A stretch of 64,000 nt of DNA from a virus (lineage: Duplodnaviria; Caudoviricetes): positions 30,927 through 94,926 of the IMG/VR virus record IMGVR_UViG_3300042997_000757, one strand, 5' to 3'. Under the pieces are notes generated by a model. The model saw only the letters and a list, made by a program, of their open reading frames with translations. It did no database searches and was not told where the DNA came from. The translations under genes were made by a program, and so were the position numbers. Shown here in pieces: positions 1 through 64,000 of the stretch. How positions within the stretch are numbered: the first letter of the stretch is position 1; each line of letters begins with the position of its first letter.

Positions 1-188
1 CCTTCACGCTTTAACCATTCCATCAATATTGGTGTTTTGTGTTTTTCTATCCCAGTTCCGAGAATGCATATGCGTCCTTGGTATTGTGTAAAAAACATGT
101 TCCATAATTTCCGACTTTCTAATACGGGTTGACGAGCGCCGAGTTCATCCCCCGAGTGTGCGAGCACATCGAGAGCAATGACGATCAT
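1..188 (-). CDS. Partial hypothetical protein (3' end outside the window), possibly HAD-like fold
   Basis: Not in the ORF track. ATG at 188 overlaps the stop of the 185..652 gene (ATGA). Frame is open to the window edge: MIVIALDVLAHSGDELGARQPVLESRKLWNMFF...EWLKRE. Confidence 0.65.
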   Translation of the reverse strand, partial: MIVIALDVLAHSGDELGARQPVLESRKLWNMFFTQYQGRICILGTGIEKHKTPILMEWLKRE

Positions 189-652
189 TTGCCGTACATA
201 CCCATTGCGATTCGTTCTTGTTCTGCTACCCACGACCCCACAGGGCAGTACATGCAGAGGTATTGGCGCTTATCAGGTGCTACCCCAATTTTGCGACCGA
301 TTGTTTTACCTTCTGTGCACCAGTCAATGCAACCTTGTTTAGGACGATCATGTTTGCTGTAGCACTTCAGTGCATCAACTTTTAACTCATCACGGAAGTC
401 ACGTATATAGACGTCTTGTTCTTTTAGTTCGTTTTTGAGCGCCGTTTCAATATCAAGTTTTTTAGCGGTCTCAGGATCAGTGCGGTAGATAAGTGCTTTG
501 CAATTATCGGGGTCGGGAACTTGAGCATTATGACGATCACAGAGTTCAATCAACTCTTGGTCATACTCAGGAGGTCCGTCATACGGACGCATTTTGTACA
601 TGACTCCATGAGTCTTGCAAACTAATAAACGATCAAAGCCAGTTTCAGCCAT
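185..652 (-). CDS. Hypothetical Cys/His-containing (possible Zn-binding) protein
   Basis: 155 aa ORF; AGGAG upstream; CKTH, CYSKH, CIDWC and CMYC motifs. Confidence 0.7.
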   Translation of the reverse strand: MAETGFDRLLVCKTHGVMYKMRPYDGPPEYDQELIELCDRHNAQVPDPDNCKALIYRTDPETAKKLDIETALKNELKEQDVYIRDFRDELKVDALKCYSKHDRPKQGCIDWCTEGKTIGRKIGVAPDKRQYLCMYCPVGSWVAEQERIAMGMYGK

Positions 653-696
653 TTGGTACTCCTAGTGTGTTTGTAGGAATACTAGCACTAATTAAA

Positions 697-915
697 TTAG
701 TGAAACATCCCATCGGGTGCATCTGCGAGGGAGGGGCGCTCCATGATGCTGTACATCTCTCCTGTGGGGAAAGGTGCCTTAAGTGACGCCATGCGGTAGG
801 TGGCGTGTGTGGGATCAACGTCTCCACCACGGTCAGGGGTAAGAGACTTGAACATCCCGTCACGGGCGCCAAGCCTTAAATCATTGTTCATTGAGCGTGC
901 GTCATTTACTGCCAT
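697..915 (-). CDS. Hypothetical phage protein
   Basis: 72 aa ORF that fits the minus-strand gene tiling. Confidence 0.65.
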   Translation of the reverse strand: MAVNDARSMNNDLRLGARDGMFKSLTPDRGGDVDPTHATYRMASLKAPFPTGEMYSIMERPSLADAPDGMFH

Positions 916-935
916 ATCAATCTCTATTCTATCAG

Positions 936-1643
936 TTAAGTGAATGGGTCAAAATTATCATCGAGCAACCCCGGCGCTGGAGGCTGGGGGGAATTAGAAG
1001 AGTTTCGTGAAGAGCCTCTACGACGTCCGAGTCTCTCTGTAACAGCCTCTTTAGCACGTCGTGCTCCTCTACCAGCCAAGTCCAAAGTGGCGTCTTTAGC
1101 AAGACCAAGACCTAAACCAGCGAGGCTTCCAGTGCCTTCGTCGTTTTCAACACGCCTTGCACGACGTGCAGTGCGCTCCATGCCTTTTCCTTGTAACCAG
1201 TCAGAGACTTGCTCATCAGGCTTAGTGTTTTCTTCCATACCCCAAATAGGGTCAGTGTTCGCTGTGTGGCTGTAGTCAGGGCTTAAAACATCTGTAGATG
1301 CTTTATAACTACCTTGGGGTAAAGAATCGTTACTCTTAACGTGTTGAAAAGGTTTAGGTTTAGGTTTGTCGTCTGAATCCTCGTCCTCGTCCTCCTTGGG
1401 ACCAAGTTTTTTCATCATTTTGTTTATAGGGTTAAGGATAGAACCCTGTGTGTCTCGTTGCAGAACGGGTGGGCGACCACCAAAATTCTGTTGAACTCCT
1501 GCGTTAGGTGGTTGAAACCTATTTTGTGCAGGAGCCTGCCCACGGAAGATCTGTCCTTGTTTGTAAGGAACACTACTTACACGAGTAAAACTGTTTTGTG
1601 TGTTTGATGACCCTGAAACATCAGAGTTGAAATTGTCAGGCAT
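936..1643 (-). CDS. Hypothetical low-complexity hydrophilic protein
   Basis: 235 aa ORF; TAATG coupling to the upstream gene; Gln/Pro/Arg/Asp-rich. Confidence 0.7.
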   Translation of the reverse strand: MPDNFNSDVSGSSNTQNSFTRVSSVPYKQGQIFRGQAPAQNRFQPPNAGVQQNFGGRPPVLQRDTQGSILNPINKMMKKLGPKEDEDEDSDDKPKPKPFQHVKSNDSLPQGSYKASTDVLSPDYSHTANTDPIWGMEENTKPDEQVSDWLQGKGMERTARRARRVENDEGTGSLAGLGLGLAKDATLDLAGRGARRAKEAVTERLGRRRGSSRNSSNSPQPPAPGLLDDNFDPFT

Positions 1644-1951
1644 TATGCTCCCAAACTTTGCATGGAGTAACGGCTAGAGCCTTCCCAACTATCATCCACA
1701 AAACCATTGCGAAACATCACTGGAGCGCCTGACAACCATGAGCGGTTTGTAGGAAAGTTGCGGTCGATAGTGAGTACATCCATAATGCTCAAACTTTGTT
1801 TAGAAAAACCGTGTCTTGGTGGCATCAATTGCTGTGGTGAAGATGGGCGAATATTCCTAATAGTCTCAGGGTCAGAAATAGCAGACATCAATGCTTGGTC
1901 AACAAGCATCTCTGAATGGTTCTGATTGGGCTTATAGGGATACTGAGGCAC
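1643..1951 (-). CDS. Hypothetical protein
   Basis: 102 aa ORF, coupled to the next gene. Confidence 0.7.
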   Translation of the reverse strand: MPQYPYKPNQNHSEMLVDQALMSAISDPETIRNIRPSSPQQLMPPRHGFSKQSLSIMDVLTIDRNFPTNRSWLSGAPVMFRNGFVDDSWEGSSRYSMQSLGA

Positions 1952-1954
1952 TAT

Positions 1955-2140
1955 TTAATCGTCGTACTTAGATGATGAGTAACCATGGTTTTCAACAATT
2001 TCGGCAGGGTCTTTACCTTGGTATGACTCCTCCATATGTGAATTTTCACTATCTGCCAAACCTGCATTTTGGTTATCCGTCCACCTACTGCGGTGTACTT
2101 TGCGATTGGGATGATGTGCGGTGTTTTCGCCTCTAGCCAT
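1955..2140 (-). CDS. Small protein with N-terminal MARGENTAHHPNRKV tag (61 aa)
   Basis: Start revised to ATG 2140, which overlaps the upstream stop and matches the N-terminus of 2719..3024. Confidence 0.75.
   Translation of the reverse strand: MARGENTAHHPNRKVHRSRWTDNQNAGLADSENSHMEESYQGKDPAEIVENHGYSSSKYDD
2097..2140 (-). repeat. 44-bp direct repeat, copy 1 (encodes the N-terminal tag)
   Basis: 43/44 identical to 2981..3024; the single difference is synonymous (AAT/AAC). Confidence 0.95.
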
Positions 2141-2378
2141 TAGTGAATATCCTCTTAAATCCAGCCCGATCAAGGGCGTTACCGATACCTTCAACAACAT
2201 GACTGCTATCTGCAAGACCACTAGCAGGATCTACTCCAATATTGCCGTGGTAATTTACGGCAGATTGTAATCCTTGTGCCATTGCTTTACCCATATCAGA
2301 GCCAGTGCTGTCTTTTCCTCGCATAGGGATAATAGGGCGACGATTCGGGTGATGGCGAGTGTCTTCTCCACGAGGCAT
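2133..2378 (-). CDS. Small protein with related N-terminal tag MPRGEDTRHHPNRR (81 aa)
   Basis: ORF track; N-terminus similar to the neighbours; also shares GLADS with 1955..2140. Confidence 0.75.
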   Translation of the reverse strand: MPRGEDTRHHPNRRPIIPMRGKDSTGSDMGKAMAQGLQSAVNYHGNIGVDPASGLADSSHVVEGIGNALDRAGFKRIFTNG

Positions 2379-2380
2379 GA

Positions 2381-2710
2381 TTAATAGATCCGTTCTTTAG
2401 AAGAAGGTGTGTGTGGGTTCTTCTTACCTGAAGAGCCTGTTTTTTTATCATTAATCTTTTTAGAGTCAACTGGTTTAGCAATTACTTTTTTAGGCGTTGG
2501 CTTGTGCTTATCTTCTGGTGCCATTGTTTCTTTTGAATAATTCTTATCAGAATTTTTACGAGGAACAGACGGGAACTCATACTTTGAAGTTTTCTCTTTA
2601 GGTTCGTTTTGCTTTTCTTTAGATTCTGTTTTTTTTGAATAATTTTTATCAGAATCTTTACGAGGGGCAGGACTCCACTCATTCTTTGAAGTTTTCTTTT
2701 TATGTTCCAT
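2381..2710 (-). CDS. Lys-rich basic protein with an internal duplication
   Basis: AGGAG SD; KTSKNEWSPAPRKDSDKNYSK and KTSKYEFPSVPRKNSDKNYSK repeat units 34 aa apart. Confidence 0.7.
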   Translation of the reverse strand: MEHKKKTSKNEWSPAPRKDSDKNYSKKTESKEKQNEPKEKTSKYEFPSVPRKNSDKNYSKETMAPEDKHKPTPKKVIAKPVDSKKINDKKTGSSGKKNPHTPSSKERIY

Positions 2711-2718
2711 GACTCTCC

Positions 2719-3024
2719 TTACGAATCTTTCCGTGCAACTTGAATACGCTCCATGGTGGATTCTGCGTATTGACCTTTTGCTTTTTTAGCGGTTTCTTTC
2801 AGGTGCTTAATACGCACCTGCTTACCATAATACGGTGATGAGTCATCATCATGGACAAGTTGATCCAATGGGAATGACTCATGGTCACCTGTAGCCCAGT
2901 CCATACCTACTTGGTACCCTGTGGCATCTTTTGTCAAACTGTGGATATCGGTGTACCCATAGTTGTTACGATCTCGACCAACTTTGCGGTTGGGATGATG
3001 TGCGGTGTTTTCGCCTCTAGCCAT
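2719..3024 (-). CDS. Small protein with N-terminal MARGENTAHHPNRKV tag (101 aa)
   Basis: ORF track; first 15 aa identical to 1955..2140. Confidence 0.8.
   Translation of the reverse strand: MARGENTAHHPNRKVGRDRNNYGYTDIHSLTKDATGYQVGMDWATGDHESFPLDQLVHDDDSSPYYGKQVRIKHLKETAKKAKGQYAESTMERIQVARKDS
2981..3024 (-). repeat. 44-bp direct repeat, copy 2
   Basis: 43/44 identical to 2097..2140. Confidence 0.95.
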
Positions 3025-3041
3025 GATTAATCGCCTTTCAC

Positions 3042-3236
3042 TTAGCCTTGGTAACGACCATAGTCGTAGCCGTCAGTATATTCGGGAACATTAGTGCTTG
3101 GGTACACCAAAGGAAGTTGGTCATCCCGAGCAGACTCTAAGCCACTTTTAAAATGGTCTACACGATTAGGTTTATTGGTCTGTTGAAACATCCGCTTAAA
3201 GTCTTCTTTTGCTTCGGAATAGCGATCTTTATCCAT
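3042..3236 (-). CDS. Hypothetical protein
   Basis: 64 aa ORF preceded by TAAAAT 6 nt upstream of the ATG. Confidence 0.65.
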   Translation of the reverse strand: MDKDRYSEAKEDFKRMFQQTNKPNRVDHFKSGLESARDDQLPLVYPSTNVPEYTDGYDYGRYQG

Positions 3237-3242
3237 ACAAAC

Positions 3243-3248
3243 ATTTTA
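3243..3248 (-). promoter_or_regulatory. Putative -10 element (TAAAAT), leaderless arrangement
   Basis: GGTAAAAT + 6 nt + ATG(3236), no SD. Confidence 0.55.
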
Positions 3249-3252
3249 CCAG

Positions 3253-3750
3253 TTATCGCCAACGTGGAGCGAGAGACTTAAGCATAGAACGACGTTCAGG
3301 GCTGATCTCCTGTGCATCTTCCCAACTAGTTTGAGGGCTAGGGATGCCTCGTGGACCGACTTTGCCATCATTGGTGAGGCGTACAGGTTCGGCTCCTACA
3401 GGGGCAAACTTTTTACCTTTTGCTTGAAGTTCAAGAGCAGTATAAAGATTGAACTCGTCAGGCCAAATGTAGTCTCCTGCGTTGATGCGTTCGCCTTTGT
3501 GCACACCACGGCTGTACTGCCGAGCGTTCATGCGACTTAACGTGCCAAGAACCTTGTCTTGACGCCTGTTAGAAGACATGGTGCCAAGGTAACCATCAGG
3601 GTACTGAGCATCAGGGCTGTTACGGTAGCCCGTAAGCATCTGATCTTTAGCGTTACGGAACACTGGAGAAGGACCGTAGGTTACAGCGCTACCACCTTCT
3701 ACGGCGGTGTTGTTACTCCATTGGTTAAAAGTTTGGGTTTGTTGACTCAT
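3253..3750 (-). CDS. Hypothetical protein
   Basis: ORF track 3253..3759; start revised to ATG 3750 (TAATG coupling). Confidence 0.75.
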   Translation of the reverse strand: MSQQTQTFNQWSNNTAVEGGSAVTYGPSPVFRNAKDQMLTGYRNSPDAQYPDGYLGTMSSNRRQDKVLGTLSRMNARQYSRGVHKGERINAGDYIWPDEFNLYTALELQAKGKKFAPVGAEPVRLTNDGKVGPRGIPSPQTSWEDAQEISPERRSMLKSLAPRWR

Positions 3751-3902
3751 TAGCCCCAAGCACTTCCTGCGTTACCTGAAGGAGACATAAGCCCACCCTG
3801 TCCACCACCTATGTTTGAGATAGGGCGCATTGATTGCTGAACAGCACGCTTGCGTGCATAGCGTTGCTGTGTGCGTGAGCGGTAAGGCTTACGTGTTGTC
3901 AT
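3750..3902 (-). CDS. Small Arg-rich/Gly-rich protein (50 aa)
   Basis: Not in the ORF track; MTTRKPYRSRTQQRYARKRAVQQSMRPISNIGGGQGGLMSPSGNAGSAWG fills the gap exactly and is coupled to the downstream gene. Confidence 0.6.
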   Translation of the reverse strand: MTTRKPYRSRTQQRYARKRAVQQSMRPISNIGGGQGGLMSPSGNAGSAWG

Positions 3903-3905
3903 TAA

Positions 3906-4325
3906 TTAATCAAAAATTGATGGTTGAGGGGCACCGATTCCACCACCTTCAGGCTTAATGCCTTTGCGAGCAGTTTTACGAGCGTTATGACGAGCACCCA
4001 TTTTTGTTTTAAAACCAATGTTGCCAGTTGCAACGGTGCCTTCATCATAGTCAACAATGCTTGGATGATAACCTTTAGAAGATTTAATTGCACCAACCGC
4101 CATATTGCTACCTTGCGGAGCACCTAAACCCCTGTATGGTTTAGTATTTTCATTTTGATGGTTAAAACCTCGTGGGTTTTCGTGCAGTTGCTCCATTTTG
4201 TCACTGCCCCACTCAACAATAGGGACTCCATAAGCCTTAGACCTGTTGCTTCCAAACATGCTTCCACCACGACCATGCTCATGGTGTGATCGATCATCGT
4301 CGTACTGCCCTCTATGCTTAATCAT
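3906..4325 (-). CDS. Hypothetical Gly/His/basic protein
   Basis: 139 aa ORF with GAGG upstream. Confidence 0.7.
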   Translation of the reverse strand: MIKHRGQYDDDRSHHEHGRGGSMFGSNRSKAYGVPIVEWGSDKMEQLHENPRGFNHQNENTKPYRGLGAPQGSNMAVGAIKSSKGYHPSIVDYDEGTVATGNIGFKTKMGARHNARKTARKGIKPEGGGIGAPQPSIFD

Positions 4326-4331
4326 CGTGCC

Positions 4332-4622
4332 TCACTTAAGTATTGGTCGGAAAGAAATAGCGGAAATAGTTTCTCCGTTTTCACCGACAATATCGTCAAA
4401 ACCAATTATAAACGATAAATCGATGCCACGGGGAGCAACAAATCCACGGGAAATTGCTGCCGCTTTAGCGGCTTGGTTTACGGCAGATGCACCAATAGCA
4501 CGCATTTTAGGCAATTGACCTTGGTTAATTGCACGAGCCATGATTGATCCAACTGACTGTGGGTTGCTAGACCCTGACACTTTTAAGACGTCGTCAATTG
4601 TAGTATTTAATTCTTGTGACAT
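4332..4622 (-). CDS. spoVS: SpoVS-family (Alba-like) protein
   Basis: VLKVS..SNP..V...A, RAIGASAVNQAAKAAAISRGFVAP.GIDL...GFD.I......ISAI closely follow the SpoVS consensus. Confidence 0.9.
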   Translation of the reverse strand: MSQELNTTIDDVLKVSGSSNPQSVGSIMARAINQGQLPKMRAIGASAVNQAAKAAAISRGFVAPRGIDLSFIIGFDDIVGENGETISAISFRPILK

Positions 4623-4657
4623 TTAGGAACTCCTTGTAGAAAGATTGTCCCCTTATT

Positions 4658-5023
4658 TTACGAGTAATCGGCTTCCTGTAGTAGGTCAACTAGGTCGCCT
4701 AATCTCATCACAACGTACGTATCATCCAACGCTTTTTCGCCTTTACCAGCACGTTTGACGACTAAAACGGGAAGCGCCCCATTGAGGCGTTCAGCCTGCT
4801 CCACGGTGTCATTCAACCACTGGCTCAATTGAAACTGCTTTTGGTTCTTGCACTGTACGGCTACTTTTCGGAGGGTAGATCGACGAGCAAGACCATTGAT
4901 GTCTCCCGTGTCATTACCCCCCGATAAAGCAGGGCGGTGGGCGTGTATAAAACCTTTAGAAATTAAATAGTCTCTGATGAGTACTTCAAAGGATGTTCCT
5001 TTGGCTTTTGCTTTGTTTCCCAT
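4658..5023 (-). CDS. Holliday junction resolvase, PD-(D/E)XK type
   Basis: KAKGTSFE...DTGDI...VQCKN...WL...PVLVVKR pattern. Confidence 0.8.
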   Translation of the reverse strand: MGNKAKAKGTSFEVLIRDYLISKGFIHAHRPALSGGNDTGDINGLARRSTLRKVAVQCKNQKQFQLSQWLNDTVEQAERLNGALPVLVVKRAGKGEKALDDTYVVMRLGDLVDLLQEADYS

Positions 5024-5171
5024 TTTGCCTACTTTTAAGATGTTTCGTAATCGTAATCATCAAGTATTCTTTGAACCCAATAAATAAGGTCGGTAACAAC
5101 TTTACGTATTCCTTGAAAAGCAAAATAATAAATAGTAAATATGAAAAAACTGTTAAAAGACAACACTATCC

Positions 5172-5333
5172 CTATCTACTTACTTTGTATGTAGCACCCG
5201 TAAAAGAAGTCAACTTATACCTAAGTTCTTCATTTTCTTTTTCTAACTCCTGACAGCGTTGTACCCAAAACTTGATAACACGGCGTTGTTCTTGAATGGT
5301 TTCAGCCATCGACAGGTCTGGCATGTGGCTCAT
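5172..5333 (-). CDS. Small coiled-coil hypothetical protein (53 aa)
   Basis: Not in the ORF track; ATGA coupling; MSHMPDLSMAETIQEQRRVIKFWVQRCQELEKENEELRYKL... Confidence 0.5.
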   Translation of the reverse strand: MSHMPDLSMAETIQEQRRVIKFWVQRCQELEKENEELRYKLTSFTGATYKVSR

Positions 5334-5824
5334 GGGTTGAACCTTGCGTTACGGCGCTCCTGTGGAGCAAGACCAATGCGACGGCTAAGTTCACGGCTTA
5401 ACACTTGAGCGCCACGTTCACAACGTTCAAATACAGATTCAACTAGTTTGCGGTATGCCCGTGATTCCGAGTAGGCATTGCGAGCGTTAATAACTGACGT
5501 ATCAACATCTCGTTTAGCCTTAGCAAGAGTTACGGTGTCACCTTTGGTCTTATCATTCCACTGACCAATGAGAGTCAATGACTCAGTGACACGCATGTCA
5601 TTCTCTGCTCGTTCTTCTGCAATCTCCGCCTGTACGTACTCCGCTTTAGCGTAAGACACCCACGCCATAAACTCGTTATAGAGCGCCATCAATCTGCTGT
5701 CGGACAATTCGTCGAGAAGGGCGGGGATCGTTGGAATCTCCATCGGGGGTCGTGATGGTAGGTCGAACTTCTGCTTGAAATTTGTCATCACCTGATCCGT
5801 CGGACGACTTTGTACTACTCTCAT
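5330..5824 (-). CDS. Helical hypothetical protein, possibly a UvsY-like recombination mediator
   Basis: 164 aa helical/coiled-coil ORF in the RecA cluster; function inferred from context and general resemblance. Confidence 0.55.
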   Translation of the reverse strand: MRVVQSRPTDQVMTNFKQKFDLPSRPPMEIPTIPALLDELSDSRLMALYNEFMAWVSYAKAEYVQAEIAEERAENDMRVTESLTLIGQWNDKTKGDTVTLAKAKRDVDTSVINARNAYSESRAYRKLVESVFERCERGAQVLSRELSRRIGLAPQERRNARFNP

Positions 5825-6587
5825 TCCAACACTCCGTTTTAAAGGGACATGCCTTGCATATCCGATGCTCTTGTGACAACCACACTGGGCGGTTGGGGGG
5901 GACTTGTTCTTCTAATGCCCTTACCACGCTGTGGCATGAAGCAAGTATAGAGTCGACAATATCAGGTTGAAACTTAACCACAAATTCTTTTACATCTTGT
6001 GTGGGTTTCCACTCATACAAAATCAATGCGTCTTCAATTTTTAGGCATGACATGTACAACTGCACTTGCCGAACGTGTGAATCAAATGGAAACTTAACCC
6101 GATTCCATAGTTCATCAATTGTAATTTCTTTTTTAGCGTAGGGAGCAAAGAGTCCGTAATCTTCCATGCGGATAGTACCCACACCAACGCTCTTGATTTC
6201 TACTACTGCTTTGCCGTGCTTGTCTTCAATGATGGCATCTGCATGACCAATGATGCGGTGCATCTCATCTAGTACAGGTACTTCATCTTGAACAAGAATT
6301 CCGGCGTCTTTAAACCACTTCTGCCATTTACGATGAATGGAGTGACCCTCTTCAAAAATGTTCATGCGCTGTAATGACAGGCGCTCAGGTGGCGTTGGTA
6401 GCCCTGAGATTTTGTAATAAGACGAACGTGGGCACCAATCACGTTTACATATCTCAGATGGGTGCAGGTGTGCTTTATCTCGTTCTGCGTTTTTAGTTTG
6501 GTAGTCGCCTATCAAAAACTTTTCAACAGGGGCAAGCAGTCGAAATGGGCTGTTTAAAAGCCTCTTCATATCTTCAGAATTAATCAT
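5676..6587 (-). CDS. Cas4-like PD-(D/E)XK exonuclease with Fe-S cysteines
   Basis: HPSEI..WCPR, EGHSIH, GHADA, VEIKS, QVQLYM and C-terminal CKACPFKTEC. Confidence 0.85.
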   Translation of the reverse strand: MINSEDMKRLLNSPFRLLAPVEKFLIGDYQTKNAERDKAHLHPSEICKRDWCPRSSYYKISGLPTPPERLSLQRMNIFEEGHSIHRKWQKWFKDAGILVQDEVPVLDEMHRIIGHADAIIEDKHGKAVVEIKSVGVGTIRMEDYGLFAPYAKKEITIDELWNRVKFPFDSHVRQVQLYMSCLKIEDALILYEWKPTQDVKEFVVKFQPDIVDSILASCHSVVRALEEQVPPNRPVWLSQEHRICKACPFKTECWNESSTKSSDGSGDDKFQAEVRPTITTPDGDSNDPRPSRRIVRQQIDGAL

Positions 6588-6960
6588 CTAATGTCTTTTC
6601 GTATAAAGCCAGTGCTTCGTCCCATTGTTCATTTGTGGTATCAATATTAGTCATTGCTTCATAAAGAGTATGAGCAACTTTGAGCCATTTAGATTTTCTA
6701 ATTTTGTCTTTACGTTCTGATGCTAAAAATTTAGACTTGTATTTAATATGGAAATACGGAAGGCACCCATCTTCTGCTCTAATCAACAAAGAAAAAACAT
6801 CCCCACGTTCATGCAATTTAGATAAAGAACCACTAATAGTTCCATGATCTTTTTTTATACCTATAGTAAGTAAATCTTCTTCTAGTTGTCTCCATGTGCG
6901 CCCTTTTTCTGCATCAATCAAAAAAGACTCTAAAATAATGTCTTCTAAACTATTCATCAT
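6580..6960 (-). CDS. Hypothetical protein, possible winged HTH
   Basis: TWRQLEE...HGTISGSLSKLHERGDV; noticeably AT-rich. Confidence 0.6.
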   Translation of the reverse strand: MMNSLEDIILESFLIDAEKGRTWRQLEEDLLTIGIKKDHGTISGSLSKLHERGDVFSLLIRAEDGCLPYFHIKYKSKFLASERKDKIRKSKWLKVAHTLYEAMTNIDTTNEQWDEALALYEKTLDD

Positions 6961-7283
6961 TCACCAATAATTTCTAAAAAATCCGACTCAACAAGTACCA
7001 CGTAATTACGACCAGCGAGGTCAAATTGCAACACAGGTATACGGTCTTCCAAGATTGCACGTTCTCTCAATTCCACTAAATCTACATTCTTTAAAGTAAT
7101 ACTCTTTGTTGCGACCGTTAACTTGTTTTCAATAAGAAAAGTTTCTGACCGAACGTCGTTCTTGCGAAGCCACCCTGAACCTGAGCCAGCGTTACGGCTA
7201 CCTCTGTAGGATTTTGCTGAACGCTTCTCTTGTTTAACAGATTTCTTTAATATGTCTCTGCGGTCGTCCGCACCAAACGTCAT
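6957..7283 (-). CDS. Small PD-(D/E)XK nuclease / resolvase-like protein
   Basis: GSGSGW..KNDV....LIENK...PVLQF pattern. Confidence 0.7.
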   Translation of the reverse strand: MTFGADDRRDILKKSVKQEKRSAKSYRGSRNAGSGSGWLRKNDVRSETFLIENKLTVATKSITLKNVDLVELRERAILEDRIPVLQFDLAGRNYVVLVESDFLEIIGE

Positions 7284-8299
7284 GCTTCAATACCGTAACG
7301 CTCAAACACTGCGGTACGCATCTTGCTCTGAAGTTCTAGGTCTTCTCTAACAGCATCAAGCACCTTGTCCTTGCCCTGCCACTTTTGATCCCCGTAAGAA
7401 TAGAAAGCGCCAGCACGAGTAACTAGGTCAGAGGCTATTGCAATGTTCACAATGTCTTTCACTGTGTCAAATGAGCCAAAACTAAAACCATGAGCATCAG
7501 TGAAGTAGAAGTCAACAACTGCTGTTTGTTGTGGTCGATGTGTTTTGTTCTTGATGGTGCGTCCCTTAATAGACTGACCAACAGTTTCATCCTTCTCTTT
7601 GATCCACTCATCACGTTTTACTTCAACACGACAGAAGTAATGGAAGTTCTTTGCTTTACCGCCGGGAGTTGTGCGGTTGTCTCCCCACATCACACCAATC
7701 TTTTCACGCCACTGGTTAATGATAAGACCAGTACACCCACGGTCTTCGTCAATCAATGAACGTTTCTGTGACTTAGAAGACTTACGGAAAAACTTTCCAG
7801 TAAGACGAGCGCCAAGACCAACAGTGAACTCTTGCATCATCTTCTCTGCTTCGTCGTCGGGGACAAGAGCAGGCAATGAGTCAATGACAATCATGTCTAC
7901 TGCACGGTTGTCTAGGGCACGGATAGCAAGGTCGTACACTTCTTCCATGATGTTGTTCTCAACAATCCAAAGACGGTCAAGGTCAACACCAATGGCTTTT
8001 GCGTAGTCGGGAACAAAATCTTCAGCAGCAATCCATAGTGCGCAAAACTCAGGGTCAAGTGCTTGATTAGCCGCAATAGTTTTATATGCCATTGCAGTTT
8101 TTCCTGAAGACTCTTCACCAATGATCTCACTCCATTGGTTGACAGGCCACCCTCCACCAAGCATGAGGTCAAAAGCGAGAACACCTGTAGTGATGCGTGG
8201 CATCATCTCTTTAACATCAGAACCTTTTACAAGAGTTCCGTCACCGTGCTTTTTGTTGATAGATGAAATAATTGATTGAAGTGATTCATAGTTGGACAT
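7280..8299 (-). CDS. recA: RecA recombinase
   Basis: TTGVLAFDLMLGGG.P, Walker A GEESSGKT, VIDSLPALVP, INQWREKIGV, TPGGKA. Confidence 0.95.
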   Translation of the reverse strand: MSNYESLQSIISSINKKHGDGTLVKGSDVKEMMPRITTGVLAFDLMLGGGWPVNQWSEIIGEESSGKTAMAYKTIAANQALDPEFCALWIAAEDFVPDYAKAIGVDLDRLWIVENNIMEEVYDLAIRALDNRAVDMIVIDSLPALVPDDEAEKMMQEFTVGLGARLTGKFFRKSSKSQKRSLIDEDRGCTGLIINQWREKIGVMWGDNRTTPGGKAKNFHYFCRVEVKRDEWIKEKDETVGQSIKGRTIKNKTHRPQQTAVVDFYFTDAHGFSFGSFDTVKDIVNIAIASDLVTRAGAFYSYGDQKWQGKDKVLDAVREDLELQSKMRTAVFERYGIEA

Positions 8300-8701
8300 T
8301 TAAACTCCCCAGTTGCCTTGTGATGCTTGATCGTACATACCATTCCAACCGCATTCATAGCAGCGTGGTGCAGGTGTTGCCCCGTTAATTGTTGTTCCTG
8401 CACCTCTACCAGTTCGGCTAAAGACATAGATACTTCCGCAGTCAGGGCAGGTCACGTTACCATCTTTACGGTGCGCTTCCCCCCCTTTCCACAAACGAAG
8501 TGCTTCTCCCATAGTTATTTGATCTGTGGGTGAACGGCTTGGGTCAAGTACATCTTGTTTCTGTTGTTGTTGCTGTTGTACAGGCGTTTGTGGTTGTTCT
8601 GTATAGGGAATGCGCATAGGAGGTGATGTAGGCGGAGTTTGATACGTCCGCTGTGGGGTGGGCTGTTGCCCTGTAAGTTTTTTTGACCACCAGTCACTCA
8701 T
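8300..8701 (-). CDS. Zn-ribbon hypothetical protein
   Basis: CPDCGS and CYECG motifs. Confidence 0.7.
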   Translation of the reverse strand: MSDWWSKKLTGQQPTPQRTYQTPPTSPPMRIPYTEQPQTPVQQQQQQKQDVLDPSRSPTDQITMGEALRLWKGGEAHRKDGNVTCPDCGSIYVFSRTGRGAGTTINGATPAPRCYECGWNGMYDQASQGNWGV

Positions 8702-9038
8702 CTACAACCTCCGTCAACATGAGTAGCGCTACTTTGTCCGAATCTAAAAGTTTATTCATAAACGCTAAAGTATGCGCAATAAGTAAACGCTTAAAATTAT
8801 CCTGCAAAGAATCGGGGATGTCAATGAATCCCTCAATTTCCATAAGCCAATCTGAAGTTTCTATGGCGTCTTCTAGTACCCCTGCGGTTGCCAAAAGAGA
8901 CCATCTAGAAATAATGTCGTAAGTTTCTGCTTCTTGAACTTCTTCTGAAGGTTTAGAAAACCCAACGTTGTTTGCGAAGTCTTGTCCTTCAGAAGGGGAA
9001 AGCATTAGATAGTACATGCGCTTATCGACGGCACTCAT
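8694..9038 (-). CDS. Hypothetical protein
   Basis: Start revised to ATG 9038 (ATGA overlap with the polymerase stop). Confidence 0.7.
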   Translation of the reverse strand: MSAVDKRMYYLMLSPSEGQDFANNVGFSKPSEEVQEAETYDIISRWSLLATAGVLEDAIETSDWLMEIEGFIDIPDSLQDNFKRLLIAHTLAFMNKLLDSDKVALLMLTEVVDE

Positions 9039-11086
9039 CCTTTGGCTTCTGCCCAACTGTAGGCAGAGTCACATGAAACCATTAAAGGTACCCCGTCAAT
9101 GATGCGTCCGTGACCCATGGCTTCCATAAAGCGTGGAGTTATTTCTTCAATAAGGTCTTCGGGCACGGATACCACCAATTCGTCATGTACTTGGACTAAT
9201 AGACTAGCACCAGTACCTTTTAGCAGATCGTGGATGTCCAGCATGGCTTGCTTGCAGATATCAGCGGCTGATCCTTGTACGACGGCGTTTACAGCCTGCC
9301 GTTCGGCACGGGAGCGCTCCATGTCATCATTAGATTTGAGGTCAGGAAGACGACGTCTACGCCCTGCCATAGTCTCTACATAGCCCCGTATGCGTCCGTT
9401 TGCTACGACTTGGCGCTTCCACTCCGTAATGCCTGAAAACTGCCTGTAGTAGTTGTCAATAATCTCTCGGGCTTCATCAACAGAGATGCCAGTGGTGGTA
9501 GCCAACTTGCCAGCGCCACCACCGTAGGCAGTAAGGAAGTTAACCCCTTTTCCTACCTGCCGTTCATCACTGGTTACTTCTGCGATGGGCTTTTTAAAAA
9601 TAAGAGCGGCTGCTCCGGCGTGAATGTCTTCTTCATTTCTGAAGATACGGCTCATCTGTTTGTCATGAGAGAACATCGCCATGACCCGCAACTCAATTTG
9701 GTCATAGTCAGCCACAAGCAATTTGTACCCCTCGGGGGCAACAAACAAACTTCTAATACTGGATGAGCGTGGAATGTTCTGAAGGTTTGGGTTGCTAGAA
9801 GACAAACGCCCTGTGGCGGTGCGGTGAAGGTGAAAGGATGGATGCAGTCTGTGGTTATTCAACTTAGGGATAAGACCCTCAACATACGTTGATTTAAGTT
9901 TCTGCATTTCCGAGTATTCCAACAACAAAGGAACAACGGGGTGTTCTCCCTTTAACTTCTGTAAGGATTCTTCATCTACCGACGGAGCACCTTTAGCGGT
10001 TTTCTTTACTGGCTTAAGCGATAAGCCACCTTCACGCTTTTTGTTAAACAGGAGCGCTTGTTTGTGTGGGTTTGAATCAGGGTTGAAACCTACGAAGGCG
10101 TGTTCCGAGATGGCGAGAATAGTTTCCCTAATTTTTCCATCAAGTTCCCTGCCCAATACTTTGAGCGCACGACTATCCACCAAAATGCCATTGTCTTCCA
10201 TTTCCATTAGTACACGCAAAACTTTTGCGTCAAGGTTAAAACACTCAAGTAAGTCATCTTTGGCGCTGATCATCCGCCACATGCGAGTGTAAAGCATCCA
10301 TGTCCACCGAGCATCTAAGTGCACATAGCGAACTGCTTTATCAAACGGCACGTTGTCAATAATCTTGCCTATCTTGCCTTCACGAGAGTAGGGATTGTAA
10401 CCACCGTAGTTCTTCATAATAACTTGCTCAAGAGAGTAAGACATCAAGTTTTCATCAAGCACATGTTGCATCAAGATGGTGTCTGCGAATGGACCATGAG
10501 GCAATTCTCCGTAGTACTTGCCAATAGACCGAGCGTCAAACTTAACGTTGTGCCCGACCTTTACAAGGTCACTAAAGAACAGTGGGCGTAGTGCTTCTAA
10601 AACTTCAGAACGATTCAACTGCACCGGAACGGTGTCGTAAACAGCAGGAATGGTGTAACGGGCTTTTGCTAACGACTCTTGCCCATTCTTTAACATCTTG
10701 CGATAACCCTCAGGTGGGACAGTAGAACCATCGCCATTCTCTTCAGGTGTCAAAATAATACCAAGTTTGTGACCCATAGGAATAGCCCATGAATGACCGT
10801 GTGTGGCTAAAGAAATCCAAAACACCTCGTTGCGCATTGGGTCTAAAGCAAGGTTTCCCCGATGTTTGTCTTCAATGTTTTGACGTGCCTTTAAAGCAAT
10901 GTCAGGTGAAGGGGACTTTAATTTCGTGAGGTGTTCTTTCCAGTCACGATCAACAAATCCTTGCACATCGGGGTGCCGTTCCAGCACGCCACGGGTTTCG
11001 ACGTCAAAGACGAAAGCACCGTGACGCTGGATTTCGGCAACTGCTTCATGCACCTCAGCAATAGAGGAGATGACGCTATAACCCAT
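9035..11086 (-). CDS. polA: Family A DNA polymerase with 3'-5' exonuclease
   Basis: FDVET, GHNVKFD, TATGRLSSSNPNLQNIP, ADYDQIELR, RQVGKGVNFLTAYG, VQGSAAD, QVHDEL. Confidence 0.97.
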   Translation of the reverse strand: MGYSVISSIAEVHEAVAEIQRHGAFVFDVETRGVLERHPDVQGFVDRDWKEHLTKLKSPSPDIALKARQNIEDKHRGNLALDPMRNEVFWISLATHGHSWAIPMGHKLGIILTPEENGDGSTVPPEGYRKMLKNGQESLAKARYTIPAVYDTVPVQLNRSEVLEALRPLFFSDLVKVGHNVKFDARSIGKYYGELPHGPFADTILMQHVLDENLMSYSLEQVIMKNYGGYNPYSREGKIGKIIDNVPFDKAVRYVHLDARWTWMLYTRMWRMISAKDDLLECFNLDAKVLRVLMEMEDNGILVDSRALKVLGRELDGKIRETILAISEHAFVGFNPDSNPHKQALLFNKKREGGLSLKPVKKTAKGAPSVDEESLQKLKGEHPVVPLLLEYSEMQKLKSTYVEGLIPKLNNHRLHPSFHLHRTATGRLSSSNPNLQNIPRSSSIRSLFVAPEGYKLLVADYDQIELRVMAMFSHDKQMSRIFRNEEDIHAGAAALIFKKPIAEVTSDERQVGKGVNFLTAYGGGAGKLATTTGISVDEAREIIDNYYRQFSGITEWKRQVVANGRIRGYVETMAGRRRRLPDLKSNDDMERSRAERQAVNAVVQGSAADICKQAMLDIHDLLKGTGASLLVQVHDELVVSVPEDLIEEITPRFMEAMGHGRIIDGVPLMVSCDSAYSWAEAKG

Positions 11087-11811
11087 CAGTCAGTTTGTAA
11101 TTCAAGTGCTACCGCTGCAAGTGTTTTACGAGCAGGGGTGCGAATGATGTCATCGGTATAAGCAACACCTGAGAAGTAGTGAAGCGACTCAATGCTAAGA
11201 GCCTCTAGACCCCAATCAGAAAGGTCGTCTTTCTTGACCATCTGATGATTGGTTGCTGTAGTTGCGCCTTTACCGCTACGAGACACTGTCCAGTAATGCT
11301 TTGACAGTGGACCCATTGCAGGATGATCATTGAAGTTCTTCAACTGGTCAATAACTCGTGCGCCAACTTCATATGAACGAAGAACTGGTTCTTCACCAAC
11401 GGTGAGGAGAACTACGTTGAAGTTAAAGCGCCATGCGGCACGACTACCTGCTTCACAAAGTGGACATGATGTGCCCGACTCAATGTCAGCAATGCAAGTA
11501 AAGGACTTCTGTCCTGAGCGCTCTACCCAGTGTTGGCGGTAGCGAGCGTATGGTTGATCTTCAAGAAATTTGATGATCTGTGTTTCTTCAGTGACCTTTA
11601 GACGCTTTGCAAAGTCGTCGCTTGATGTTGCTGTCGTGCGGTCGGGGCTACCCCAACCACTGCGAACAACACGTCCTACAACAGGCTTGTCGTCTTCATC
11701 GTCATCGGTAATAATTGGGCGTGCTTTACGAGTAAGCCCTTCTTTTGGTGATTGCGCTGGCTTGGCGAACTCTTGCTCGTCGTCCTCGAAATCTTCGTCC
11801 CATCGTCCCAT
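11086..11811 (-). CDS. Single-stranded DNA-binding protein (gp32-like)
   Basis: KFLE..P....QHW....SFTC......CPLC, FNV; adjacent to the polymerase. Confidence 0.7.
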   Translation of the reverse strand: MGRWDEDFEDDEQEFAKPAQSPKEGLTRKARPIITDDDEDDKPVVGRVVRSGWGSPDRTTATSSDDFAKRLKVTEETQIIKFLEDQPYARYRQHWVERSGQKSFTCIADIESGTSCPLCEAGSRAAWRFNFNVVLLTVGEEPVLRSYEVGARVIDQLKNFNDHPAMGPLSKHYWTVSRSGKGATTATNHQMVKKDDLSDWGLEALSIESLHYFSGVAYTDDIIRTPARKTLAAVALELQTD

Positions 11812-11825
11812 GTGGTTGCTCCTTA

Positions 11826-12278
11826 TTATTTAGGCCAATTAGCCTTGATATATTGAATGAAATTAACCCAACTATTAGCATCTTGCCAGTTGGGGGTTCT
11901 AGTCCCATCAAGGTTGAAGCGTACCAGTGCTTCCATCAGCACGTCAACCTGTTCACGGGAATAAAGACGATACCCCTTTTGTTTGGCATTTAACAACTCG
12001 GCACCACTAGGTTTTAAAGTTCTATATGTGGGGGCTGGAATCCAGCCTTTTCTTTCCCACTTACGAATAGTCTGCGCCTGCCTGTTTAAGATGCGAGCAA
12101 CATTGCCAATTGTGTATAAATGCTTTTCTTCACCTTTAATAATTACTTTTTTAAAGGGAACTCCAGCAAAAGGGTTATCTACATTTTTAGCCCCCTTCTT
12201 CCCTGTCTCACGGTTTTTAGGCAAGCGTGAGCCGGGAAAATCAGGAAGGTCTCCAAAAACGTCAAGAATGTCTCTCAT
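11826..12278 (-). CDS. MerR-type HTH DNA-binding protein
   Basis: YTIGNVARILNRQAQTIRKWERKGWIP...GYRLYSREQV. Confidence 0.85.
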   Translation of the reverse strand: MRDILDVFGDLPDFPGSRLPKNRETGKKGAKNVDNPFAGVPFKKVIIKGEEKHLYTIGNVARILNRQAQTIRKWERKGWIPAPTYRTLKPSGAELLNAKQKGYRLYSREQVDVLMEALVRFNLDGTRTPNWQDANSWVNFIQYIKANWPK

Positions 12279-12691
12279 GCTTTAAAAGCCCAAGATTCTT
12301 TCTCTATATAAAAAGTTTGAATTTGTTTGGCAATTTCTTCATCGTTCCATGCCAAACCAAGAAGTTTGTCTTCGCTAAGAACTTCCACAACTTCTTTGAC
12401 GTCATCCCATTTGTTTGTTGCCTTCGCCCATGTTTCGGCAGATGCAGAGTCAAATGACTTCATAACACGACGCTCACGCTTAAGTTTGATATCCCCAACC
12501 TCAAGCCATAGGTGTCCGTTGTTATCTGCAACACCTGCATTGTCAACAATGTCAGACAGTTCTTTTTTTAAGTCGTTAGTGCGCTTCTCAATAGAGTTAA
12601 GCGCTTCTTTTGACTTCTTGTACTCTTCTGCAAGACGGGCAAGGTACGTAGGGTCAACACCATTGTTGCTATCTCTTTGAACTACTCTCAT
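12275..12691 (-). CDS. Hypothetical coiled-coil protein
   Basis: 138 aa ORF with GAGG SD. Confidence 0.7.
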   Translation of the reverse strand: MRVVQRDSNNGVDPTYLARLAEEYKKSKEALNSIEKRTNDLKKELSDIVDNAGVADNNGHLWLEVGDIKLKRERRVMKSFDSASAETWAKATNKWDDVKEVVEVLSEDKLLGLAWNDEEIAKQIQTFYIEKESWAFKA

Positions 12692-12693
12692 AT

Positions 12694-14238
12694 TTATACC
12701 TCTGTGTTTTTTAAGAAATCGGATAGGGTGCCCAAGGAAAGTTCAAACTTACCCTGCTGGTCATACCCTTTGTCAAGGAACGCTTCATTAATTCCTCGTT
12801 TTTGTTGAAGCATCTCGTATTGGCGTTCTTCAATGCTTCCTTTCATAACGAAGGCTGTAATCGTAACATGGGGGTGTACAGATGACAGTCTGATTATTCG
12901 GGCTTCTCGTTGGTCCAGTTTACCGGCAGACCATGGGAGGTCATAAGAAATGAGATAGTTGGCTTGGGGAAGGTCAACTCCATACCCTCCGGCGTCGGAA
13001 GATAAAAAGATACGACAATTGGGGTCTGTTTGAAACCGTTGTTTAGCAACGTCTCGTTCTTCTGATCCCATTCCTCCCATGAAGAGGACACTGTCCGCAA
13101 TATTTGCAGTTGCGTCTTTGATAAGCCGTAGGTTCTTTTTAAAGAACGAAAATAAAACCACTTTGTTAGTCGGGTCTTCACTGAGAACATCTTCTATGTA
13201 CTTGATAACTGCGTCTAGTTTGGGTGCCTTAGCGGTCGAGGAAATCCAGTTGGCTTTGACGATTGCTGAAGCATATGCACTACCTTCTGTACTTTGAGAG
13301 GGGTCGTCAAACGCTTGTGCCGAAGCCGTAACAAGTGCAGGGTTATCACAAAGCATACGTAGAACAGTAAGGCGAGCCATAATCTGCCCTTGCGCTTCAT
13401 TGCCCGTACCATCGTGATAATGCGACCATAGGTCAAACCCTTTCCCATGCTGAGTTAACGCTTTTTGAATTTCGTTTAGCAAGTCTGCGGATATCTTCTC
13501 ATAGGCAGATGCGCCTGCGTTATCAAATAATACAGGAATTACTTGAGTGATTACCTGAGGTAATTGGTCGGCAATATCAGCACGGGTTTTACGCACCATA
13601 GATTCCGACATGGTGTCATTCAAAGATTTGAGGTTGCGGTATCTAGTAGCAGCACCAAAATGATTACGCACAATAAAGGTGCGATCAAACACATCAAAGC
13701 GCCCCAACACCGCAGGGTCAACAAACTCCATAATAGAGAACAATTCTTCAGGGCGGTTCTCAATAGGTTGACCTGTAAGAGCAAAACGGTAATGAAATTT
13801 CTTACCCAGTTTTTTAAGCATCTTTGAGCGTTTTGCGCTAAACGATTTAATGATGGTTGCTTCATCTATAACAATGCAGTTCATATTTAAAGAAGTTAAA
13901 TATTTTTCATCATGGGAAAGTACTTCAGAGTTAACAATTACATAACGGCTATGTAGTGCAGAACGCCACAATATTTCACGCTGTTTTGGTGTGCCATCAA
14001 TAACTACCGCAGAAGAGTTTGTAAACTTTTTAATTTCTCTGAGCCACTGATATTTAAGACTGCTGGGAACTACTACCAGCACACGGCTTATCTCGTCTTG
14101 GTCAAAGAGAGCCTCTACTGCTGAAATGGTTGTAGGAGTTTTACCAGCACCCATAACCATGGCAAGGAGCATCTGCCCACGATCAACCATGCGGTTTCTT
14201 GCTTCTTCTTGAAAAGGGTAAAGAGTACCTGTAAACAT
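12694..14238 (-). CDS. SNF2-family helicase
   Basis: MGAGKT, VVVPSSLKYQW, IDEA, ALTGQPIEN, GGYGVDL, QREARIIR; start revised to 14238. Confidence 0.92.
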   Translation of the reverse strand: MFTGTLYPFQEEARNRMVDRGQMLLAMVMGAGKTPTTISAVEALFDQDEISRVLVVVPSSLKYQWLREIKKFTNSSAVVIDGTPKQREILWRSALHSRYVIVNSEVLSHDEKYLTSLNMNCIVIDEATIIKSFSAKRSKMLKKLGKKFHYRFALTGQPIENRPEELFSIMEFVDPAVLGRFDVFDRTFIVRNHFGAATRYRNLKSLNDTMSESMVRKTRADIADQLPQVITQVIPVLFDNAGASAYEKISADLLNEIQKALTQHGKGFDLWSHYHDGTGNEAQGQIMARLTVLRMLCDNPALVTASAQAFDDPSQSTEGSAYASAIVKANWISSTAKAPKLDAVIKYIEDVLSEDPTNKVVLFSFFKKNLRLIKDATANIADSVLFMGGMGSEERDVAKQRFQTDPNCRIFLSSDAGGYGVDLPQANYLISYDLPWSAGKLDQREARIIRLSSVHPHVTITAFVMKGSIEERQYEMLQQKRGINEAFLDKGYDQQGKFELSLGTLSDFLKNTEV

Positions 14239-15143
14239 TAGAGCCACCACGGAATTACGGAAGCGCCAGTTACAGCCTCTTCAATCTCGTTGTCTGTCAT
14301 TTCCCCAATATCCTTTGCCTTGGTGTGGGAATACTTTAACCAATATAACCCGTGCTTAACGAGAGGCATTGATTTAAAAATGTTCTTTGCGCTATTAATC
14401 CCTGCGTTGTCGTTATCCATAGCAATGATTACCTTTTCAGATACATCAAATAACATATGCAATTGTTCAGAAGTAATCGATGCCCCAAAAGAGGCAAGGC
14501 ATTGAATACCCTCAAAAGAAGAAGCAAACCGAACTACGTCCAAAGGTGACTCAACCAATATTGACGTCTTAGAAGTAAAGTTCTCAATTCCAAATAACGT
14601 GTGGCGCATCTTGATTCCTGTTGGGTGGTTAACAACAAAGTTAGAACCTTTTTCTTGCCACCCAAGCAATACGCCGTCAGCAGATACCACTGGAATAATC
14701 CATGACTTCTTTTCAGCATTCCAACGAATACCGTACTGGCGAGCCGCTTCTACAGAAATGTTGCGACTGTTTAAATACTTGAGTGGAACGTCGTCGTAGT
14801 ACAGGTACATGTTGTTATCCACTGTAGGAATCTTTTCCCACTTAGGAGCAGACATTTGATTGACGTTGTGGTTCATCAAAGTAAGCAATACCGCAGGGTC
14901 ATCTGACTGTGCACCAGTGACCTCGTAAATCAAATGAGCCAATGTACCTTTAGCACCACATGACCAGCACAACCAAAGACCACTTTCGGCATTGATATAG
15001 AAGGAAGGGTTGGCGTCTTCTTTGCCTGTGCGCTTAACGTGTACTGGGCAACGACACTGGATTTCTTGTCCAGACTTAATAACGTCTACGCCAATAGACA
15101 ACAGGAAATCAGCGAGGTCAGTAGTCCCAGTCACTGTGCTCAC
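14238..15143 (-). CDS. DNA primase (Zn finger + TOPRIM)
   Basis: CPVH...PSF...WLCWSCG; ILVESPLDV, MDNDNAG, KDIGE. Confidence 0.88.
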   Translation of the reverse strand: MSTVTGTTDLADFLLSIGVDVIKSGQEIQCRCPVHVKRTGKEDANPSFYINAESGLWLCWSCGAKGTLAHLIYEVTGAQSDDPAVLLTLMNHNVNQMSAPKWEKIPTVDNNMYLYYDDVPLKYLNSRNISVEAARQYGIRWNAEKKSWIIPVVSADGVLLGWQEKGSNFVVNHPTGIKMRHTLFGIENFTSKTSILVESPLDVVRFASSFEGIQCLASFGASITSEQLHMLFDVSEKVIIAMDNDNAGINSAKNIFKSMPLVKHGLYWLKYSHTKAKDIGEMTDNEIEEAVTGASVIPWWL

Positions 15144-16368
15144 GTTCTTCTCCTACCTCTGTAAAGTCCATGTTCTCCCAGTCCCATTTAATCCGTACTT
15201 CACCTTTAGGAGCAGCACGAGCCAAGATAACTCGGATGATGGATTGATTGTCAATATCAGGGTCGGACTCAACACCAAGTACTAAGTCTGAGTCTTGAAC
15301 AAACGAAGAGGAGTAACCAATAGCGTCCGATGTGATTGCACGAGATTTCTTGTTACCGAGTTTCCATGCAAGTACTTGGGTGGTGCCAATGATGGGCACA
15401 TCAAAACGCTGTGCAAGGCGCTTCAATCCCCGTGTAATGCTCGTAAGTGCTTGTGGGCTACCTTTAGGTTCACCATTCTCATCATCCATGAGATACACGC
15501 CGTCAACAATTACTAGACCCGGCCTGTACTGCTGGATCTTTCCAGCGATAGCGCTGATAGTTGTAAGCGATGAAGCGTCTTCAGTCATGATGAACTGTTG
15601 CATGTTCTTGCGAACTTTGATGGCATCTTCAATACGTTGCAACTCACTTAGGTTCAAGTCGCCACGCATAATCTTTGTGTGCGCTACACCTGCAATAAGA
15701 GAGTCGTAACGTGCTTCTTGTTCTTCAATACTCATTTCAAAAGAGATGTACAAAGGAACAATGCCGTGTGCGTGAGCGGCTTGAGCCATGATGAGAGTCA
15801 TCAATGATTTACCTTTTTTGGCTTCACCTACAAACGTGATCAACTGTTGTGGTCTAAAGCCTGCGGTAATTCTGTCAAGACCATTGAAACCTGATGGGAT
15901 ACCACGAAGACCATTAGGTGTTTCTCGCATAACCTTGTAACGCTCAATGCGCTTTTCCCATGTGTCAATAAGGTTGACGTCACGAAGGTGCGCAACTTCA
16001 AGAGCCGCTTTCTGCAAACCCTCACTAAGTATCTGTATTGCCTCATCAGTTTTAAGATCGTTAAGAGCAGGTGTTGCGGCTGCGACCGAGATAACAAGGT
16101 GCTTGTGTTTGTATGCCGAGTACAACTCGTCAATGAGTCGTGGGAAGGGTTCTGCTTCTGCGTTGAGAAGTTGGATATCACCAAACTGTTGCTTCAATAC
16201 ACGGGGTGTAGGTACTGCGCTGTAGTCACGCCAGTAACCAAGAATCCAAATAAGCATTTCTGCCCAGTCTTTAGAAAGATGGTCAGGGCGTACACCTGCT
16301 TCAATGATCTCGGTAACGGATGCCGTCTGAATAATTTTGCTTATTAAAAGATGCTCACTACTTGCCAC
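15118..16368 (-). CDS. dnaB: Replicative DnaB-like helicase
   Basis: GIPSGFNGLD..T.G, GEAKKGKS, SFEMS, IVDGVYLM, QDSDLV; likely GTG start at 16368. Confidence 0.92.
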   Translation of the reverse strand: MASSEHLLISKIIQTASVTEIIEAGVRPDHLSKDWAEMLIWILGYWRDYSAVPTPRVLKQQFGDIQLLNAEAEPFPRLIDELYSAYKHKHLVISVAAATPALNDLKTDEAIQILSEGLQKAALEVAHLRDVNLIDTWEKRIERYKVMRETPNGLRGIPSGFNGLDRITAGFRPQQLITFVGEAKKGKSLMTLIMAQAAHAHGIVPLYISFEMSIEEQEARYDSLIAGVAHTKIMRGDLNLSELQRIEDAIKVRKNMQQFIMTEDASSLTTISAIAGKIQQYRPGLVIVDGVYLMDDENGEPKGSPQALTSITRGLKRLAQRFDVPIIGTTQVLAWKLGNKKSRAITSDAIGYSSSFVQDSDLVLGVESDPDIDNQSIIRVILARAAPKGEVRIKWDWENMDFTEVGEEREHSDWDY

Positions 16369-16808
16369 TACGGTGCCCACGCCCTGTCTGAACTAACGAC
16401 TGTGGAGCGCATTCCCAATACTTTTGCATGTTCTTCATTAGTGACATATATGGTCCTGATTGCTCGTTGAAATCTAAGGTCGTACTCAAGTAGTTCGACG
16501 CTGTCGTAAAAATATACGGGAGTAGATATTCCCTTACGCATGAGCCAGTTGTCAATGACTGGTACTGCATCTTCTGAGAGAAAAGTGTAAACGTCAGTAC
16601 CAAGTCCTAAACGGTTTACCGAATCTGCCAATGCTTTTAAAGGAAGAGTGTGTGGTTCCCACAAAGAAATTGCTCGCTCCCAATTATTTCGTTTGCGGTG
16701 AATGTTTTCTAAAAGATTCTTTGCACCTTGTGGTGGAGAAGCAAGCAATCCCTCAAAGATTAACGCTTGTGCTAATGGAGCATAGGAACTGAGATCATTC
16801 CCCTGCAT
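16368..16808 (-). CDS. Hypothetical protein (possible degenerate HAD-like fold)
   Basis: Start revised to ATG 16808; coupled on both sides. Confidence 0.65.
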   Translation of the reverse strand: MQGNDLSSYAPLAQALIFEGLLASPPQGAKNLLENIHRKRNNWERAISLWEPHTLPLKALADSVNRLGLGTDVYTFLSEDAVPVIDNWLMRKGISTPVYFYDSVELLEYDLRFQRAIRTIYVTNEEHAKVLGMRSTVVSSDRAWAP

Positions 16809-17451
16809 GTTCGTCCATCCATTTGTTAATACGGTAGTCCTCATTACGAAGAGGTGCTACGTAACAACACGCTGAAAGTATTGAAGAAACACTCTTGCTG
16901 TACATGGTTGTGAGACTATCGGGTTTGTATGTGCTGGTGACGATAGTGGTTAACTTTTCGTGATAACGAGATTCAATAAGTGAACAAATTGCTTTGCGTG
17001 TGAAATCAGTAGGTCGCTCGGTACCAAGTGAATCTAATACGACGATGTCGTAGACCTCTTGCATGTATTTAAGCGTGTTTGGGTCTTCATACCCCTCAGG
17101 TAACTCCCCTGAAAACTTAACTTCGTTGTAAGCCATCTGGATGTACTTGTCTGCTGTGACAAAGACTCCGCAAAGATTGTGTTTGTAAACAGCCCGTTTA
17201 AGTGCTGCTTGAGCAAGGTGCGTTTTACCTGAACCTGTTGCGCCAACAATGTATAAACCTTGACCATCTTCAACATGTTTCTCTGAGTCGTTAACCCAAC
17301 TTTCAATTAAAGCAAAAGTTTTCTCATCTCCTTTTTGAACCTTAAAAGTATCAAGAGTGTCTTGTCGAAAACGGCGTGGAATCAAAGTGTTCTGCGCACG
17401 TTCTTCATCAGAACGGTTGCGCCAGTAACGTCGGCTACGAAGTTCAGTCAT
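16795..17451 (-). CDS. DnaC/IstB-like AAA+ helicase loader
   Basis: GLYIVGATGSGKTHLA, VVLDSLGTE, LIESRY, TIVTS, DYR. Confidence 0.88.
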   Translation of the reverse strand: MTELRSRRYWRNRSDEERAQNTLIPRRFRQDTLDTFKVQKGDEKTFALIESWVNDSEKHVEDGQGLYIVGATGSGKTHLAQAALKRAVYKHNLCGVFVTADKYIQMAYNEVKFSGELPEGYEDPNTLKYMQEVYDIVVLDSLGTERPTDFTRKAICSLIESRYHEKLTTIVTSTYKPDSLTTMYSKSVSSILSACCYVAPLRNEDYRINKWMDEHAGE

Positions 17452-17617
17452 TGTCAAAAAAGTCCTTTAAACATTTGGTTGCTAGGTGCTCATACATATC
17501 TTCAATATCCTCGAAGATTTCATCACAGATTCTGCAACGAAACCCAATACCCTCTTCTTCTTCTCTATAGCACTCCTGCTTAGTCCGGTAGGAGCCGGAT
17601 GTCCACTTGCAAGTCAT
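17444..17617 (-). CDS. Small Zn-finger-like protein (57 aa)
   Basis: Not in the ORF track; AAGGAG SD; ...FRCRICDEIFEDIEDMYEHLATKC...; stop overlaps the loader start. Confidence 0.65.
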   Translation of the reverse strand: MTCKWTSGSYRTKQECYREEEEGIGFRCRICDEIFEDIEDMYEHLATKCLKDFFDND

Positions 17618-17993
17618 CGTAAGTGGTCTCCTTAGGTGCTGTAGGCGTGTTACTGAGGTGGTCTAGGTTAGCGAGGAAAGCACGCCACGGTGCAACACCA
17701 TTAGGCAAAGGTTTACGAACAAGATCCTCTGCAAATGTTTTCATCATGGTACGAATTTCTTCAGGCGTTTTACCTGAGTCACGTAGTTTCTTTACGCCAA
17801 CCATGAGTGCTTTCCCATTTACTGGAGAATTAAGTTTACCCCATGCGTCTACAGGCAATATTGTGGCAAAGTACCCCACCAACCCTGACAGGGTGTCTTG
17901 TCGGGGAGTTTTCTTCGGGGACGCAGTGGCGTGTTCCTTCTCAGGGTCAGCACCAAGGGGGGTACCCCAATCGTCTGCTGGTTGCTTCCTCAT
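17580..17993 (-). CDS. Hypothetical replication-module protein
   Basis: 137 aa ORF with ATGA coupling; C-terminal YDDLQVDIRL. Confidence 0.75.
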   Translation of the reverse strand: MRKQPADDWGTPLGADPEKEHATASPKKTPRQDTLSGLVGYFATILPVDAWGKLNSPVNGKALMVGVKKLRDSGKTPEEIRTMMKTFAEDLVRKPLPNGVAPWRAFLANLDHLSNTPTAPKETTYDDLQVDIRLLPD

Positions 17994-18493
17994 TTGAGCC
18001 TCTCATCTACCTCAAGGTCGTCGTACTCGGATTTTCGTTTCTTGGTATGGGTACTCTTATTAATACTCTTATTACTTAACTCTTTATTGGGTGTCACCCG
18101 TGTCACTAGGGTAGTGTCACCAGTGTCACCACTAGTAGTGTCATGGGTGACACTAGGTAGTGTCATGGGTGTCACTACCCCTAAGGCTTCAGGGTTATTG
18201 AAGTTGATGATAAAGGCATTGGACATGTTCCGATTATTGGTGCCTCGGTGGCGTCGTACAAGCACCCCAGTAGCCACTAAACGGTTGACCGCACGAATAA
18301 CCGTTCGCCTATCAACGCCCACCTGTTCAGCGATGTACTGGTAGGACGTTGTCGTGGTCTGTGTCTCGGGCTTCATGTAGACGAGGAGTTCAAGAAGGAC
18401 GGCTTTAGCAGTTGAGTCGTTCTTCAGATACGGGAGTACCCATCGAGGAAACCCTAGGAAGGCCCCCCCAAATTTTGTGGCTGGTTTGCTCAT
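17990..18493 (-). CDS. wHTH replication initiator (lambda O-like)
   Basis: SYQYIAEQVGVDRRTVIRAVNRLVATGVL HTH, SN motif, internal repeats, upstream of loader and helicase. Confidence 0.8.
   Translation of the reverse strand: MSKPATKFGGAFLGFPRWVLPYLKNDSTAKAVLLELLVYMKPETQTTTTSYQYIAEQVGVDRRTVIRAVNRLVATGVLVRRHRGTNNRNMSNAFIINFNNPEALGVVTPMTLPSVTHDTTSGDTGDTTLVTRVTPNKELSNKSINKSTHTKKRKSEYDDLEVDERLK
18052..18175. repeat. Putative replication origin: GTGTCA iterons plus AT-rich repeats
   Basis: GTGTCA at 18091, 18100, 18114, 18123, 18138, 18160 and 18169, inverted copy at 18147-18153; TACTCTTATTA at 18052 and 18064. Confidence 0.75.
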
Positions 18494-18624
18494 TTATTGC
18501 TCCATTGTTTGCGACTGTGGAATGACGATGATACACTGCTTTTGCTGTCATGTACACCTACTTGAGTGTAAGTACGGTGTGATAGTACCTCCATTGGTTG
18601 GTCCCTTTGGTTGGTTGCTCAGGT

Positions 18625-18662
18625 AAATGGCTGGATATGGCAGAAACTGTATCCAGCCATTT
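18625..18662. promoter_or_regulatory. Perfect 13-bp inverted repeat in the divergent intergenic region
   Basis: AAATGGCTGGATA-N12-TATCCAGCCATTT. Confidence 0.7.
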
Positions 18663-18675
18663 GCTGTTTATAGGG

Positions 18676-18681
18676 TAAAAT
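18676..18681 (+). promoter_or_regulatory. Putative -10 element (TAAAAT), leaderless arrangement
   Basis: GGTAAAAT + 5 nt + ATG(18687). Confidence 0.55.
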
Positions 18682-18686
18682 AGGGC

Positions 18687-18863
18687 ATGGCTGAAAAGAA
18701 ACCCACCAAAAAAGAAGTATGGGACACACCAGACCCTTCTAAAAAAGATAAGAAGTTGACTCCTGAACAAAAGTCTGAAGCAAAATCTCGTGCTAAAAAA
18801 GCAGGACGTCCTTACCCAAATCTTGTAGACAATATGGCTGTGTCCAAGAAAGGAAAGAAGTAA
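18687..18863 (+). CDS. Small basic phage protein (58 aa)
   Basis: Not in the ORF track; MAEKKPTKKEVWDTPDPS...AKSRAKKAGRPYPNLVDNMAVSKK; TAATG coupling. Confidence 0.75.
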   Translation: MAEKKPTKKEVWDTPDPSKKDKKLTPEQKSEAKSRAKKAGRPYPNLVDNMAVSKKGKK

Positions 18864-19144
18864 TGGCTGCCAAGAAATCTGATGCGTGGCAACGCAAAGA
18901 AGGAAAGAACAAAGAGGGTGGGCTAAACGAAAAAGGACGCAAGTCTTACGAAAAAGCCAACCCCGGCAGTGACCTTAAGCCTCCTGTATCTAAAGAACAG
19001 GCTAAGAAGTCTCCTAAGTCTGCCGCTCGTCGTGATTCTTTCTGTGCTCGCATGGAAGGTATGAAGAAGAAAAACACTTCATCTAAAACTGCAAATGATC
19101 CTGATTCTCGTATTAACAAGTCTCTTAAAAAGTGGGACTGCTAA
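18863..19144 (+). CDS. Small basic phage protein (DUF6321-like)
   Basis: AWQRKEGKN..GGLNEKGR.SY, SFCARM, DPDSRINKSL.KW.C. Confidence 0.75.
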   Translation: MAAKKSDAWQRKEGKNKEGGLNEKGRKSYEKANPGSDLKPPVSKEQAKKSPKSAARRDSFCARMEGMKKKNTSSKTANDPDSRINKSLKKWDC

Positions 19145-19578
19145 TGAGCGCTCTTACCAATGACCTTAAAACCCTTTTGGCTGACTCTGTCACAATGTAT
19201 TTTGTTGCACATGGTTATCATTGGAACGTAGAAGGTTCTGACTTTAGTCAGTACCATGCACTCTTTGCAGAAATTTATGAAGATGTCTACAGCGCTATTG
19301 ATCCTTTGGCAGAAGATTTACGCAAACTAGATGAGTATGCACCTTTTACTTTGAGCAAGTTTATTGATCTTAGAACAGTTGAAAGTGTTGAAGTAGCACC
19401 TAATCCTAAAGCAATGGCAAAAGCCTTGCTAAAGGTTAATCAAGGTGTTCTTGAAACCATCAGCAAGGCTTTTGTTTCGGCTAATAAAGCCAATGAGCAG
19501 GGTATTGCTAACTTTCTCGCAGAGCGAGACAACATGCACAAGAAGTGGGCATGGCAACTAACTGCTTCAACTAAGTAG
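19144..19578 (+). CDS. dps: Dps/ferritin-like DNA protection protein
   Basis: HGYHWNVEG..F...H..F.E.Y......D..AE, H.K..W.L; start revised to 19144. Confidence 0.92.
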   Translation: MSALTNDLKTLLADSVTMYFVAHGYHWNVEGSDFSQYHALFAEIYEDVYSAIDPLAEDLRKLDEYAPFTLSKFIDLRTVESVEVAPNPKAMAKALLKVNQGVLETISKAFVSANKANEQGIANFLAERDNMHKKWAWQLTASTK

Positions 19579-20343
19579 TTCTTTAACTTTTTCTAGAGGA
19601 ACGGTAGTGGAATGAATACTGCTTCCATCACTCCAAACAATCACTGCAATTTGCACTAAATTATCAGCAGAAGGTTCTGCGTATACGTGCACATCAGCGG
19701 CTACTTCAGGCATGTCTTCACCAAGAATGATGTCAACGATTTCTTCTTTAGAGATTCTGCCAATGTTCTCGATACCAAATGATTTTGCTTGACGACGTAG
19801 AACACCAATGTTCATGTTCATCAGTTCATCACGAGTGAAACCCACAATGGCGTACTCATCCTCTGTATCCACTTTTACAGGGGCAGTTTCTTCTTTTGCT
19901 GGTGCACTTCCCTCAACCACAATTGGCGCAAGTCCATCGGTCAAGTCTTTAATGGGAACGCCAACATCTGATGCCATAATTGCAAACTTCTCTGATGATT
20001 CAGGGTTTTCTTCATCCCACAATAAGAGAAGTGTTCCTTTGTTAGCGCTAAGTGCTTTAAGCATTTCTTTTGCTGGGTCGTCAGTAGTAAATGTTTCTTC
20101 CGCCAATGCCAACAATGCCTTAGGTGCGTTGTCATCTATGCGATGGTATGCGCAAAAACTTGCTTCGTTGTCAGCAAGAAAATCGTACACCGTGGTAACA
20201 GCGCCTTGAGGTTTGCGACGAGCGTGTACTAAAAATTGAGTGTTGTCACCAAAAACATCTGCAAGTCCGTCAATGACAATCTTGGAGTTAGCGCTTCCGC
20301 TACCCAAGATTCCATAAACTTGTTGGTCCCTATTGTTTGTCAT
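19567..20343 (-). CDS. Hypothetical protein with a possible Rho-N-like helical motif near the C-terminus
   Basis: AAGGAAG SD before ATG 20343; LMNMNIGVLRRQAKSFGI.....SKEEIVDII. Confidence 0.7.
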   Translation of the reverse strand: MTNNRDQQVYGILGSGSANSKIVIDGLADVFGDNTQFLVHARRKPQGAVTTVYDFLADNEASFCAYHRIDDNAPKALLALAEETFTTDDPAKEMLKALSANKGTLLLLWDEENPESSEKFAIMASDVGVPIKDLTDGLAPIVVEGSAPAKEETAPVKVDTEDEYAIVGFTRDELMNMNIGVLRRQAKSFGIENIGRISKEEIVDIILGEDMPEVAADVHVYAEPSADNLVQIAVIVWSDGSSIHSTTVPLEKVKELLS

Positions 20344-20353
20344 ATTGCTTCCT

Positions 20354-20608
20354 TTATCTACTAGATTTACGGGCAGCAACGTCTCCTAGAAGGGTTATCA
20401 ATCTGAGAATTCCGTGTACTGCACCTGCGAGTGTAGCGACTACTAACCCTGATGTCCACATATCTTCAATGCGAAGAACAGCGCTAACTGCATACCCCAA
20501 TATAATACCAACACTAACTTTTACCCAAGGCATTGCTTCTTTTGGCAACATGGCATCTAAAAATTGAATCAGTTTATAAACGGCTAGTGCACTTATTATG
20601 TAGGTCAT
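20354..20608 (-). CDS. Small membrane protein (possible holin)
   Basis: Hydrophobic segments and a basic C-terminus; ATGA coupling. Confidence 0.6.
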   Translation of the reverse strand: MTYIISALAVYKLIQFLDAMLPKEAMPWVKVSVGIILGYAVSAVLRIEDMWTSGLVVATLAGAVHGILRLITLLGDVAARKSSR

Positions 20609-22266
20609 GTTTTTCCGGGAATCCAATCAAACTTTAGTTGTCCAGATGAGGAAGGGTCAAAAGTAATGTTAACGGGAATAATAGAAGAACACACTTTTTT
20701 AATTGCTTCTTGTGTTTTCTTACGCTGAACCATGAAGGTGCTGTAAGAAGTGTTTATAGTTCCAGACCATGCATAATCATTGAAGTTGCTTTGATACAAG
20801 AACCCACCAAAGTCACTTGACCCATCAAAATATGCACCAAATGAATACGGTTCTAACATCCAACGAGTAATAGTCACTGTGGTATTTGCTGGTATATAGA
20901 ATAATAAAACAGGATATTTAGTTGTTCCTTGGTTTGAAGGGTTACCTACTTCAAACACACGTCGAGTAACCGTAGAACTATTAATTGTTTCTTGATAATC
21001 TAAACCACTAACAGGAAGTTCAGGCTGTGCTGTCCATCCAGTACCTGTCCAAGTTGACCATGCGGCACTACTTGCAATTTGGCACCCATAAGGAATTGCG
21101 CCGCTATTGGAAGATAACCACCCAAAAGACGTGTAATACCCAGCATCAGTGCTAATTGGAACGGCAACTTTTGATATAAGAGCAACTTTTGTAGCAGTTG
21201 CTCCAGTAACCAGTTGAATACCATTAGTTACTTGGGTAACTGTTGCTGCTCCAGCATTCTCTTGAGTAACACCCCATGTGGGTGTAGTTGCCCCTAAAGA
21301 GGTTACAAGTCGAGGATCACCAATTAAGTTTGCACGTTGTGCGTATACAGTGGCTATCCATGTTGAACTAGGTTTTGTAAAAGTCGCTTTAGCCCCACTA
21401 AGTGCAGACAGGTACCCTTCAATGGATTGCACGGTTCCTTTGCGCCTGCGCAAAAACCCAATGTCACGTAACAATGCTCGTGTGCGGGTTACCCCAATAT
21501 CAGCAACACCAACTTCAAGACCAACTAGGTTGGCTAACTGCCCAATACCTTCAGCCTCTGCTCTTTCAGGGTCATACCCAGCAATTACTGATGCTATTAA
21601 AGAACGGGTGCGGTCTAACTCAAAACCAAAAATATCTAAAAATTTGTATAAATCTCCGGAGGTGTCACGGTCTTTATAGTACTGAGGAATTCGTGCCCAC
21701 AAATCTTTAAGTGAGTTGTAGTCAGTAGGGGATAAAGTTTCTACACTAGAAAGTTTTTCATACCAATAACTACCATTACCACCAGCGTCTTGGTAATAAC
21801 GACCAAACAAAGAATAATAACCCCATGAACCACTAGATACATTTTGATGGGTAATTTCCTGTATGGCAATGTTTCGTTCTGTTGGGTCTACGTTATTTTC
21901 ATCATAAATGGTTGTTCCATCGTTGGCAGATTCTGGGTACCCTGTTAAAGAATAAACAACTTTTATACCTATAAGACCGCTGTCATTTGTTTCAATAGCA
22001 CTAACTGTTGTTGGTACTTCTGTTAAAGACCAGCGAAGAATGTTAGCGGTATGTTCAATTGCAAAGGCTTCAAAGAAAGAAGTTCCACCAACGTCTGCGG
22101 CTAGTACTAGGTTTCTTGACCGAAGACCACGGTCGTTATCTTGCACATTGGCAGCAACTCCAGCAACTCCTTGCCACGCAGGAGTACCACGGGTAAATGA
22201 ACCAGCATTAACTAATTCACCTGAAACATTGGAGTCACGACGAAGTCTAAAAGAAACTCTACCCAT
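20605..22266 (-). CDS. Baseplate wedge/tail protein (P2 gpI-like domain)
   Basis: IPQYY..D....LYKFL..FG.ELD, LA..VG, RRKGT..I; follows baseplate J. Confidence 0.75.
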   Translation of the reverse strand: MGRVSFRLRRDSNVSGELVNAGSFTRGTPAWQGVAGVAANVQDNDRGLRSRNLVLAADVGGTSFFEAFAIEHTANILRWSLTEVPTTVSAIETNDSGLIGIKVVYSLTGYPESANDGTTIYDENNVDPTERNIAIQEITHQNVSSGSWGYYSLFGRYYQDAGGNGSYWYEKLSSVETLSPTDYNSLKDLWARIPQYYKDRDTSGDLYKFLDIFGFELDRTRSLIASVIAGYDPERAEAEGIGQLANLVGLEVGVADIGVTRTRALLRDIGFLRRRKGTVQSIEGYLSALSGAKATFTKPSSTWIATVYAQRANLIGDPRLVTSLGATTPTWGVTQENAGAATVTQVTNGIQLVTGATATKVALISKVAVPISTDAGYYTSFGWLSSNSGAIPYGCQIASSAAWSTWTGTGWTAQPELPVSGLDYQETINSSTVTRRVFEVGNPSNQGTTKYPVLLFYIPANTTVTITRWMLEPYSFGAYFDGSSDFGGFLYQSNFNDYAWSGTINTSYSTFMVQRKKTQEAIKKVCSSIIPVNITFDPSSSGQLKFDWIPGKT

Positions 22267-22268
22267 TA

Positions 22269-23864
22269 CTATGCCCCTCCACTAGCCACGATGCCACCTG
22301 TTGCGGTAATTGACGGCTTATTATCAGATGGAATAAATAATAAAGTATCAGCAGTTGCAGATATTCCACTAAAGGTTCCACTAGACGCAATGTTGTTTGC
22401 AGTTCCTATGGTATTAAACCTAGTTACTTGCGTGTAATCCACACCCTCAACTGCCAAGATTGTTCTATAGAGCGCTCCTAAAGAAACACTTCCACCAAAT
22501 TCAACGTTTTCAAAAGAAAACAAATCAAGTATTGCAGTGTTAACGGCATTAACCACGGTTTCCCGAACGTAGCCACCAAGTACTGCCATGTTTATAGTTA
22601 TATAAGCAGGGGTCAAAGTAACAGAGGTGGCAACTGAATAGGAAACTCCCGCCACTGTTCTTGTAGATAAGTAAGTATTAACGTCTGTAACAATACTATT
22701 TGTAGTTAAATCAATTGAGTTTGCGGCTAGTGCTCTTGAGGCATAATCCCCTTGTAAAGGAAGCACAGAAACCACAACAGCACTACCCGATAACTTTGAT
22801 TGTGCTTTAACAACTCCCGGAACACGTAAAGCAAGATCTTTGTAGTCTTGCAAAGACACAGCACGGTCTTGTGTGCGGTATGCCAGAGGGATGTTTACTT
22901 TCATAGACATCATTGATTCGGCATCTGACCCACCAGTTGTTGCAGTTGTGTTTCCTACCACAACCACTCCTGTTAAAGAGGTTCCGCTAGGGAGAATAGT
23001 TGAATCAAAGGCAGTTATTGATCGGGCAGGAAGGTTTCCTGCTGATCCACGGCTTCGACGGTAACTGATACGTATTTGAGCATTAGGAATGGGGATATTA
23101 CCGTTAACACCATTACCAAAGTAAACGTACAAATAATCGTCAGAGGTGTATTGGGTGGTATACACATTAGATGAACTTACTGCGTCTAGTAGGCGATCCA
23201 CATAGGTGTATTCCACATAGGCACCGCCAACCCCTTCAGCCACGTCTACGGCAAGGGAGTAGTTCGCAATACCCGTGTTAGCAAGTTTAATTCTTTGTCC
23301 TGCACTACCCGTAGCACTGAAAAACTCAGTGTAACGTTCTCCCTCAGTTACATTTAATGCAACACCTGTTCCAGCAGTTGCCCCCTTGGAGTAGGTAGCA
23401 TATGTGACGTTATTACTGTCAGTGTACGCTGCCCCTGTTTCGTTAAAAGCAACAGGAAAATCAAGTGTAAAAATTACACTACTAGCCGAAGATACTTTTG
23501 GAGTAGCCGTAAAACGCCAATATTTAGGAAGAATAATAGGTGACGCATCAGTTGCAGCAGATTGTGACGCATCTACATAAACTGATCCTCTTGCAGGGAT
23601 ACGTCCACTAGGAATGTAGTCAAGAAGGTTAGCAATAGATAAAACGCTTTCCCGTTGTGTAGCCGTGGCAAGGTTGGATTCTCCAGCCGCACGGTCAACA
23701 TAGTAATGGAGAACGTCACCCATATATGCCCACAGATCGACCATGACCATACCAAAGTCCGATGGATCACGAGATGTCCAACTAGGGATAACTACTGAGG
23801 CACGTTCCAAAAGATCATTTTGAATAGACGTATAGTCTCGGCTGGTGTAATCAAAAGTGGTCAT
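22269..23864 (-). CDS. Baseplate J-like wedge protein
   Basis: DYTSRDY, WT....SDFG, YFGNG.NG.IP, GGSDAES, RAVSLQDY. Confidence 0.92.
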   Translation of the reverse strand: MTTFDYTSRDYTSIQNDLLERASVVIPSWTSRDPSDFGMVMVDLWAYMGDVLHYYVDRAAGESNLATATQRESVLSIANLLDYIPSGRIPARGSVYVDASQSAATDASPIILPKYWRFTATPKVSSASSVIFTLDFPVAFNETGAAYTDSNNVTYATYSKGATAGTGVALNVTEGERYTEFFSATGSAGQRIKLANTGIANYSLAVDVAEGVGGAYVEYTYVDRLLDAVSSSNVYTTQYTSDDYLYVYFGNGVNGNIPIPNAQIRISYRRSRGSAGNLPARSITAFDSTILPSGTSLTGVVVVGNTTATTGGSDAESMMSMKVNIPLAYRTQDRAVSLQDYKDLALRVPGVVKAQSKLSGSAVVVSVLPLQGDYASRALAANSIDLTTNSIVTDVNTYLSTRTVAGVSYSVATSVTLTPAYITINMAVLGGYVRETVVNAVNTAILDLFSFENVEFGGSVSLGALYRTILAVEGVDYTQVTRFNTIGTANNIASSGTFSGISATADTLLFIPSDNKPSITATGGIVASGGA

Positions 23865-24271
23865 AATGTTGACTCCTGTGTCAATATGTTGGGGTCACCC
23901 AAATAGAAAGAAAAAGTTTGGCGGTCAAAAGGTCCTACGCTATATCGTACCCCAATGTTTAAAGTCGTTTCATAATCATCTGAGGAAAATGAGTTAGCGG
24001 GGCTAACTACTAGGTCTTCAATATTTACACCACTAGTAAAACGAGAAAGTTCATTTAAAGCATCTACCCTGAATTCGCCATAAAGAAGATCATCAACAGG
24101 CTCAAAGAGTAGTTCCATGGCGTTACCTCCATACGATGGGCGCATCACCCGTTCCCCTTTAGTAGTAACGAGGACATCAATAATACGTTGTTCGGCGGCT
24201 TTCTTTTGATCGGTTATTTCACCGACTTTGCCATTTTCTTTAATTTTAAAAGGAACTGCAATAGTTGTCAT
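23861..24271 (-). CDS. gp25/GPW-like baseplate protein
   Basis: T.KGERVMRPSYG.....LLFEP. Confidence 0.9.
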   Translation of the reverse strand: MTTIAVPFKIKENGKVGEITDQKKAAEQRIIDVLVTTKGERVMRPSYGGNAMELLFEPVDDLLYGEFRVDALNELSRFTSGVNIEDLVVSPANSFSSDDYETTLNIGVRYSVGPFDRQTFSFYLGDPNILTQESTL

Positions 24272-24277
24272 TGTTAG

Positions 24278-24997
24278 TTAAAATCTCCTTACCGGACGAA
24301 CATATTGGTTTTGCGACTTGCCTTGCGTATCTAAAAGTGCTGTATGAAAACTGTGGTACCAAGCAGCGTTTGCAGCGCTCTCAGTTGAACTCCAATATCC
24401 GCCATTGATAAAAGAGCCAACGTCCAATTGATTGTATACAACATTGCGAATTAGTTGTAATTCTGAAATACTTGGGAGATACCAATCAGATTGACCACCC
24501 GATACTAGGTCGGCACAATATTTTGCGGCACAGGTTGCGGCGACATTGCCCGATTGAGAAACTATATCTATTGTGTTCTGATAACCAGCACCCAATGCCC
24601 TTGAATCAGCACCAGAAACGGTTGTTGATTGGTTTGAGTTAACATTGGTAGCCCAACTTCTTGGAACTTGTGTACTAACTGGGGCTACTTCAAGGTACGT
24701 AAACCCTGCATATTCATCATACCTATCAACAAAAAAGATAACGCCACCACCGGGTCCTGTATCCCCAACTTTGTACGTAAAGGTTGGGACAGCGTCTGTT
24801 TGTATCCAAAATACGTTAGTAAAGTTAGAGTCATCAGAAGTAATTAATATTTGTTCCCCTATATCAGGAACAACCCACGGTGCTTTGCGCCCAATCTTTG
24901 AAAGGGCAATAACAGAGTTAAGTCCAGTTACCGAAGGAATCTTTACATGGATGTCCCCAGTAGTGGAGTTACTGTAGTTAACAATTGCTCTATGCAT
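24278..24997 (-). CDS. Baseplate spike-like OB-fold protein fused to a DUF1566/Lcl (C-type lectin fold) domain
   Basis: N-term RAIV...G.I.VKIP...VPDIGEQI; C-term YKVGDTGPGGG.IF, DWYLPS..EL, YWSSTE, AW, VRPVRRF. Confidence 0.78.
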   Translation of the reverse strand: MHRAIVNYSNSTTGDIHVKIPSVTGLNSVIALSKIGRKAPWVVPDIGEQILITSDDSNFTNVFWIQTDAVPTFTYKVGDTGPGGGVIFFVDRYDEYAGFTYLEVAPVSTQVPRSWATNVNSNQSTTVSGADSRALGAGYQNTIDIVSQSGNVAATCAAKYCADLVSGGQSDWYLPSISELQLIRNVVYNQLDVGSFINGGYWSSTESAANAAWYHSFHTALLDTQGKSQNQYVRPVRRF

Positions 24998-26156
24998 ATA
25001 CGTTTTCTGTCCTTGTTTCAGCAACCCAAACACCCTGTTTTAGCACAGGTGGAGCAGGGAATACATAAGGTTGACCATTAGCAATAACAGGGTTACTCTC
25101 ATTGGTCGAATCTCTTACAATACATAATTCAGTAATGTAATTAGATCTTGTTACTTTTTGGGTTACTTTTTGTACCATCCAAAAACCATCAAAGCGGCTG
25201 TCGTATTTAGATAATTTTATAAGTGAACCGGGAACTATTTCAGGAATACCTGTGACTACTACTTCTGCATGAAAAGGGGCACGGTTTTTCTTGGTGGCTA
25301 ATGCATACTTTTCTAAAGCCTCTTTAGAAGTTGTATTAAAAGTTACTGTGTCATTAAACCGAGCGGGAAAGACTAAACCCAATCCCATGGACTCCCCATC
25401 AGTGGAGTATGTTAATAACTTTCCATCATTGTCAAGCGTTTCAAAAGTAAATGTGTTTGACGACCCCAGTGGAGTGAGGGAACCAAAGGTACCCCTAAAC
25501 TCCATAACACGTCCGGGATAGTACGAAGCATTTCCCTGCTCATCGGAAAGGGTTGTTAACTCTGCGTAAGGCATTGCCCGAGAGATTGTTTTATATGGGT
25601 CGTAGACATGTATGTGCCCACCGCTAGTAGTAACACGGTAACCAAGCATGTTGCATGCTTTAACTAACAGTTCCCAGTCAGACTCTTGGGATTGAACTAA
25701 TCTAGAAATAATAAATGAATCGTCTGGAACAGCATAAGAATACCCATATTCCATGGCAACAGTAGAAACAATGTTTTTGATGTTTTGCAAATCCCATGAA
25801 CGGCTTTTCTTTGCCTTCATGTCATAACTTGCGCCAAAGCAAACAACATGTGCTTTTTGTATAGGGCTTTTGTTTATGTACCCTTTACGGGTTATAGCCT
25901 CAGGTTCAACAAAAGCAATATAACCATAAAAGTTAGAAACTTGTGTGGGACTGTATTGAATAGAGATAAACACAGGGCGGTTGAGGTAGTCAGTGACCGC
26001 TTTTGGCACAAGACCTGTAAAAGTAAACTCAGCAAAATCGTGTTCATTTTCAGAAAATGAAAATTGAATAGACTCTATAGAGGTGTAATCAACGGGCACT
26101 CCGTCAATGGTTATTTTAACGGTTGGCGAGTTAGGGAAAGAACTTTTAAATATCAT
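24990..26156 (-). CDS. Baseplate hub (gpD/gp27-like)
   Basis: Q..ESDWELL, G.PEI.PG..I.L......DGFW.V..V; position between LysM and spike genes. Confidence 0.8.
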   Translation of the reverse strand: MIFKSSFPNSPTVKITIDGVPVDYTSIESIQFSFSENEHDFAEFTFTGLVPKAVTDYLNRPVFISIQYSPTQVSNFYGYIAFVEPEAITRKGYINKSPIQKAHVVCFGASYDMKAKKSRSWDLQNIKNIVSTVAMEYGYSYAVPDDSFIISRLVQSQESDWELLVKACNMLGYRVTTSGGHIHVYDPYKTISRAMPYAELTTLSDEQGNASYYPGRVMEFRGTFGSLTPLGSSNTFTFETLDNDGKLLTYSTDGESMGLGLVFPARFNDTVTFNTTSKEALEKYALATKKNRAPFHAEVVVTGIPEIVPGSLIKLSKYDSRFDGFWMVQKVTQKVTRSNYITELCIVRDSTNESNPVIANGQPYVFPAPPVLKQGVWVAETRTENVYA

Positions 26157-26398
26157 TCAGGAAGTCTCAGTACATCCCCAAAATGTATTGCGTTAGGAAA
26201 AACAATATGGGGGTTCATATCGGCAATACGCCAATACAAAGAAGGGTCGCCGTAAAGTTCGGTTGCAATAAGATCCAACGTGTCGCCTTCACGAACTGTA
26301 TACACAGAATACTTTTCCGTATACTTTGGTTTGCGAACAGCAACAACTGTTCCATCAGCCGCTACCGATGTTGTATACCGTGAAGCAAAAGTAATCAT
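26153..26398 (-). CDS. LysM/tail protein X-like
   Basis: [27 protein letters not shown]......GDVLRLP. Confidence 0.9.
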
Positions 26399-28332
26399 TT
26401 AACTTTATTTCCTTTAGGATTAGCGGCAGTTGCTGCGGGGGCTGGGTCTACCAGTATTCCCCCTACGTCTTGAAATCTTAAGTTGTTATTAAAACTAATT
26501 GTTTTTGGGGTCATTTTTGCGTATTGCAAAGATTCTACAGAGTTACCAGAAGAAGTAGTTATGGTAAACCGTACTTCGTAGTTAATCTCATATTGACTAG
26601 TAGATGTTTTGTCCACATCTTGCCCTGCTTCAGGGCGACCGCTTTCAAGAGTGTATTTTAATAAAATAGTATCTTGTCCATCTTTTATGCTTTGTGGGTT
26701 AAATTCAGAGGTTTGTGATAAAGACCACACGGTGCCAACGTCAAATTTGGTAGCCCCCGGTGGCAATGATGCCGTGTATGCCGAACCACCAGCAGTGTTT
26801 CCTTTATAGGTAATTGTCCACTCACCTCTTTGGGAGATGGATTTAATAGAACCTTTTTTATATTCATTTCTTAAAACGGGATTTGCCTTTACTTGGAAAG
26901 CAACTGTTTGTGTGTAGTCACCATTATCAAATATTAGTTTTGGGCTGAGATTGTTTTCTTCTCCAGAGGCCCCCACAACATGGGAATCAAACATTTTTCT
27001 ACTGATTTCTTTTGTTGCGCTAAGTTCAGCGGCTTCAGTTACTGCTTGTTCTTCTAACGCTTCATCGGCGGCTTTCATACCTGCGGCTAGTTGCAAAGTT
27101 AAATAAGTATCTTTTCTAGCAAAACCTATGTACAAGGCTTGCATAGTTACACCAACAACGCATTGTGTTGGAACCATGTGCGGATTAAACTTATTAAATG
27201 TTACTTGTGTTGAAGTAATAAACCCTTCAACCATAAACAAAGAAGAAAATACAATACGTACTGGTAAAGAAACAAGGAAAGCAGAGTTTCCAAAGTTGCT
27301 TGTCATAGCCGTACGTGCTGCAATCTCATCAAACGTTCCGGGGTCTTGGTCTTGCGCATCTTTTTCTGAACTACTTGATGAAGTACCGCCACCGCCACCT
27401 TCAAACTTTACGGTAGGGGCTTGGGTATAACCCGAGCCTTTAGCAAGTACTTTAATTTCAGTTACTTTTCCATCAAGTACTATGGCTTCAAGTGAACCAC
27501 CTGTACCACCACCGCCACCTTCTAGGGTGACTACAGGAGCAGATGTATAACCGCTTCCCCCGCCATTGGTTCCTTGGATCTTTACTTCTTTAATTTCGTT
27601 TCCGTCTAAAGTAACGGTTGCGGTAGCCAAGGAAGTAGGTTGATCCGATACAGTAAATTTTGCAGCGTAGTCTGCACGTTTTTTTGCGTTAAGGGCAGCA
27701 GCATTTTTAATTACTTGGTTAATGAGACTGGTGTTAACACCTTGTCCAATAATTTCGTCAAAAACAATTAGGTCTGCAAGAACACCAATATCAGTAACAG
27801 CGCTGTGAGGGATAGACAAAGATTGGGATGTCTCACTTCCGGCTGTTTGCAAATTAAGGTTTGCCGGAGCAGTGGATTTAATTACACTTGATCCCGCTTT
27901 GTAAGAACTAGTAACTATTTCTGCTTCACGATTAAACAACAATTCAAAAGAAAAGTTGGCATCACCCGGAATTGCTTGGGTTAGTTGCAAGGGATCTTGG
28001 TTCATCCATTGTTGAATATCATTACGAGCAGTTACGGCACGTACAAGAGTGTCAGGATTAAACTGAAAATGTAAACGTTTTCTAGATAATGCTGAACCAC
28101 CTTTAACACCATCTGAAAGCATACGCATATAACCACGCTGTATTTTTACCGATGTACCAACAGGGGCATTGCGTAAACTTTTTCCGGGATATAGAAAGTC
28201 GGGGTTGTCCCCAGAGATAACACTGTCTGTACGCCCGGTGAAAGAACCAAAAGCAGGTCCTGCGGATGTTCCGATCCCACTACCAATATCACTAAAGTTT
28301 GCAAAGGCGTTTGTTGAATAACGTTCAGCCAT
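26395..28332 (-). CDS. Tail tube initiator-like protein with inserted GSGYT repeats
   Basis: FQFNP motif, F.LLF, GFITS..VTF.KF...MVP..C.V; follows the tape measure. Confidence 0.65.
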
Positions 28333-31049
28333 TAGTTTCTCCTCATCAAAGCAATTTTAAGTTCTCGTTCAATCGCTCTAGCGGCATCTTGAGAAACCTT
28401 GTGTGCGTCTACTCCACCACCATTAATTGTTATTGGCACATTAATGTTAATAGAAGCGCCTTCAACATAAGTTCCCCCACCACCACTCATCTGCATTGAG
28501 CGAACAGGCATAGGGTCGCCCGTAGTGGGGTACCCCGCTGCCTTTACATATTTAGTAGCAGCGGTGGTGTTTGTATTTTTAGACGAATCCATCCCCCGGT
28601 ATTCACCCCACATATGGAATGTTTTATTGGTGGACTTATAAATAGCATAGGCAGCCCGAGCGTTTACGTCAGGATCGTAAAGTTCTTCGTTTGATTTAAT
28701 ACCAAATTGTTTAAGACGGGAAGGACCTAAGTTTCCACGCATGTTGATTTGCATTAAACCGTAGGACAAGTCTTTTGTTTTAGCATCGGGGTTAAATGCC
28801 CCTGTCACAAACCTAGATTCACGCTGTGCAATTGCCACGGCTTTTACAAGGTCAGCGCCACGGAAACCTGCTTTATAGAATATTCGAGCGACTTCAGTGC
28901 CACTTAATGTTCTGCTTTTCCTATTTGCGGCAGTTGTGGCAGAACTGCTTCCAAGTTTAGAAACTGTTCCTCCCGATGCATCTTGCCCACCGCTACCAAG
29001 GTTCATGCGATTGGCTGTTCTTGCTCCGAGAATGCTGTCCGTAATAGAACTTTGAGAGAACGAAAGGATAGAGTTACCACCACCGCCACCAGATTTGCCC
29101 CCTAGAGACTGGTCAGAGACGATTCCGTCTTTCATGCCAGCAATGACCGCACCGGGGTCTAGACGCTCTGTAGCGCCATTTAAACCCCATTTGGCGCCCT
29201 CTCGTTCGTATGCGCTACGACCGTCAGGTAACTCCGCTGGCTGTACGTGCCAAGGCTCTCCATTGACCCCAGCAAAAGTCTTCAAACCGTATTTGGATGC
29301 GTTCTTTTGAACCCAATCAAGGTCACCCGTAAGGTCAGCCGCAAGACCAATTTCGTGCATTGACATCCCCGGAGGGGTCATGGGTGCAACACCGGATTTC
29401 TTCTTCCAGTACGAACCTTCCCAAAAGATGTCCGTTTTGTCAGAAGTTTTACTGTACCGTTGCAAAAAACCTTGTCGTTGAGTGGCGCTACTGCGGTAAC
29501 CTTCACCAACACCCACGGCGGGGTTGTCTTGCATCATTTTAAGAATACGTTCACGGAACTTAGGGTTTAATTTTGATACGGTTGGAATGTTTGCAGCCTC
29601 GGCAAGGGATTTCTTTTTACCGCCGTAGCCAACGCTGTAGTCTCGTTTGCTTGAGGGCATTGGGTCACCACTAGGACCAGAGAACCCAGATGCACCAGAA
29701 GTAATAAGGGGTATTCCAGCAGCGGTTAGAGCAAGACTGGTACCCCCTGTAAACGGTGCAGCGGCAATGCCACCAACAGCCAAAAGCCCACCAAGGATGG
29801 TTTTACCAATTGCCACATTTTTGTTGTTACGGGTACCCATACGAGCACCAATAACAGCCTGCATTCTTTCTTCAAGTGCTCCAAAGGCTTTAATCAACCC
29901 TTGTGTGTTCTTTTCTAATTGGGCGTAGTTATCGTTTTGTCTTTTATAAAACTGTACGTCACGTTGTTCTTGCACTTGTTGTGTTTTTTCTTGTTGGTTA
30001 GCAAAATTATCTTTGATCCCCATAAGTTTTTGTTGGGAAGGATCATCAGGGTTGTACATTCCCTTCCCACCCTTTTTCTGAAATTGCACATTTTGTTGTG
30101 CGTATTGCAAAACCATGTTTTGCATGTCTTCAGGAAGACCCATTGCGCTAAGGCGGGCACGACTAATCGACCCAAGTTGCATGGCGCCTTTAACCATGCC
30201 CTCATTAGTTAGCCCAGAGGAACGAACTACTTGCTGGACAACTTCCATCATATTTCGTTGACTACCACCGGGACCATACATACCCGTTCCCATGGTCATG
30301 GTCATACGATTGTTTACTTGTGGAGATGCCAAAGTCGCCATCATCTGAGCCATGTCTTGGGTGCTATAGGAGAACCCCGAAGAAGCACGAAGACCCGCAA
30401 TTCCTCGTGCGTTCCCTTGTGCGCTAAGACCTGTTTGGGCTTGTAGTGCTAGAAGAGAAGACGCTCCACCCGTACCCAGTTTGTACTGTGTCAATGGCTG
30501 TAGAACAGCACTAGCAAATCTATTTTGAGAAATTCCTTGTGTTTGCTGGTAGAGCATGGACAATTTGTCATAGGACAATGCTTGCCCGTACATATTGTCA
30601 GTGCGCTTATCAATGCCAGCAACAGCCATGGAACCAAGTTGCATGACTGCTCCGGCAGCAGCACCGTAGGCTCCTGCTTTACCGGCACCACCACTGCCAG
30701 TGAAGCCCCCAGCAAAGTTAGTAAAACCACCACCAGCAGGACGCTGTGCATCTTTTTGCTGAACTGTGTTTGCGTGGTCTTTCGCCCGGTCGGCTCCGCT
30801 ATTGCTAGAACCCCCACTACCGCCATCGGTACTTCTTCGTAAGTTTGCAATCGCTTTAGCCATACGCTCAAGGTTTGACACCAGTTTGGAGTCAGCAAAT
30901 GAACGAAGAAGAGTACCTACGGAAGCAATACCTTTACTGGTGCCCCGAGCATCACTAGAAGCAGAAGAGGTTCCCAAAGGACCGGGCGCACCAAGTTGCC
31001 CGCCAAAAGGGTCACCACCAAGTCCCCCACCTAAAGATGTTTCAGCCAT
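28332..31049 (-). CDS. Tape measure protein with M15-like peptidase and lytic transglycosylase domains
   Basis: 905 aa Ala/Gly/Gln-rich; GYRS...[10 protein letters not shown]...EPWH; AIAQRESRF...SYGLMQIN. Confidence 0.85.
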
Positions 31050-31054
31050 AAAAA

Positions 31055-31210
31055 TTAATCTCCACTATTATGCCATTTTCCCATAGATGCCCAGAACTTT
31101 CTTTGACGTTTGGACATTGTGCGTATATCTGACAAAGTGAATCCACTGTATGCGGAGGCTATGAAGTCATATTCCCAATATAGGTTATTCAGATTAACCG
31201 AATAAAAGTG
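31055..31210 (-). CDS. Tail assembly chaperone, second (T-like) reading frame
   Basis: LYWEYDFIA....GFTLSDIR.M..RQR.FW; overlaps the end of the upstream chaperone in the +1 frame; 5' boundary uncertain. Confidence 0.6.
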   Translation of the reverse strand, partial: HFYSVNLNNLYWEYDFIASAYSGFTLSDIRTMSKRQRKFWASMGKWHNSGD

Positions 31211-31973
31211 AGGCCCAATCGAGAACCATCGCAAACTTTTCCTCGCAATGGGCACACTGGGCATTCACCTCCCCAATCTCAGGACCCGGCTGGCTGTCCA
31301 GCAAGGCTTTTACAAGATTGGAGCGGTCTCCCATATTAAGAGATTTAGCCCAGTCAACTGGGTTTCCTTCAATGCCAACGGCACAGCGTGCCAGCATTAA
31401 CGTATTTTGCTCTGCGGTGGTTTTAGCGGATTTCATGGTGGCAAGACTGTCCGCATTAGTAGGAAGTCTTAACTCAACACTTGTGCCGTTTTTCAAGGAG
31501 GTCGTGATGGTATTTTTAATACCTTTTTTCAAAGGCTTTTCTGGAAAGGTAGTGATGTCTACAAAGACATCATTTGGTTCTCCACAAGAAGTACAAGCAA
31601 CTTCGTACTCCCTTACTTTTCCGTAAGTGGCTTCAACAATTGCCATAAACAATTTGTCTCGGTCACCCACAATAAGGTTGTCTACAACGTTTTTGTTTTG
31701 TGAGATATGGATAGATCCAATAGATTCAACGGCTCGTTTTAACAAAAATGACATGTAGTCTGCATAACTACTTCCATTTTTTGCTTCCAAAGAAGCCAAA
31801 GCCTCTTCGTCAGAACCATTCAATTCACGGACAATTGCAGTTGTTTGCCACTCCCCATCACTGTCTTGCAAACCTACATAGAGTTCAACAACACTTTCTG
31901 GGTGAGTGTCCATTCGTGGTACAGGGTCTTCTAGCGCTTTGTTAAGCGCCGACGCCTCAGAGGCGATGTCCAT
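31194..31973 (-). CDS. Tail assembly chaperone (T4 gp26-like, two CxxC)
   Basis: VRELNG.DEE, GDRD.L, CTSC, RLPT, CAHC; between tube and tape measure. Confidence 0.75.
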   Translation of the reverse strand: MDIASEASALNKALEDPVPRMDTHPESVVELYVGLQDSDGEWQTTAIVRELNGSDEEALASLEAKNGSSYADYMSFLLKRAVESIGSIHISQNKNVVDNLIVGDRDKLFMAIVEATYGKVREYEVACTSCGEPNDVFVDITTFPEKPLKKGIKNTITTSLKNGTSVELRLPTNADSLATMKSAKTTAEQNTLMLARCAVGIEGNPVDWAKSLNMGDRSNLVKALLDSQPGPEIGEVNAQCAHCEEKFAMVLDWASLLFG

Positions 31974-32003
31974 ATTATTCTCCTATTTTATATTTTAAAT
32001 TAT

Positions 32004-32684
32004 TTATTTTAGAGCAAGGTTTTCTTCGCCGGTCCAGTCAATGTAAAAACCTTCGTGGTGTACATTCAATGTTTGAACCATGATACCTGTGGTATCCCCT
32101 GCGGAAAGGTCACTCAATGAGTATGAACCGGGCCAGCAGTTGTATAACTTATATTGCAACTTAACTCGACCGGGGGTAACAGTGTTACTTGTGCCATTAA
32201 GAGCAGCACCATCGTAAGCATAACGCAAAGGAAGAGCACCGTCAATGGTGCCACCTACAGGTCCACTACCAGTGTGTGGGTGGTCATATACTTTAACAAG
32301 AATGTTGCAACGGTAATCACCGTCTTTTGCAAGGTCTGCGTCTCCTGAGATTCCGCCACCAACCCATGCGTGCATGAATCGTTGCCATTGCCACAGTTGA
32401 TCTTGCCCAGAAAATGCACCACGAGCAAACGCTACAGGGGCAAAATCAGACTGACCAACAAACTTGTGAGCATGGGTGTTCATTCCACCTTCACGGTATG
32501 TGATGACTTCGTTGTTTACAGACAAACCGCTAACTTGGGCAAAACCAATTTGACCGATGTTTTTAAGGGTTTTACCAAGACCTTTTGTAGTATCACCATT
32601 AATAGGCAAAATTTCTACACGAAATTTAAAGTTACGTAGAGGGTCTGTCCGCTGTGTTAAAACAGTAGTGGTAGGCGTAGTCAT
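32004..32684 (-). CDS. Tail tube protein (T4 gp19-like)
   Basis: DPLRNFKFRVEI, GF..VSGL, YREGG, LYNCWP, L.A. Confidence 0.92.
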   Translation of the reverse strand: MTTPTTTVLTQRTDPLRNFKFRVEILPINGDTTKGLGKTLKNIGQIGFAQVSGLSVNNEVITYREGGMNTHAHKFVGQSDFAPVAFARGAFSGQDQLWQWQRFMHAWVGGGISGDADLAKDGDYRCNILVKVYDHPHTGSGPVGGTIDGALPLRYAYDGAALNGTSNTVTPGRVKLQYKLYNCWPGSYSLSDLSAGDTTGIMVQTLNVHHEGFYIDWTGEENLALK

Positions 32685-32696
32685 ATTTCTCCTTAA

Positions 32697-34244
32697 TTAG
32701 GCGTTCTCGCCAGCCCATTGGCTGACGTTGATAACAATAAATTCGGCTGGGCTAAGTAATGACACACCAATTTCAACGTTGACAAAACCATCGCCAATAG
32801 TTGTAGAGGTGTTGTTAGTGTCATCACAAATAATGTAAAAGGCTTCACTAGCGCTTGATCCTTTGAGGTTTCCGGTTGCCCAGAAATTGGTAAGAGTTTG
32901 TGAAAGGGTGTTGTTAATTTTTGCCCACAACCGTGAATCGTTTGGTTCAAATACGGCAAATGCAGTTTGTGCTTCAACAATTGATTTAACAAAGTTCAGT
33001 GAGCGACGAATTGTGATGTACTTGTCTGGGCGATTTGCTGCCAATGTGCGAGCACCATTGATCACGTAAATACCACCCGGGATAGATCGGATGACGTTTA
33101 CGTTCTTGGTGTTGTATAAAGATGCTTCCTGTGCTTCGGTAGGAGAAACAGTAAGACCAAAGACGTTACGAAGGTCAAGACTGTAACCAGCAGGTGCTTT
33201 AGCAACTCCACGGGTAGTCTCTGAGCGGATGAAGGCACCTGCAACAGTTCCACCGGGGTAGCAGTTGCGTACAGCGGCAGGACCGCTACGAGCAGGATCT
33301 GCTAAGACCAAGGCTGGGAAGTAAACGGCTCCGTAACCCTTGTTTCCACCGTAACTAACGTTGATGGTGTCTGCCGTTGTCGTAAGACCACAGTCAATGA
33401 TAACGAACGAGTCACCACGAGTTGCAGCGTAATCAAGTGCTTTATCTACAATAGCAGTTGTTGTTTGACCAACAAAGTTAATTAAAAGAGGAAGTTTGAT
33501 TGAGTTATAAAGAGCAAGAGCGTTACCCCATGTGGTTTCGTTAACTGTTGCTGAACCAGCAGTACCGCTTGTGAAGGCAGTTGTCGTTGAAGTAGTTCCG
33601 GTATCAACTGTCTCTGTCAAGGTAGAACCAGAAGCAATTACCACTGGTGTACCGCAGTTTACGTAAACTGAGAACAAGTTAAGAACGTCTTTAATGTAAC
33701 GACCAGAAGTTGGGTTAAGACTCAATTCTTGCCAACGCTCTACTTCAACACCATCCAAAGTAAGGGTTAGACCGAACACTGAAGTACTGCTGACGCTCAA
33801 CGTTGTTGCTGTGAGAGAAGTGGTTGTTGATGGGTCAAAGGTAATGGTGGCACGAAGTCCTGTTGAAGCACTTGATGAGTTAGCCCAAATACCAACAGAC
33901 TTTGCTGTCAAAGTAAATAAGTTTACTGAAGTAGGAGAGCCACCTGTGGTCGTTGCTGTTGGGGTTGCAGTTGCAGCAACTGAATCGGAAGCAACAATAC
34001 GGCTAACGTAGGCATCACGACCACCGTTAGCAAAGTAACTGTAGATAGCATAACCAAGGTCGTAGTCATTGGAGAGGGGGCCAAAGGTAGACACATAGTT
34101 TGACCATGAGTTGATCAATACAGGTGTGGTTGGACCACGAAGAGCGGTACCTAAAAAGGCTGCTGCTGTGGCTGTGTTTTGGGTGCTAATTTGAGTTTGA
34201 GAAGGGACTTCTCGAACGTAGACGCCGGGGCGTTCGTATGCCAT
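32697..34244 (-). CDS. Tail sheath protein
   Basis: RPGVYVREV, YFANGG, RGVAKAPAG, GARTL, RR, VFEPND..LW, PAEFIV. Confidence 0.96.
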   Translation of the reverse strand: MAYERPGVYVREVPSQTQISTQNTATAAAFLGTALRGPTTPVLINSWSNYVSTFGPLSNDYDLGYAIYSYFANGGRDAYVSRIVASDSVAATATPTATTTGGSPTSVNLFTLTAKSVGIWANSSSASTGLRATITFDPSTTTSLTATTLSVSSTSVFGLTLTLDGVEVERWQELSLNPTSGRYIKDVLNLFSVYVNCGTPVVIASGSTLTETVDTGTTSTTTAFTSGTAGSATVNETTWGNALALYNSIKLPLLINFVGQTTTAIVDKALDYAATRGDSFVIIDCGLTTTADTINVSYGGNKGYGAVYFPALVLADPARSGPAAVRNCYPGGTVAGAFIRSETTRGVAKAPAGYSLDLRNVFGLTVSPTEAQEASLYNTKNVNVIRSIPGGIYVINGARTLAANRPDKYITIRRSLNFVKSIVEAQTAFAVFEPNDSRLWAKINNTLSQTLTNFWATGNLKGSSASEAFYIICDDTNNTSTTIGDGFVNVEIGVSLLSPAEFIVINVSQWAGENA

Positions 34245-34274
34245 TATGACTCCTAAAAGTGGATACAGGGGTGA

Positions 34275-34934
34275 TTAAAAAGGTTCACTGCTTGGTATAA
34301 TTGTAGTCTTAATTTGAGTAGCCTGCTTGATTCCAACAAAATCAGACGATGGCAATTCTGCCGTCATCTGTAATGTGTATATTTTGCGGAAAATGCGCTT
34401 ACGGTAACCAGCCTCAGGATCGAGGAGGTCAGCCGTAGTCCAATCCAGCAAATCAAACCGACGAGAAGTGTTGTCGGCGGGAATGTATATAGAGTTATAC
34501 CGGAATGGCACAACGTCATAAAGAAGTTTGGCGGTCAGTTGCCTATCGTGGAGAGCACTACGGGTAAATGTAGAAACTTGATACAGAATATCTACAGGAA
34601 CAAACTCTGTAGTACGAGAGTATTTATGGTTAGCAGGAACGGTTAACGTGTCTGATACCGAAGGCCAATAAGTAAGGGCGGCGGGGTTATCTGCCCATGC
34701 GTCCCCTTCTACATAAGCATATTGATTAACAACAGAATGTTGACGGTTACGAGAGTAGACAATGTCAATAAGTTCAATGGTGATAAAAGGGTAGAACCTT
34801 TCGGTTTCACCCTCTGGATACCTAAAAAACACTTGAACTGGACGGGATGCGTTGCGGTCATCAGAAACAGTAAGACCGGTAAAGCGTTCTTTTATAGCCT
34901 CATCTTCGGCTAATAAGAACCCAGAACGACTCAA
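34275..34934 (-). CDS. Tail terminator/sheath-stabiliser-like protein
   Basis: YPFITI.L.D, PVDI.YQV; directly upstream of the sheath; TTG start. Confidence 0.65.
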   Translation of the reverse strand: MSRSGFLLAEDEAIKERFTGLTVSDDRNASRPVQVFFRYPEGETERFYPFITIELIDIVYSRNRQHSVVNQYAYVEGDAWADNPAALTYWPSVSDTLTVPANHKYSRTTEFVPVDILYQVSTFTRSALHDRQLTAKLLYDVVPFRYNSIYIPADNTSRRFDLLDWTTADLLDPEAGYRKRIFRKIYTLQMTAELPSSDFVGIKQATQIKTTIIPSSEPF

Positions 34935-35033
34935 TGGAGGATACCTTGTATGTAGGTTCGTAGAGCCATATGGCTACTCCTGTCGGTCTGGGCGTTGTAT
35001 TGTCACGGCGCTCGCCGGACAAATACTATTTTA

Positions 35034-35573
35034 TCAGTTCGGAATAGACAGTGCTGCGGGCCAAGGAAGGTTTTCAATGTTCATGGCGGTTGGCCCCGGA
35101 TCAAAAGGCATTTCTTGGTTAATGTAAATTTCAATACCTTCAACAACGGCAATAACGTCATCTTTTAGACGACCACGAACACGGTATGACTGTACGGAGA
35201 AGTAACGCCCATCGTAGAAAAACATGTCATTTAAGTGACGCCGGTATTCATAGGGTTCTGCTATACCTGCGGAGCGCATGTCTTCAATAGATATTGCAAG
35301 GTTAGTAAGTTCTACAGGTTGGCGACCTTCGGGGATAGCCCTCTTTTGATCTTCCGTTTCGGAAGCCATGAGCACAGGTAAGGTAATTCCTTCTTTAAAT
35401 TTGCGACCACCAGTTCCGTAGAGACCTTCATCGTAGACATCGTCATAAACAGATGTTGTGGTGGTGTTGGTACCTAAAGGGATGAACTCATACCAGACAA
35501 CGGTTTCCCCATAGTCCCTTTGGTATTGCCTATAGTTTTTCCTAATTAATCCTAGTTCTCGGCGTAAATCCAT
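35034..35573 (-). CDS. Putative head-closure/neck protein
   Basis: 179 aa; position between the adaptor and the tail terminator. Confidence 0.6.
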   Translation of the reverse strand: MDLRRELGLIRKNYRQYQRDYGETVVWYEFIPLGTNTTTTSVYDDVYDEGLYGTGGRKFKEGITLPVLMASETEDQKRAIPEGRQPVELTNLAISIEDMRSAGIAEPYEYRRHLNDMFFYDGRYFSVQSYRVRGRLKDDVIAVVEGIEIYINQEMPFDPGPTAMNIENLPWPAALSIPN

Positions 35574-36376
35574 TAGTAGTACGCATTCGTGGTATAGCCA
35601 GCAGGAGGATCAAGGTCAATAAATACGTCTTCACGCAGTGGCTCATCTTTCTCCGTAATGAGGATTTGCCCTTCCATATCCTCAGCAAAGATACGTTCCA
35701 TTGGCCCATACTCACCAATTTCCTTAGACTTGTAGAGGGGAACAAGGCGGTTGGTAGTACGAGAAACTCGGCGGAGGCTGAATTGCTCAATACGTTCAGG
35801 ACCAATGTTGAGGTTGTTAGCATGTTTACGGTACTCAACTTCCCATTGCTGGCAAAGACTTTGAAGCATACGGAAGCGCTGTGAGCCGGGGATGTGCACT
35901 GACTCTGAAGTCATTACGTCAATGTCACGGGCAAACTCAGTCATCAATGCTTGAAGCGCTTCTACCAGTGCACCAATACCAATAACGTCCAGCACAGCAG
36001 CATTAGCCTGCTCAAGTGGAACATTGATAGTTGGGGTGTGAAAGTTAATTGAGCGGACGCAATAGAATTCAAGGTCGGCGGGAAGAAGCCATTCATAGTA
36101 GTAACCTTCAACAAGTAGTTTAGTGTTACTCGCTGGAGTGTTTGTAAGGCGTAAAATACCATTACGGGCATCAAGAGAATATTGGGAACTTGTTAGTTGT
36201 GTTACAACCGACCCTACTGAAGTAGCAATCCATAATGTAGAAACATCAATGTTTGGCTGACCTAACTCAAAGGTACGCCCAAGAGCATCAAAAGATACTT
36301 GAAAGAACTTGGGAAAATCACGCAAGTAATTTCTTGCAAGTTCAACGGTGTGCTCAAGTGGGGTTAGTTTAGCCAT
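35573..36376 (-). CDS. Putative head-tail adaptor
   Basis: 267 aa; position; IP.SQRF..L motif. Confidence 0.6.
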   Translation of the reverse strand: MAKLTPLEHTVELARNYLRDFPKFFQVSFDALGRTFELGQPNIDVSTLWIATSVGSVVTQLTSSQYSLDARNGILRLTNTPASNTKLLVEGYYYEWLLPADLEFYCVRSINFHTPTINVPLEQANAAVLDVIGIGALVEALQALMTEFARDIDVMTSESVHIPGSQRFRMLQSLCQQWEVEYRKHANNLNIGPERIEQFSLRRVSRTTNRLVPLYKSKEIGEYGPMERIFAEDMEGQILITEKDEPLREDVFIDLDPPAGYTTNAYY

Positions 36377-36382
36377 AGATAT

Positions 36383-36388
36383 ATTTTA
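36383..36388 (-). promoter_or_regulatory. Putative -10 element (TAAAAT), leaderless arrangement
   Basis: AGTAAAAT + 6 nt + ATG(36376). Confidence 0.55.
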
Positions 36389-36538
36389 CTGGTCTCCAGA
36401 ACCTGTGCCGGGAATAGTGTCTTGTTCTGGCTGATTTACCTGTGGCTGTTCTTCACGACGACGGTGAGAAGTTACTGACCTAACCCGAGTGATATCCAAG
36501 ATAGTCCCTGCTGGAACGGCAAGCAATCGTTCTGTCAT
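36386..36538 (-). CDS. Small hypothetical protein (50 aa)
   Basis: Not in the ORF track; TAATG coupling; fills the gap exactly. Confidence 0.55.
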   Translation of the reverse strand: MTERLLAVPAGTILDITRVRSVTSHRRREEQPQVNQPEQDTIPGTGSGDQ

Positions 36539-36783
36539 TACCATTTCCCTTCCGGACAAGTTGCATTCTTTAATCTAACTTTAGCAGGCATTAGACACAT
36601 GCACTTGGCGCATTGTGCTGTAACCATAAGGTGAGGGCATTCTTTGCAGGTTTTCCAACGATTTTCTGCTAATTCATTAGAAGAATAATCAGTATCAGGA
36701 TTTAAAAAATCTAAAGGGCTAACTACCCCTGATGCCTGCCGTTCGCTGTTTTTCTTTTTCCATTCGTGCCATGGTGTTGTCAT
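36538..36783 (-). CDS. Cys-rich small protein (DUF6171-like)
   Basis: R...CKECP......QCAKCMC.M..K......CP.GKW. Confidence 0.75.
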   Translation of the reverse strand: MTTPWHEWKKKNSERQASGVVSPLDFLNPDTDYSSNELAENRWKTCKECPHLMVTAQCAKCMCLMPAKVRLKNATCPEGKW

Positions 36784-36787
36784 GGCG

Positions 36788-36979
36788 TTACTCTACAGGA
36801 GCAACCCAGTCAGTACCATTCCATCTAGACCCAACTGGCAACATTTCGGCAGTTAGGACAAACCGGGGTTCACTAGAAAACAAAGCAGCCATGCTTTCTT
36901 GCATGGCGGGGGGGAGTTGTGCAAGAGGAAGATGGGCAACCACTTCGTCTTCAACTATAGCGTTAACGTATGTAAGCAT
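36788..36979 (-). CDS. Small tail-fibre-associated protein
   Basis: AIVEDEVV...A..SS.P......VGSRWNG. Confidence 0.6.
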   Translation of the reverse strand: MLTYVNAIVEDEVVAHLPLAQLPPAMQESMAALFSSEPRFVLTAEMLPVGSRWNGTDWVAPVE

Positions 36980-36991
36980 ATTAATATCTCC

Positions 36992-37957
36992 TTAAGAAAA
37001 CCCGCCACAGAACACGGCAAAGCACTGTGCTTGTGTCCACACCATTGCATTGGTTAATGAACATTTATAAACAGTATAACTAAGATCATATTGGCAGGTG
37101 CCACCAAGGGTACATGGCGCTGAGTTTGCATCACCAAACCACCAATATCCAAAAAATTCTTTTGCAACAATTGATCGAACATCCCCAGTTAAATCGTTTT
37201 TGGTAATACCCCCAGCAAAGGTATAGCCACTTCCATAACTACTTGCGTTTTGAAGAACCCAGTTTGATGTGGGGGCCATACCAGTTTCAGCACATGTTGA
37301 GAAACCCACCGTATCAAAACTTGGAAATGATGCTGGGTCGTAGTAAGTATTGGAACATCCCGGTTTTCCATATTGAGCACGAGAAACAGTTCTATATCTC
37401 GTGCCACAAATACCACAACCTTGAGGTGTTTCAGATAGGTATTCAGTACCAATATTTACAAATCCTGCCCCACCTTGCGAGCAGTTCCGGTTGGTAGTTA
37501 TGAAGCCACTGGGGGTACTTTGTCCACCGTCATTTGTCCCAATGATTTCGTAGTAATAATTAGTAACTTCTGTAAGTCCAGAAATAACTAAAGAATAATT
37601 TTGAGCACCATATTGTGTAAGGACAGTTCCGGTTGTAGATGTAAACGCATCCTTACTATCGGCGGGTCTTGCACGAACTGTAAGTGTTGTTGGTAAGTTC
37701 AAACCATCAATAGTGCCAGTAAAAGTTAATTGAGTAAGATTGAGACCGTCGTTAGCACTGGTAACACTAGAAGAAACAATGATAGGTCGACCATTCCAGA
37801 TCTCAAGCCAACCAGTGTTTTCAGCGTCACGCATAAAAACTTTTTTAGCAGTTTGTGGAGAGCCACCGTTAGTTAAATAACCTCTAACTGAATACCAGTT
37901 ATTAAAAGTACTACTAGTTGTATATGCCTTGGGGCTATACGAAGAGACGGCTGGCAC
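36992..37957 (-). CDS. Putative fibre/receptor-binding protein with FN3-like and Cys-rich domains
   Basis: ISGLT..TNYYY.I.GTN.GG; 10 Cys in the C-terminal half. Confidence 0.6.
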   Translation of the reverse strand: MPAVSSYSPKAYTTSSTFNNWYSVRGYLTNGGSPQTAKKVFMRDAENTGWLEIWNGRPIIVSSSVTSANDGLNLTQLTFTGTIDGLNLPTTLTVRARPADSKDAFTSTTGTVLTQYGAQNYSLVISGLTEVTNYYYEIIGTNDGGQSTPSGFITTNRNCSQGGAGFVNIGTEYLSETPQGCGICGTRYRTVSRAQYGKPGCSNTYYDPASFPSFDTVGFSTCAETGMAPTSNWVLQNASSYGSGYTFAGGITKNDLTGDVRSIVAKEFFGYWWFGDANSAPCTLGGTCQYDLSYTVYKCSLTNAMVWTQAQCFAVFCGGFS

Positions 37958-37960
37958 AGA

Positions 37961-38887
37961 TCACACCTGAATCCAAAGATCATTTGCCTTAGGAGATGAA
38001 GGAGCAGTGCCAACGTAGATACTTGGAAGAGTTGTTGTAAGCGCTAAAGACATTGCAGCGTCACCTTTAACTGACACTGTGCCAGTAGCAGCACCACTTA
38101 CTGTTAATGTGCGGGCTGTAGTCCAAGCAGCGGCTGTTGTGGCTGTGTCGGCATTACCTGTAAGGGCACCAGTAACGTTGGCAGTTACCATTCCAGCGGC
38201 AAAGTTTCCACTACCGTCACGTAGGACAAGGTTGCTAGTGCCTGTAGTACCCATTGCTACATACTTAGCCAAGTTTTCCCATGTACCAGAATTATTAAAG
38301 TAAAGAGTCGCTTGTCCTGTAGCAGGAGAAGAACCAGTACGAATGTACAGGTCGCCATGTGAACCACCGCTCGGTACAGCAGTTCCAGACTTAGTTACAG
38401 CGGAAGGGGAGAAGGTGCGCTTGTCAACGTATGTGCGAGACAAAGTTGATGATTTAAGATCAGAACGAACCGTTACTGCGTACAGTACAACAAATGAGCC
38501 TGACGCTGACGTTGGTGGGAACACAGGGAAAGTTGGGTTGGTTGTGCTTGCAGTAGCAGTGCCATCCACAATGTAGAAAGACCATGTACCGCTGTTGTAT
38601 CGTGCGCATACAAGATCAAAACGGGTTCCACTGCTTGGTGCTGCTGGAATGGTTACAGTCGTTCCTGTAACAGTTCCGTAGACGCCATCAATATAAACTT
38701 CAGCACTACTAAGAGTCAGAGTTATGTACTCCGTGGCATGTGTAGCAGCAGCGGTGATTGCACCACCAGAAATAACAAAACTACGTCTGTCACCAAGTAA
38801 TTGAAAATCAAGAGCGTCTGGCTCTGCCTGCTCAAGAGTTGCAATATCTACACCATAGGCAATGGCGTTAGGAATGGTAAAAGGCAT
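37961..38887 (-). CDS. Minor structural/fibre protein
   Basis: Thr/Ser/Gly/Ala-rich; RFDLV, DKR, LVLRDGSGNFAAG, APSSP..NDLW. Confidence 0.65.
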   Translation of the reverse strand: MPFTIPNAIAYGVDIATLEQAEPDALDFQLLGDRRSFVISGGAITAAATHATEYITLTLSSAEVYIDGVYGTVTGTTVTIPAAPSSGTRFDLVCARYNSGTWSFYIVDGTATASTTNPTFPVFPPTSASGSFVVLYAVTVRSDLKSSTLSRTYVDKRTFSPSAVTKSGTAVPSGGSHGDLYIRTGSSPATGQATLYFNNSGTWENLAKYVAMGTTGTSNLVLRDGSGNFAAGMVTANVTGALTGNADTATTAAAWTTARTLTVSGAATGTVSVKGDAAMSLALTTTLPSIYVGTAPSSPKANDLWIQV

Positions 38888-39150
38888 CAGTCACCTTCTT
38901 CTGGGGTAACTTCAGACTCCTCAACGAGAGGTACTTCTATTACTTCAGACTCGTTTGGTGTTACGGCAGTTACTTTGCCACGAGTAGCAAGATAGGAATA
39001 CAGAGAATCAGGGATTACAGCGGTGTCACCACTAGAGAGGGAGTAGTGAGCATCTTCCCATATAATATTAATTTCCTCATGTGCGACAGTATTAACCCCG
39101 TCTGCAATAGAGGAGGTAGAATCCTCAGCGGATTTCTTTTTAGCCGACAT
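38887..39150 (-). CDS. Acidic hypothetical protein
   Basis: AGGAG SD; 87 aa. Confidence 0.65.
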   Translation of the reverse strand: MSAKKKSAEDSTSSIADGVNTVAHEEINIIWEDAHYSLSSGDTAVIPDSLYSYLATRGKVTAVTPNESEVIEVPLVEESEVTPEEGD

Positions 39151-39160
39151 GGCGCTCCTA

Positions 39161-39436
39161 TTAAATAGTGTCGTAAATGTTTTGGTGAGCCTTTAAATAA
39201 TCATAAAGGTCACTAGGGATGGTATAAGTTTTACCATCTTCAAAATTGTATGTTTCACGACTCCAGTACATTGTCCATGTACCTTTAACTCGTGCTTTAC
39301 GTTGTGCGGGGGCACCGGGGGCAACAACAACGGGTTCATCAACCTCGGTGGTGTCGGTAACTTCTTCAACAGATGTCTCAGGCTCTTCAAAGATACTTGA
39401 GATTGTTGTCAGGTTTTGTGGTTTTTTAGAAGCCAT
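39161..39436 (-). CDS. Hypothetical protein downstream of the capsid gene
   Basis: AAGGA SD; 91 aa. Confidence 0.7.
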   Translation of the reverse strand: MASKKPQNLTTISSIFEEPETSVEEVTDTTEVDEPVVVAPGAPAQRKARVKGTWTMYWSRETYNFEDGKTYTIPSDLYDYLKAHQNIYDTI

Positions 39437-39470
39437 AATTTTCCTTTAGTAGGGATTAAGTAACACCAGC

Positions 39471-39512
39471 GGTGTGTGGGGTACTTGGTTTGCACCGTTC
39501 CCCCACACTACC
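39471..39512 (-). terminator. Stem-loop after the major capsid gene (no U-tract)
   Basis: Minus strand GGTAGTGTGGGGGAACGGT-GCAA-ACCAAGTACCCCACACACC, bulged stem with a GNRA loop. Confidence 0.55.
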
Positions 39513-39525
39513 ACTTTGTGGACTA

Positions 39526-40611
39526 TCAGGAGATAGCGCCACCGAGGGTGTTGATGATTACACGGGACTCGTGGGTGATAACACCGAAGCCCCAGATTGC
39601 GTACCATGACAAGCCGTGCTCACGACCGAAGTCGATTACACCACCGTCACGGAGTTCAACTGGAAGAGCAATTGCTTGTCCAAATGCGTTGTCACCAATC
39701 ATGATTGCTGAGAACGAGTTTGAACCAACTGCATCTACTGTGCTTGTTGCTGGGTTTGAGTCAACTTGACCAAGACCAGACTTAACCTGTGTGGTTTCAA
39801 TGAACACTACGTCGTACAAACGACCGATTTCACCGAGCATGAAGTTGCCGGGAGCGGCGTACTTCGTGACTTCAATGAATTCAGGCCAGTCACGAAGCGC
39901 ACGGCTCTGTGATGGGTGTACGAAACATACGTAGGTGTCACCAAGACGTGGGATGTTCTGGTTAGCCAAGATTTCAACTGCGTCCTTAACGGTTGCAGGA
40001 GACATGTATCCGGGAGCACCTGAGTTACCAGCGGCTGCATACTCGTAAGGAGCAAGCGAACCACGGGTGGACTTTGCGGTACGTCCGAAGACAACGCTTG
40101 GAGCAACGGCACCACCACCGGCGAAAGGAACGCCGGGCTTGTATAGGGTGTTACGTGCTTGAATGTCCATGGACTGAGCCATGTGACGACCAAGAAGTCG
40201 GCTTGATGATGCCATAACATCATCGAACGATGCGTTAAGGAGCAATTCGGTAACGGCGATAGCCTTACCTTGTTCTTTAACTGTGATTTGGATCTGACTT
40301 GCTGACAGAGCAGATGGGTTCATACGAACACCTTCAACCAATTCTGCACCAGTAGACTCGTCTACACCAAGGTTGGTGTAGCGCAAGAAGTTAATGGTGA
40401 GACCCGGCATAACACCAAGTTCTGTCTTCTTAACAGCGAACTGCTCGAAGCGAAGAATTGGCATTGCTTGGAACAAAATTTCTTTTGACCAAATTTGCTG
40501 GATTGCTGGACTGAGGGCGGAACCGCCTGATGTCGAGCCATCACCGTAGCCGGTGGTGGCAATTGCTCCGGCGGTGGTTACTGCACCGCCAATAGGACCG
40601 GGAAGGGCCAT
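39526..40611 (-). CDS. Major capsid protein (N4-gp56-like)
   Basis: GGAGG SD; EL.EG..P, V.EQG, YVCFVHP, GEIGRLYDVVFIETT; follows the scaffold. Confidence 0.92.
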   Translation of the reverse strand: MALPGPIGGAVTTAGAIATTGYGDGSTSGGSALSPAIQQIWSKEILFQAMPILRFEQFAVKKTELGVMPGLTINFLRYTNLGVDESTGAELVEGVRMNPSALSASQIQITVKEQGKAIAVTELLLNASFDDVMASSSRLLGRHMAQSMDIQARNTLYKPGVPFAGGGAVAPSVVFGRTAKSTRGSLAPYEYAAAGNSGAPGYMSPATVKDAVEILANQNIPRLGDTYVCFVHPSQSRALRDWPEFIEVTKYAAPGNFMLGEIGRLYDVVFIETTQVKSGLGQVDSNPATSTVDAVGSNSFSAIMIGDNAFGQAIALPVELRDGGVIDFGREHGLSWYAIWGFGVITHESRVIINTLGGAIS

Positions 40612-40647
40612 AGTATTTATCCTCCGTGGATAAGGGTTGTTATGTGG

Positions 40648-41454
40648 TTAGAAACGGCCTCGTGAAGACCGTGCATTTAGGAGCCTGTCCCTCATCTTTG
40701 TGTACTGTTCCATCGGCATATTGCGGATATCTTCCGCAGTCAAAGTCTGGTATTCCGTTTGAGTTTCCATTGGCCCAATAGGAGGCGACGTTACCGGCGC
40801 TCCCCGCAAACGACCTTGCTGTTGCGCAGTCGCTTGCTGGATTGATTCAATAATAGCAGATGACCGTTCACGAAGAATTGCAATTGATTGTTCAATCTCT
40901 TCTTCTGAGTTTCCTGACACTAAATCAATCAACTCTGGGATGATGGCTTCTTGCTCTTGCTGAAGTCGGTTATTGCGATAATGCCCAATTTCTTGGAGTC
41001 GGCGCTCTTTTTCAAGGAGTGCCTCTTGGGCTTGACGCTGAGATTCAATTGTCTCAAGGCGGGCTTGCCACTCTTGCTCAACTGTGTTGAGACGCTGGTT
41101 GAATTCATCTTCTCGCTTAAGAAGTAGTTCTTTTGCGCTAAGTTCTTCAATTTCACGTTGACGAAGTATTTCTGCTTCTTTCATGGAATGTTGTTCTGCT
41201 TCTTTACGAGCGGCTTCTCGTTCGGCAGAAATAATAGCCATTTGTTCTTCCATGCTTTTAACACGGTTATCGGCTTCTTCAAGACGCTTGTACATCTTGT
41301 CTTTTTCCTGTTTGCGGATATTTTCCACTTCATCTTCGGAAAAGATTTTGCCGTTCTTTGTATTATTCATTGCATTCTCTACAAATTGCTCCACCATAGG
41401 AGAGTCTGTAGGTACTGAAATAATGTCTCCTTCGGAGACGGGGTTTCTTGCCAT
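40648..41454 (-). CDS. Capsid scaffolding protein
   Basis: Long Glu/Gln/Arg coiled coil between portal and capsid; C-terminal DIRNM.MEQY...R. Confidence 0.8.
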   Translation of the reverse strand: MARNPVSEGDIISVPTDSPMVEQFVENAMNNTKNGKIFSEDEVENIRKQEKDKMYKRLEEADNRVKSMEEQMAIISAEREAARKEAEQHSMKEAEILRQREIEELSAKELLLKREDEFNQRLNTVEQEWQARLETIESQRQAQEALLEKERRLQEIGHYRNNRLQQEQEAIIPELIDLVSGNSEEEIEQSIAILRERSSAIIESIQQATAQQQGRLRGAPVTSPPIGPMETQTEYQTLTAEDIRNMPMEQYTKMRDRLLNARSSRGRF

Positions 41455-41505
41455 GGTTCTTTACCTCATTTGTTTGGCGTGTGTGAACTGAATTAATAGG
41501 TTGTC

Positions 41506-43197
41506 TTATTCTTCATCTGGCACACGACGCTGGGCGAACCTTGCTCCGTATGCTTTGCTTACCAATTTATTTGCCAACTCGCCTTCGATTGGGTTAACTT
41601 CCCCAACACCCGGCATTGGTCCTGCTTCCGCAGAACCTCCTGTTGAAGATACATTAGCACCTCCAGCAGAAGCCATTTCGGGACCACCGGGTCCCGGGAT
41701 CATGCCTGTAACCATCATTACGGCTTGACTAATTTGCGCACGAAGCATGTCAAGAGCGCCTTGATCTAGGGCGTCGTCTTGCAGTTCGTCAAAGATCTCT
41801 GCCATCTTTTCGTTGGCAAACTCTTCACCAAGGATGCGCAGAGCGCCTTTCTTGGATTCAAGACCAAGAGCCATCTTGGCTTGTACTTCATTGAGTTTAA
41901 TAAGTTGATCAACTGGTAGAGGTTCAGGCCAGTGAACCGTTGTTTTGTATGTGGTTGGGTCAAACGGGTCAAGTTGTGGCAGTTGTCCCGGTTCTAGTTC
42001 AGCCGCTTTACTTGGGTCGTACTGAAGCATTTGTGGTTCAAACACTGCTGCTGTACGAATGATAATTTCATTTACTTTTTCAAGACCTTTAGTAAAGTGA
42101 ACTTTTTTCATCATGAAACGGTTCATCATTGGCTGGTATTGAATAGCCAGAGCCACACCAGATGTGTTGGATACTGGCTGAAATTGTCCAAGCGCTGTTT
42201 CAGGAACGCCTGTGATTTCATGCATCGTTCGTTTAAGGAACGTGATGTACTCCAAGGCTCCTGACATTTCGCCACGGGATTCAAGGTTGAATACGCTGGC
42301 GTCTTTAGGAAGACCTGCCCAAACTTTCTTAGGTCCACGCTCCAATTGAGAAGCCTTAGCACCAGTAATGATTGTTACTGGAGCGGCGTGGTAGTTGATG
42401 ATGTCAGAGACTTCAACCATCTTCTCATTGAGTTCACGGTTAAGTGGGATGATGTCCCAGATATCTGACTGACCCCAAGGAGATGAAGAAATAGAAGTGT
42501 TCTGAATATGGACAATTGGAATGATTCCAAGAGCGTTGTCATACTGGTCAATTAATTCATCATTGATAAATTGTTGAACCATGTCATCAGAAAGAATTTC
42601 CGTAAAAGTGTAAACCTGACGGGTACCTTCTGGAGAGGTTCCCCAGAAACGGTATTTAAGTTTAAAGCGAAGCAAACGGTCACGGTCGTGGGGGTGGTAC
42701 TCAGGAAAACAATGTGCGGGGTTCAGTGGGATAACACGAATGCGACCTTCATGTGGCACACCAACGCTGTCAACATATGGTTCTTCATATGCAACTTTGA
42801 CAAAGCAGTCACCAGTTACAGAAGCAAGTTGTCCCATTTCCCAAAGAACGTAGTGCTTTGAGTTGTGGATATCCCACACTTGATGCAAGAGGTGAGGGGT
42901 AATTGCAGAGTTTTGTTCTGGCACACGGAACTGTACGCCTTTACCAAAACAAAAGTTAGTGATGTAGTCCGACATAGTGCGGACATAGTTCATGTAGAAC
43001 TGAGACTCACCTTGTTCACGACGGTATGACCAGTGATGACCTAGATACCATGCCCATGCTGCTGAGTATCTATTTAATCGAGGACCATGTACTTCAAACT
43101 CTTCGTCTGCAAGTTCAACAAGTCCAAGAGGGGATATAGCAACAGTGAGGTCACTTGATGACGCTCTATATGATGGCGACCAAAAGTCCATTGCCAT
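41506..43197 (-). CDS. Portal protein
   Basis: 563 aa; W..Y.G, TGD.FVKV, G.IPIVH..N, WG.SD, SGVAL. Confidence 0.9.
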   Translation of the reverse strand: MAMDFWSPSYRASSSDLTVAISPLGLVELADEEFEVHGPRLNRYSAAWAWYLGHHWSYRREQGESQFYMNYVRTMSDYITNFCFGKGVQFRVPEQNSAITPHLLHQVWDIHNSKHYVLWEMGQLASVTGDCFVKVAYEEPYVDSVGVPHEGRIRVIPLNPAHCFPEYHPHDRDRLLRFKLKYRFWGTSPEGTRQVYTFTEILSDDMVQQFINDELIDQYDNALGIIPIVHIQNTSISSSPWGQSDIWDIIPLNRELNEKMVEVSDIINYHAAPVTIITGAKASQLERGPKKVWAGLPKDASVFNLESRGEMSGALEYITFLKRTMHEITGVPETALGQFQPVSNTSGVALAIQYQPMMNRFMMKKVHFTKGLEKVNEIIIRTAAVFEPQMLQYDPSKAAELEPGQLPQLDPFDPTTYKTTVHWPEPLPVDQLIKLNEVQAKMALGLESKKGALRILGEEFANEKMAEIFDELQDDALDQGALDMLRAQISQAVMMVTGMIPGPGGPEMASAGGANVSSTGGSAEAGPMPGVGEVNPIEGELANKLVSKAYGARFAQRRVPDEE

Positions 43198-43255
43198 TTG
43201 TCATCACCTCCAATCGGTTAGGTGTAGTTTACACAAAATAATTTACTACGAGACG

Positions 43256-43561
43256 TTATTTAGAAGTCTGTGTAGGCGCTTTCTTAGCAGCGGCTTTTTT
43301 AGCAGGGGCTTTCTTTTTTTCAACCTCTGCTGTTACTTCTTCAACTATCGTAGGCAGTTCTTTAGAAGCCTTTGCAAGAAAGGATGCTTGAGAAGGGTCA
43401 CCAACTTTGGTACTTGCCCAAGCAAGACCAGTGATGAGGATAGGCATAATTGCAGCCTGAGCACCGGGATCGATGTTGAACTTTGCAAGGAAGAAGGCAA
43501 CTGCGCCTACGGCAGCACCCTTAATTGTTTGGTCGGTTACTTGAGAATCTTTAATAGCCAT
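43256..43561 (-). CDS. Small membrane protein with a Lys/Ala tail (holin-like)
   Basis: Two hydrophobic segments; TATCAT 6 nt upstream of the ATG. Confidence 0.6.
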   Translation of the reverse strand: MAIKDSQVTDQTIKGAAVGAVAFFLAKFNIDPGAQAAIMPILITGLAWASTKVGDPSQASFLAKASKELPTIVEEVTAEVEKKKAPAKKAAAKKAPTQTSK

Positions 43562-43573
43562 ACCACAATGATA

Positions 43574-44191
43574 CTATTTTTTAGATTCCCGCTCTTGGAC
43601 AAATGACTGAAAGGGTGATCCTGTGTAAGGATCAAACTTACTTGCCACGGTCAGAGCCTTATTAGCAACACTTTTAGCCTGTTGAACGGTGGGGTTTTTA
43701 GCGCTCATCAAGGCTTGCATAGCCCCCAAGGCATATGAAGACCCAGTGCCAATAGCGTAAATACCTGATGTATCTGAGGTCCACGAGTAGTCACCATCAA
43801 TGATGTAAATGGTTCCATGAACAACAACCACGATGGTAGAACCTTGTTCGGCAATATGGGCTGAAGAATCACGTTCTGGCATGGCGTAGCCTTGCTCCTC
43901 AAACGACGATCTCAATATTGGAACAAATTGCCTTGTAATAAATTGATCCAGTTTTTTACCAAGGGCATTAAGCGGTGGCTTTGGTGGAGTAAAAGCGTGG
44001 TGAAGGATATTTATCGCTCTGATGTCCCCAGCCGCCCCTAGTAGGTAATCACCATTGGTAGCAATCTTTGCTGTGCCAGATCCAAGGGTAGTAATTTGAA
44101 ACGCCATCCCAGACTCGTCAAAAGACGAAACTCTAGAATCTGTGCAAATTACAGCATAGGTATCTCCTTGGATACCAACAATGGTGGTCAT
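43574..44191 (-). CDS. HslV/proteasome beta-subunit-like Ntn peptidase
   Basis: Start revised to 44191: MTTIVGIQG...DSR, KI, AG, AIGTGSSYALGA, A..FDPYTG. Confidence 0.88.
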   Translation of the reverse strand: MTTIVGIQGDTYAVICTDSRVSSFDESGMAFQITTLGSGTAKIATNGDYLLGAAGDIRAINILHHAFTPPKPPLNALGKKLDQFITRQFVPILRSSFEEQGYAMPERDSSAHIAEQGSTIVVVVHGTIYIIDGDYSWTSDTSGIYAIGTGSSYALGAMQALMSAKNPTVQQAKSVANKALTVASKFDPYTGSPFQSFVQERESKK

Positions 44192-45339
44192 GGCGCTGTG
44201 TACTCCTTGTTGTGGTACATCGCCCAACCCTCACGGATGGGGATCATTTCAAGGTTAAATTCGGCATCACCGTCTTTGTAGGTGACTACACAGAGACCCT
44301 GTTGCCAGTTCTCGGTAATGGTCATCGGGCGACCATCAAGGTCAATTCCACCTTTAGTGGAAGGCACTACCCCGTCAACACGTGCAAGACAGCCCGCAGA
44401 GGCCGCTAGAATCGTCTTACGTCCGTCATAATCCTCACGAGTCACTTCCGCCCACTCACGTCGGTGGATGTGTCCATAGAGCACTGAGGTCTTTTCATTA
44501 GCCAAATACATATGTGCGGTAGAGCCATTGCTCTTCACACGGGTACCATGGATAACTTTTAACTTCTGATTAATCCAATAGTATCCAGCAGGGTAGCCGG
44601 GGACGTACTTGACATTGAAGTCGTCAAAGCGACAGAGGAAGGGCACCGAAAGAACAGGCCAGTTGTCAGGGGTGTCGCCCCTCTTCAAACCAAAAGAAGC
44701 CTTTGCGTTATCTAATGTGTAGTTAACGAGGCGCTCTTCATGGTTACCTGCCAGCCAAACAATCTCAGCATCAGGGGCAACTGCTCGAAGACGAGCCATC
44801 AAGATAGTTGCATAGTCAATTGCTTTTTGAGTAGTCAGTGCGTATGCAGGACTAAGGCGGTATTTACCAAACTCAGCAAAGTCAAGGTTGTCACCATGCA
44901 TGACTACTTTGGCTGGCTTTAAGTCTTTGACCATTGCAACACAGATATCAATTGCCGCTTCATCGTGGATGGCTTCTAATTCACCAGCCGCATTACGAAA
45001 ATAACCAATCTGCATGTCAGGAAGAACTACCGCTGTATTCCACTCTGTTTTCTTTGGTGTTTTAGTTACCGTACTTGTTGGTAACTTAACTGCTGGTCCT
45101 TGGTGAACTGGGTCCCACTCAGGACCTTCCGCCCACTTAGGAGAAAACTGGATAGCAGCAAGGTCGTGAATTTGTGCTTCACCCTCTTGGTCTTTAGTTA
45201 AAGACTGGTAGAGAGATACACGTTTTACAGAACCTATTTCGTTAACGTCAATGTTCTGACGATCAAGAATGTCTAATAGTTTTCCTAGTGCTTTTGCTTT
45301 ATTTTCTGGGGCCTTTAGATCATTCAGTAATTCGCTCAC
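44188..45339 (-). CDS. Calcineurin-like metallophosphoesterase
   Basis: PDMQ, GDNLD, GNHE, HG, GHIHR. Confidence 0.88.
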   Translation of the reverse strand: MSELLNDLKAPENKAKALGKLLDILDRQNIDVNEIGSVKRVSLYQSLTKDQEGEAQIHDLAAIQFSPKWAEGPEWDPVHQGPAVKLPTSTVTKTPKKTEWNTAVVLPDMQIGYFRNAAGELEAIHDEAAIDICVAMVKDLKPAKVVMHGDNLDFAEFGKYRLSPAYALTTQKAIDYATILMARLRAVAPDAEIVWLAGNHEERLVNYTLDNAKASFGLKRGDTPDNWPVLSVPFLCRFDDFNVKYVPGYPAGYYWINQKLKVIHGTRVKSNGSTAHMYLANEKTSVLYGHIHRREWAEVTREDYDGRKTILAASAGCLARVDGVVPSTKGGIDLDGRPMTITENWQQGLCVVTYKDGDAEFNLEMIPIREGWAMYHNKEYTAP

Positions 45340-45616
45340 AGGGGCAATCTCCATTTATGTGACGTTGAATAGTGCTCATACTTATTGAGTATCCGTTTTT
45401 GCGTAATGCGCCGGTGAGCCACGAAACACTGTAAGCCTTAGACCTACCTTGTCCATCGTCTTCCCGAATTAATTCAATTGCTCTATCAATTGCTTCTTTG
45501 TGTTCTGCGTCCATCTTTCCGACGATTACAGACAACTTACATTGACCAACTGAATGTTCAGTTCGGGGTGTTGTCAACGCTTCTAACAGAGAAGAGCGTT
45601 TCTTTTCTTGTGCCAT
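45320..45616 (-). CDS. Small HTH-like protein
   Basis: GAGG SD; LTGALRKNGYSISMSTIQRHINGDCPC. Confidence 0.65.
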   Translation of the reverse strand: MAQEKKRSSLLEALTTPRTEHSVGQCKLSVIVGKMDAEHKEAIDRAIELIREDDGQGRSKAYSVSWLTGALRKNGYSISMSTIQRHINGDCPCERITE

Positions 45617-45706
45617 TTGTACCTCTAACGTAACGACGTAGGCAATTAACTGAGGCATGAACCTCGTTACGTATCGTATCACGAACAAATGCGTGATGTA
45701 AAGGAA

Positions 45707-45916
45707 TTACTTCTTCAAATGCCAGTCAATATGTCCGTCAAGACGATCAGAGACTGAGTCAACACCATCTTGGACTTTGTTAAGTCTGCGGATAACTTCC
45801 CCATGATCAGAGGAGTTTGTTTTCTTCATTGATTTAAATTCTTTAATTGCAATTCCTGAAAGAGTTCCAAAGACGCCAATAATGGCAACAATGATAGAAG
45901 CGGTTGCTGGGTCCAC
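45707..45916 (-). CDS. Small single-TM protein with coiled coil
   Basis: N-terminal TM; V...LDGHIDWH. Confidence 0.65.
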   Translation of the reverse strand: MDPATASIIVAIIGVFGTLSGIAIKEFKSMKKTNSSDHGEVIRRLNKVQDGVDSVSDRLDGHIDWHLKK

Positions 45917-45918
45917 TA

Positions 45919-46593
45919 TTAATCGATAATTCCAAGTTTACGACGATGGTGAATCCATGATATTGCTTGGACTTCAGACGGAACTAAATCCTCTAAACCA
46001 GAAATACGGTTTAAATGTTGTGTTGCCGTAAAGTGTGCATTTGCAAAAGTTTGATAACGACCACCAGTAAGGCCACGGTTTTTACTACCCCATCTTTGTC
46101 CAATAGCAGCGTCATGTGCGTGTCTATCAATTGTTACAGCAGAAGGATCTCGGGGGTTAACAAGGTTTTTAAAGAAGTGTCCTGTTTTGATATCCATTGG
46201 AAGAATGGTACGAGGATCAGCACCTTCACGAATTCTTTGTGCTCTCCCTTTTTCCGCTCCAGTTATATAACCTTTAGTGTCTCCCGTACGCCCAATTTCT
46301 GTAGCCATACGAACATTTTCATTCCAACCTGTTCCCGGGCTGACGGCAGCAATGATGCCAGCGCCTTTTTCAAGATTACCTTCACCTATGTCGGTGGCAA
46401 TTACCTGACCTTTGGGATACCAAAGTTTCCCGTCTTCAAAATCTTTATCTGAGGCAGACAAAACATTTCCAACAATATTTTTAACCATTGATGAAAATTG
46501 ATTAGGGTGCAAAGTTTTATCTTGGATACCAATAAAATTGGCACCTTTTGGGGGGTGCACTCTTTTTGGTGTGTAATCAATACCACGTTCCAT
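45919..46593 (-). CDS. DNA glycosylase-like (HhH-GPD-related) protein
   Basis: WY, GIIAAVSP...W..N, K...F..NL, VTIDRH, Y, P..VQAISW. Confidence 0.55.
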   Translation of the reverse strand: MERGIDYTPKRVHPPKGANFIGIQDKTLHPNQFSSMVKNIVGNVLSASDKDFEDGKLWYPKGQVIATDIGEGNLEKGAGIIAAVSPGTGWNENVRMATEIGRTGDTKGYITGAEKGRAQRIREGADPRTILPMDIKTGHFFKNLVNPRDPSAVTIDRHAHDAAIGQRWGSKNRGLTGGRYQTFANAHFTATQHLNRISGLEDLVPSEVQAISWIHHRRKLGIID

Positions 46594-47042
46594 TAAAAGT
46601 CGCCACCGTCTTTATTTTCTTTGTTTACTTTGTTGTACGCAGAGGTACCACGTTGGCGTTGGCGTGAAGGATCGCTAGGGCGATTAGGGCGCTTAACACC
46701 TTGTGGCTTTTTATCCATGGTGTTGTTCTGTGGCTTAAACAAGTCAAGAGGGTCTTCATACATTTGTCCTGTACCAGCAAGGTGTCGTTCCATGTCATAG
46801 CCGCCTTTAGGACCAGCGGGTCGTGGAACGTATGGGTTGCGAAACTCAGTACCAAAGTCAGGGTGACGGTACATTTGTTGGCTTCGGAACTCTTGTCTAC
46901 GACTACGTAACATCGGAGCAAAACTATAACTTAATGCTGCCCCTGCATACACCGGAGCAACGGGGATACCTGACGAGACAGTGTCTGTCAGTTCCCCGTT
47001 ACCACTAGGTACTGGAGCGCTGGCTTCGCCTGCGCCTTCCAT
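46593..47042 (-). CDS. Hypothetical protein
   Basis: 149 aa hydrophilic ORF. Confidence 0.7.
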   Translation of the reverse strand: MEGAGEASAPVPSGNGELTDTVSSGIPVAPVYAGAALSYSFAPMLRSRRQEFRSQQMYRHPDFGTEFRNPYVPRPAGPKGGYDMERHLAGTGQMYEDPLDLFKPQNNTMDKKPQGVKRPNRPSDPSRQRQRGTSAYNKVNKENKDGGDF

Positions 47043-47048
47043 GGCGGA

Positions 47049-47450
47049 TCAGTCGTAAACGACGGTTGGGTTCGGACGGTTCATGTGACCGCCTGTGTTG
47101 TACTCGTACTCGAAGTATGGCATTCCATCTCCGGCAACTGAACCCTGTACAAACTCTGAAAGCACGCTTGGTGCTTCAATCCATGAAGCCGAGCCAACGT
47201 GTACACGCTCTTGCATAGTCTGCATTGCAGGCTTGTAAAGCATTGCTGGGTTGGTGTGGTTCATGCGTCCGGGAGCCGGTGCTGTGTCCATGTATGCACC
47301 TTGTGCAAAGTCGTTTGGAACGTCGGAGTCTGTTGCGACACCTTCTTCAAAACGGAGTGGACCCTTGTTCATAGGGATGCTTGGAGCAAACCCACGTTCA
47401 AACATGGTTGGCGACTTCTCGGGGAACATCGGGGCTGGTGAAATTGGCAC
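47049..47450 (-). CDS. Hypothetical (possibly virion) protein
   Basis: GGAGGAG SD; GTG start; 133 aa. Confidence 0.75.
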   Translation of the reverse strand: MPISPAPMFPEKSPTMFERGFAPSIPMNKGPLRFEEGVATDSDVPNDFAQGAYMDTAPAPGRMNHTNPAMLYKPAMQTMQERVHVGSASWIEAPSVLSEFVQGSVAGDGMPYFEYEYNTGGHMNRPNPTVVYD

Positions 47451-47513
47451 TATTTACTCCTCCATAAAGGGGTATTGACTTATTTACAAGGATAGCATTT
47501 TTAGAGGCACCGT

Positions 47514-49082
47514 TTATTTAAAAAAGGGTGAATTGCTTTCTTGGATTTGTGGCATGGTATCTATGACTGTCATGGCACAAGCAATGGCTAAACTGTCTGG
47601 GTAGTCATCAAAAGCGCCCTTTTCATTAGGTGCGGCAGCCAATAAATACGGTCCTTTATAGACTTTTTCAAGATCGGACATCTGTTGGTTAAACCGTTTC
47701 CATGTTCTATTTCTACGGGCTTTGGAATGCCCCGGAAGAAGTAATTGATCTCTTTGAATTAACTCTGTTAAATGCACCCAGCGCTCATTTTGAGCCTTGG
47801 AATCAGAAGAAACGGGGAGGACTTCCATGTCAGGTAATAAGAGCGCCAAACGTTCTGCGACAGCACCACCAACTCCTTGTGAGTCTACCCCCACTCTCAG
47901 GATGTCGTAATGGCGTAAGAAATCGATTATGTGGAAATACTGAGATTCCCATTCCTCATTGTTAATTTCAAGCCAGTTAAGAATGCGGTGCTCATAGAAA
48001 CCAAATGGATCTGGATGGTCCCAGTCAACCCATACAACAGTCACTACGGTGGAGTCATTAGATCTGGCAACGTCAATCCCAGCGACACAAGGAGTGCGCC
48101 ACCATTCTTTGACCAAAGGCATCTGTGGGTCATACATACGGTTGAGACGGTCATCTGTAACGAACATACCTTTTTCAAGGATGAACTTATTACAGTAAGA
48201 CATTTGGAACTCATCTGAGTCTTCCCCGATGCGCAATTTTTCTTTAGAAATAAACTTGGCATAGTTAGCGTTATATTTTGATGCAACTCTGTAGTCATAC
48301 TCAAAATGCGCTTCACGAAACCTTCTGCCACCATTGACAGAGCGCCTCTTATTGTAATGAATCATTCGGTAGAAATAAGATTTCTGTCGGTTAGCCGTAC
48401 CAGTCAGACAGATAGAACCGTTGTTAAACGCTAACATCGGTTTAATTGATTTGGCGATCATGGTTTCATCGGCTTCTTGAGCCTCGTCAATAAGAACAAA
48501 GTGATAGGTCTTAGACTCAATCTTTGCTTTAGGGTTACACGTCTGCATACGGCAAAGTGACCCAGAGTTCTTTAGGGTGATAATTCGCCCACGACCACGG
48601 GTACCGCCACCTGTTGCCTTGTCATCGATCTCGGGGTCAAGAAGAAACTCAAGTGCATGGTCGTTTGTAAGTTTTGAAACAATACGTCCAAATACAGTAT
48701 CTGCCTGTTCTTCAGTAGGAGCAAACGTTCCCACCCAAAATCCTTTAGAAAACTTGTTTAACCATGTTGGGTATATAGGAGCAAGTTTTGGAAGAATAAC
48801 CATCATGCCAGCAAGGACAGCAGAAAGCACTTCTGACTTACCTGACTGTCGGGTAGCGATAACAGTAAGTTCATCGCCGTCTCCTAAAACTACCGATTCA
48901 ATAATGCGATAAGCAATAGGAACCTGATAAGGGAAAAACTCAATGTCACAGAATTCCTCAGTAAAAACCATAATTCGTTTTACTAGTTGGTCTACAAATT
49001 CCGCTGAGGTTTCGTCCAGTTCCTCGGCGTCCCCAAAATCTTCTGGGATGTCTATTTCTTGTAGATCGTCTTCTGATATCAC
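47514..49082 (-). CDS. terL: Terminase large subunit
   Basis: TRQSGKS, LIDEAQ, LTGT, GIDVA, DDYPDSLA. Confidence 0.93.
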   Translation of the reverse strand: MISEDDLQEIDIPEDFGDAEELDETSAEFVDQLVKRIMVFTEEFCDIEFFPYQVPIAYRIIESVVLGDGDELTVIATRQSGKSEVLSAVLAGMMVILPKLAPIYPTWLNKFSKGFWVGTFAPTEEQADTVFGRIVSKLTNDHALEFLLDPEIDDKATGGGTRGRGRIITLKNSGSLCRMQTCNPKAKIESKTYHFVLIDEAQEADETMIAKSIKPMLAFNNGSICLTGTANRQKSYFYRMIHYNKRRSVNGGRRFREAHFEYDYRVASKYNANYAKFISKEKLRIGEDSDEFQMSYCNKFILEKGMFVTDDRLNRMYDPQMPLVKEWWRTPCVAGIDVARSNDSTVVTVVWVDWDHPDPFGFYEHRILNWLEINNEEWESQYFHIIDFLRHYDILRVGVDSQGVGGAVAERLALLLPDMEVLPVSSDSKAQNERWVHLTELIQRDQLLLPGHSKARRNRTWKRFNQQMSDLEKVYKGPYLLAAAPNEKGAFDDYPDSLAIACAMTVIDTMPQIQESNSPFFK

Positions 49083-49092
49083 TGTTGTTTAG

Positions 49093-49320
49093 TTATACCG
49101 ATGCTCTGCTTTGGAGTTCATCCCAAAGGTCTTTGACAATATTTAAAACTTTATCTACTTCTTTTGCGCTACCACCATGGTAAGACCAATGGTCGTACGT
49201 TGCGCCTAATTCCATTAATGAACTGTTTAGCCAGTTTCTAAGTTGACTATCATCCATTTTTCGTATTCTGTCAGGACGAACAGGGTCTAAAGAGTCATCT
49301 TTTTTATTCCAAAGTTTCAC
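49093..49320 (-). CDS. Hypothetical protein
   Basis: 75 aa helical ORF. Confidence 0.6.
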   Translation of the reverse strand: MKLWNKKDDSLDPVRPDRIRKMDDSQLRNWLNSSLMELGATYDHWSYHGGSAKEVDKVLNIVKDLWDELQSRASV

Positions 49321-49718
49321 CAGTTACCTATTTCGCTTGGTGGAGTATCCATATATCTCCCTTGAATTGCGGAGAGTGTACCTTCTGTTTCATTAAACAC
49401 TTGCGTATGACATAAGCCTAGTTGAAAACTACGCTTACATATTGCGATGTACACCCCTCGTCCTTTACGCCAAGGTGCGTTAAGTTCGTGCATTGTTCCA
49501 GTTCCTACCCCAAAATATCGAGGGTCACTGCGGGTAATCCAGTAAAGAGGACCAACCCCTTGTATAAGGTCTTTAGTGCCTTTAAAGGTAAAGTACACCC
49601 CAATTACAATAATGGGACAAATAAGTACATTAAAGAATGTGCCTATAACACCTGCAAGTATTGTAAATAAAGGCCAGTAGTTAAATAGTTTTTTAAAGAT
49701 CTCTGGTGTGTGCGTCAT
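49317..49718 (-). CDS. Hypothetical protein with N-terminal TM segments
   Basis: 133 aa ORF. Confidence 0.6.
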   Translation of the reverse strand: MTHTPEIFKKLFNYWPLFTILAGVIGTFFNVLICPIIVIGVYFTFKGTKDLIQGVGPLYWITRSDPRYFGVGTGTMHELNAPWRKGRGVYIAICKRSFQLGLCHTQVFNETEGTLSAIQGRYMDTPPSEIGNW

Positions 49719-50226
49719 TTGCTGCGGGGGAATACGAGTAGTTGTTCAAAAAGTTGTTAATAAATTTTCCTTTAGAATTACTGTTTCTAAAGTTTTGGTA
49801 CAGGTGGTCTGGAACACTATCATAGCGGTATATGTTTCCGTTGTTTTGAAACTTAACATATACGGTCCCGTAACGAATGCCTAAAGCAGCGGCTGCTTGT
49901 CCACCAGCGGCACGACTCATTAAACGCCCGTAAGGAACAAATTTATGGGAAGCAACACGGGTACTTTTGTCTGGTCCCTGTCCATACAATTCAGGATCAG
50001 TATCTGGGGTAACACGTTCAACAGGATACGGAGCATATTGCTCGTCATCGATGTACTGGTAATTATCAGGGATAGGATCAAGGCGATCACCACGAGGAAT
50101 GATTACAAAATCAGTATCGTTCCTAGGGGTTGTTTGTTCAGGGATACTAAGAGACCCAGACAATCCGCCCTTCATGGCTTCAATATCTGCAAGCCTTCTA
50201 CCTAGTCCGCCTTTTTTAGGAGCCAT
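49693..50226 (-). CDS. KTSC-domain protein
   Basis: VYVKFQNNG.IYRY..VP...Y..F....SKGKFIN. Confidence 0.85.
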   Translation of the reverse strand: MAPKKGGLGRRLADIEAMKGGLSGSLSIPEQTTPRNDTDFVIIPRGDRLDPIPDNYQYIDDEQYAPYPVERVTPDTDPELYGQGPDKSTRVASHKFVPYGRLMSRAAGGQAAAALGIRYGTVYVKFQNNGNIYRYDSVPDHLYQNFRNSNSKGKFINNFLNNYSYSPAANDAHTRDL

Positions 50227-50241
50227 GGACTTACTTTATCA

Positions 50242-50793
50242 CTAAGCAACGCCTTCGGGGAGTTTGTCCCCTAGGCAGTACTGCCAGTGCCATGCTTCAA
50301 ACTCAGGAGACTTAGGGTCTGAACCTTGAAGGTAGAAACCAAACTTTGGAGCGTTTTCGCACATCCATTTGAGCATCTTAGGATGAGCAGAAAGGCTTTC
50401 AATCTTACCCTTGACACTCACACCGAGGTCGATAGCAAGACCCCATCCGTGGTTTGACTTGCCGGGAGTTGAGCAGGGAGCCATGCCGGGCTTGAGATAC
50501 CAAGTAGCACCTTCGTAGGTGCGGGTTACTTGAGGCTTGCGACCTTTGTCTACTTTAGAATAACGGTCAAGAAACAACTTCAATGCTGGCTCAAGTGGGC
50601 GGTAGTCACCAATGTTCTTGAGTGGGACGTTAGCGGCTTTAGCGGCTTCAAACAAAGCGTTGAAGGCTTTAGCGGCTGTTACCCACATTTGACCACCACA
50701 CTTTACTTTTGCGAGTAAAGCGGCGTCCATTTCACCGTTAGGTACTTTTTTAAGTGAGGGGGGCATGACCAGTTTGATGTAAGGATATTCCAT
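50242..50793 (-). CDS. M15-family peptidase (endolysin)
   Basis: DYR, PGKSNHGWGLAID, W...NA.KFGF, EAWHW. Confidence 0.88.
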   Translation of the reverse strand: MEYPYIKLVMPPSLKKVPNGEMDAALLAKVKCGGQMWVTAAKAFNALFEAAKAANVPLKNIGDYRPLEPALKLFLDRYSKVDKGRKPQVTRTYEGATWYLKPGMAPCSTPGKSNHGWGLAIDLGVSVKGKIESLSAHPKMLKWMCENAPKFGFYLQGSDPKSPEFEAWHWQYCLGDKLPEGVA

Positions 50794-50855
50794 AAGCCCA
50801 GTTTATCGTAGTTAGAACCAATATGTCATCGCAGTTAGCACAGTGATGACACTAA

Positions 50856-51005
50856 TCATGCAGGGGTATCGGGTCGCTCTAACGGTGTTTCATTAGGTGT
50901 CTGTGGTTTGATTGTTTCTAAGTATTCGGCGTATTCTTCATCAGTCATTTCCCGATTACCATAGGTTCCATCTTCAAGAATTGTTGCTAATTGTGGTTTT
51001 GTCAT
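50856..51005 (-). CDS. Small tail-fibre-associated protein (49 aa)
   Basis: Not in the ORF track; ATGA coupling; REMTDEEYAEY motif. Confidence 0.6.
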   Translation of the reverse strand: MTKPQLATILEDGTYGNREMTDEEYAEYLETIKPQTPNETPLERPDTPA

Positions 51006-51727
51006 GCTTTGCGTACTCCCATCAAACTCCAGGAACCGTTGAGATTAGAACTGCCAGTGAATCTTATTTTGTCAAATGAGTTTGTGGCAGCGTAGTTGCT
51101 GTACGCACCCGTAAGACTGCGAGTGTTGTTCGTGTCGTACGCTTGAATGGTTGTTGCAAATACACCATTCCCGATGCCTCTGATGAAAGAAGTGACCAAC
51201 GTTGGCGGAGCGTTGACACAGTCGGTTACGTAGAAATTAACTCCAGCGTTTCTAGAGTCTTGGACTCCCGTAGTGCCTAAATAACTAGTAAAAAATGTTG
51301 CCCCATAATAAGTGGTGTTTCTTGCGGTAGCACCCGAAAATAGGACACCAGTAATGCCAGTCGCCGAGGCAGAACCGATTGACATTCTTAATTCGTAAAA
51401 TAAATAGTCCGATGTAAAACCTGTTACGTCAAAACTTACCGCACCTGAAAAAGAACCGCTACTGATATACACAAGCCCGCTGTTGCCGACAGCAGTACCA
51501 CCCGAAACCTGTTGCCAAGCAGCCCCACCCCAAACATACGACAAATCCGTATCAGTTTCATAGATGACCTGCCCCTCATACGGGGCTGTGGGGCGTGTGC
51601 TACTAGTAAACACACCAACCCCAGCCACAGCGTTTATCGCCCACTTGCCGTCAGTGTACGACCATACTTTACCCCCAACCGTAAAGGTGTCTCCGGCGGT
51701 TGGTGAGTTTGGGAAATCTATAGCCAT
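51002..51727 (-). CDS. Tail fibre/receptor-binding-like protein
   Basis: IDFPNSP..GD.F......W...GKW; TSSTRP.APYEGQ.IYETDT; GLVYI beta-rich C-terminal domain. Confidence 0.7.
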   Translation of the reverse strand: MAIDFPNSPTAGDTFTVGGKVWSYTDGKWAINAVAGVGVFTSSTRPTAPYEGQVIYETDTDLSYVWGGAAWQQVSGGTAVGNSGLVYISSGSFSGAVSFDVTGFTSDYLFYELRMSIGSASATGITGVLFSGATARNTTYYGATFFTSYLGTTGVQDSRNAGVNFYVTDCVNAPPTLVTSFIRGIGNGVFATTIQAYDTNNTRSLTGAYSNYAATNSFDKIRFTGSSNLNGSWSLMGVRKA

Positions 51728-51761
51728 ATACGCCTATTTTACACCATATGGGGTTGGGGGC

Positions 51762-52106
51762 CTATGCCCACCAAAAGTGCTTAAGTATTGCTAAGGAAGC
51801 AAGCACAATCCAGACTACGTTGAAAAGGATAATGGTAGGAAGGGTTTTCTTAGTGGAAGTCCAAATAAGACTTGCGCTTGAAACAATGGCAAAGATGTAA
51901 AGCCACCACCACTGTTTACCAAAGAGAAGACCGGGGAAGATAATTGCAATCTTTGTTGAAAAACCCCATGCTTCTACGGTATTGACACGATTCCAGTACT
52001 TCTTGGAACTCATAGTCTTGATGGCGTTAAATATCTTGTTGTCCATTTTTGGTTTCTTAATAAAAGGTTTGTAAGTATCCCCAAGTAGGGAAGATAGATC
52101 ATCCAT
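51762..52106 (-). CDS. Trp-rich small membrane protein
   Basis: About 3 hydrophobic segments; TAATG coupling. Confidence 0.65.
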   Translation of the reverse strand: MDDLSSLLGDTYKPFIKKPKMDNKIFNAIKTMSSKKYWNRVNTVEAWGFSTKIAIIFPGLLFGKQWWWLYIFAIVSSASLIWTSTKKTLPTIILFNVVWIVLASLAILKHFWWA

Positions 52107-52774
52107 TAAAACAGTTCCTCTAGTGTGTCTTCAAATGACTTTTCTGGGTAGTCAACTGACAACTGTAGTACCCATGCTTTAAAGACTTCAGAAACCTCTG
52201 GATATGGGTAAGGTATCTTTTTGTAATTGGGGTTACCCTTTAGAAACATTGCAAGATGCATGTCGGGCAAAGCGTCAATCTCATCAATTATTTCTTGGGG
52301 TGGGTTCAAAATATCAAATACTAACTTTGAGTATGTAGCCATTGGGTGGTCAGAATTAAAAGGCTCTTCCACAAGAAATGACCATTCACGGATATTCTTG
52401 AATAATTGAAATATTGATTTTGCTACCCACATTGTTGAGGGAGTGGGATCAGATTCAATATCAAACAAATTATTTAACTCTAAGTATCTAATATAGAAAT
52501 GAGGAACTACCGCTATCGGGTGCTCAAATTTTACAACTTGTGTAACATCTATAATTGCGTCAGAAACAATGGTTGGCGCATATAGTGATAGAGAGTGAGA
52601 CTCGTAAGGGGTGTCATTGGTTAGGAAGACCCCAGTAAACGAAATATTGTCGCATCTCTCACTTTGTCCAACACCAACAGTATCCCCTTCAACCACAAAT
52701 ATGCATTTTTCAAGCATAAATACACCCAAGTCTCTGGGACCAGAGTTTTTTAACAGCCGTTCTGGGTCAAACAT
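52106..52774 (-). CDS. Hypothetical protein
   Basis: 222 aa ORF within the enzyme cassette. Confidence 0.7.
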   Translation of the reverse strand: MFDPERLLKNSGPRDLGVFMLEKCIFVVEGDTVGVGQSERCDNISFTGVFLTNDTPYESHSLSLYAPTIVSDAIIDVTQVVKFEHPIAVVPHFYIRYLELNNLFDIESDPTPSTMWVAKSIFQLFKNIREWSFLVEEPFNSDHPMATYSKLVFDILNPPQEIIDEIDALPDMHLAMFLKGNPNYKKIPYPYPEVSEVFKAWVLQLSVDYPEKSFEDTLEELF

Positions 52775-53039
52775 TTTGTAGTTCCTCTATTTTTTTATTA
52801 ACAACTACCAGATTTTGCACGTTTCTTGCAATTGCTTTTATTGCAATTACTTGTAGGGTAGGGGTGCTCTCGGGGAATTGGGCTTTAAATGTAGATGCAT
52901 CAAAGTGCTCATCATCTATTGATGCTGGATCAATTCCGACAGTTAGACAGTTTTTCTCAATATCAATACACAATGCTGTTTTTACAGCCATGAGCATGTC
53001 TAATTTTTGACTTGCTGTGTTGAGGTTATTTAGTTCCAT
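52767..53039 (-). CDS. Small helical protein, paralogue of 56354..56596
   Basis: MELN...SQKL...GIDP...VV..KI. Confidence 0.7.
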   Translation of the reverse strand: MELNNLNTASQKLDMLMAVKTALCIDIEKNCLTVGIDPASIDDEHFDASTFKAQFPESTPTLQVIAIKAIARNVQNLVVVNKKIEELQNV

Positions 53040-53844
53040 TCGTGGACCCTCGGCTAGGTAGAAGTCTACTAATTATACTTTTTTTACTTAAGGCAATATC
53101 ATCAAGTTCTTTGTCAACCCTGATCCGTTCACGACGATATGGCGCTGCGGTTCCTTCTGCTGGCATCACATGTCCAAACCCAAACCCTTTGTTGGCAACA
53201 TACTTATAGTTTGACTCGTCGGCAAGTATTAATTTGTCTATGTTTGTTTTTCTCTCAAACGGGATTATGTGCACTAAAGGAGTTCCGTACTTGATAGTAA
53301 ACTCTTTTTCTGAAGTTACATTCAAAACAACATTAGCCGTGTGGTAAAAATCAGTATGAACAACTGCTGCCATTATTGAGTAATTGTTGTTTGGTTCCCA
53401 ATATGCAGGAAGCATCAAACATGACCAACCCGGTGCTGTCTCAATCTTCCACGGATTAACTATTTTTGGAAATGCTGCTTGTTTTGTACTTTCTGGACGC
53501 ACTTTAGTAACTGGGCATTCTCCTGTTGATTCATATGGGAATCCCTGCATTGAAGCAATTTTAATGTTGTTTATTTCATGCCCAAATTCATCCCCTCGGG
53601 TTTCCCAATCCCCATTACCGTCAGGTCTAAATTTAAAGTTTGTCCAAGATGGGAGGGTTACACCAATGCTGAAGAAGTCATTTATACCAGCACAACGTCG
53701 GAGAGAGCCTTCTCCTTTGTGAAGCATTTTAAACCAAGGGCGATGGGTTTCTACGGAATTTTTGTATGGAGGCATCTCTAAAAGACGGTTGTCAGATGGA
53801 GTAATCCTTATTTGTCCGGGTTTTAGTTTTTCTTGCTTTTTCAT
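53026..53844 (-). CDS. dUTPase-like-fold protein (DUF6065-like)
   Basis: PWFK, RRCAGI.D, KIVNPW...TAPGWSCL, VVHTD.Y, I..GTPLVHIIPF.R. Confidence 0.6.
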   Translation of the reverse strand: MKKQEKLKPGQIRITPSDNRLLEMPPYKNSVETHRPWFKMLHKGEGSLRRCAGINDFFSIGVTLPSWTNFKFRPDGNGDWETRGDEFGHEINNIKIASMQGFPYESTGECPVTKVRPESTKQAAFPKIVNPWKIETAPGWSCLMLPAYWEPNNNYSIMAAVVHTDFYHTANVVLNVTSEKEFTIKYGTPLVHIIPFERKTNIDKLILADESNYKYVANKGFGFGHVMPAEGTAAPYRRERIRVDKELDDIALSKKSIISRLLPSRGSTNGTK

Positions 53845-53846
53845 GC

Positions 53847-55349
53847 TCACCATTCCCCGTCAATTGTTAAGAGTTTACGTAGGGCTTCAGCGTGGTCTAT
53901 TAACTCATGGTTATGGCGTTCTTCACGCATTTGAGCAACAGCATTTTCTGCTTCTTTCCTGATGTTTAACCTATCCAAAACTCTCGTTGCAGATTCGGTT
54001 GAAAAGACATTCTGCCCTTGAGCAACATGTGCTAAATGTGGTGTCATGAATAGTTCCATATGCAAATGAGGAACGTCTGAGCGTGTTGGGGGGCGCTCTG
54101 ACCACAGGTCAAGTAATTCCTGCAACTCATGGTTTATCGGCATATCAGACATTGCTTTCCAGAAAGGAGTATCTTGTCTATCACTGTAGTAGTGGAGGCG
54201 AATCATTGTAAGAATGTTTCTCATTACTTCAGAAAACGACTTATTGAAATGCTTTTGAGATTTTGTATAGGAAGAATCGTATGCTGCCATATACGGAATT
54301 AACATTTTTATTTGCTGAATAGTTGAGCCAATACTGGTTGCCTCAAGTGGTTCAACAAAAGAAGAAGCCAAACCAACAGCAGCGCAGTTACCCTTCCATG
54401 TTTCATCTAGATACCCAGCATCAAACTTAAAAGACCTAGGGTTGGTTATCTTGTAACCAGACTTTTCTTCTGCCTCTTTTACAGCCTGCTCATCAGTTAT
54501 AAAGTCAGAGCAATATACGTATCCGTTACCCCTGCGTTCCTGCGTAGGTATTTCCCACATCCAGCCACTGTCCATAGCCATTGCCCGTGTGTATGGGCGA
54601 ATCTGCCCAGACGGGTCTGATTCAGTTGGGAATGCTATTGCGGAATCGCTAAGTAGGTATTTACTAAAAGAGTTCCATTTAGTGTTCCCTATTGCGTTCA
54701 TGAGCACACGCTTAAAACCAGAAGCATCTAGCCAAAAATCTGCTTCCACGATACTTCCCTCTTCTGTAGATACAGAGGAAATGTTTCCATTTTCAGAATT
54801 TTGAGAAACTTTAGAGACTTTACCTTCTACAAATTTGATACTACGCTTAAAGCATAGATGCGTAAAGTATTCATTTAATTTGAAAGTATCAAAGTGAAAC
54901 TGGTTTGTTGAGCGATGTAAACCCATAACTCTAATTTGGTTACGGATTAGCCCAATACTGGTTGTGTTGTTTGTAAACAGTTTTTCATTTTCTAACATAC
55001 TTGTGTATGTTGCATGAATTCCCCACCCAAAAATCTCGTCAATGCCTCCAACACTGTGGAAATACCTAGGAGTTTTTTCAGTCCAACCTTCATACCTAAT
55101 TCCATATTTGTGTGTTGCACTTGAAGCAATAATCATTTCTTCAAGGTCAATGTCACAGTTTTTCATGAACTCAGCCCAGTGTTCTGTACTACCTTCTCCA
55201 ACCCCTACGATCCCGATTTCAGTAGAAGAAATAACAGTAATTTCAGACATTGGAAATGCTTTACGGAGCAAAAGTGCGGAAATAAGACCAGCAGTGCCAG
55301 ATCCAACAATTCCAAAAGATAGTTGATGTGTAAAGTTTTTTGTAATCAT
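53847..55349 (-). CDS. Flavin-dependent (tryptophan halogenase-family) halogenase
   Basis: IVGSGTAG, GVGEGST, ATHKYGI (catalytic Lys position), DASGF, GWMWEIP (WxWxIP), R.GNGYV, FVEPLEATSI. Confidence 0.93.
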   Translation of the reverse strand: MITKNFTHQLSFGIVGSGTAGLISALLLRKAFPMSEITVISSTEIGIVGVGEGSTEHWAEFMKNCDIDLEEMIIASSATHKYGIRYEGWTEKTPRYFHSVGGIDEIFGWGIHATYTSMLENEKLFTNNTTSIGLIRNQIRVMGLHRSTNQFHFDTFKLNEYFTHLCFKRSIKFVEGKVSKVSQNSENGNISSVSTEEGSIVEADFWLDASGFKRVLMNAIGNTKWNSFSKYLLSDSAIAFPTESDPSGQIRPYTRAMAMDSGWMWEIPTQERRGNGYVYCSDFITDEQAVKEAEEKSGYKITNPRSFKFDAGYLDETWKGNCAAVGLASSFVEPLEATSIGSTIQQIKMLIPYMAAYDSSYTKSQKHFNKSFSEVMRNILTMIRLHYYSDRQDTPFWKAMSDMPINHELQELLDLWSERPPTRSDVPHLHMELFMTPHLAHVAQGQNVFSTESATRVLDRLNIRKEAENAVAQMREERHNHELIDHAEALRKLLTIDGEW

Positions 55350-55921
55350 TTAAACCACGTTACCATTGAATATTTAATACCGCTAGTGACTGGATGTGCA
55401 ATGTGTACGTATGGGAAGTTACTAGGAAACAAAATTACCGATCCAGCATCTAAAGAAATAGTTAAATCAAAATTTGGGAATTCCAGTTGACCACCTTCTT
55501 CGGCAGCACCTAAACAAGCAATAGCACTAAACACTCTTGCGGAATCCGGAGAATGGTCATAGTGAGCATGGTACTCAGCAAGACCTGAGTATTTTAGTAC
55601 CGAGATAAGTTCATGAGAACCCCCCGGAAGTTGATTTTCCTCTATGTAGTCAGATACAACATCCATAAATGGTTTATGAACGTCATTTCTATAGATGTTA
55701 GATAAAGGGTTTGCCGGGTAGGGGGGAAGAAGAGTTGTGAGCATGCACGTTAGTGATGTTCTGTGTTGCCCAATTCTCCCATTACCTACTAGCGAAGAAT
55801 TCCATGAAAGGTCTTCTCCAAAGTTATCTTCAATGTTTTCTTCTAGTTTTGAAATAAACACAGATGGGTCAAAAACTTCTCTGTATACATTTATACATAA
55901 ACCGGGTTTTTCTATAATCAT
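55346..55921 (-). CDS. 2OG-Fe(II) oxygenase, prolyl-4-hydroxylase-like
   Basis: LKY....YHAHYD, GGQLEF, G.VILFPSNFPY.H.AHPVTSG.KYS.VTW. Confidence 0.9.
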   Translation of the reverse strand: MIIEKPGLCINVYREVFDPSVFISKLEENIEDNFGEDLSWNSSLVGNGRIGQHRTSLTCMLTTLLPPYPANPLSNIYRNDVHKPFMDVVSDYIEENQLPGGSHELISVLKYSGLAEYHAHYDHSPDSARVFSAIACLGAAEEGGQLEFPNFDLTISLDAGSVILFPSNFPYVHIAHPVTSGIKYSMVTWFK

Positions 55922-56349
55922 GTTACTGTGAAATGCCCTTCGCACAAAGTTCCGTGGTGGGGAGTACTAATTGTAAACGAATAGTCACCCCTCTTGATAA
56001 ATCTATCACGATACTTAACTACGTGGTTTTCTCGCAGTTTAATTTTTGATAAGATGGTACCCTGTTCACCCATAGATGTTATGTACTTGACAGAGCACAA
56101 GGTGTCGTATGGGAAAACAATAAATTCGTTTGTGTAATCAATTGGTTGAATATAGTTAGAAACTACTGTTTTTTTATATTCCAGTTTCCTATATTCAGGT
56201 ATTGAAAGTACGCAAACTTCTGTTTCTAAAGGCTGATCTTCTACACCAATACGAATCGTCAATTTTGTTTCTTTTGCTAAATCAAGGGCTATTTTTGGTA
56301 TTTCTTCATTTTCAAGTGCTGAAAATGGAACATATACTATTCTTTTCAT
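55918..56349 (-). CDS. Hypothetical protein
   Basis: Start revised to ATG 56349 (MKRIVY); TACTAT 6 nt upstream. Confidence 0.65.
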   Translation of the reverse strand: MKRIVYVPFSALENEEIPKIALDLAKETKLTIRIGVEDQPLETEVCVLSIPEYRKLEYKKTVVSNYIQPIDYTNEFIVFPYDTLCSVKYITSMGEQGTILSKIKLRENHVVKYRDRFIKRGDYSFTISTPHHGTLCEGHFTVT

Positions 56350-56353
56350 GCTC

Positions 56354-56596
56354 TTATAGTAATACAGTAACCTTTGCTTTAACAACTTCGTAAGACTGGA
56401 CGAGTTTTCGCAAGCGGGTGACTTCCCCATCCATTCCTTGCATTGATAACGGTTCAAGCGAATCAAGGTCTGTTATCTCAAAAGTGTCAGGGTCAAAACC
56501 CATACGTAGTAAGAGGCTGTAAATTTCGTTGCTCAAAGCAACCGCAGATCCTTGAAGAGCCTGAAGTTTCTGTGCTGATGTGAGGTTGAGTTCCAT
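56354..56596 (-). CDS. Small helical protein, paralogue of 52767..53039
   Basis: AGGAG SD; MELN..SAQKL...GFDP...VV.AKV. Confidence 0.7.
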   Translation of the reverse strand: MELNLTSAQKLQALQGSAVALSNEIYSLLLRMGFDPDTFEITDLDSLEPLSMQGMDGEVTRLRKLVQSYEVVKAKVTVLL

Positions 56597-56603
56597 AATT
56601 CTC

Positions 56604-58256
56604 CTATGTATTAATTAGAATGTAAGCAGAGCCACTTGTTGCAGCCGTAGCGCCAGAGACTAGTGCTCCACCGCTTGTATCGTAAGTAATGGTACCAGAT
56701 ACAGAATCTGTGACCACTAAAATTGCCCCACCACCACCGGGACTTCCCGCTGTTCCTGAAGGGGCGGTGCGTGCAGGTGCGCCTTTGCCAAAAGTGGTTC
56801 CATTATTTATTCCTCCAGCACCCCCAGTCCAGTGCCCGTTTGGTTGTGGAGTGCTTGGGTTTGAGTGGTGACCATGGCGAGCCTTATCAAAAGAGCCAGC
56901 CGTATAATGGTGTGGTCCATGAGCGTGTCCTCCAGATATGCGCATTCCATCACCTTGTTCATTGCCGTGGTGCCCGCCCCCCAAGTCATGCCCGTTTGCG
57001 TGGGTATGTGTGTGACCAACAAGGTTTTGAGCAGCATGGATGTGCCCATCATGCCCACCAGCATGCTGATGATAAACTCGTCCTGCAAAATGACCATAAG
57101 TATCAGGATGAGAGTGTTGTGCTGCATGGTTTGTTTTAGCAGCGGTATGGATAACACTAGGCCAGTTATGAATATGTGTTAGCACTCCATGACCATCATT
57201 TGAGTGTGGGTGATGGCGACTTCCAGTGTGGTGGTAATGCCCAGAGTTGTAGGGGTGCCCGGGTGCATTTGTTGCAGGAAAGTGCCCATATTTACCATGC
57301 TGTGCTGGGGTGTGTGCACCGGGTTGGTGTGGGTGTGGGTTGACTATGTGTGCATGAAAATCAGCAAATCGTGCATAACCGTGGTGGTGGCTAGGGATGT
57401 GCGTAGGCGCAACATGGACTGGAGCGACATGATAGGCAAGGTTTGGCGCTGTTGTTCCGTTAGCGCCGGTAGACCCAGCGGTACCAGTGGTTCCTGCTGT
57501 ACCTAAGTTTCCATTATTTCCAGTAGAAATAAACTTGCCACTTCCAACAATTTGTTTTGCGACTACACAAACAACTGCCCCTCCAAACCCCGACGCTCCA
57601 GCGGCACCCGGAACACCATCTACCCATCCAGTAACATTTCCCGGAGAAGCATCTGAACCCCTACCTCCGGGGACACCAGTAGTTGTGGCATATGGGTTTG
57701 CTGCTGAGTTTACCGAACCTATAGAACCATTTGCACCTGATGCACCTGCTTTATTGGGCCATGTATCAGAGTTAGTTAAGGCAGCAATTGTTGCGCCAGC
57801 AGCGCCAGCGGCTCCAGCAGATCCTCCACCAATAACAATCATCCCTGAGGTGTGCATAAACAAACCTTTAGACATTGCATTTATGTCTTTATACAAAAAT
57901 GAAGGAAGAGCAGTTATGGAACTACCGCCCCCTTGCCCACCAGCCCTGTACGTAATAGCGCCAGTTGAATGTCCAGAGATTGTTTTCCCAGAAACACTTG
58001 ATGCAGCAGGACCAACAACTCCTCCAGAAACAGAACCAACACCTATGTAACCATTTAACGTAAGAGTATTTTTAACAAATATTCTAAAACCATTTGTGTT
58101 TAAAACAACTCCTGAGTTAACCGTCAAATTGTTGTAGTACATATCTGAAGTTATTGTTGTGTCTACTGTTACTACTCCCTCACCGTCTACCCCTGTCCCA
58201 TAGATAGCGTCATTGGCAACACGGGCAACACTTGGTTCATATCTAGATATAGCCAT
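56604..58256 (-). CDS. Gly-rich fibre/adhesin-like protein with a 200-aa His-rich insert
   Basis: Scaffold paralogous to 58260..59021; 47 His counted by hand in codons 57431-56832. Confidence 0.8.
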   Translation of the reverse strand: MAISRYEPSVARVANDAIYGTGVDGEGVVTVDTTITSDMYYNNLTVNSGVVLNTNGFRIFVKNTLTLNGYIGVGSVSGGVVGPAASSVSGKTISGHSTGAITYRAGGQGGGSSITALPSFLYKDINAMSKGLFMHTSGMIVIGGGSAGAAGAAGATIAALTNSDTWPNKAGASGANGSIGSVNSAANPYATTTGVPGGRGSDASPGNVTGWVDGVPGAAGASGFGGAVVCVVAKQIVGSGKFISTGNNGNLGTAGTTGTAGSTGANGTTAPNLAYHVAPVHVAPTHIPSHHHGYARFADFHAHIVNPHPHQPGAHTPAQHGKYGHFPATNAPGHPYNSGHYHHTGSRHHPHSNDGHGVLTHIHNWPSVIHTAAKTNHAAQHSHPDTYGHFAGRVYHQHAGGHDGHIHAAQNLVGHTHTHANGHDLGGGHHGNEQGDGMRISGGHAHGPHHYTAGSFDKARHGHHSNPSTPQPNGHWTGGAGGINNGTTFGKGAPARTAPSGTAGSPGGGGAILVVTDSVSGTITYDTSGGALVSGATAATSGSAYILINT

Positions 58257-58259
58257 GTT

Positions 58260-59021
58260 TTACACCTGTTGAATATAAATTGAGGTTCCTGAGTTCTGAC
58301 CAGTTACATCAGTTGAGATAGATGCAGGAAGGGCACTAGCAGATGATACAACTATAATGACACCGCCACCAGCAGGAGCAGTTGCAGGTGCTTTAATATA
58401 ACCAGTACCTGATGATGGTCCAGAAATGTAACGAGCGGAAACGATTACTACTCCTCCGCCTGCTTGACTATCACCACCTGCGCCACCTCGTAGAAACGTA
58501 GGACCACCAGATGCAGTAATTGAATAACCTGTTATTGCTTGTGGACCAACTCTAAAGTAAGCCGTACCACCAAGGGATGCTAACGGAGCAACTGCCGCAA
58601 ACCCAGTAGCAGAACCACCAAGAGAGTGAGAGACCGCAGTACTTGCCGCTCCACCTTGCTTGATTGAGCCATCAGTTGAATAACCAGTGTTGAACCCAAT
58701 AATTGAGTTGTTGTTTAACTTTAATATATTTTTTACAAAAACACGGTAACCGTTGGGCGCAAGACGAACACCAGCGTTGATAGTCAAATCATTAAAATAT
58801 AGGTCTGATGTCATTGAGTAAACACTTGACGACGGTGCCATGCTTAGAACGGTGGTGGTTCCGTCCAGTACGGCATCGCCATCTGCACCTGTTCCGTACA
58901 CCGAGTCAACACTTTCGTTGTAGTAAGCAACCCAGTAGGAGCCATCCCACTGCCAACTCTTAGAGCCGACAGTATAAACCTGATATTGATAAGGAGAAGC
59001 AGGGAATGTAATTGCTGGCAT
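58260..59021 (-). CDS. Gly-rich fibre/adhesin-like protein
   Basis: ITFPASP...W.WDG..W N-terminal module; YGTGADG, NGYRVFVKN, GGGVVIV motifs. Confidence 0.75.
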   Translation of the reverse strand: MPAITFPASPYQYQVYTVGSKSWQWDGSYWVAYYNESVDSVYGTGADGDAVLDGTTTVLSMAPSSSVYSMTSDLYFNDLTINAGVRLAPNGYRVFVKNILKLNNNSIIGFNTGYSTDGSIKQGGAASTAVSHSLGGSATGFAAVAPLASLGGTAYFRVGPQAITGYSITASGGPTFLRGGAGGDSQAGGGVVIVSARYISGPSSGTGYIKAPATAPAGGGVIIVVSSASALPASISTDVTGQNSGTSIYIQQV

Positions 59022-60424
59022 TACTGACTATCCCTGTACCCATAGATGCGAACAATTCCGCCAGTCATGGTTCCGCCAGTTAATGACAAAACAAAACCTG
59101 TGCTAGATAGGTCTGCTGAATCTCTTCCAGAACGCCAACTAACATAAGTATCGGTTGCGCTTTGCGCCATCACTTGAGAATCAGTAGTAAGAAACGGACT
59201 AATCAAGTCAAGTGTTATAGATGTTAAACCTTGCCCTGTCCCTATTGACCAAAGAGTTGTGTTAGAAGCAACCTCTGTTGTTATTGCTGCTGAAGAGTAA
59301 GGAATGTTCATATTGGCTGTTGAATATGTTGAACCTGTGCTGCTACCTAATTGGAGTCGTACTCCGCACAGTGTGCTGCAAGTTGTATTTTGTATAATTA
59401 TTTTATAGTTATCGTACGGCGCACTAAACGCACTTCCAACGGTCACCGACGAAACAGCAGAACCGATAGTTATTACGCCGCCCGACGCTGTGCCACCCGA
59501 TGAACAGGTTGCTGTTGTAATCAACTCCAAACCTGTTGGGTTTTGTGCAGGGCTGTTAGGAACAACCCATGCTGAGCCGTTCCACACAAGCAAACGGTTC
59601 GTATCGGTCTCGTAAGTTGTCTGACCTACCCACGGCGCAGATGGACGAGTAGAAGATGTTGCTTGGTATGGCGACATTGTGCCACCACCAAGTTCAACCC
59701 ATGCTGAGTTGTAGTAGATGTAAGTAGCACCAGTAGTTGTATCAAACCAGAGGTCTCCAGCAGATGGAGAAACTGGGGCAGTTGCAGAACTTGTTAGCGG
59801 AGCGCCTGCACCTGTTGGTCCTGTTGCACCAGTAGGACCAGTGGCACCAGTAGGACCCGTCGGGCCTACGGGTCCCTGTGTTTGTGGTCCAATCTCAATC
59901 CACTGAGAATCGTAGTAAACAAAAGTTTTACCTGTGTCGGATTCAAACCAAATCTGACCAGCAGCAGGAGAACTTGGAGCGGTGTCTGAGATTGTTGCCC
60001 CACCTGCGGCAGAGGCGTTTACCCACGCTGTACCGTTGTATTGCAATACCTGATTGGTGGCAACGCTGGTTATTGTTACGTCTGAAAGATCATCAATAGA
60101 GCCGACAGTAGATGTAGTGCCCGGAACAAACTTGGCTCCGTCAAATTTAAGTACTTGGTTGCTAGTAGCACCAGTTGTGTCTACTTCAATGCCATCAATG
60201 AAGAGAGTAGGTACTTTTAGGGTGTCGTCAGTTCTAAGGACGTTTGCTTCGTCACGGTAGAGGTTTACATCACCAACAGCAGTTCCATCGCCCCATACAA
60301 GGCGACCTCCACCTTGAACTTGAAGTCTTGCATAGGCATCTTGGTCTACGAAAATAGTCAACCCGTCAGAGCCAGCAGATGACAACTGCCTGATTGTAAT
60401 TGGGGTTATAAATTTCTGTGCCAC
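59021..60424 (-). CDS. Tail fibre protein with a collagen-like segment
   Basis: IDDLSDV, APSSP.AGQIWF, (GPT/GAT)n repeats, TSSTRP module. Confidence 0.8.
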   Translation of the reverse strand: MAQKFITPITIRQLSSAGSDGLTIFVDQDAYARLQVQGGGRLVWGDGTAVGDVNLYRDEANVLRTDDTLKVPTLFIDGIEVDTTGATSNQVLKFDGAKFVPGTTSTVGSIDDLSDVTITSVATNQVLQYNGTAWVNASAAGGATISDTAPSSPAAGQIWFESDTGKTFVYYDSQWIEIGPQTQGPVGPTGPTGATGPTGATGPTGAGAPLTSSATAPVSPSAGDLWFDTTTGATYIYYNSAWVELGGGTMSPYQATSSTRPSAPWVGQTTYETDTNRLLVWNGSAWVVPNSPAQNPTGLELITTATCSSGGTASGGVITIGSAVSSVTVGSAFSAPYDNYKIIIQNTTCSTLCGVRLQLGSSTGSTYSTANMNIPYSSAAITTEVASNTTLWSIGTGQGLTSITLDLISPFLTTDSQVMAQSATDTYVSWRSGRDSADLSSTGFVLSLTGGTMTGGIVRIYGYRDSQ

Positions 60425-60472
60425 GACCTCAATCGCTTCCTATGTTGTGACCCCTCAAGGTCTATTTAATTA

Positions 60473-61807
60473 TTAGCCTACTACAACGATTGTGTAATCG
60501 TTAGCGGAAATAGTACCGTAGAGTACTACTGAAAGTGAGTTGCTATTGGAGCGGGTTACGTCACCAATAACGGTTGCACCGGTTGATACTTCGTAAATCT
60601 GTACGTTTACATCAGTAGTATTAAAGTTGTGAGTAACTACGGTAGTAGAAACACCTGTGCTAGAAGCAGCACATCCCTGTTTTGCTGTACGAGCAAGGGA
60701 GGGAATGGATGTAGTACGACCTGTTGCTTCACCTGACGCCGAGGCGAGATTGGTGCGAGCACCTGATTCACTAGATGAACCAGTACCACCGTGCGCTACG
60801 CCAACGTCCGTGGCTTCCCAAGTACCAGCGCCAATGATTCCAAGAGTTGTAATTGTGGACTGACCAGCATATGTAGAGGCAATGTCAATGGCATTTGCAG
60901 AAACCGAGATACGGTCGGTAGTACCAACTGCATTGATTGTTGTTCCTGTTTGTGTAAGACCGTCACCAGCAGTAATTGCGCCAGCACCAGAGAACTGAAC
61001 CCAGTTCATTGCATCGGTGCCTACAGTGATTGGGCCGTTGCTTGATACTACGAAGCCAGAATCAGCGTTTAAAGTACCTTCTTCAACGAATACAAATGTT
61101 CCGCCCGATACCTCACCAGTATCCGCTGTACCGTTTGCGTCAGTTGCACGAACTGCGGCACCTGAAGCCTGAACAACATAGATACCGTTTTCGGATGCAG
61201 TGCTCTGGTTCTTAACAAGAACACGGTTGCCAGTAGCAAGCGTTACGCCGTCAATTCCATCGCCATTTTCAAGGTCGCTAGAAAGGTTGATTGCTCCTGT
61301 TGTTGCGGCACGAACCGATTGTTTAACATCAAGACCTTGACGGGCTGAGTCTACATACCCTTTTGTTGCAATATGCGCAGCCTGTGTCGGGGTAGCAACC
61401 TTGGCATGTCCGCTTCCGTCACGAATTACTAATTTGCTGGCAGTTGCATCAGCAGTTGCATCAGCAAGTTTGGTAAAGTCTGATGCAGTTAAAAGACCAG
61501 CAATTGATGATGTTGCAAGGTTTGGCGTAACCGTTGTTTGACCATTTGACTCGGTAATCGTAAGAGCGGTTGCATATGTTCCGCCGGAAACTACGCCATT
61601 ATCTTCAGCCCCACCAGTTTGGGCAGTTGACGCAAGAAGCGTTCTCCACGCAGTGCCGGACCAAACCTTGATGGTGTCTTCAGCACTGTTATAGATAAGG
61701 CGACCTTCAAAGTTGCCACTTGATGGGTCGGTAGGCAAAACCTCAAATTTGGCGTTAATCAGTTGGTTCTGATTGAGGTCAATGTTAGTTAGAAATTTCT
61801 GAGCCAT
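60473..61807 (-). CDS. Tail fibre/structural protein
   Basis: ATKGYVD, SVRAATT, RVLVKNQ...ENGIY, FV.EGT, V.HGGTG, HN.NT.DV.VQ.Y. Confidence 0.8.
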   Translation of the reverse strand: MAQKFLTNIDLNQNQLINAKFEVLPTDPSSGNFEGRLIYNSAEDTIKVWSGTAWRTLLASTAQTGGAEDNGVVSGGTYATALTITESNGQTTVTPNLATSSIAGLLTASDFTKLADATADATASKLVIRDGSGHAKVATPTQAAHIATKGYVDSARQGLDVKQSVRAATTGAINLSSDLENGDGIDGVTLATGNRVLVKNQSTASENGIYVVQASGAAVRATDANGTADTGEVSGGTFVFVEEGTLNADSGFVVSSNGPITVGTDAMNWVQFSGAGAITAGDGLTQTGTTINAVGTTDRISVSANAIDIASTYAGQSTITTLGIIGAGTWEATDVGVAHGGTGSSSESGARTNLASASGEATGRTTSIPSLARTAKQGCAASSTGVSTTVVTHNFNTTDVNVQIYEVSTGATVIGDVTRSNSNSLSVVLYGTISANDYTIVVVG

Positions 61808-61816
61808 TAAGGTTCC

Positions 61817-62212
61817 TTACGTGAGATAGGCAAATCCGGAGAACGCTGATGTAAAGTTTACTACAACTTGGGTGGTGCTTATGTAGTTAACCTCACCAAA
61901 AACCACCGTTTTAGCGCTGTCTACGATGGTTACTGAAGGGTAGCCCCCTAAGGTATGGTTAATTGTCCATGTTGTTGAAACAGTCCCTTGAGTATGGATA
62001 TGTCGGGTAGCGGCGGGGTAAACAAGGTTTAATACTTGGTTTGGAGCAACGCCAGTAATACTGGCACTTGCGTCAGTTGCAGTTGTAACTGTTCCGATAG
62101 TAAGAACATTTGGGGGACCAGCAACACCGGGGTCACTTACTTCCAGTACATTAACTACTTTTTGTTGAGCGACCGTTACATTTCTGGTCCTTGTAACTTC
62201 TATAGTGTTCAT
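61817..62212 (-). CDS. Structural protein
   Basis: LTIGTVTT, HTQ...STTWTINH.LG.YPSVT. Confidence 0.7.
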   Translation of the reverse strand: MNTIEVTRTRNVTVAQQKVVNVLEVSDPGVAGPPNVLTIGTVTTATDASASITGVAPNQVLNLVYPAATRHIHTQGTVSTTWTINHTLGGYPSVTIVDSAKTVVFGEVNYISTTQVVVNFTSAFSGFAYLT

Positions 62213-62919
62213 ACGGGCGGTGCTGAAACCGCTGCCTCAACTACAAGAGTTCCTGACGATATACAATCCCAATCACCCGCTGAATCTTGAACAAAGAGGT
62301 CAAAGGAGTAAGAACCTGCGGCGACATTGTTTGTGTTAGAAACGTGCAGTTCTAGGGTGGCACCAGTTGCAGGAGCCAAATAACCACGCTTGTTGGCTGG
62401 TGTTAGGGCAATTACAGTGGATTCAGACGGCGTGGCGGAATACCAACGCAAATCTATAACGGTGGTACCAGTGGCTGTTTTAGCCTGCATAAAGGCACTC
62501 TGAACAGAGATAACAACCCCATTTGCGTCTTTCCAAGTGAAGGTACGGCGGTAATCCGTGTATTGTTTAAATCGGATTTCCATAGCCTGTGAGTCCTCCA
62601 ATGGGGTGATATTGTTCAAAGCGGATACAGAAATTGTACCTTGAGCAACTGGTCTCTGAACCCCGTTTATAGTTGCAATAACGTCATAAGCCAAGTCTCC
62701 CAAGGGTAGATCTTGTGTTTCGTCCCCACCGAGGTACAGTTGGATACCGTTCTCAGTGGTGAGTGTGGTGGTAATTTCAGCGACAGTTAACGTGCCCGTA
62801 CGTATGTATGAACGGCAGTCTGTGGGGTACAGAAGTTTGTGGGTACGGTTATCTTTGACAATAAGAAGCCGTTCCCATGGAAGACCCCTGACAAGAGTGT
62901 AATTAACCGTACGAACCAT
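62209..62919 (-). CDS. Structural protein with two similar beta-rich domains
   Basis: LP.G...YDV......QGTI and AG.Y.FDL......SGTL repeated; TAAACT 6 nt upstream of the ATG. Confidence 0.65.
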   Translation of the reverse strand: MVRTVNYTLVRGLPWERLLIVKDNRTHKLLYPTDCRSYIRTGTLTVAEITTTLTTENGIQLYLGGDETQDLPLGDLAYDVIATINGVQRPVAQGTISVSALNNITPLEDSQAMEIRFKQYTDYRRTFTWKDANGVVISVQSAFMQAKTATGTTVIDLRWYSATPSESTVIALTPANKRGYLAPATGATLELHVSNTNNVAAGSYSFDLFVQDSAGDWDCISSGTLVVEAAVSAPPV

Positions 62920-62951
62920 AGTACAAGTTTACTTCAGGAGAAGAGGTGCTG

Positions 62952-63119
62952 TCAGTCGTTTGGTTTAAAAGCGATAACTAATAAGTTAACCACAAGGGCA
63001 ATGACGCTAATAATGATGCCATATCGCTTGGTTTGCCCCGATAGTGTGATCAACACTATGCCGGTACCAGCAAGGGTCCACGCAAGACCCCCAAGTTCAG
63101 ATGCTAATTTTTTAAACAC
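62952..63119 (-). CDS. Small two-TM protein (55 aa)
   Basis: Not in the ORF track; TAGTG coupling; MFKKLASELGGLAWTLAGTGIVLITLSG.T...GIIISVIALVVNLLVIAF. Confidence 0.65.
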   Translation of the reverse strand: MFKKLASELGGLAWTLAGTGIVLITLSGQTKRYGIIISVIALVVNLLVIAFKPND

Positions 63120-64000
63120 TACCTATGTCTCCTTTGACGGCGCTCGGACTTTTTCTCACTGGTAGTGGCTTCTCCGCCCCCGCCCCCTGATGGTGCGCTT
63201 CCTCCTGATGGGGAACCTCCCGATGGGGCAGATGGTGCGACTGAAATAGTTGGTGCTACAAATAATACACCTGTTGCAGCAATGATGACTTTTCTAGTTT
63301 TTACGTTGACGTTTGATCCCACAGGAACGTAGGAACCAAATTTTTCATCAAATACGTTAATTTGTTCTTCAAAAGCATTACGAACTTCTTCAGGGGCAGA
63401 CTGGACTGCGGTGACAAGATTGTCGACTTGTTCTGTGGACAGTTCCCCTGTATCAATGGCATCAAAGATTTCTGCGGCTTCTTCAGAAGAAACAGCCTGC
63501 AACACTTCTGGGCTGGTAGCAAGAGACACAGCCTCTTCGTTGTTTACACCGCCAGAAATAATATCTTCAACGGCAGATTTAATTTCTTCAATACTCTTTT
63601 CATCCAAATTAGTTATTAATTCTGTAACAACAGGATCTATTTGGTCTTCTGTAGGAACAACAGTTGTAGTGGTAGACGCTATAGTGGTAGTAGTTTCAGC
63701 AACAGACGTCGTTGTTTCCACAGTTGTAGAAGGTTCTGGAACTGTCGTTCTTGGGATTGTGCTGGTGGTTGTAGCAACAATCGTCGTGGTTGTTGGGGCA
63801 ATAGACAAAGGAACGTAAGGATTAATCGTAGTTGTAGTCGTAGTCGTAGGAGGCTCTATAAATGCAGTTGTTGTGGTACTTGGTAGTTCCGTTGTTGTTG
63901 TTTGCAACATGGTGGTTGGGACCACGGTAGTAGTCGTTGGTTCCTGAGTAGTTGTTGTAGGTGGCACTGTTGTCGTCGTTGTAGTTGTAGTGGTTGTAGA
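63119..64000 (-). CDS. Partial Thr-rich (mucin-like) protein with an acidic helical domain and a hydrophobic/basic C-terminus
   Basis: Frame is open to position 64000; poly-Thr/Pro tracts; true start lies outside the window. Confidence 0.8.
   Translation of the reverse strand, partial: STTTTTTTTTTVPPTTTTQEPTTTTVVPTTMLQTTTTELPSTTTTAFIEPPTTTTTTTINPYVPLSIAPTTTTIVATTTSTIPRTTVPEPSTTVETTTSVAETTTTIASTTTTVVPTEDQIDPVVTELITNLDEKSIEEIKSAVEDIISGGVNNEEAVSLATSPEVLQAVSSEEAAEIFDAIDTGELSTEQVDNLVTAVQSAPEEVRNAFEEQINVFDEKFGSYVPVGSNVNVKTRKVIIAATGVLFVAPTISVAPSAPSGGSPSGGSAPSGGGGGEATTSEKKSERRQRRHR

Follow-up and report, generated by a model that had tools for sequence, protein, structure and literature searches.

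A 17-residue peptide with the consensus M-[AP]-[RKN]-G-[EK]-[DN]-T-x-x-H-P-N-R-x-V-x-R forms the N-terminus of many otherwise unrelated small accessory proteins in one clade of actinobacterial myoviruses, and purifying selection acts on this peptide, not on its DNA, independently of the body to which it is attached. The peptide, here called the tag, is basic and His-rich. It is found in a 64,000-nucleotide stretch of viral DNA (the window), which makes up the final 64 kb of a 94,926-bp IMG/VR virus record rated complete by CheckV and which carries nearly every gene on its minus strand. An initial annotation of the window had proposed a common N-terminal tag on three small ORFs, designated A, B and C below; all three are present where it placed them, on the minus strand, and share the 17-residue peptide. 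The ORFs lie in an island between two conserved genes, with the following layout.

1643..1951, minus strand: conserved gene of 102 aa, the downstream border of the island, which tagged ORFs usually abut
1955..2140, minus strand: tagged ORF C, 61 aa, with the tag at 2090-2140
2133..2378, minus strand: tagged ORF B, 81 aa, with a tag variant at 2328-2378 that starts MPRGEDT
2381..2710, minus strand: untagged Lys-rich ORF with an internal direct repeat, 109 aa, island cargo lying between tagged genes
2719..3024, minus strand: tagged ORF A, 101 aa, with the tag in codons 1-17 (2974-3024)
3042..3236, minus strand: untagged island ORF, 64 aa, conserved in the closest relative only
3253..3750, minus strand: conserved core gene of 165 aa, the upstream border of the island, a homologue of gp48 of Streptomyces phage BRock
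3906..4325, minus strand: ORF outside the tag family, described in the initial annotation as a weak echo of the tag

ORFs A and C have the same residues at positions 1-15 and 17. The reported identity of their DNA over the first 44 nt from the ATG, broken by one synonymous C/T change, was reproduced; the two match at 41 of 42 nt in codons 1-14 and at only 7 of 30 nt upstream, where they are unrelated. The tag of ORF B departs from the A/C peptide by three replacements and seven synonymous changes across 12 codons. BLASTP alignment among the three ORFs is confined to the tag and their bodies are unrelated. A GLADS pentapeptide noted earlier in two of the three is indeed there, but no wider body homology accompanies it. 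The start of ORF C and the stop of ORF B overlap by 8 nt. ORF A has full-length orthologues at 60-96% identity, and the body of ORF B recurs in relatives under other tag variants. No further copy of the tag motif, searched as a regular expression, occurs in the whole 94,926-bp genome, and the supposed weak echo at 3906..4325 was dropped from the family, with a BLASTP E value of 4.7 and no match to the tag regexes.

None of eight complete relatives has a homologue of the untagged ORF at 2381..2710, which may be a newly arisen gene. No recognisable domain is found in the genes flanking the island, an ESM Atlas search with the 102-aa gene gave no usable match, and a promoter and terminator scan of the island returned nothing exceeding shuffled expectation. 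Downstream of a SpoVS-like gene, the region 936-4325 (minus strand) encodes a series of small, very hydrophilic, low-complexity proteins (for example 3906-4325, 3750-3902 and 936-1643), the majority of which are not conserved even in close relatives.

DNA-pattern scans of IMG/VR and JGI metagenomes provided ~60 related loci. Many of these contain tandem runs of 2-5 tagged ORFs, copy numbers that are biased upward as the loci were retrieved through the tag itself, with many of the records being fragments. Five pattern matches from metagenomes (L043, L050, L052, L062 and L065) were removed because they lay in wrong frames. In a set of 39 distinct proteins, residues 1-17 have a high information content, which collapses at residue 18; residues 1-13 are set by the search pattern, but residues 15 and 17 are free of it and are conserved at 92% and 72% (R17), respectively. 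In 42 distinct tag-coding sequences, codons 2-17 have a pS of 0.68 and a pN of 0.25, compared with 0.74 and 0.72 in the 13 codons after the tag. G4, T7, P11 and R13 are invariant, yet 3-5 codons are used for each. Conservation sets in exactly at the ATG, and both the 30 nt upstream of it and the DNA past codon 17 show background identity. As synonymous sites are saturated, the invariant residues vary in codon and the flanks are unconserved, conservation is at the level of the peptide. The initial annotation had named nucleotide-level conservation as one of two outcomes that would speak against a tag, the other being a motif confined to this genome with full-length homology among carriers; the values for codons 2-17 show the opposite of the first, and the spread and unrelated bodies described below the opposite of the second. 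A nucleotide-level element, whether a translational operator, an sRNA target or solely a recombination site, is rejected on the same saturated synonymous sites and unconserved flanks.

The tag extends well beyond the window genome. A profile of 30 columns built from 41 tags was searched against 1.84 billion representative proteins and yielded 152 protein clusters (50% identity level) at E <= 1e-3, a spread that excludes chance. All real matches are 50-186 aa long; a lone row of 1,576 aa has no matched stretch. The tag stands at residue 1 in all matches bar one or two, and in the clear exception 8 residues precede it, apparently through a mis-called start. Separately, a tag-like core, D-T-G-S-H-P-G-R-K-V-D-R-E, lies around residue 28 of the 265-aa product of L215:3017-3814 (plus strand), which is possibly either an exception to N-terminal anchoring or a mis-called start itself. 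The ~60 fetched loci alone contain ~25 unrelated body clusters, and the full-length homology among carriers that would be expected of a paralogous tandem family was not found by clustering or BLASTP. The wider search and domain catalogue thus agree with the earlier description of a portable tag on diverse cargo, with more than 150 body families retrieved by profile. This result also bears on whether the tag is a functionless, neutral remnant of a recent tandem duplication. Two of the three window copies are near-identical in DNA, as such a remnant would be, but that pair reflects a local conversion event (see below), while the 42 tags have kept the peptide with their synonymous sites saturated and 152 body families carry it. 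Neutral duplication is refuted on these two grounds, and the probability we leave to it is negligible.

Tagged proteins have a median total length of 80 aa and a maximum of 186 aa. Their bodies are very hydrophilic, with a median GRAVY of -1.0 and just 24% order-promoting residues; 56% are acidic, 31% are basic and ten have at least four Cys. The bodies are themselves conserved, apart from the tag. A Pfam scan of 149 members gave no match save three weak zinc-finger matches, no recognised effector domain (ART, ParB, peptidase or others) was seen in the 149, and the bodies fall in no PHROG family. Most bodies are probably disordered, with some forming tiny folded or zinc-ribbon domains. AlphaFold2 models of the seven-member ORF A family predict a small beta-rich domain over residues 21-98 (pLDDT about 80-87), for which Foldseek finds no significant PDB neighbour, and an unstructured stretch over tag residues 1-18 (pLDDT below 50). 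The tag is thus predicted to be disordered. The tag profile itself resembles PDB sequences only through a chance match to human iduronidase. Its DNA pattern has no match in 185,579 bacterial and archaeal species genomes, so the tag belongs to lytic phages and not to hosts or prophages, and mimicry of a host protein and a prophage origin are both rejected. A search of cultured phages likewise gave no match, at the level of DNA or to the tag in proteins, and BRock has no tag.

The tag behaves as a module. The body of ORF C is identical to its orthologue in L210 at 130 of 135 nt, whereas its first 14 codons match that orthologue at 28 of 42 nt and ORF A at 41 of 42. As the body follows the L210 orthologue while the tag follows ORF A, the 42-nt tag DNA of ORF C is, judged by sequence, a clean recent conversion from its neighbour. 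The body family of L027:499-771 occurs untagged in another complete genome, where the protein starts about where the tag would end. Two further N-terminal heads are present in these loci. A second head, in which M-x-[HTK]-[DN]-H-R-[GM] precedes I-A-D-P, was counted on 25 distinct small proteins from these islands, and at least four body families, that of ORF C included, carry either the tag (head 1) or head 2. A third head, M-T-L-N-x-x-Q-F, is shared by small island ORFs and a 162-aa ART (PARP / ART-PolyVal) protein. Examples are as follows.

L004:12138-12724, minus strand: second head
L030:583-792, minus strand: second head
L215:2099-2476, plus strand: second head
L215:2514-3002, plus strand: third head
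L213:8250-8738, plus strand: third head
L004:11956-12138, minus strand: third head

In L215 the heads follow one another in the order 1, 1', 2, 3, and G000 8178-8879 has a start similar to the third head. The proposal that the tag is shuffled onto ORFs by recombination is upheld by the conversion in ORF C, the body that occurs without its tag and the head swaps, and comparison of these genes shows that recombination exchanges tag-coding DNA between them. Tags are no closer within a genome than between genomes: synonymous codon identity is 0.54 within and 0.48 between (p = 0.08), and identity at variable residues is 0.44 and 0.41, respectively (p = 0.22). This indicates that the tag is kept by selection and not by constant homogenisation. 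Tag variants show no significant genome-specific co-variation of the sort that would be a receptor signature.

The explanation we favour, and judge somewhat likelier to be right than wrong, is that the tag is a docking or address peptide read near the free N-terminus by one common partner. Such a partner would treat every carrier as one class and leave the individual functions to the bodies, with host takeover or anti-defence the most plausible of these. Against this, no partner was found, and the lack of within-genome co-variation among tag variants gives no sign of a genome-specific receptor. The peptide could also be self-sufficient, with no dedicated reader, serving as a small warhead that binds metal or nucleic acid, or as an expression or stability cassette acting through efficient initiation, coupling or the shielding of disordered proteins from proteolysis. 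The strict N-terminal anchoring, the basic, His-rich composition on disordered bodies and the frequent TAATG stop-start overlaps of tagged ORFs, which indicate translational coupling, are in keeping with a self-sufficient peptide. However, amino-acid conservation to residue 17 exceeds the needs of an initiation context, the bodies are conserved too and so are not mere tails, and the tag can vanish while the body stays. We regard a self-sufficient peptide as distinctly improbable.

The genomic setting of the tag bears on what an address peptide might address. The phage is a myovirus. It encodes a sheath, a baseplate and the large terminase, with the portal gene at 41506-43197 and that of the major capsid protein at 39526-40611. 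An actinobacterial host is likely from its gene content and relatives, as the genome encodes WhiB and an Rpf-like transglycosylase domain and the cultured phages closest to it are BRock, GiJojo and Alone3 of Streptomyces, with a portal identity of about 52%. Tagged genes usually sit in a hypervariable island, flanked by two conserved genes, in freshwater actinophage genomes of ~95 kb. Gene order in the relatives is constant, running RecA-like, Cas4-like, PD-(D/E)XK nuclease, SpoVS-like, the 165-aa gene and the island, after which come the 102-aa gene (1643-1951) and more small genes that are conserved. In most genomes this places the island at the end of a replication/recombination operon, outside the head module. 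The island varies from ~350 bp to ~2.5 kb, holds 0-5 tagged ORFs and differs between close relatives.

In BRock, gp48 is the tblastn homologue of the 165-aa gene (47% identity) and is directly followed by gp47, with no island between them. The 102-aa gene is likely a homologue of gp47 by eye, although tblastn at E <= 1e-4 gives no homologue of it in BRock. On this reading the island would be an insertion hot spot of the freshwater clade. In the BRock region 16000-26500 (L209), homologues or by-eye counterparts of 3253-3750, 1643-1951, 697-915 and 185-652 form a framework interleaved with a glycoside hydrolase, a transglycosylase and an endolysin, which hints that the framework may belong to a late or lysis-proximal module. 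Strong canonical tags occur in 3 of 11 relatives picked by portal alone. The islands of the remainder hold degenerate variants, including one genome with three copies of a degenerate form containing R-P-N-G-A-G-R-V-D-R. That complete relatives carry only degenerate tags implies that the system is dispensable.

Two arrangements depart from the usual position. The distant relative G001 (62-64% G+C, portal 57%) has two tagged genes between terminase and portal. L213, L215 and L216 each have an operon that lies beyond a divergent intergenic region and begins with a tagged gene; next come a degenerate copy, a head-2 gene and the 162-aa ART with head 3, with a sigma-70 region-4 protein further along. 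The L213/L215 arrangement looks like an early operon. An operon in which a tagged gene leads an ART and a sigma-70 region-4 protein, both typical of takeover genes, is what might be expected if the tag docked early proteins onto a single host machine, such as RNA polymerase, the ribosome, a protease or a defence protein. The accessory, hypervariable character of the genes and their restriction to lytic phages are also compatible with host docking. Conversely, the tag is near-constant across phages of 44-64% G+C that presumably have different hosts, and no host protein in the 185,579 species genomes carries or mimics it. Docking on a host machine appears rather unlikely to us.

The reader of the tag was sought among phage genes. 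Two window genes near the head genes are relevant.

40648-41454, minus strand: Glu/Lys/Gln-rich coiled-coil protein of 268 aa, between portal and major capsid protein
43574-44227, minus strand: HslV/proteasome-like peptidase (Pfam Proteasome), between terminase and portal

The initial annotation had offered recruitment of a modifying or processing enzyme as one role of the tag. A leader or recognition peptide for such an enzyme (RiPP-like, a hydroxylase or a peptidase), acting on the tag or the body, has the appeal that a shared leader on variable proteins is RiPP logic and that the invariant T, P, N and R residues are modifiable. No enzyme co-varies with the tag, however. Presence and absence of all genes across the eight complete relatives revealed no accessory gene that tracks the canonical tag by being present in all tag-bearing relatives and absent from others. 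A halogenase/2OG-oxygenase cluster is missing from the tag-bearing G016 and G017, and its link to the tag is rejected. The HslV-like peptidase is core in the freshwater clade (eight complete relatives), but it was detected neither in BRock nor in the tag-bearing G001, whose genome is only 58% complete; this non-detection weakens its link to the tag. The neighbouring genes scanned (window 186 through 5023 and genes downstream) contain no modifying or processing enzyme, with SpoVS and the PD-(D/E)XK nuclease the only Pfam matches around the island and NT5C, WhiB and the transglycosylase domain further downstream. Bodies of up to 186 aa, at least one with a predicted folded domain, also speak against an enzyme leader, which we consider very unlikely. 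Elsewhere, in L217 (G000 753-11127), ten proteins gave one weak Pfam match, to Peptidase_M91 (E = 0.006). The reader of an address peptide, if there is one, is probably to be sought among core phage proteins, in the head-assembly machinery or in the host, and not among accessory enzymes.

Within the address-peptide reading, loading into the capsid is by analogy the leading specific candidate, which we hold tentatively as possible but not probable. Here the tag would dock on the scaffold, the portal or another prohead component, the proteins would be packaged and ejected with the DNA, and the tag may be cleaved off afterwards. Its form resembles the capsid-targeting sequence (CTS) and hyperplastic internal-protein loci of T4, whose internal proteins are described as highly diverse defence proteins with only a conserved CTS in common (PMC3012670). 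Cargo that is small and unfolded would pass readily through a tail, the tagged genes of G001 lie between terminase and portal, and in the L213-type operon tagged genes are accompanied by the head-3 ART, a protein of the ART-PolyVal kind, for which packaging and injection have been proposed (Iyer et al. 2017, PMC5512222). The coiled-coil protein at 40648-41454 matches no PHROG or Pfam family but is probably a scaffolding protein, and as a separate putative scaffold would offer a docking surface.

Several observations count against capsid loading. Tagged genes are usually far from head genes, the L213/L215 operon looks early with a sigma-like gene adjoining a tagged gene, more than half of the bodies are acidic, and the nearest cultured relative, BRock, is without the tag. 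A scan of 43 window proteins gave no PHROG or Pfam match to a classical or gp21-like prohead protease; these proteins come from a minority of the genes, among them most of the large ORFs and those lying between terminase and capsid. Likewise, no cleavage motif common to the tag and the head proteins was seen. The HslV-like peptidase might serve as the prohead protease; the M-T-T-I-V-G at residues 13-18 of its listed ORF is probably its true start, as in HslV. An extension of capsid loading is that the three or more interchangeable heads constitute a cargo-loading code that would route hundreds of miniprotein and enzyme families into the virion for co-injection, with new cargo gained by recombination at the head-coding DNA. 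We think this broader scheme doubtful.

The T4 CTS is ~10 residues long and ends at the gp21 cleavage site. The tag has 17 residues, bears no resemblance by eye to the T4 CTS, and has a boundary residue, R17, that is only 72% conserved, with no gp21-like protease or shared cleavage motif found. The setting also differs, as this is an uncultured actinobacterial myovirus related to Borockvirus. The likeness to the internal proteins IPI, IPII and IPIII of T4 and the T-even phages is in organisation: a short N-terminal peptide is all that the small, diverse accessory proteins have in common, their genes occupy plastic loci, and the T-even cargo is thought to counter host defence (PMC3012670). RiPP precursors also combine a conserved N-terminal stretch, variable downstream sequence and several tandem genes. 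They differ in that no maturase or recognition domain is nearby or co-varies here, and in place of a short core peptide the bodies have 35-170 residues and are hydrophilic, one being predicted to fold. Polyvalent or injected effectors (PMC5512222) are likewise accessory conflict proteins delivered as a class, and the ART-PolyVal-type ART in the tagged-gene operon of L213, L215 and L216 bears another of the shared heads. Unlike those effectors, the tagged proteins are single and tiny, with no recognised effector domain and no MuF or portal fusion. No description of the tag peptide was found in the literature on the T4 CTS, freshwater actinophages, HslV or polyvalent proteins.

If the tag is an address label, a class of more than 150 accessory-protein families, otherwise unannotatable 'dark matter', becomes identifiable by sequence alone, and these families belong to abundant freshwater actinobacterial phages. 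The clean mosaic junctions show how such phages build genes, with a standard head grafted onto new bodies. If the tag proved to be a packaging signal, it would be the first system of the T4-CTS type to be found beyond the T-even phages and would provide a natural tool to load proteins into actinophage capsids.

What the first reader, a model, noticed from the sequence alone, without database searches (positions are those of the whole stretch)
51762..58256. Candidate virion-fibre modification system: His-rich adhesin followed by a halogenase/2OG-oxygenase cassette
Seen: a fibre-type gene with a 47-His insert is followed by tightly coupled, co-oriented genes: small helical protein, unknown, P4H-like 2OG-Fe(II) oxygenase, flavin-dependent halogenase, dUTPase-fold protein, a paralogue of the small helical protein, unknown, Trp-rich membrane protein. 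The block sits among tail-fibre genes, not in the DNA metabolism region. Known: this halogenase family halogenates aromatic rings; 2OG oxygenases hydroxylate Pro/His/Asp in proteins; phage halogenases exist (cyanophage VirX1) but to my knowledge their natural substrates are unknown. Inference: the cassette post-translationally halogenates/hydroxylates His/Tyr/Trp/Pro in the fibre, a RiPP-like tailoring of a structural protein. A loose analogy is the Gly/His-rich, zinc-hardened, halogenated polychaete jaw.
Basis: partly seen in the sequence, partly recalled or inferred. Interest (0 to 1): 0.9.

Follow-up and report, generated by a model that had tools for sequence, protein, structure and literature searches.

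The report
Halogenase cassette behind His-rich fibre protein
An uncultured 95-kb tailed phage carries, inside its tail-fibre genes, a histidine-packed surface-type protein that is always inherited with a halogenase, a prolyl-hydroxylase-like oxygenase and a dUTPase-fold protein. This gives a concrete but unproven candidate for what viral halogenases act on.

Summary
A 550-aa beta-solenoid protein has 47 His in a 200-residue insert. Tightly coupled genes follow it: an 80-aa helical protein, an unknown of about 143 aa, a P4H-like 2OG-Fe(II) oxygenase, a flavin-dependent halogenase, a dUTPase-fold protein, a paralogue of the small protein, an unknown and a Trp-rich membrane protein. Fibre-like genes flank the block on both sides.

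- In 122 non-redundant related loci, every scaffold protein with at least 11 His per 100 aa (85) has a halogenase nearby; only 3 of 37 with fewer His do.
- The halogenase-free sister group carries Tyr/Phe/Pro-rich inserts at the same site. It keeps the oxygenase and dUTPase-fold genes and sometimes adds hydroxyproline-type GlcNAc-transferases. This points to protein tailoring.
- Cyanophage Syn10 (VirX1) has an analogous neighbourhood.

There are three caveats. On the scaffold tree the halogenase state changes only once, so the correlation is one evolutionary event. Distant phage halogenases sit away from fibre genes. No chemistry has been shown.

The enzyme trio was described for Syn9 in 2010 and was read then as metabolite synthesis. 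This scan had already noted the His-rich-fibre theme in at least seven other genomes. I file it as a new variant of a known kind.

The parts
58260..59021 (-). Short (253-aa), His-poor beta-solenoid scaffold protein, paralogue of the N-terminus of the His-rich protein
   Evidence: BLASTP E 2e-16 to the 550-aa protein. AlphaFold2 model pLDDT 84; the model resembles beta-solenoid proteins such as bactofilins, adhesins and tailspikes, Z 5-8. It stands directly next to the long protein in nearly all related loci.
56604..58256 (-). Long (550-aa) scaffold protein with a low-complexity insert; proposed substrate
   Evidence: 49 His and 100 Gly. N-terminal scaffold match at hhalign 99.1%; a weak C-terminal match. 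Relatives are 350-820 aa with 15-43 His per 100 aa.
56832..57431 (-). His-rich insert (residues 276-475), preceded by a Gly-X-Y run
   Evidence: 47 His in 200 residues. No tandem DNA repeats. Across 55 distinct His-rich proteins (window included; a few are not scaffold proteins) the insert averages 21.9% His against 0.8% elsewhere, with no sequence conservation. HxH and HH are not enriched beyond composition.
56354..56596 (-). 80-aa helical protein, paralogue of 52767-53039
   Evidence: BLASTP E 1e-5 between the two. A homologue is found by tblastn in 20 of 80 loci and falls in the same cluster in others.
55918..56349 (-). Conserved unknown of about 143 aa, always just upstream of the oxygenase
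   Evidence: Start choice. The family is found in both halogenase-bearing and halogenase-free cassettes. No Pfam, PHROG or Atlas lead.
55346..55945 (-). P4H-like 2OG-Fe(II) oxygenase
   Evidence: PF13640 E 4.8e-10. Nearest solved structures are 3itq and 5hv0, prolyl 4-hydroxylase. H128-x-D130...H181 and K/R191 are conserved in 96 relatives. It is the only PF13640 gene in the genome.
53847..55349 (-). Flavin-dependent halogenase of the Trp-halogenase family
   Evidence: PF04820 E 3.7e-103. PDB 9luq at E 1e-57 and VirX1 (6qgm) at E 1.5e-45. GxGxxG, K81, GWxWEIP and E333/E336 are conserved in 60 relatives. It is the only copy in the genome.
53026..53853 (-). dUTPase-fold protein with an invariant Cys and a C-terminal long helix (DUF6065-like; Syn9 gp43 / Syn10 CPUG_00130 family)
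   Evidence: for the fold. C54 is invariant. The Syn10 homologue matches at hhalign 97.7%. It is present in 75 of 80 halogenase loci, and as 2-3 paralogues in halogenase-free cassettes.
52767..53039 (-). 90-aa paralogue of the 80-aa helical protein
   Evidence: An sm80-family gene holds this position in L013, L021 and L047.
52106..52774 (-). Unknown 222-aa protein, a variable member of the cassette
   Evidence: Found in 23 of 80 loci. No family match.
51762..52106 (-). Trp-rich 114-aa membrane protein at the end of the block
   Evidence: 9 Trp. 55-95% identical in 43 of 80 loci, the best-conserved protein of the block.
59021..60424 (-). Flanking fibre protein with a collagen-like GPT/GAT run
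   Evidence: phrog_9729 tail fibre, E 7e-22; the repeat is visible.
51002..51727 (-). Flanking fibre-like protein downstream of the cassette
   Evidence: It shares the fibre repeat motif with 59021-60424 and clusters with the fibre proteins.

Best explanation
The block is a late-operon protein-tailoring cassette of the phage's fibre module.

The proposed substrate is the long beta-solenoid protein. Between its last rungs it carries a projecting insert: a short Gly-X-Y stalk followed by a 200-residue stretch that is 23% histidine. The proposed steps, all inferred rather than shown, are:
- The P4H-like 2OG-Fe(II) oxygenase hydroxylates residues of this insert, most likely prolines.
- The flavin-dependent halogenase uses host-supplied reduced flavin, oxygen and halide to halogenate electron-rich rings in the insert. 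Given how the halogenase is distributed, these are probably imidazoles, or the Tyr/Trp next to them.
- The dUTPase-fold protein, the 143-aa protein and the small helical paralogues are non-catalytic or unknown helpers. They belong to the constant core of the cassette, not to the halogenase specifically.
- The likely outcome is a chemically altered adhesive or metal-binding tip on a virion appendage.
For: Shown:
- Tight translational coupling from the fibre genes through the cassette.
- The scaffold pair, oxygenase, halogenase and dUTPase-fold gene are co-inherited in about 70 of 80 loci, down to 40% halogenase identity. They also occur together in p253-seeded loci, in a distant representative, P0059, and in rearranged loci L047-50, L078, L080 and L083.
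- Contingency over 122 unique loci: at least 11 His per 100 aa, halogenase in 85 of 85; at most 10 His, halogenase in 3 of 37.
- The insert site is the same in all lineages, but its composition switches between His-rich, Tyr/Phe/Pro-rich and Cys-rich, while the PF13640 oxygenase and DUF6065-type genes stay.
- The Tyr/Pro-rich lineage adds PF11397 GlcNAc-transferases. From my own knowledge of Pfam, this is the Skp1 hydroxyproline GlcNAc-transferase family, which acts on a P4H product in proteins (pathway: PMC3515798).
- The nearest solved relative of the oxygenase is a peptidyl prolyl 4-hydroxylase.
- Catalytic residues of both enzymes are conserved.
- Tyr-rich inserts lack a halogenase, so Tyr alone is not what the halogenase follows.
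- Syn10, the home of VirX1, has Gly-rich proteins with His-rich C-termini, then two halogenases, a dUTPase-fold homologue, a 73-aa helical protein and 2OG oxygenases.
- VirX1 is a trimer with a large open active site that accepts bulky substrates (PMC8407142).
Against: - Halogenase presence changes only once on the scaffold tree, so the His-halogenase correlation is a single event with no statistical independence.
- Three halogenase-bearing loci have His-poor inserts (L038, L239 and one other). L071 and L072 have halogenase, dUTPase-fold protein and four oxygenases but no His-rich gene within 8 kb.
- Distant phage halogenases lie among metabolic and tRNA genes, not fibres.
- To my knowledge no flavin-dependent halogenase is known to act on histidine. 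Natural chlorohistidine is known only from a sponge peptide (PMC7460063).
- There is no evidence that the protein is in the virion.
- The window's Gly-X-Y run has no proline.
- The dUTPase-fold partner could point to a nucleotide-type substrate instead.
Confidence: 0.45

Rival explanations
1. The enzymes make or alter a free small molecule, such as a halogenated and hydroxylated amino-acid-derived metabolite, during infection. This is what was proposed for the Syn9 cluster and for jumbo cyanophages. On this view the fibre genes are only neighbours, because this region is a hot spot for gene insertion.
For: - This is the published reading of the same enzyme trio (PMC2938197) and of a larger cyanophage cluster (PMC7824862).
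- VirX1 halogenates many free aromatic compounds (PMC8407142).
- Distant homologues sit among metabolic genes.
- L071 and L072 lack a His-rich gene.
- The dUTPase-superfamily partner suggests a nucleotide-like ligand.
Against: - The window has no peptide synthetase, carrier protein, carbamoyltransferase or exporter.
- The cassette is translationally coupled to structural genes.
- The oxygenase and dUTPase-fold genes follow the scaffold protein even where there is no halogenase.
- Sister cassettes carry protein-type glycosyltransferases.
- The composition of the insert and the set of enzymes change together.
Confidence: 0.27
2. The His-rich insert is simply a metal-binding or adhesive tip (Fe, Zn, Ni or Cu) that needs no covalent modification. 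The enzymes act on another target, for example a host surface component, or the collagen-like fibre proteins upstream in the case of the P4H-like enzyme.
For: - 22% His is typical of metal-binding stretches.
- Collagen-like Gly-X-Y runs occur in the neighbouring fibre gene and in the scaffold proteins themselves, with Pro in the Y position in P0054.
- The P4H relative hydroxylates collagen-like peptides.
Against: - HxH and HH spacing is no more frequent than composition predicts, unlike ordered fibre iron sites.
- This reading does not explain why the halogenase is kept only with His-rich inserts.
Confidence: 0.15
3. There is no functional link. The gene order is inherited within one phage family and the enzymes are passengers.
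For: There is a single change of halogenase state on the tree. All loci belong to related uncultured myoviruses.
Against: - Linkage survives inversions and transpositions of the gene pair.
- It spans 40-98% halogenase identity while the insert sequence turns over completely.
- An analogous arrangement exists in a T4-like cyanophage.
- Catalytic residues are under clear constraint.
Confidence: 0.1

Closest known systems
Syn9/Syn10-type cyanophage dioxygenase-halogenase cluster (Iyer, Abhiman, de Souza, Aravind 2010, NAR; PMC2938197), which includes VirX1 (PDB 6qgm)
   Same: [quoted passage not shown] Here that protein has an invariant C54 and matches Syn10 CPUG_00130 at hhalign 97.7%. Gly/His-rich proteins lie upstream in both.
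   Different: This cassette has one oxygenase rather than ten, one halogenase rather than two, and no JmjC enzyme. The upstream protein is a beta-solenoid with a 200-aa His insert, not a PF21722 Gly-rich protein; no homology between them was detected. Halogenase identity to VirX1 is low (E 1.5e-45). The published reading was metabolite synthesis.
Skp1 prolyl-hydroxylation and glycosylation pathway (PhyA P4H plus Gnt1 GlcNAc-transferase) of Dictyostelium and Toxoplasma
   Same: A P4H-type oxygenase is paired with a PF11397-type transferase acting on one protein. This pairing occurs next to the same scaffold in the sister cassettes L170 and L173.
   Different: The window itself has no glycosyltransferase; a halogenase takes that place. 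The substrate would be a phage surface protein, not Skp1. That PF11397 is the Gnt1 family comes from my own knowledge of Pfam and was not re-tested here.
Peptide-acting flavin-dependent halogenases of RiPP pathways (for example MibH, PDB 5uao)
   Same: They belong to the same enzyme family (5uao at E 6.6e-43) and show that the family can act on ribosomal peptides. That 5uao is MibH, and that MibH acts on a ribosomal peptide, is from my own knowledge.
   Different: Those enzymes target Trp in short processed peptides made with leader-dependent machinery. Here the candidate is a 550-aa structural protein that is rich in His and poor in Trp.
His/Gly-rich, halogenated, metal-hardened Nereis jaw proteins
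   Same: The composition is similar (His, Gly), and so is the idea of halogenated aromatic residues in a structural protein.
   Different: This is an analogy only. Jaw halogenation is not known to use flavin-dependent halogenases (my own knowledge). No homology was tested or is expected.

Membership tests
Flavin-dependent (Trp-type) halogenase, PF04820 | GxGxxG flavin-binding motif | tested here: met
   G16-x-G18-x-x-G21 is 100% conserved in 60 relatives. PF04820 E 3.7e-103.
Flavin-dependent (Trp-type) halogenase, PF04820 | Catalytic Lys, WxWxIP motif and active-site Glu | tested here: met
   K81 is 100% conserved. In GWxWEIP the flanking G, the first W, and the E and P are 100% and the second W is 90%. 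E333 and E336 are 98%.
Flavin-dependent (Trp-type) halogenase, PF04820 | Halogenating activity and identity of the substrate | not testable with these tools
   Needs an enzyme assay and mass spectrometry.
P4H-like 2OG-Fe(II) oxygenase, PF13640 | HxD...H iron triad and a basic 2OG-binding residue | tested here: met
   H128 and D130 are 89% conserved (the remainder are gaps). H181 is 97%. Position 191 is K in 75% and mostly R in the rest.
P4H-like 2OG-Fe(II) oxygenase, PF13640 | Peptidyl-proline hydroxylation | not testable with these tools
   The only indication is similarity to B. anthracis P4H at E 8e-4.
dUTPase (enzyme) | Trimeric dUTPase beta-barrel fold | tested here: met
   Z up to 9.5, with the top 22 rows all dUTPase or dCTP-deaminase chains. 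Foldseek E 4e-5. The family profile hits only dUTPases in the PDB. The oligomeric state was not tested.
dUTPase (enzyme) | Catalytic Asp of motif 3 and the Arg/Gln of motif 4 | tested here: not met
   In the profile alignment the family's consensus motif vvHtDyY lines up with dUTPase GVIDSDY, so His stands where the first Asp is. By my recollection of E. coli Dut numbering that first Asp is the catalytic one. Motif 4 (RIAQ in dUTPases) reads tPlaq in the family consensus. It is therefore a superfamily member, probably not a dUTPase.
Syn9 gp43-type 'conserved-cysteine dUTPase-fold' protein (Iyer et al. 2010) | Conserved Cys, dUTPase fold, and a place beside halogenase and dioxygenases | tested here: met
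   C54 is invariant in 35 sequences. hhalign 97.7% to Syn10 CPUG_00130. tblastn hits Syn9 gp43. Adjacent to the halogenase in 75 of 80 loci.
Syn9-type dioxygenase-halogenase cluster | Tandem array of many distinct dioxygenases, including a JmjC/MINA-type member | tested here: not met
   The whole 94.9-kb genome has one PF13640 gene, and the cassette has no JmjC hit.
RiPP biosynthetic cluster | Short precursor with a leader peptide, a recognition element and a maturation protease | tested here: not met
   The candidate substrate is a 550-aa protein. No protease or recognition-element family was found in the cassette. The resemblance lies in the logic only.
Fibre with ordered HxH iron sites (T4 gp37 / P2 gpV type) | Excess of HxH spacing | tested here: not met
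   HxH observed/expected = 1.01 and HH = 0.97 over 81 proteins.
Virion tail-fibre protein | Presence in the virion | not testable with these tools
   Only context supports it: fibre genes on both sides, a beta-solenoid fold, and the same scaffold fused to a collagen repeat and a type IV pilin-type N-terminal motif in other proteins.

The most novel reading that the evidence does not exclude
Viral VirX1-type flavin-dependent halogenases have a ribosomal protein as their natural substrate. On this reading they halogenate histidine imidazoles (or the adjacent Tyr/Trp) in a hypervariable, disordered tip of a virion appendage. This would be one branch of a wider, undescribed family of phage cassettes that chemically tailor low-complexity fibre inserts by hydroxylation, glycosylation or halogenation.
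Probability: 0.25. Interest if true: 0.85.

Novelty: new variant of a known kind. Interest (0 to 1): 0.7.

Why it matters
The natural substrate of viral flavin-dependent halogenases is unknown: the halogenase review lists no biosynthetic cluster for VirX1 (PMC8407142). The many 2OG oxygenases of aquatic phages have been read as metabolite, DNA-repair or 2OG-level enzymes (PMC3037559, PMC2938197).

This locus and its roughly 120 relatives give a specific, clonable candidate substrate and a built-in comparison: His-rich inserts with a halogenase, against Tyr/Pro-rich inserts with glycosyltransferases.

If the proposal is confirmed, it would add enzymatic halogenation and hydroxylation to the known ways in which phages diversify their host-contact structures. 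It would also extend flavin-dependent halogenase chemistry to protein histidines.

Tried and rejected
- Megablast of the block against cultured phages found no match.
- tblastn of the short scaffold protein against cultured phages found no match.
- A Pfam scan of 16 short scaffold proteins found nothing meaningful.
- No relation was detected between the scaffold and the Syn10 PF21722 Gly-rich protein, by BLASTP or by hhalign.
- The extra 250-aa genes c28 and c11, which lie next to some halogenases, are not detectable paralogues of the dUTPase-fold protein.
- A search for longer fused scaffold forms gave one weak hit.
- The Atlas gave no lead for the 143-aa unknown.
- Promoter-like and terminator-like sites are no more frequent than in shuffled sequence, so transcription units could not be drawn.
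- There are no tRNA genes in the window and no PF01613 flavin reductase in the genome. The halogenase must rely on a host reductase.
- The independent-contrast test has no power: two supported pairs, p = 1.
- Scaffold homologues in cellular genomes lack the cassette, apart from two phage-like contigs binned into one gammaproteobacterial MAG. No host was assigned.
- The VirX1 paper itself is not held in the library.

Full report
**The window.** The 64-kb window is part of a 94.9-kb IMG/VR virus record that CheckV rates as complete. Its genes all lie on the minus strand. They identify a myovirus: DNA polymerase, helicases, baseplate, sheath, portal and large terminase. It has no close cultured relative.

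**Observation.**
- The 550-aa product of 56604-58256 has 49 His, of which 47 lie in residues 276-475.
- Its first ~70 residues match the adjacent 253-aa His-poor protein (E 2e-16; hhalign 99.1%). A weak C-terminal match places the His stretch inside a shared scaffold.
- An AlphaFold2 model of the short paralogue (pLDDT 84) is a beta-solenoid. It resembles bactofilins, adhesins, autotransporter passengers and tailspikes only at Z 5-8, so the fold class is clear but no specific relative is.
- Downstream come an 80-aa helical protein; an unknown that most likely starts at 56349 (143 aa); a PF13640 oxygenase whose nearest solved relative is Bacillus anthracis prolyl 4-hydroxylase; a PF04820 halogenase; a 275-aa protein; a 90-aa paralogue of the 80-aa protein (E 1e-5); an unknown of 222 aa; and a 114-aa Trp-rich membrane protein.
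- From 59021 to 51762 all junctions are overlaps or gaps of at most 7 nt.
- Fibre-like genes flank the block on both sides, and the terminase lies about 2.7 kb further on.

**The 275-aa protein.**
- The model is confident (pLDDT 89.5).
- Foldseek's best hits are dUTPases.
- An independent all-against-representatives search puts 22 dUTPase or dCTP-deaminase chains on top (Z up to 9.5), then drops to Z 4.5.
- A sequence profile of 35 family members hits only dUTPases in the PDB, aligned over motifs 3-4 (best E 1.6e-3).
- In that alignment a His stands in place of the first Asp of motif 3, which I take to be the catalytic Asp, and the motif 4 Arg and Gln are gone. It is therefore a diverged superfamily member rather than a dUTPase.
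- It has an invariant Cys and is homologous to Syn10 CPUG_00130 and Syn9 gp43. [quoted passage not shown]

**Conservation of the block.** A scan of IMG/VR with the halogenase returned 80 loci at 40-98% identity.
- tblastn of the window's proteins against them found the dUTPase-fold gene in 75, the oxygenase in 73, and both scaffold proteins in 69, in the same order. Most of the remainder are contig ends.
- The long scaffold protein is His-rich in nearly all: 15-40 His per 100 aa. Over 55 distinct His-rich proteins the insert averages 21.9% His, against 0.8% outside it. Insert length varies from 60 to 300 residues and the sequence is not alignable.
- Loci seeded with the short scaffold protein show the same block whenever enough downstream DNA is present.
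- Where the order is rearranged, the scaffold pair stays within about 5 kb of the halogenase: on the opposite strand in L047-50, and downstream in L078, L080 and L083.
- The catalytic residues of the halogenase (GxGxxG, K81, GWxWEIP, E333/E336) and of the oxygenase (HxD...H, K/R) are conserved across 60 and 96 relatives.

**The wider family.** A profile of the scaffold finds 2145 representatives in 1.84 billion proteins. Of the best 150, 21 are His-rich.
- Non-His members carry a low-complexity insert at the same position, with other compositions: Tyr/Pro/Phe-rich, Cys-rich, or Tyr/Ser/Gly repeats such as NNYSYGYSY. In P0054 the insert is preceded by a Gly-X-Y run with Pro in the Y position.
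- Their neighbourhoods keep the PF13640 oxygenase (often two) and two or three DUF6065/dUTPase-fold paralogues, and often the 143-aa family. They have no halogenase.
- Instead, some have two or three PF11397 GlcNAc-transferases (L170, L173), some a GT61 and a nucleotidyltransferase (L174), and some a weak FkbM-type methyltransferase (L196).
- From my own knowledge of Pfam, PF11397 is the family of the Skp1 hydroxyproline GlcNAc-transferase. That enzyme acts after a prolyl 4-hydroxylase on a protein (pathway: PMC3515798). I take this as the strongest indirect sign that the enzymes beside this scaffold are protein-tailoring enzymes and that the insert is their target.

**Contingency and its limit.** I used HMMs built from the loci on all fetched DNA and reduced the set to 122 unique, informative loci.
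- Inserts with at least 15 His per 100 aa have a halogenase in 81 of 81 loci.
- Inserts with 11-14 His have one in 4 of 4.
- Inserts with at most 10 His have one in 3 of 37.
- However, the two groups also differ in gene order, and on a tree of the scaffold domain the halogenase state changes only once. The table therefore reflects one ancient split followed by long co-retention, not many independent events. The independent-pairs test has no power.
- Exceptions exist. L038, L239 and one other locus have a halogenase but a His-poor insert. L071 and L072 have halogenase, dUTPase-fold protein and four oxygenases next to a CBM5/12-bearing fibre protein, with no His-rich gene.

**A second lineage.** In cyanophage Syn10 the order is as follows:
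- two PF21722 Gly-rich proteins whose C-termini are locally His-rich;
- a 164-aa protein;
- two halogenases, of which the second (531 aa) corresponds to VirX1;
- the dUTPase-fold homologue;
- a 73-aa helical protein;
- at least five 2OG or JmjC oxygenases.

I found no homology between the PF21722 proteins and the scaffold here. If the parallel is real, it is analogous rather than inherited. In HTVC008M the halogenase sits with PhyH-type dioxygenases between the terminase genes. In P-SSM2, S-PM2 and S-RIM44 it lies among metabolic, tRNA or hli genes with no such neighbour. The family as a whole is therefore not tied to fibre genes; the clade at 40% identity or more is.

**Mechanism.** The best-supported model is a tailoring cassette in which the P4H-like oxygenase and the halogenase modify the insert of the long scaffold protein. 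Co-inheritance, coupling, intact active sites and the switch of enzyme set with insert composition are shown. The substrate, the residues modified and the virion location are inferred.
- Tyr-rich inserts do without a halogenase, so histidine or its immediate context is the most economical target. This would be new chemistry for the enzyme class. The held literature gives natural chlorohistidine only in a sponge peptide (PMC7460063).
- HxH and HH are no more frequent than composition predicts. This argues against an ordered gp37-type iron-binding strand and for a disordered, composition-driven region.
- The dUTPase-fold protein, the 143-aa protein and the small helical proteins belong to the constant core, since they are also present without a halogenase. 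They are therefore not halogenase-specific partners such as a dedicated flavin reductase, and none is encoded in the genome.

**Rivals.**
- The published reading of the enzyme trio is synthesis of halogenated metabolites (PMC2938197; PMC7824862 for a larger cluster). VirX1's promiscuity with free aromatics fits it (PMC8407142). It remains the main alternative. It explains the loci without His-rich genes and the nucleotide-type fold of the partner. It does not explain why the oxygenase and dUTPase-fold genes follow the scaffold gene across lineages, or the protein-type glycosyltransferases.
- A purely metal-binding insert with the enzymes acting elsewhere cannot be excluded.
- Plain inherited synteny cannot be excluded either.

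**Novelty.** The enzyme neighbourhood has been known since 2010, so this is not a new kind of system. What differs is the tie to a beta-solenoid protein with a hypervariable insert, the His-versus-Tyr/Pro contrast with matching enzyme sets, and the resulting substrate hypothesis. I found none of these in the held literature. Earlier agents of this scan reported the same His-rich-fibre and halogenase theme in at least seven other genomes, and one of their notes led me to the 2010 paper, which I then read. I file it as a new variant of a known kind, of good interest because it makes an open question directly testable.

Noticed in passing
window 51762-52106 (-): The 114-aa Trp-rich membrane protein is the best-conserved protein of the block: 55-95% identity in 43 of 80 loci, against 40-66% for most of the halogenases. 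It also ends the cassette in L071, which lacks a His-rich gene. Its function is unknown.
   Followed up: partly
L196:3294-4715 and similar (L188, L198, L201-L204): Sister-clade scaffold proteins carry striking Tyr/Ser/Gly repeat inserts (NNYSYGYSYGYSY...) followed by a small His/Tyr/Trp cluster. Two PF13640 oxygenases and two or three DUF6065 paralogues lie downstream, with no halogenase.
   Followed up: partly
L170:11510-17650, L173:11983-17669: Phage loci pair a P4H-like oxygenase with two or three PF11397 GlcNAc-transferases behind a Tyr/Phe/Pro-rich scaffold protein. This may be a phage version of hydroxyproline glycosylation.
   Followed up: partly
L002:11775-12098 (+), Synechococcus phage S-H38: An unannotated ORF encodes a signal-peptide-like start followed by about 70 residues with 28 His, 4.3 kb downstream of that phage's halogenase.
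   Followed up: no
L003 (Pelagibacter phage HTVC008M): The halogenase and a PhyH-type dioxygenase sit between the small and large terminase genes. Four more dioxygenases lie upstream of the neck genes.
   Followed up: no
P0010, P0078, P0128, P0036: The same scaffold domain occurs fused to a type IV pilin N-methylation motif (1764 aa), an Acyl_transf_3 domain, a Laminin_G_3 domain and a collagen repeat. In cellular genomes the domain occurs without the enzyme cassette.
   Followed up: partly
window 59021-60424 (-): The fibre protein directly upstream has a short collagen-like run (GPV GPT GPT GAT GPT GAT GPT GAG) with Pro in the X position.
   Followed up: no
L253, L254 (Gammaproteobacteria MAG SP183 contigs): Two contigs of 62 and 73 kb, binned into one MAG, each carry the full cassette. 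They are probably phage contigs, and they are the only such hits among 185,579 species genomes.
   Followed up: no

What the first reader, a model, noticed from the sequence alone, without database searches (positions are those of the whole stretch)
56832..57431. 200-residue, ~23% histidine domain inserted in a Gly-rich adhesin scaffold
Seen: 47 His in 200 codons (hand count) with many HxH/HH motifs, non-repetitive at DNA level. The adjacent paralogue 58260..59021 has the same scaffold (YGTG.DG, SD.Y.N.LT.N.GV.L..NG.R.FVKN, GG..V...A..I.G, GGG.I.V) without the insert, so the His domain is a loop insertion. Known: HxH motifs bind iron in the T4 gp37 fibre tip, and iron on fibres has been proposed to exploit host iron-uptake receptors. 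Inference: a high-capacity metal-binding or pH-responsive receptor-binding tip.
Basis: partly seen in the sequence, partly recalled or inferred. Interest (0 to 1): 0.8.

Follow-up and report, generated by a model that had tools for sequence, protein, structure and literature searches.

The report
Histidine-rich insert in phage fibre protein
A virion-fibre-type protein of an uncultured freshwater phage, whose host is probably an actinobacterium, carries a real and conserved 200-residue block that is 23.5% histidine; the block sits at a site where related phages carry quite different inserts, so it is probably a metal-binding, host-facing module of a kind not yet described.

Summary
The gene at 56604..58256 (-) encodes 550 aa, and residues 276-475 hold 47 His. 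The DNA has no repeats, and independent lake-metagenome contigs span the gene.

The block is a family trait, not a one-off:
- About 100 protein clusters and 80 IMG/VR loci have a His-rich block (63-252 aa, roughly 22-30% His) at the same site.
- It is under purifying selection (dN/dS about 0.1).
- His columns are kept far better than other columns.
- Some orthologues add vicinal Cys-Cys pairs.

AlphaFold puts residues 10-275 and 476-550 into one confident beta-solenoid-like scaffold. The adjacent 253-aa paralogue has the same scaffold without the insert. More distant relatives carry Tyr/Asn-rich or Cys-containing inserts at the same site. The loop-insertion reading therefore holds.

The T4 gp37 iron-needle analogy does not hold:
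- There is no homology (hhalign probability 0.04%).
- HxH motifs are no commoner than the composition predicts.
- The host is probably Gram-positive (two WhiB genes, actinophage-like TerL), so outer-membrane siderophore receptors are unlikely.

Best reading: a lineage-specific, metal-dependent, exposed variable module. Metal binding and receptor binding are both untested. The scan noted the same feature on another genome (e1-6055889).

The parts
56604..58256 (-). Whole gene: 550-aa fibre-module protein with the His-rich insert
   Evidence: ORF list. About 100 full-length homologue clusters, all named 'hypothetical protein'. No Pfam or NCBIfam family.
57432..58256 (-). N-terminal scaffold, aa 1-275: conserved YGTGxDG...NG(F/Y)R(V/I)FVKN module, Gly-rich stretches and the strand GGAVVCVVAKQIVG
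   Evidence: AlphaFold pLDDT 88-98 for aa 21-270. hhalign to the paralogue family gives probability 99.7%. VIA-align best matches are single-chain beta-solenoids at Z 6-7.
57447..57524 (-). Eight Gly-X-Y triplets (aa 245-270, GNNGNLGTAGTTGTAGSTGANGTT), two residues (TT, aa 269-270) upstream of the APNL boundary motif that opens the insert
   Evidence: Read from the translation. The number of triplets varies among homologues. The Pfam Collagen family is not reached for this protein.
56832..57431 (-). His-rich block, aa 276-475: 47 His, 28 Gly, 21 Ala, 17 Pro, 1 Glu, no Cys
   Evidence: pLDDT is about 37-72. dN/dS is 0.10 against L001. His columns are kept in 58% of distant homologues, against 20% for other columns. 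A profile of the block finds only this family among 1.84 billion representatives.
56604..56831 (-). C-terminal scaffold, aa 476-550 plus the stop codon: GGAGG...GGGGAILVVTDS...SGSAYILINT
   Evidence: pLDDT 90-97. G501, G504, G508-510, G542 and N549 are invariant in 88 sequences.
58260..59021 (-). Adjacent paralogue (253 aa): same scaffold without the insert. Its stop codon lies 3 nt before the start of the His gene.
   Evidence: AlphaFold pLDDT 87.5, pTM 0.82. Its list of beta-solenoid matches is the same as for the His protein. It is the only other copy in the 94.9-kb genome.
59021..61807 (-). Two upstream fibre-type genes (467 aa with GPT/GAT collagen-like triplets; 444 aa), context for a virion-fibre module
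   Evidence: PHROG hits to tail fiber, head decoration and virion structural protein families. The 444-aa protein matches virion and minor-tail-region proteins of Gordonia, Mycobacterium and Rhodococcus phages.
56354..56596 (-). 80-aa protein starting 8 nt after the His gene; syntenic in most loci where the flank is long enough; candidate assembly chaperone (inference)
   Evidence: No family hit.
53847..55945 (-). Co-conserved 2OG-Fe(II) oxygenase (199 aa) and flavin-dependent Trp-halogenase-family enzyme (500 aa) downstream
   Evidence: Pfam PF13640 (E 4.8e-10) and PF04820 (E 3.7e-103). Synteny across the 80 loci. The halogenase is present in 5 of 5 His-type records and absent from 5 of 5 records with a non-His insert.

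Best explanation
The His-rich block is a genuine, lineage-specific protein domain. It occupies the variable-insert site of a beta-solenoid-like scaffold protein encoded in the virion-fibre module of an uncultured freshwater myovirus that probably infects Actinobacteria. What is shown: the block leaves and re-enters the scaffold between its last rungs, and it is bounded by the motifs AP(N/D)L..H and H(Y/W)xGGAGG. Its length and sequence vary among orthologues, but it stays 22-30% His. It is under purifying selection, and its conserved positions are mostly His. What is inferred: the block has almost no hydrophobic residues, so it probably folds around, or is cross-linked by, several divalent metal ions (Zn, Fe, Ni or Cu). 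The ligands would be the conserved His and Asp (motifs HSDxHxH, HHPHxNDGxHG, GGHDGHxHA, HTHT), helped in some orthologues by vicinal Cys pairs. The folded block would form the exposed surface of the fibre protein. Because relatives swap in unrelated inserts at the same site, this surface is most likely the part that contacts the host envelope.
For: The His count and its outlier status are confirmed. Family trait: 118 hits, about 100 with at least 15 His in a 200-aa window at the same place. In the 80 IMG/VR loci every complete orthologue is His-rich. Scaffold plus insert: aa 21-270 and 476-550 have pLDDT 88-98, while the block has 37-72. The paralogue has the same scaffold. Variable site: His blocks of 63-252 aa, and Tyr/Asn-rich (P0084, P0092, P0097) or Cys-containing (P0081) inserts between the same motifs. 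Constraint: dN/dS 0.10 and 0.34. His identity is 58% against 20% for other residues in distant homologues, where 26% would be expected from composition. The 'nearly invariant' columns of alignment A2 are almost all His. Hints of metal binding: Cys occurs in even numbers, mostly as CC pairs next to His, and the block has 1 Glu, 3 Leu, 1 Met and 1 Trp in 200 aa. Virion context: PHROG and actinophage matches of the neighbouring genes. The block is not an assembly artefact.
Against: No metal binding has been measured or modelled. AlphaFold gives no confident structure for the block, so an intrinsically disordered region is not excluded. Alignment programs tend to align His with His, which inflates the His-conservation figure. 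No virion proteomics exists for this phage group, so presence in the particle rests on gene context only; the neighbouring 444-aa protein's family is variously annotated as head decoration or tail fibre. The oligomeric state is unknown. The fold matches of the scaffold are only Z 6-7, which is the level of a common arrangement.
Confidence: 0.5

Rival explanations
1. A gp37-like trimeric iron needle. Three chains interdigitate, and HxH pairs from each chain coordinate Fe2+ octahedrally along the threefold axis, as in the T4 long-tail-fibre tip. The fibre-bound iron might be mistaken by the host for a siderophore cargo (the 'Ferrojan horse' idea).
For: There are 13 HxH motifs, of which about five are conserved across the family. 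The block leaves and re-enters the scaffold at neighbouring points, which fits an out-and-back topology. Gly-X-Y triplets flank the insert and could trimerise. Iron bound by HxH in fibres is established for T4 gp37 and has been proposed for marine phages (PMC11705849).
Against: The profile of the block against the gp37 tip gives hhalign probability 0.04%. There is no PDB sequence relative and no structural match to gp37. HxH is not enriched over shuffled sequence (z = 0.9 for the window protein, 1.1 for 21 orthologues). In gp37 all 14 His of the tip lie in 7 HxH motifs. The scaffold is predicted confidently as a single chain. The host is probably a Gram-positive actinobacterium from lakes, which lacks TonB-dependent outer-membrane receptors (established knowledge).
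Confidence: 0.12
2. A metal-free, largely disordered polyhistidine region that acts as a pH- or charge-dependent 'sticky' tether to anionic cell-wall polymers (teichoic or teichuronic acids, polyphosphate) or to the cell surface in general.
For: pLDDT is low over most of the block. The composition is of low complexity (His, Gly, Ala, Pro, Asn, Thr). Length is variable and some orthologues have internal repeats. Sister proteins carry Tyr/Asn-rich low-complexity inserts at the same site.
Against: Position-specific motifs are conserved over 35-40% overall identity. dN/dS is about 0.1, no looser than the scaffold. Conserved Asp, Trp, Pro and Cys-Cys accompany the His. AlphaFold places beta-strands at 377-412 with pLDDT 56-72. 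At the usual lake pH (above 7) histidine is mostly uncharged (established chemistry).
Confidence: 0.18
3. The block is mainly a substrate or docking region for the co-conserved halogenase and 2OG-Fe(II) oxygenase, so that the mature fibre carries halogenated or hydroxylated residues. This does not exclude metal binding.
For: The gene order His gene, 80 aa, 182 aa, 2OG oxygenase, halogenase is kept in the 80 loci. The halogenase is present in 5 of 5 His-type records and absent from 5 of 5 records with non-His inserts. Trp is the second most conserved residue in the block.
Against: The contrast rests on two clades, that is, on one phylogenetic event. The records without the halogenase are only 50-85% complete. 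Conserved synteny among related phages is expected by descent alone. No halogenase is known that acts on virion proteins (from my own knowledge, not tested here).
Confidence: 0.12
4. An artefact or non-functional expansion: a misassembly, or a drifting low-complexity filler.
For: None beyond the unusual composition.
Against: Independent contigs from other studies span the gene. About 100 clusters from many assemblies share the architecture. The block is under purifying selection.
Confidence: 0.02

Closest known systems
T4 gp37 long-tail-fibre tip (needle domain, seven Fe2+ held by HxH motifs; Bartual et al. 2010, as cited in PMC11705849)
   Same: A phage fibre-type protein in which histidines replace a hydrophobic core and probably hold metal ions. 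An excursion that goes out and comes back.
   Different: No sequence or profile similarity. His density is 23.5% here against 6.5% in gp37. In gp37 every His of the tip sits in an HxH motif, whereas here HxH occurs at the chance level. The scaffold here is predicted as a single-chain beta-solenoid, not an interwoven trimer.
Gp38 adhesins of T2/S16-type Straboviridae (Gly-rich motifs alternating with hypervariable segments; PMC12032242, PDB 6f45)
   Same: The logic is the same: a conserved Gly-rich scaffold presents variable segments that set specificity. The gene sits at the end of a fibre gene series.
   Different: No sequence similarity. The structural match is weak (Z 4.9, rmsd 8.2 A), and gp38 is absent from the paralogue's top 50 matches. 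Here there is one very large insert rather than several short loops.
Single-chain right-handed beta-helix or beta-solenoid adhesins (autotransporter passengers such as pertactin and IcsA, TPS domains such as EtpA and HMW1, tapirins, bactofilin)
   Same: These are the best structural matches of both the His protein scaffold and the paralogue (Z 6-7, rmsd 2-4 A over 80-120 residues).
   Different: Z is below 8, so only a common arrangement is shown. There is no sequence relation. Those proteins carry no His-rich inserts.
Collagen-like surface proteins with a globular head (Scl/Lcl type; giant-virus collagen-like proteins)
   Same: Gly-X-Y triplets adjoin the scaffold. The best BFVD matches are Orpheovirus and Pandoravirus collagen-like proteins (E 7e-9). 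The relative P0111 has a Pfam Collagen repeat in front of the same scaffold. Some family members carry an N-terminal Lcl_C domain.
   Different: The window protein has only 8 triplets and does not reach the Pfam Collagen threshold. No His-rich module is known in those proteins.
His-rich metal-storage or metallochaperone tails (Hpn, HypB, UreE, SlyD) and His-rich metal-cross-linked structural proteins (Nereis jaw protein, mussel preCol flanks); named from my own knowledge, not tested here
   Same: His content is very high, together with Gly and Ala. In those proteins the function depends on binding several Zn, Ni or Cu ions.
   Different: Those are cellular or animal proteins and none is a virion component. 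Their tails are poorly conserved, whereas this block has position-specific motifs.

Membership tests
T4 gp37-type HxH iron needle | Sequence or profile homology to the gp37 C-terminal needle/head region | tested here: not met
   hhalign of block profile A2 against T4 gp37 residues 811-1026: probability 0.04%, with only 4 columns (HTHT) aligned. No PDB relative at E <= 1 apart from Gly-rich noise.
T4 gp37-type HxH iron needle | Histidines organised as HxH pairs (one pair per chain per metal) | tested here: not met
   13 HxH observed against 10.8 +/- 2.5 in shuffles (z 0.9). For 21 non-redundant orthologues z is 1.1. In gp37 all 14 His of the tip lie in 7 HxH motifs.
T4 gp37-type HxH iron needle | Interwoven homotrimer with axial octahedral His6 metal sites | not testable with these tools
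   Only monomer AlphaFold2 was available. The block is modelled at pLDDT 37-72.
Gp38-type polyglycine-II adhesin | Structural match to the PGII sandwich of S16 gp38 (6f45) | tested here: inconclusive
   Z 4.9, rmsd 8.2 A, 135 residues aligned for the His protein. Not among the 50 rows shown for the paralogue.
Gp38-type polyglycine-II adhesin | Variable segments flanked by conserved Gly-rich motifs | tested here: met
   The insert is bounded by Gly-X-Y triplets plus AP(N/D)L upstream and GGAGG downstream. Its length is 63-252 aa and its content ranges from His-rich to Tyr/Asn-rich.
Gp38-type polyglycine-II adhesin | Sequence membership (a Pfam or PHROG gp38 family) | tested here: not met
   No Pfam family at E <= 1 apart from noise. 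The only PHROG hit is phrog_13336, of unknown function, at E 3e-4.
Single-chain beta-solenoid adhesin fold | Structural match clearly above background | tested here: inconclusive
   Best Z 7.1 (2iou_H), 6.8 (6ria_A) and 6.7 (3ml3_A) for the His protein. Best Z 6.6, 6.3 and 6.2 for the paralogue. The tool notes that Z below 8 may reflect only a common arrangement. Foldseek finds nothing at E <= 0.001.
Collagen triple-helix repeat protein (PF01391) | Pfam Collagen match above the gathering score | tested here: not met
   No hit for the window protein at E <= 1. Eight Gly-X-Y triplets are visible at aa 245-270.
Virion structural (fibre) protein | Detected in purified particles, or homologous to a protein that is | tested here: inconclusive
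   The protein itself and its paralogue have no homologue in 50,697 deposited phage records. Only the neighbouring genes match virion, minor-tail or fibre proteins.

The most novel reading that the evidence does not exclude
Freshwater actinophages display a previously unknown metal-cluster domain on a virion fibre. It would be a polyhistidine domain holding roughly 8-15 ions per chain, sometimes supplemented by Cys-Cys pairs. The domain would be the interchangeable host-recognition cassette of a beta-solenoid scaffold, and it would be matured by a halogenase and a 2OG oxygenase that always accompany it. That would be the first virion protein known to be enzymatically halogenated or hydroxylated.
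Probability: 0.12. Interest if true: 0.85.

Novelty: new variant of a known kind. Interest (0 to 1): 0.6.

Why it matters
Phages of the abundant freshwater Actinobacteria are almost entirely uncultured, and how they recognise their hosts is unknown. This family offers a clear, testable candidate: a conserved scaffold with one swap-in site, which in most members holds a domain that is one quarter histidine.

If the block binds metals, it would be the densest natural metal-binding module known on a virus particle. It would then bear on two questions: how much trace metal viruses sequester in lakes, and whether proteins can fold around metals without a hydrophobic core. It would also be a natural affinity handle for pulling such virions out of environmental samples.

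The strict co-occurrence with a flavin-dependent halogenase raises the separate possibility of enzymatic modification of a virion protein.

Tried and rejected
- **Deposited phage genomes.** tblastn of the His protein and of the paralogue, and megablast of 14 kb of the window, against 50,697 phage records gave no match. BLAST's low-complexity filter may contribute to this.
- **Family libraries.** Pfam, NCBIfam and PHROGs give no informative family for either protein.
- **Solved structures by sequence.** A profile search of PDB sequences found only Gly-rich noise.
- **Solved structures by fold.** Foldseek against the PDB gave nothing at E <= 0.001 for either model.
- **Profile of the His block against 1.84 billion representatives.** There were 9 hits, all from the same family, so there is no fused or free-standing form elsewhere.
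- **Expression.** No RNA holder was listed among the sequencing runs, so there is no evidence either way.
- **Literature.** Six full-text searches found no paper that describes this family.
- **Readings rejected.** Misassembly; a one-off insertion unique to this genome; HxH enrichment as evidence for anything.

Full report
**1. Observation**

ORF 56604..58256 on the minus strand encodes 550 aa. The whole protein has 49 His, 100 Gly and 67 Ala. The other 70 minus-strand ORFs of at least 100 aa in the window have a median His content of 1.7% and a maximum of 5.9%. Tandem Repeats Finder reports only two trivial arrays in the region.

The many start codons on the opposite strand simply reflect His codons: CAT and CAC read as ATG and GTG in reverse. 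The plus-strand ORFs listed are therefore not evidence of genes.

The 13 HxH and 7 HH pairs are no more than the composition predicts. Shuffled sequences give 10.8 +/- 2.5.

**2. The block is real DNA**

Twenty public runs from 17 studies, labelled lake water or freshwater metagenomes, hold all or part of the gene. A 6,354-nt contig of run X8, from a different study, covers 56300..58295 continuously. Contigs of run X5 match at 100%.

**3. The virus**

The window is bases 30927-94926 of a 94,926-bp virus record that CheckV rates 100% complete. It encodes:
- a tail sheath, baseplate wedge, portal, large terminase, PolA-type DNA polymerase and DnaB-like helicase, so it is a contractile-tailed phage;
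- two WhiB-family genes, which are the marker used to recognise actinophages (PMC10914622).

Its terminase is closest to those of Streptomyces phages, 44% identical to BRock. The 444-aa fibre-type protein matches mainly Mycobacterium, Gordonia, Arthrobacter and Rhodococcus phage proteins. In Gordonia phage Yvonnetastic the homologue is annotated as a virion protein and lies beside minor tail proteins. The host is therefore most likely a freshwater actinobacterium. This is an inference.

**4. A family trait**

A search of 5.8 billion proteins found 118 relatives. About 100 of them have 15-67 His in a 200-aa window at the same relative position. None carries a functional name.

IMG/VR gave 337 confirmed loci, of which 80 were kept. 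In these the following gene order is conserved, down to 33-40% identity and in genomes of 86-159 kb:
- 131-aa protein
- 444-aa fibre protein
- 467-aa collagen-like fibre protein
- 253-aa paralogue
- His protein
- 80-aa protein
- 182-aa protein
- 2OG-Fe(II) oxygenase
- Trp-halogenase-family enzyme
- 275-aa protein

Every complete orthologue in these loci is His-rich, with 17-67 His.

**5. Scaffold and insert**

AlphaFold2 with 88 aligned sequences gives pLDDT 88-98 for residues 21-270 and 90-97 for 476-550. Residues 280-470 score about 37-72, with weak strands at 377-412.

The paralogue family aligns to residues 1-236 with probability 99.7%. Both proteins have two 'GGGVV.V' strands. They are adjacent in the paralogue and separated by about 280 residues in the His protein.

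The paralogue folds confidently by itself (pLDDT 87.5, pTM 0.82). Both models retrieve the same set of single-chain beta-solenoids at Z 6-7: bactofilin 6ria, pertactin in 2iou_H, IcsA 3ml3, EtpA 8cpk, HMW1 2odl and tapirin 4wa0. Such Z values indicate only a common arrangement. Foldseek finds no PDB match.

In BFVD the best matches are collagen-like proteins of giant viruses and uncharacterised proteins of uncultured phages. These two genes are the only copies of the scaffold in the genome.

**6. The site is a cassette site**

Across orthologues the block runs from 63 to 252 aa. It always lies between AP(N/D/S)(L/R).. and (H/Y)(Y/W)xGG(A/T)GG and always holds about 22-30% His.

The shorter versions, and some long ones, contain Cys in even numbers, mostly as vicinal CC pairs next to His. 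Some versions are internally repetitive.

Four more distant relatives keep the scaffold and both boundary motifs but carry other inserts. P0084, P0092 and P0097 have Tyr/Asn/Thr-rich inserts, and P0081 has a Cys-containing segment of about 85 aa. P0104, P0111 and the paralogue have no insert.

In the IMG/VR loci of the Tyr/Asn type the long and short paralogues are again adjacent, in reversed order, and the 2OG oxygenase is kept.

**7. Constraint**

In an alignment of 30 blocks the nearly invariant columns are almost all His, plus a few Gly and Pro. Recognisable motifs are HSDxHxH, H(W/Y)HHxGxxHHPHxNDGxHGG, KPNGH, GGHDGHxHA, HTHT and HHH.

His positions of the window protein are kept in 58% of homologues below 50% identity, against 20% for other positions. 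The His content of those sequences is 26%. Alignment bias towards His-His matches inflates this figure to some degree.

dN/dS in the block is 0.10 against L001 and 0.34 against L002, no looser than in the scaffold.

A profile of the block, searched against 1.84 billion representative proteins, finds 9 hits, all from this family.

**8. Comparison with gp37**

The T4 gp37 tip (residues 811-1026, read from NC_000866) has 14 His in 216 aa, all in seven HxH motifs. This matches the seven iron ions reported for it (as cited in PMC11705849). Profile comparison with the block gives probability 0.04%.

His spacing in the family shows depletion at i+3 (z -4.5) and excess at i+5 to i+7, and no HxH excess.

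The block is therefore not a gp37-type needle by any feature that could be tested here. The outer-membrane siderophore-receptor idea also fits poorly with a Gram-positive host.

**9. Mechanism**

Shown:
- a conserved, selected, His-dominated domain inserted at the variable site of a fibre-module scaffold.

Inferred:
- With 1 Glu, 3 Leu, 1 Met and 1 Trp in 200 residues, the block cannot build an ordinary hydrophobic core.
- Conserved His and Asp, with Cys-Cys in some members, are typical ligands for Zn, Fe, Ni or Cu.
- A metal-dependent fold would explain why AlphaFold fails on it.
- Its position at a cassette site suggests that it is the exposed, specificity-determining surface.

Not known:
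- whether metals are bound, and which ones;
- the oligomeric state;
- whether the protein is in the virion;
- what it contacts on the host.

**10. Novelty**

No paper in the searchable library describes this family. No curated family covers either the scaffold or the block. No deposited phage genome has a homologue.

The scan's first-stage readers flagged the same kind of block on another genome (e1-6055889) and flagged the downstream enzyme cassette on this one (e1-5844861).

I class it as a new variant of a known kind: a phage fibre protein with a variable, probably host-facing module, here built from an undescribed polyhistidine domain.

Noticed in passing
window 53847-55349 (halogenase) and 55346-55945 (2OG oxygenase); records behind L001, L014, L029, L037, L080 versus L087, L089, L090, L093, L095: The Trp-halogenase family (PF04820) is present in 5 of 5 records whose long scaffold protein has a His-type insert. 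It is absent from 5 of 5 records whose orthologue has a Tyr/Asn-rich insert, although the 2OG oxygenase is kept in both groups. This is only one phylogenetic contrast, and the records without the halogenase are 50-85% complete.
   Followed up: partly
window 56832-57431 versus L002:6067-6720: Against the closest relative (95% aa identity), synonymous divergence is 0.17 in the His block but 0.019 in the N-terminal scaffold. This suggests that the block was exchanged by recombination between close strains.
   Followed up: no
L051, L059, L065, L067, L069, L074, L077, L079, L080 (orthologous inserts): Short or divergent His blocks carry Cys in even numbers (2, 4 or 6), in most of them as vicinal CC pairs directly after His or Ala-Pro. 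Several are internally repetitive, for example SNHHFHQ x3 and NHSA(V/T)IH(A/E)PHT x4.
   Followed up: partly
window 58260-59021 (paralogue, N-terminus) and 59021-60424 (467-aa fibre): The low-confidence N-terminus of the paralogue (SKSWQWDGSYWVAYY) resembles the repeated W..D..G....Y....W units of the upstream collagen-like fibre protein. It may be a docking or strand-complementation motif.
   Followed up: no
window 56354-56596 (80 aa) and 55918-56466 (182 aa): The two small genes directly downstream of the His gene overlap each other. They are syntenic in most orthologous loci but have no family hit. By position, the 80-aa protein is a candidate fibre-assembly chaperone.
   Followed up: no
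G000:C1:25389-25562 (+) and 26811-27020 (-), outside the window: Two WhiB-family genes lie in the part of the genome upstream of the window. Multiple whiB copies have been noted as a feature of some freshwater actinophage clades (PMC10914622).
   Followed up: partly
P0035, P0046, P0071, P0073-P0075, P0080, P0085, P0094: Some family members (620-730 aa) carry an extra N-terminal Lcl_C/DUF1566-type domain (PF07603) in front of the same scaffold and His block.
   Followed up: no
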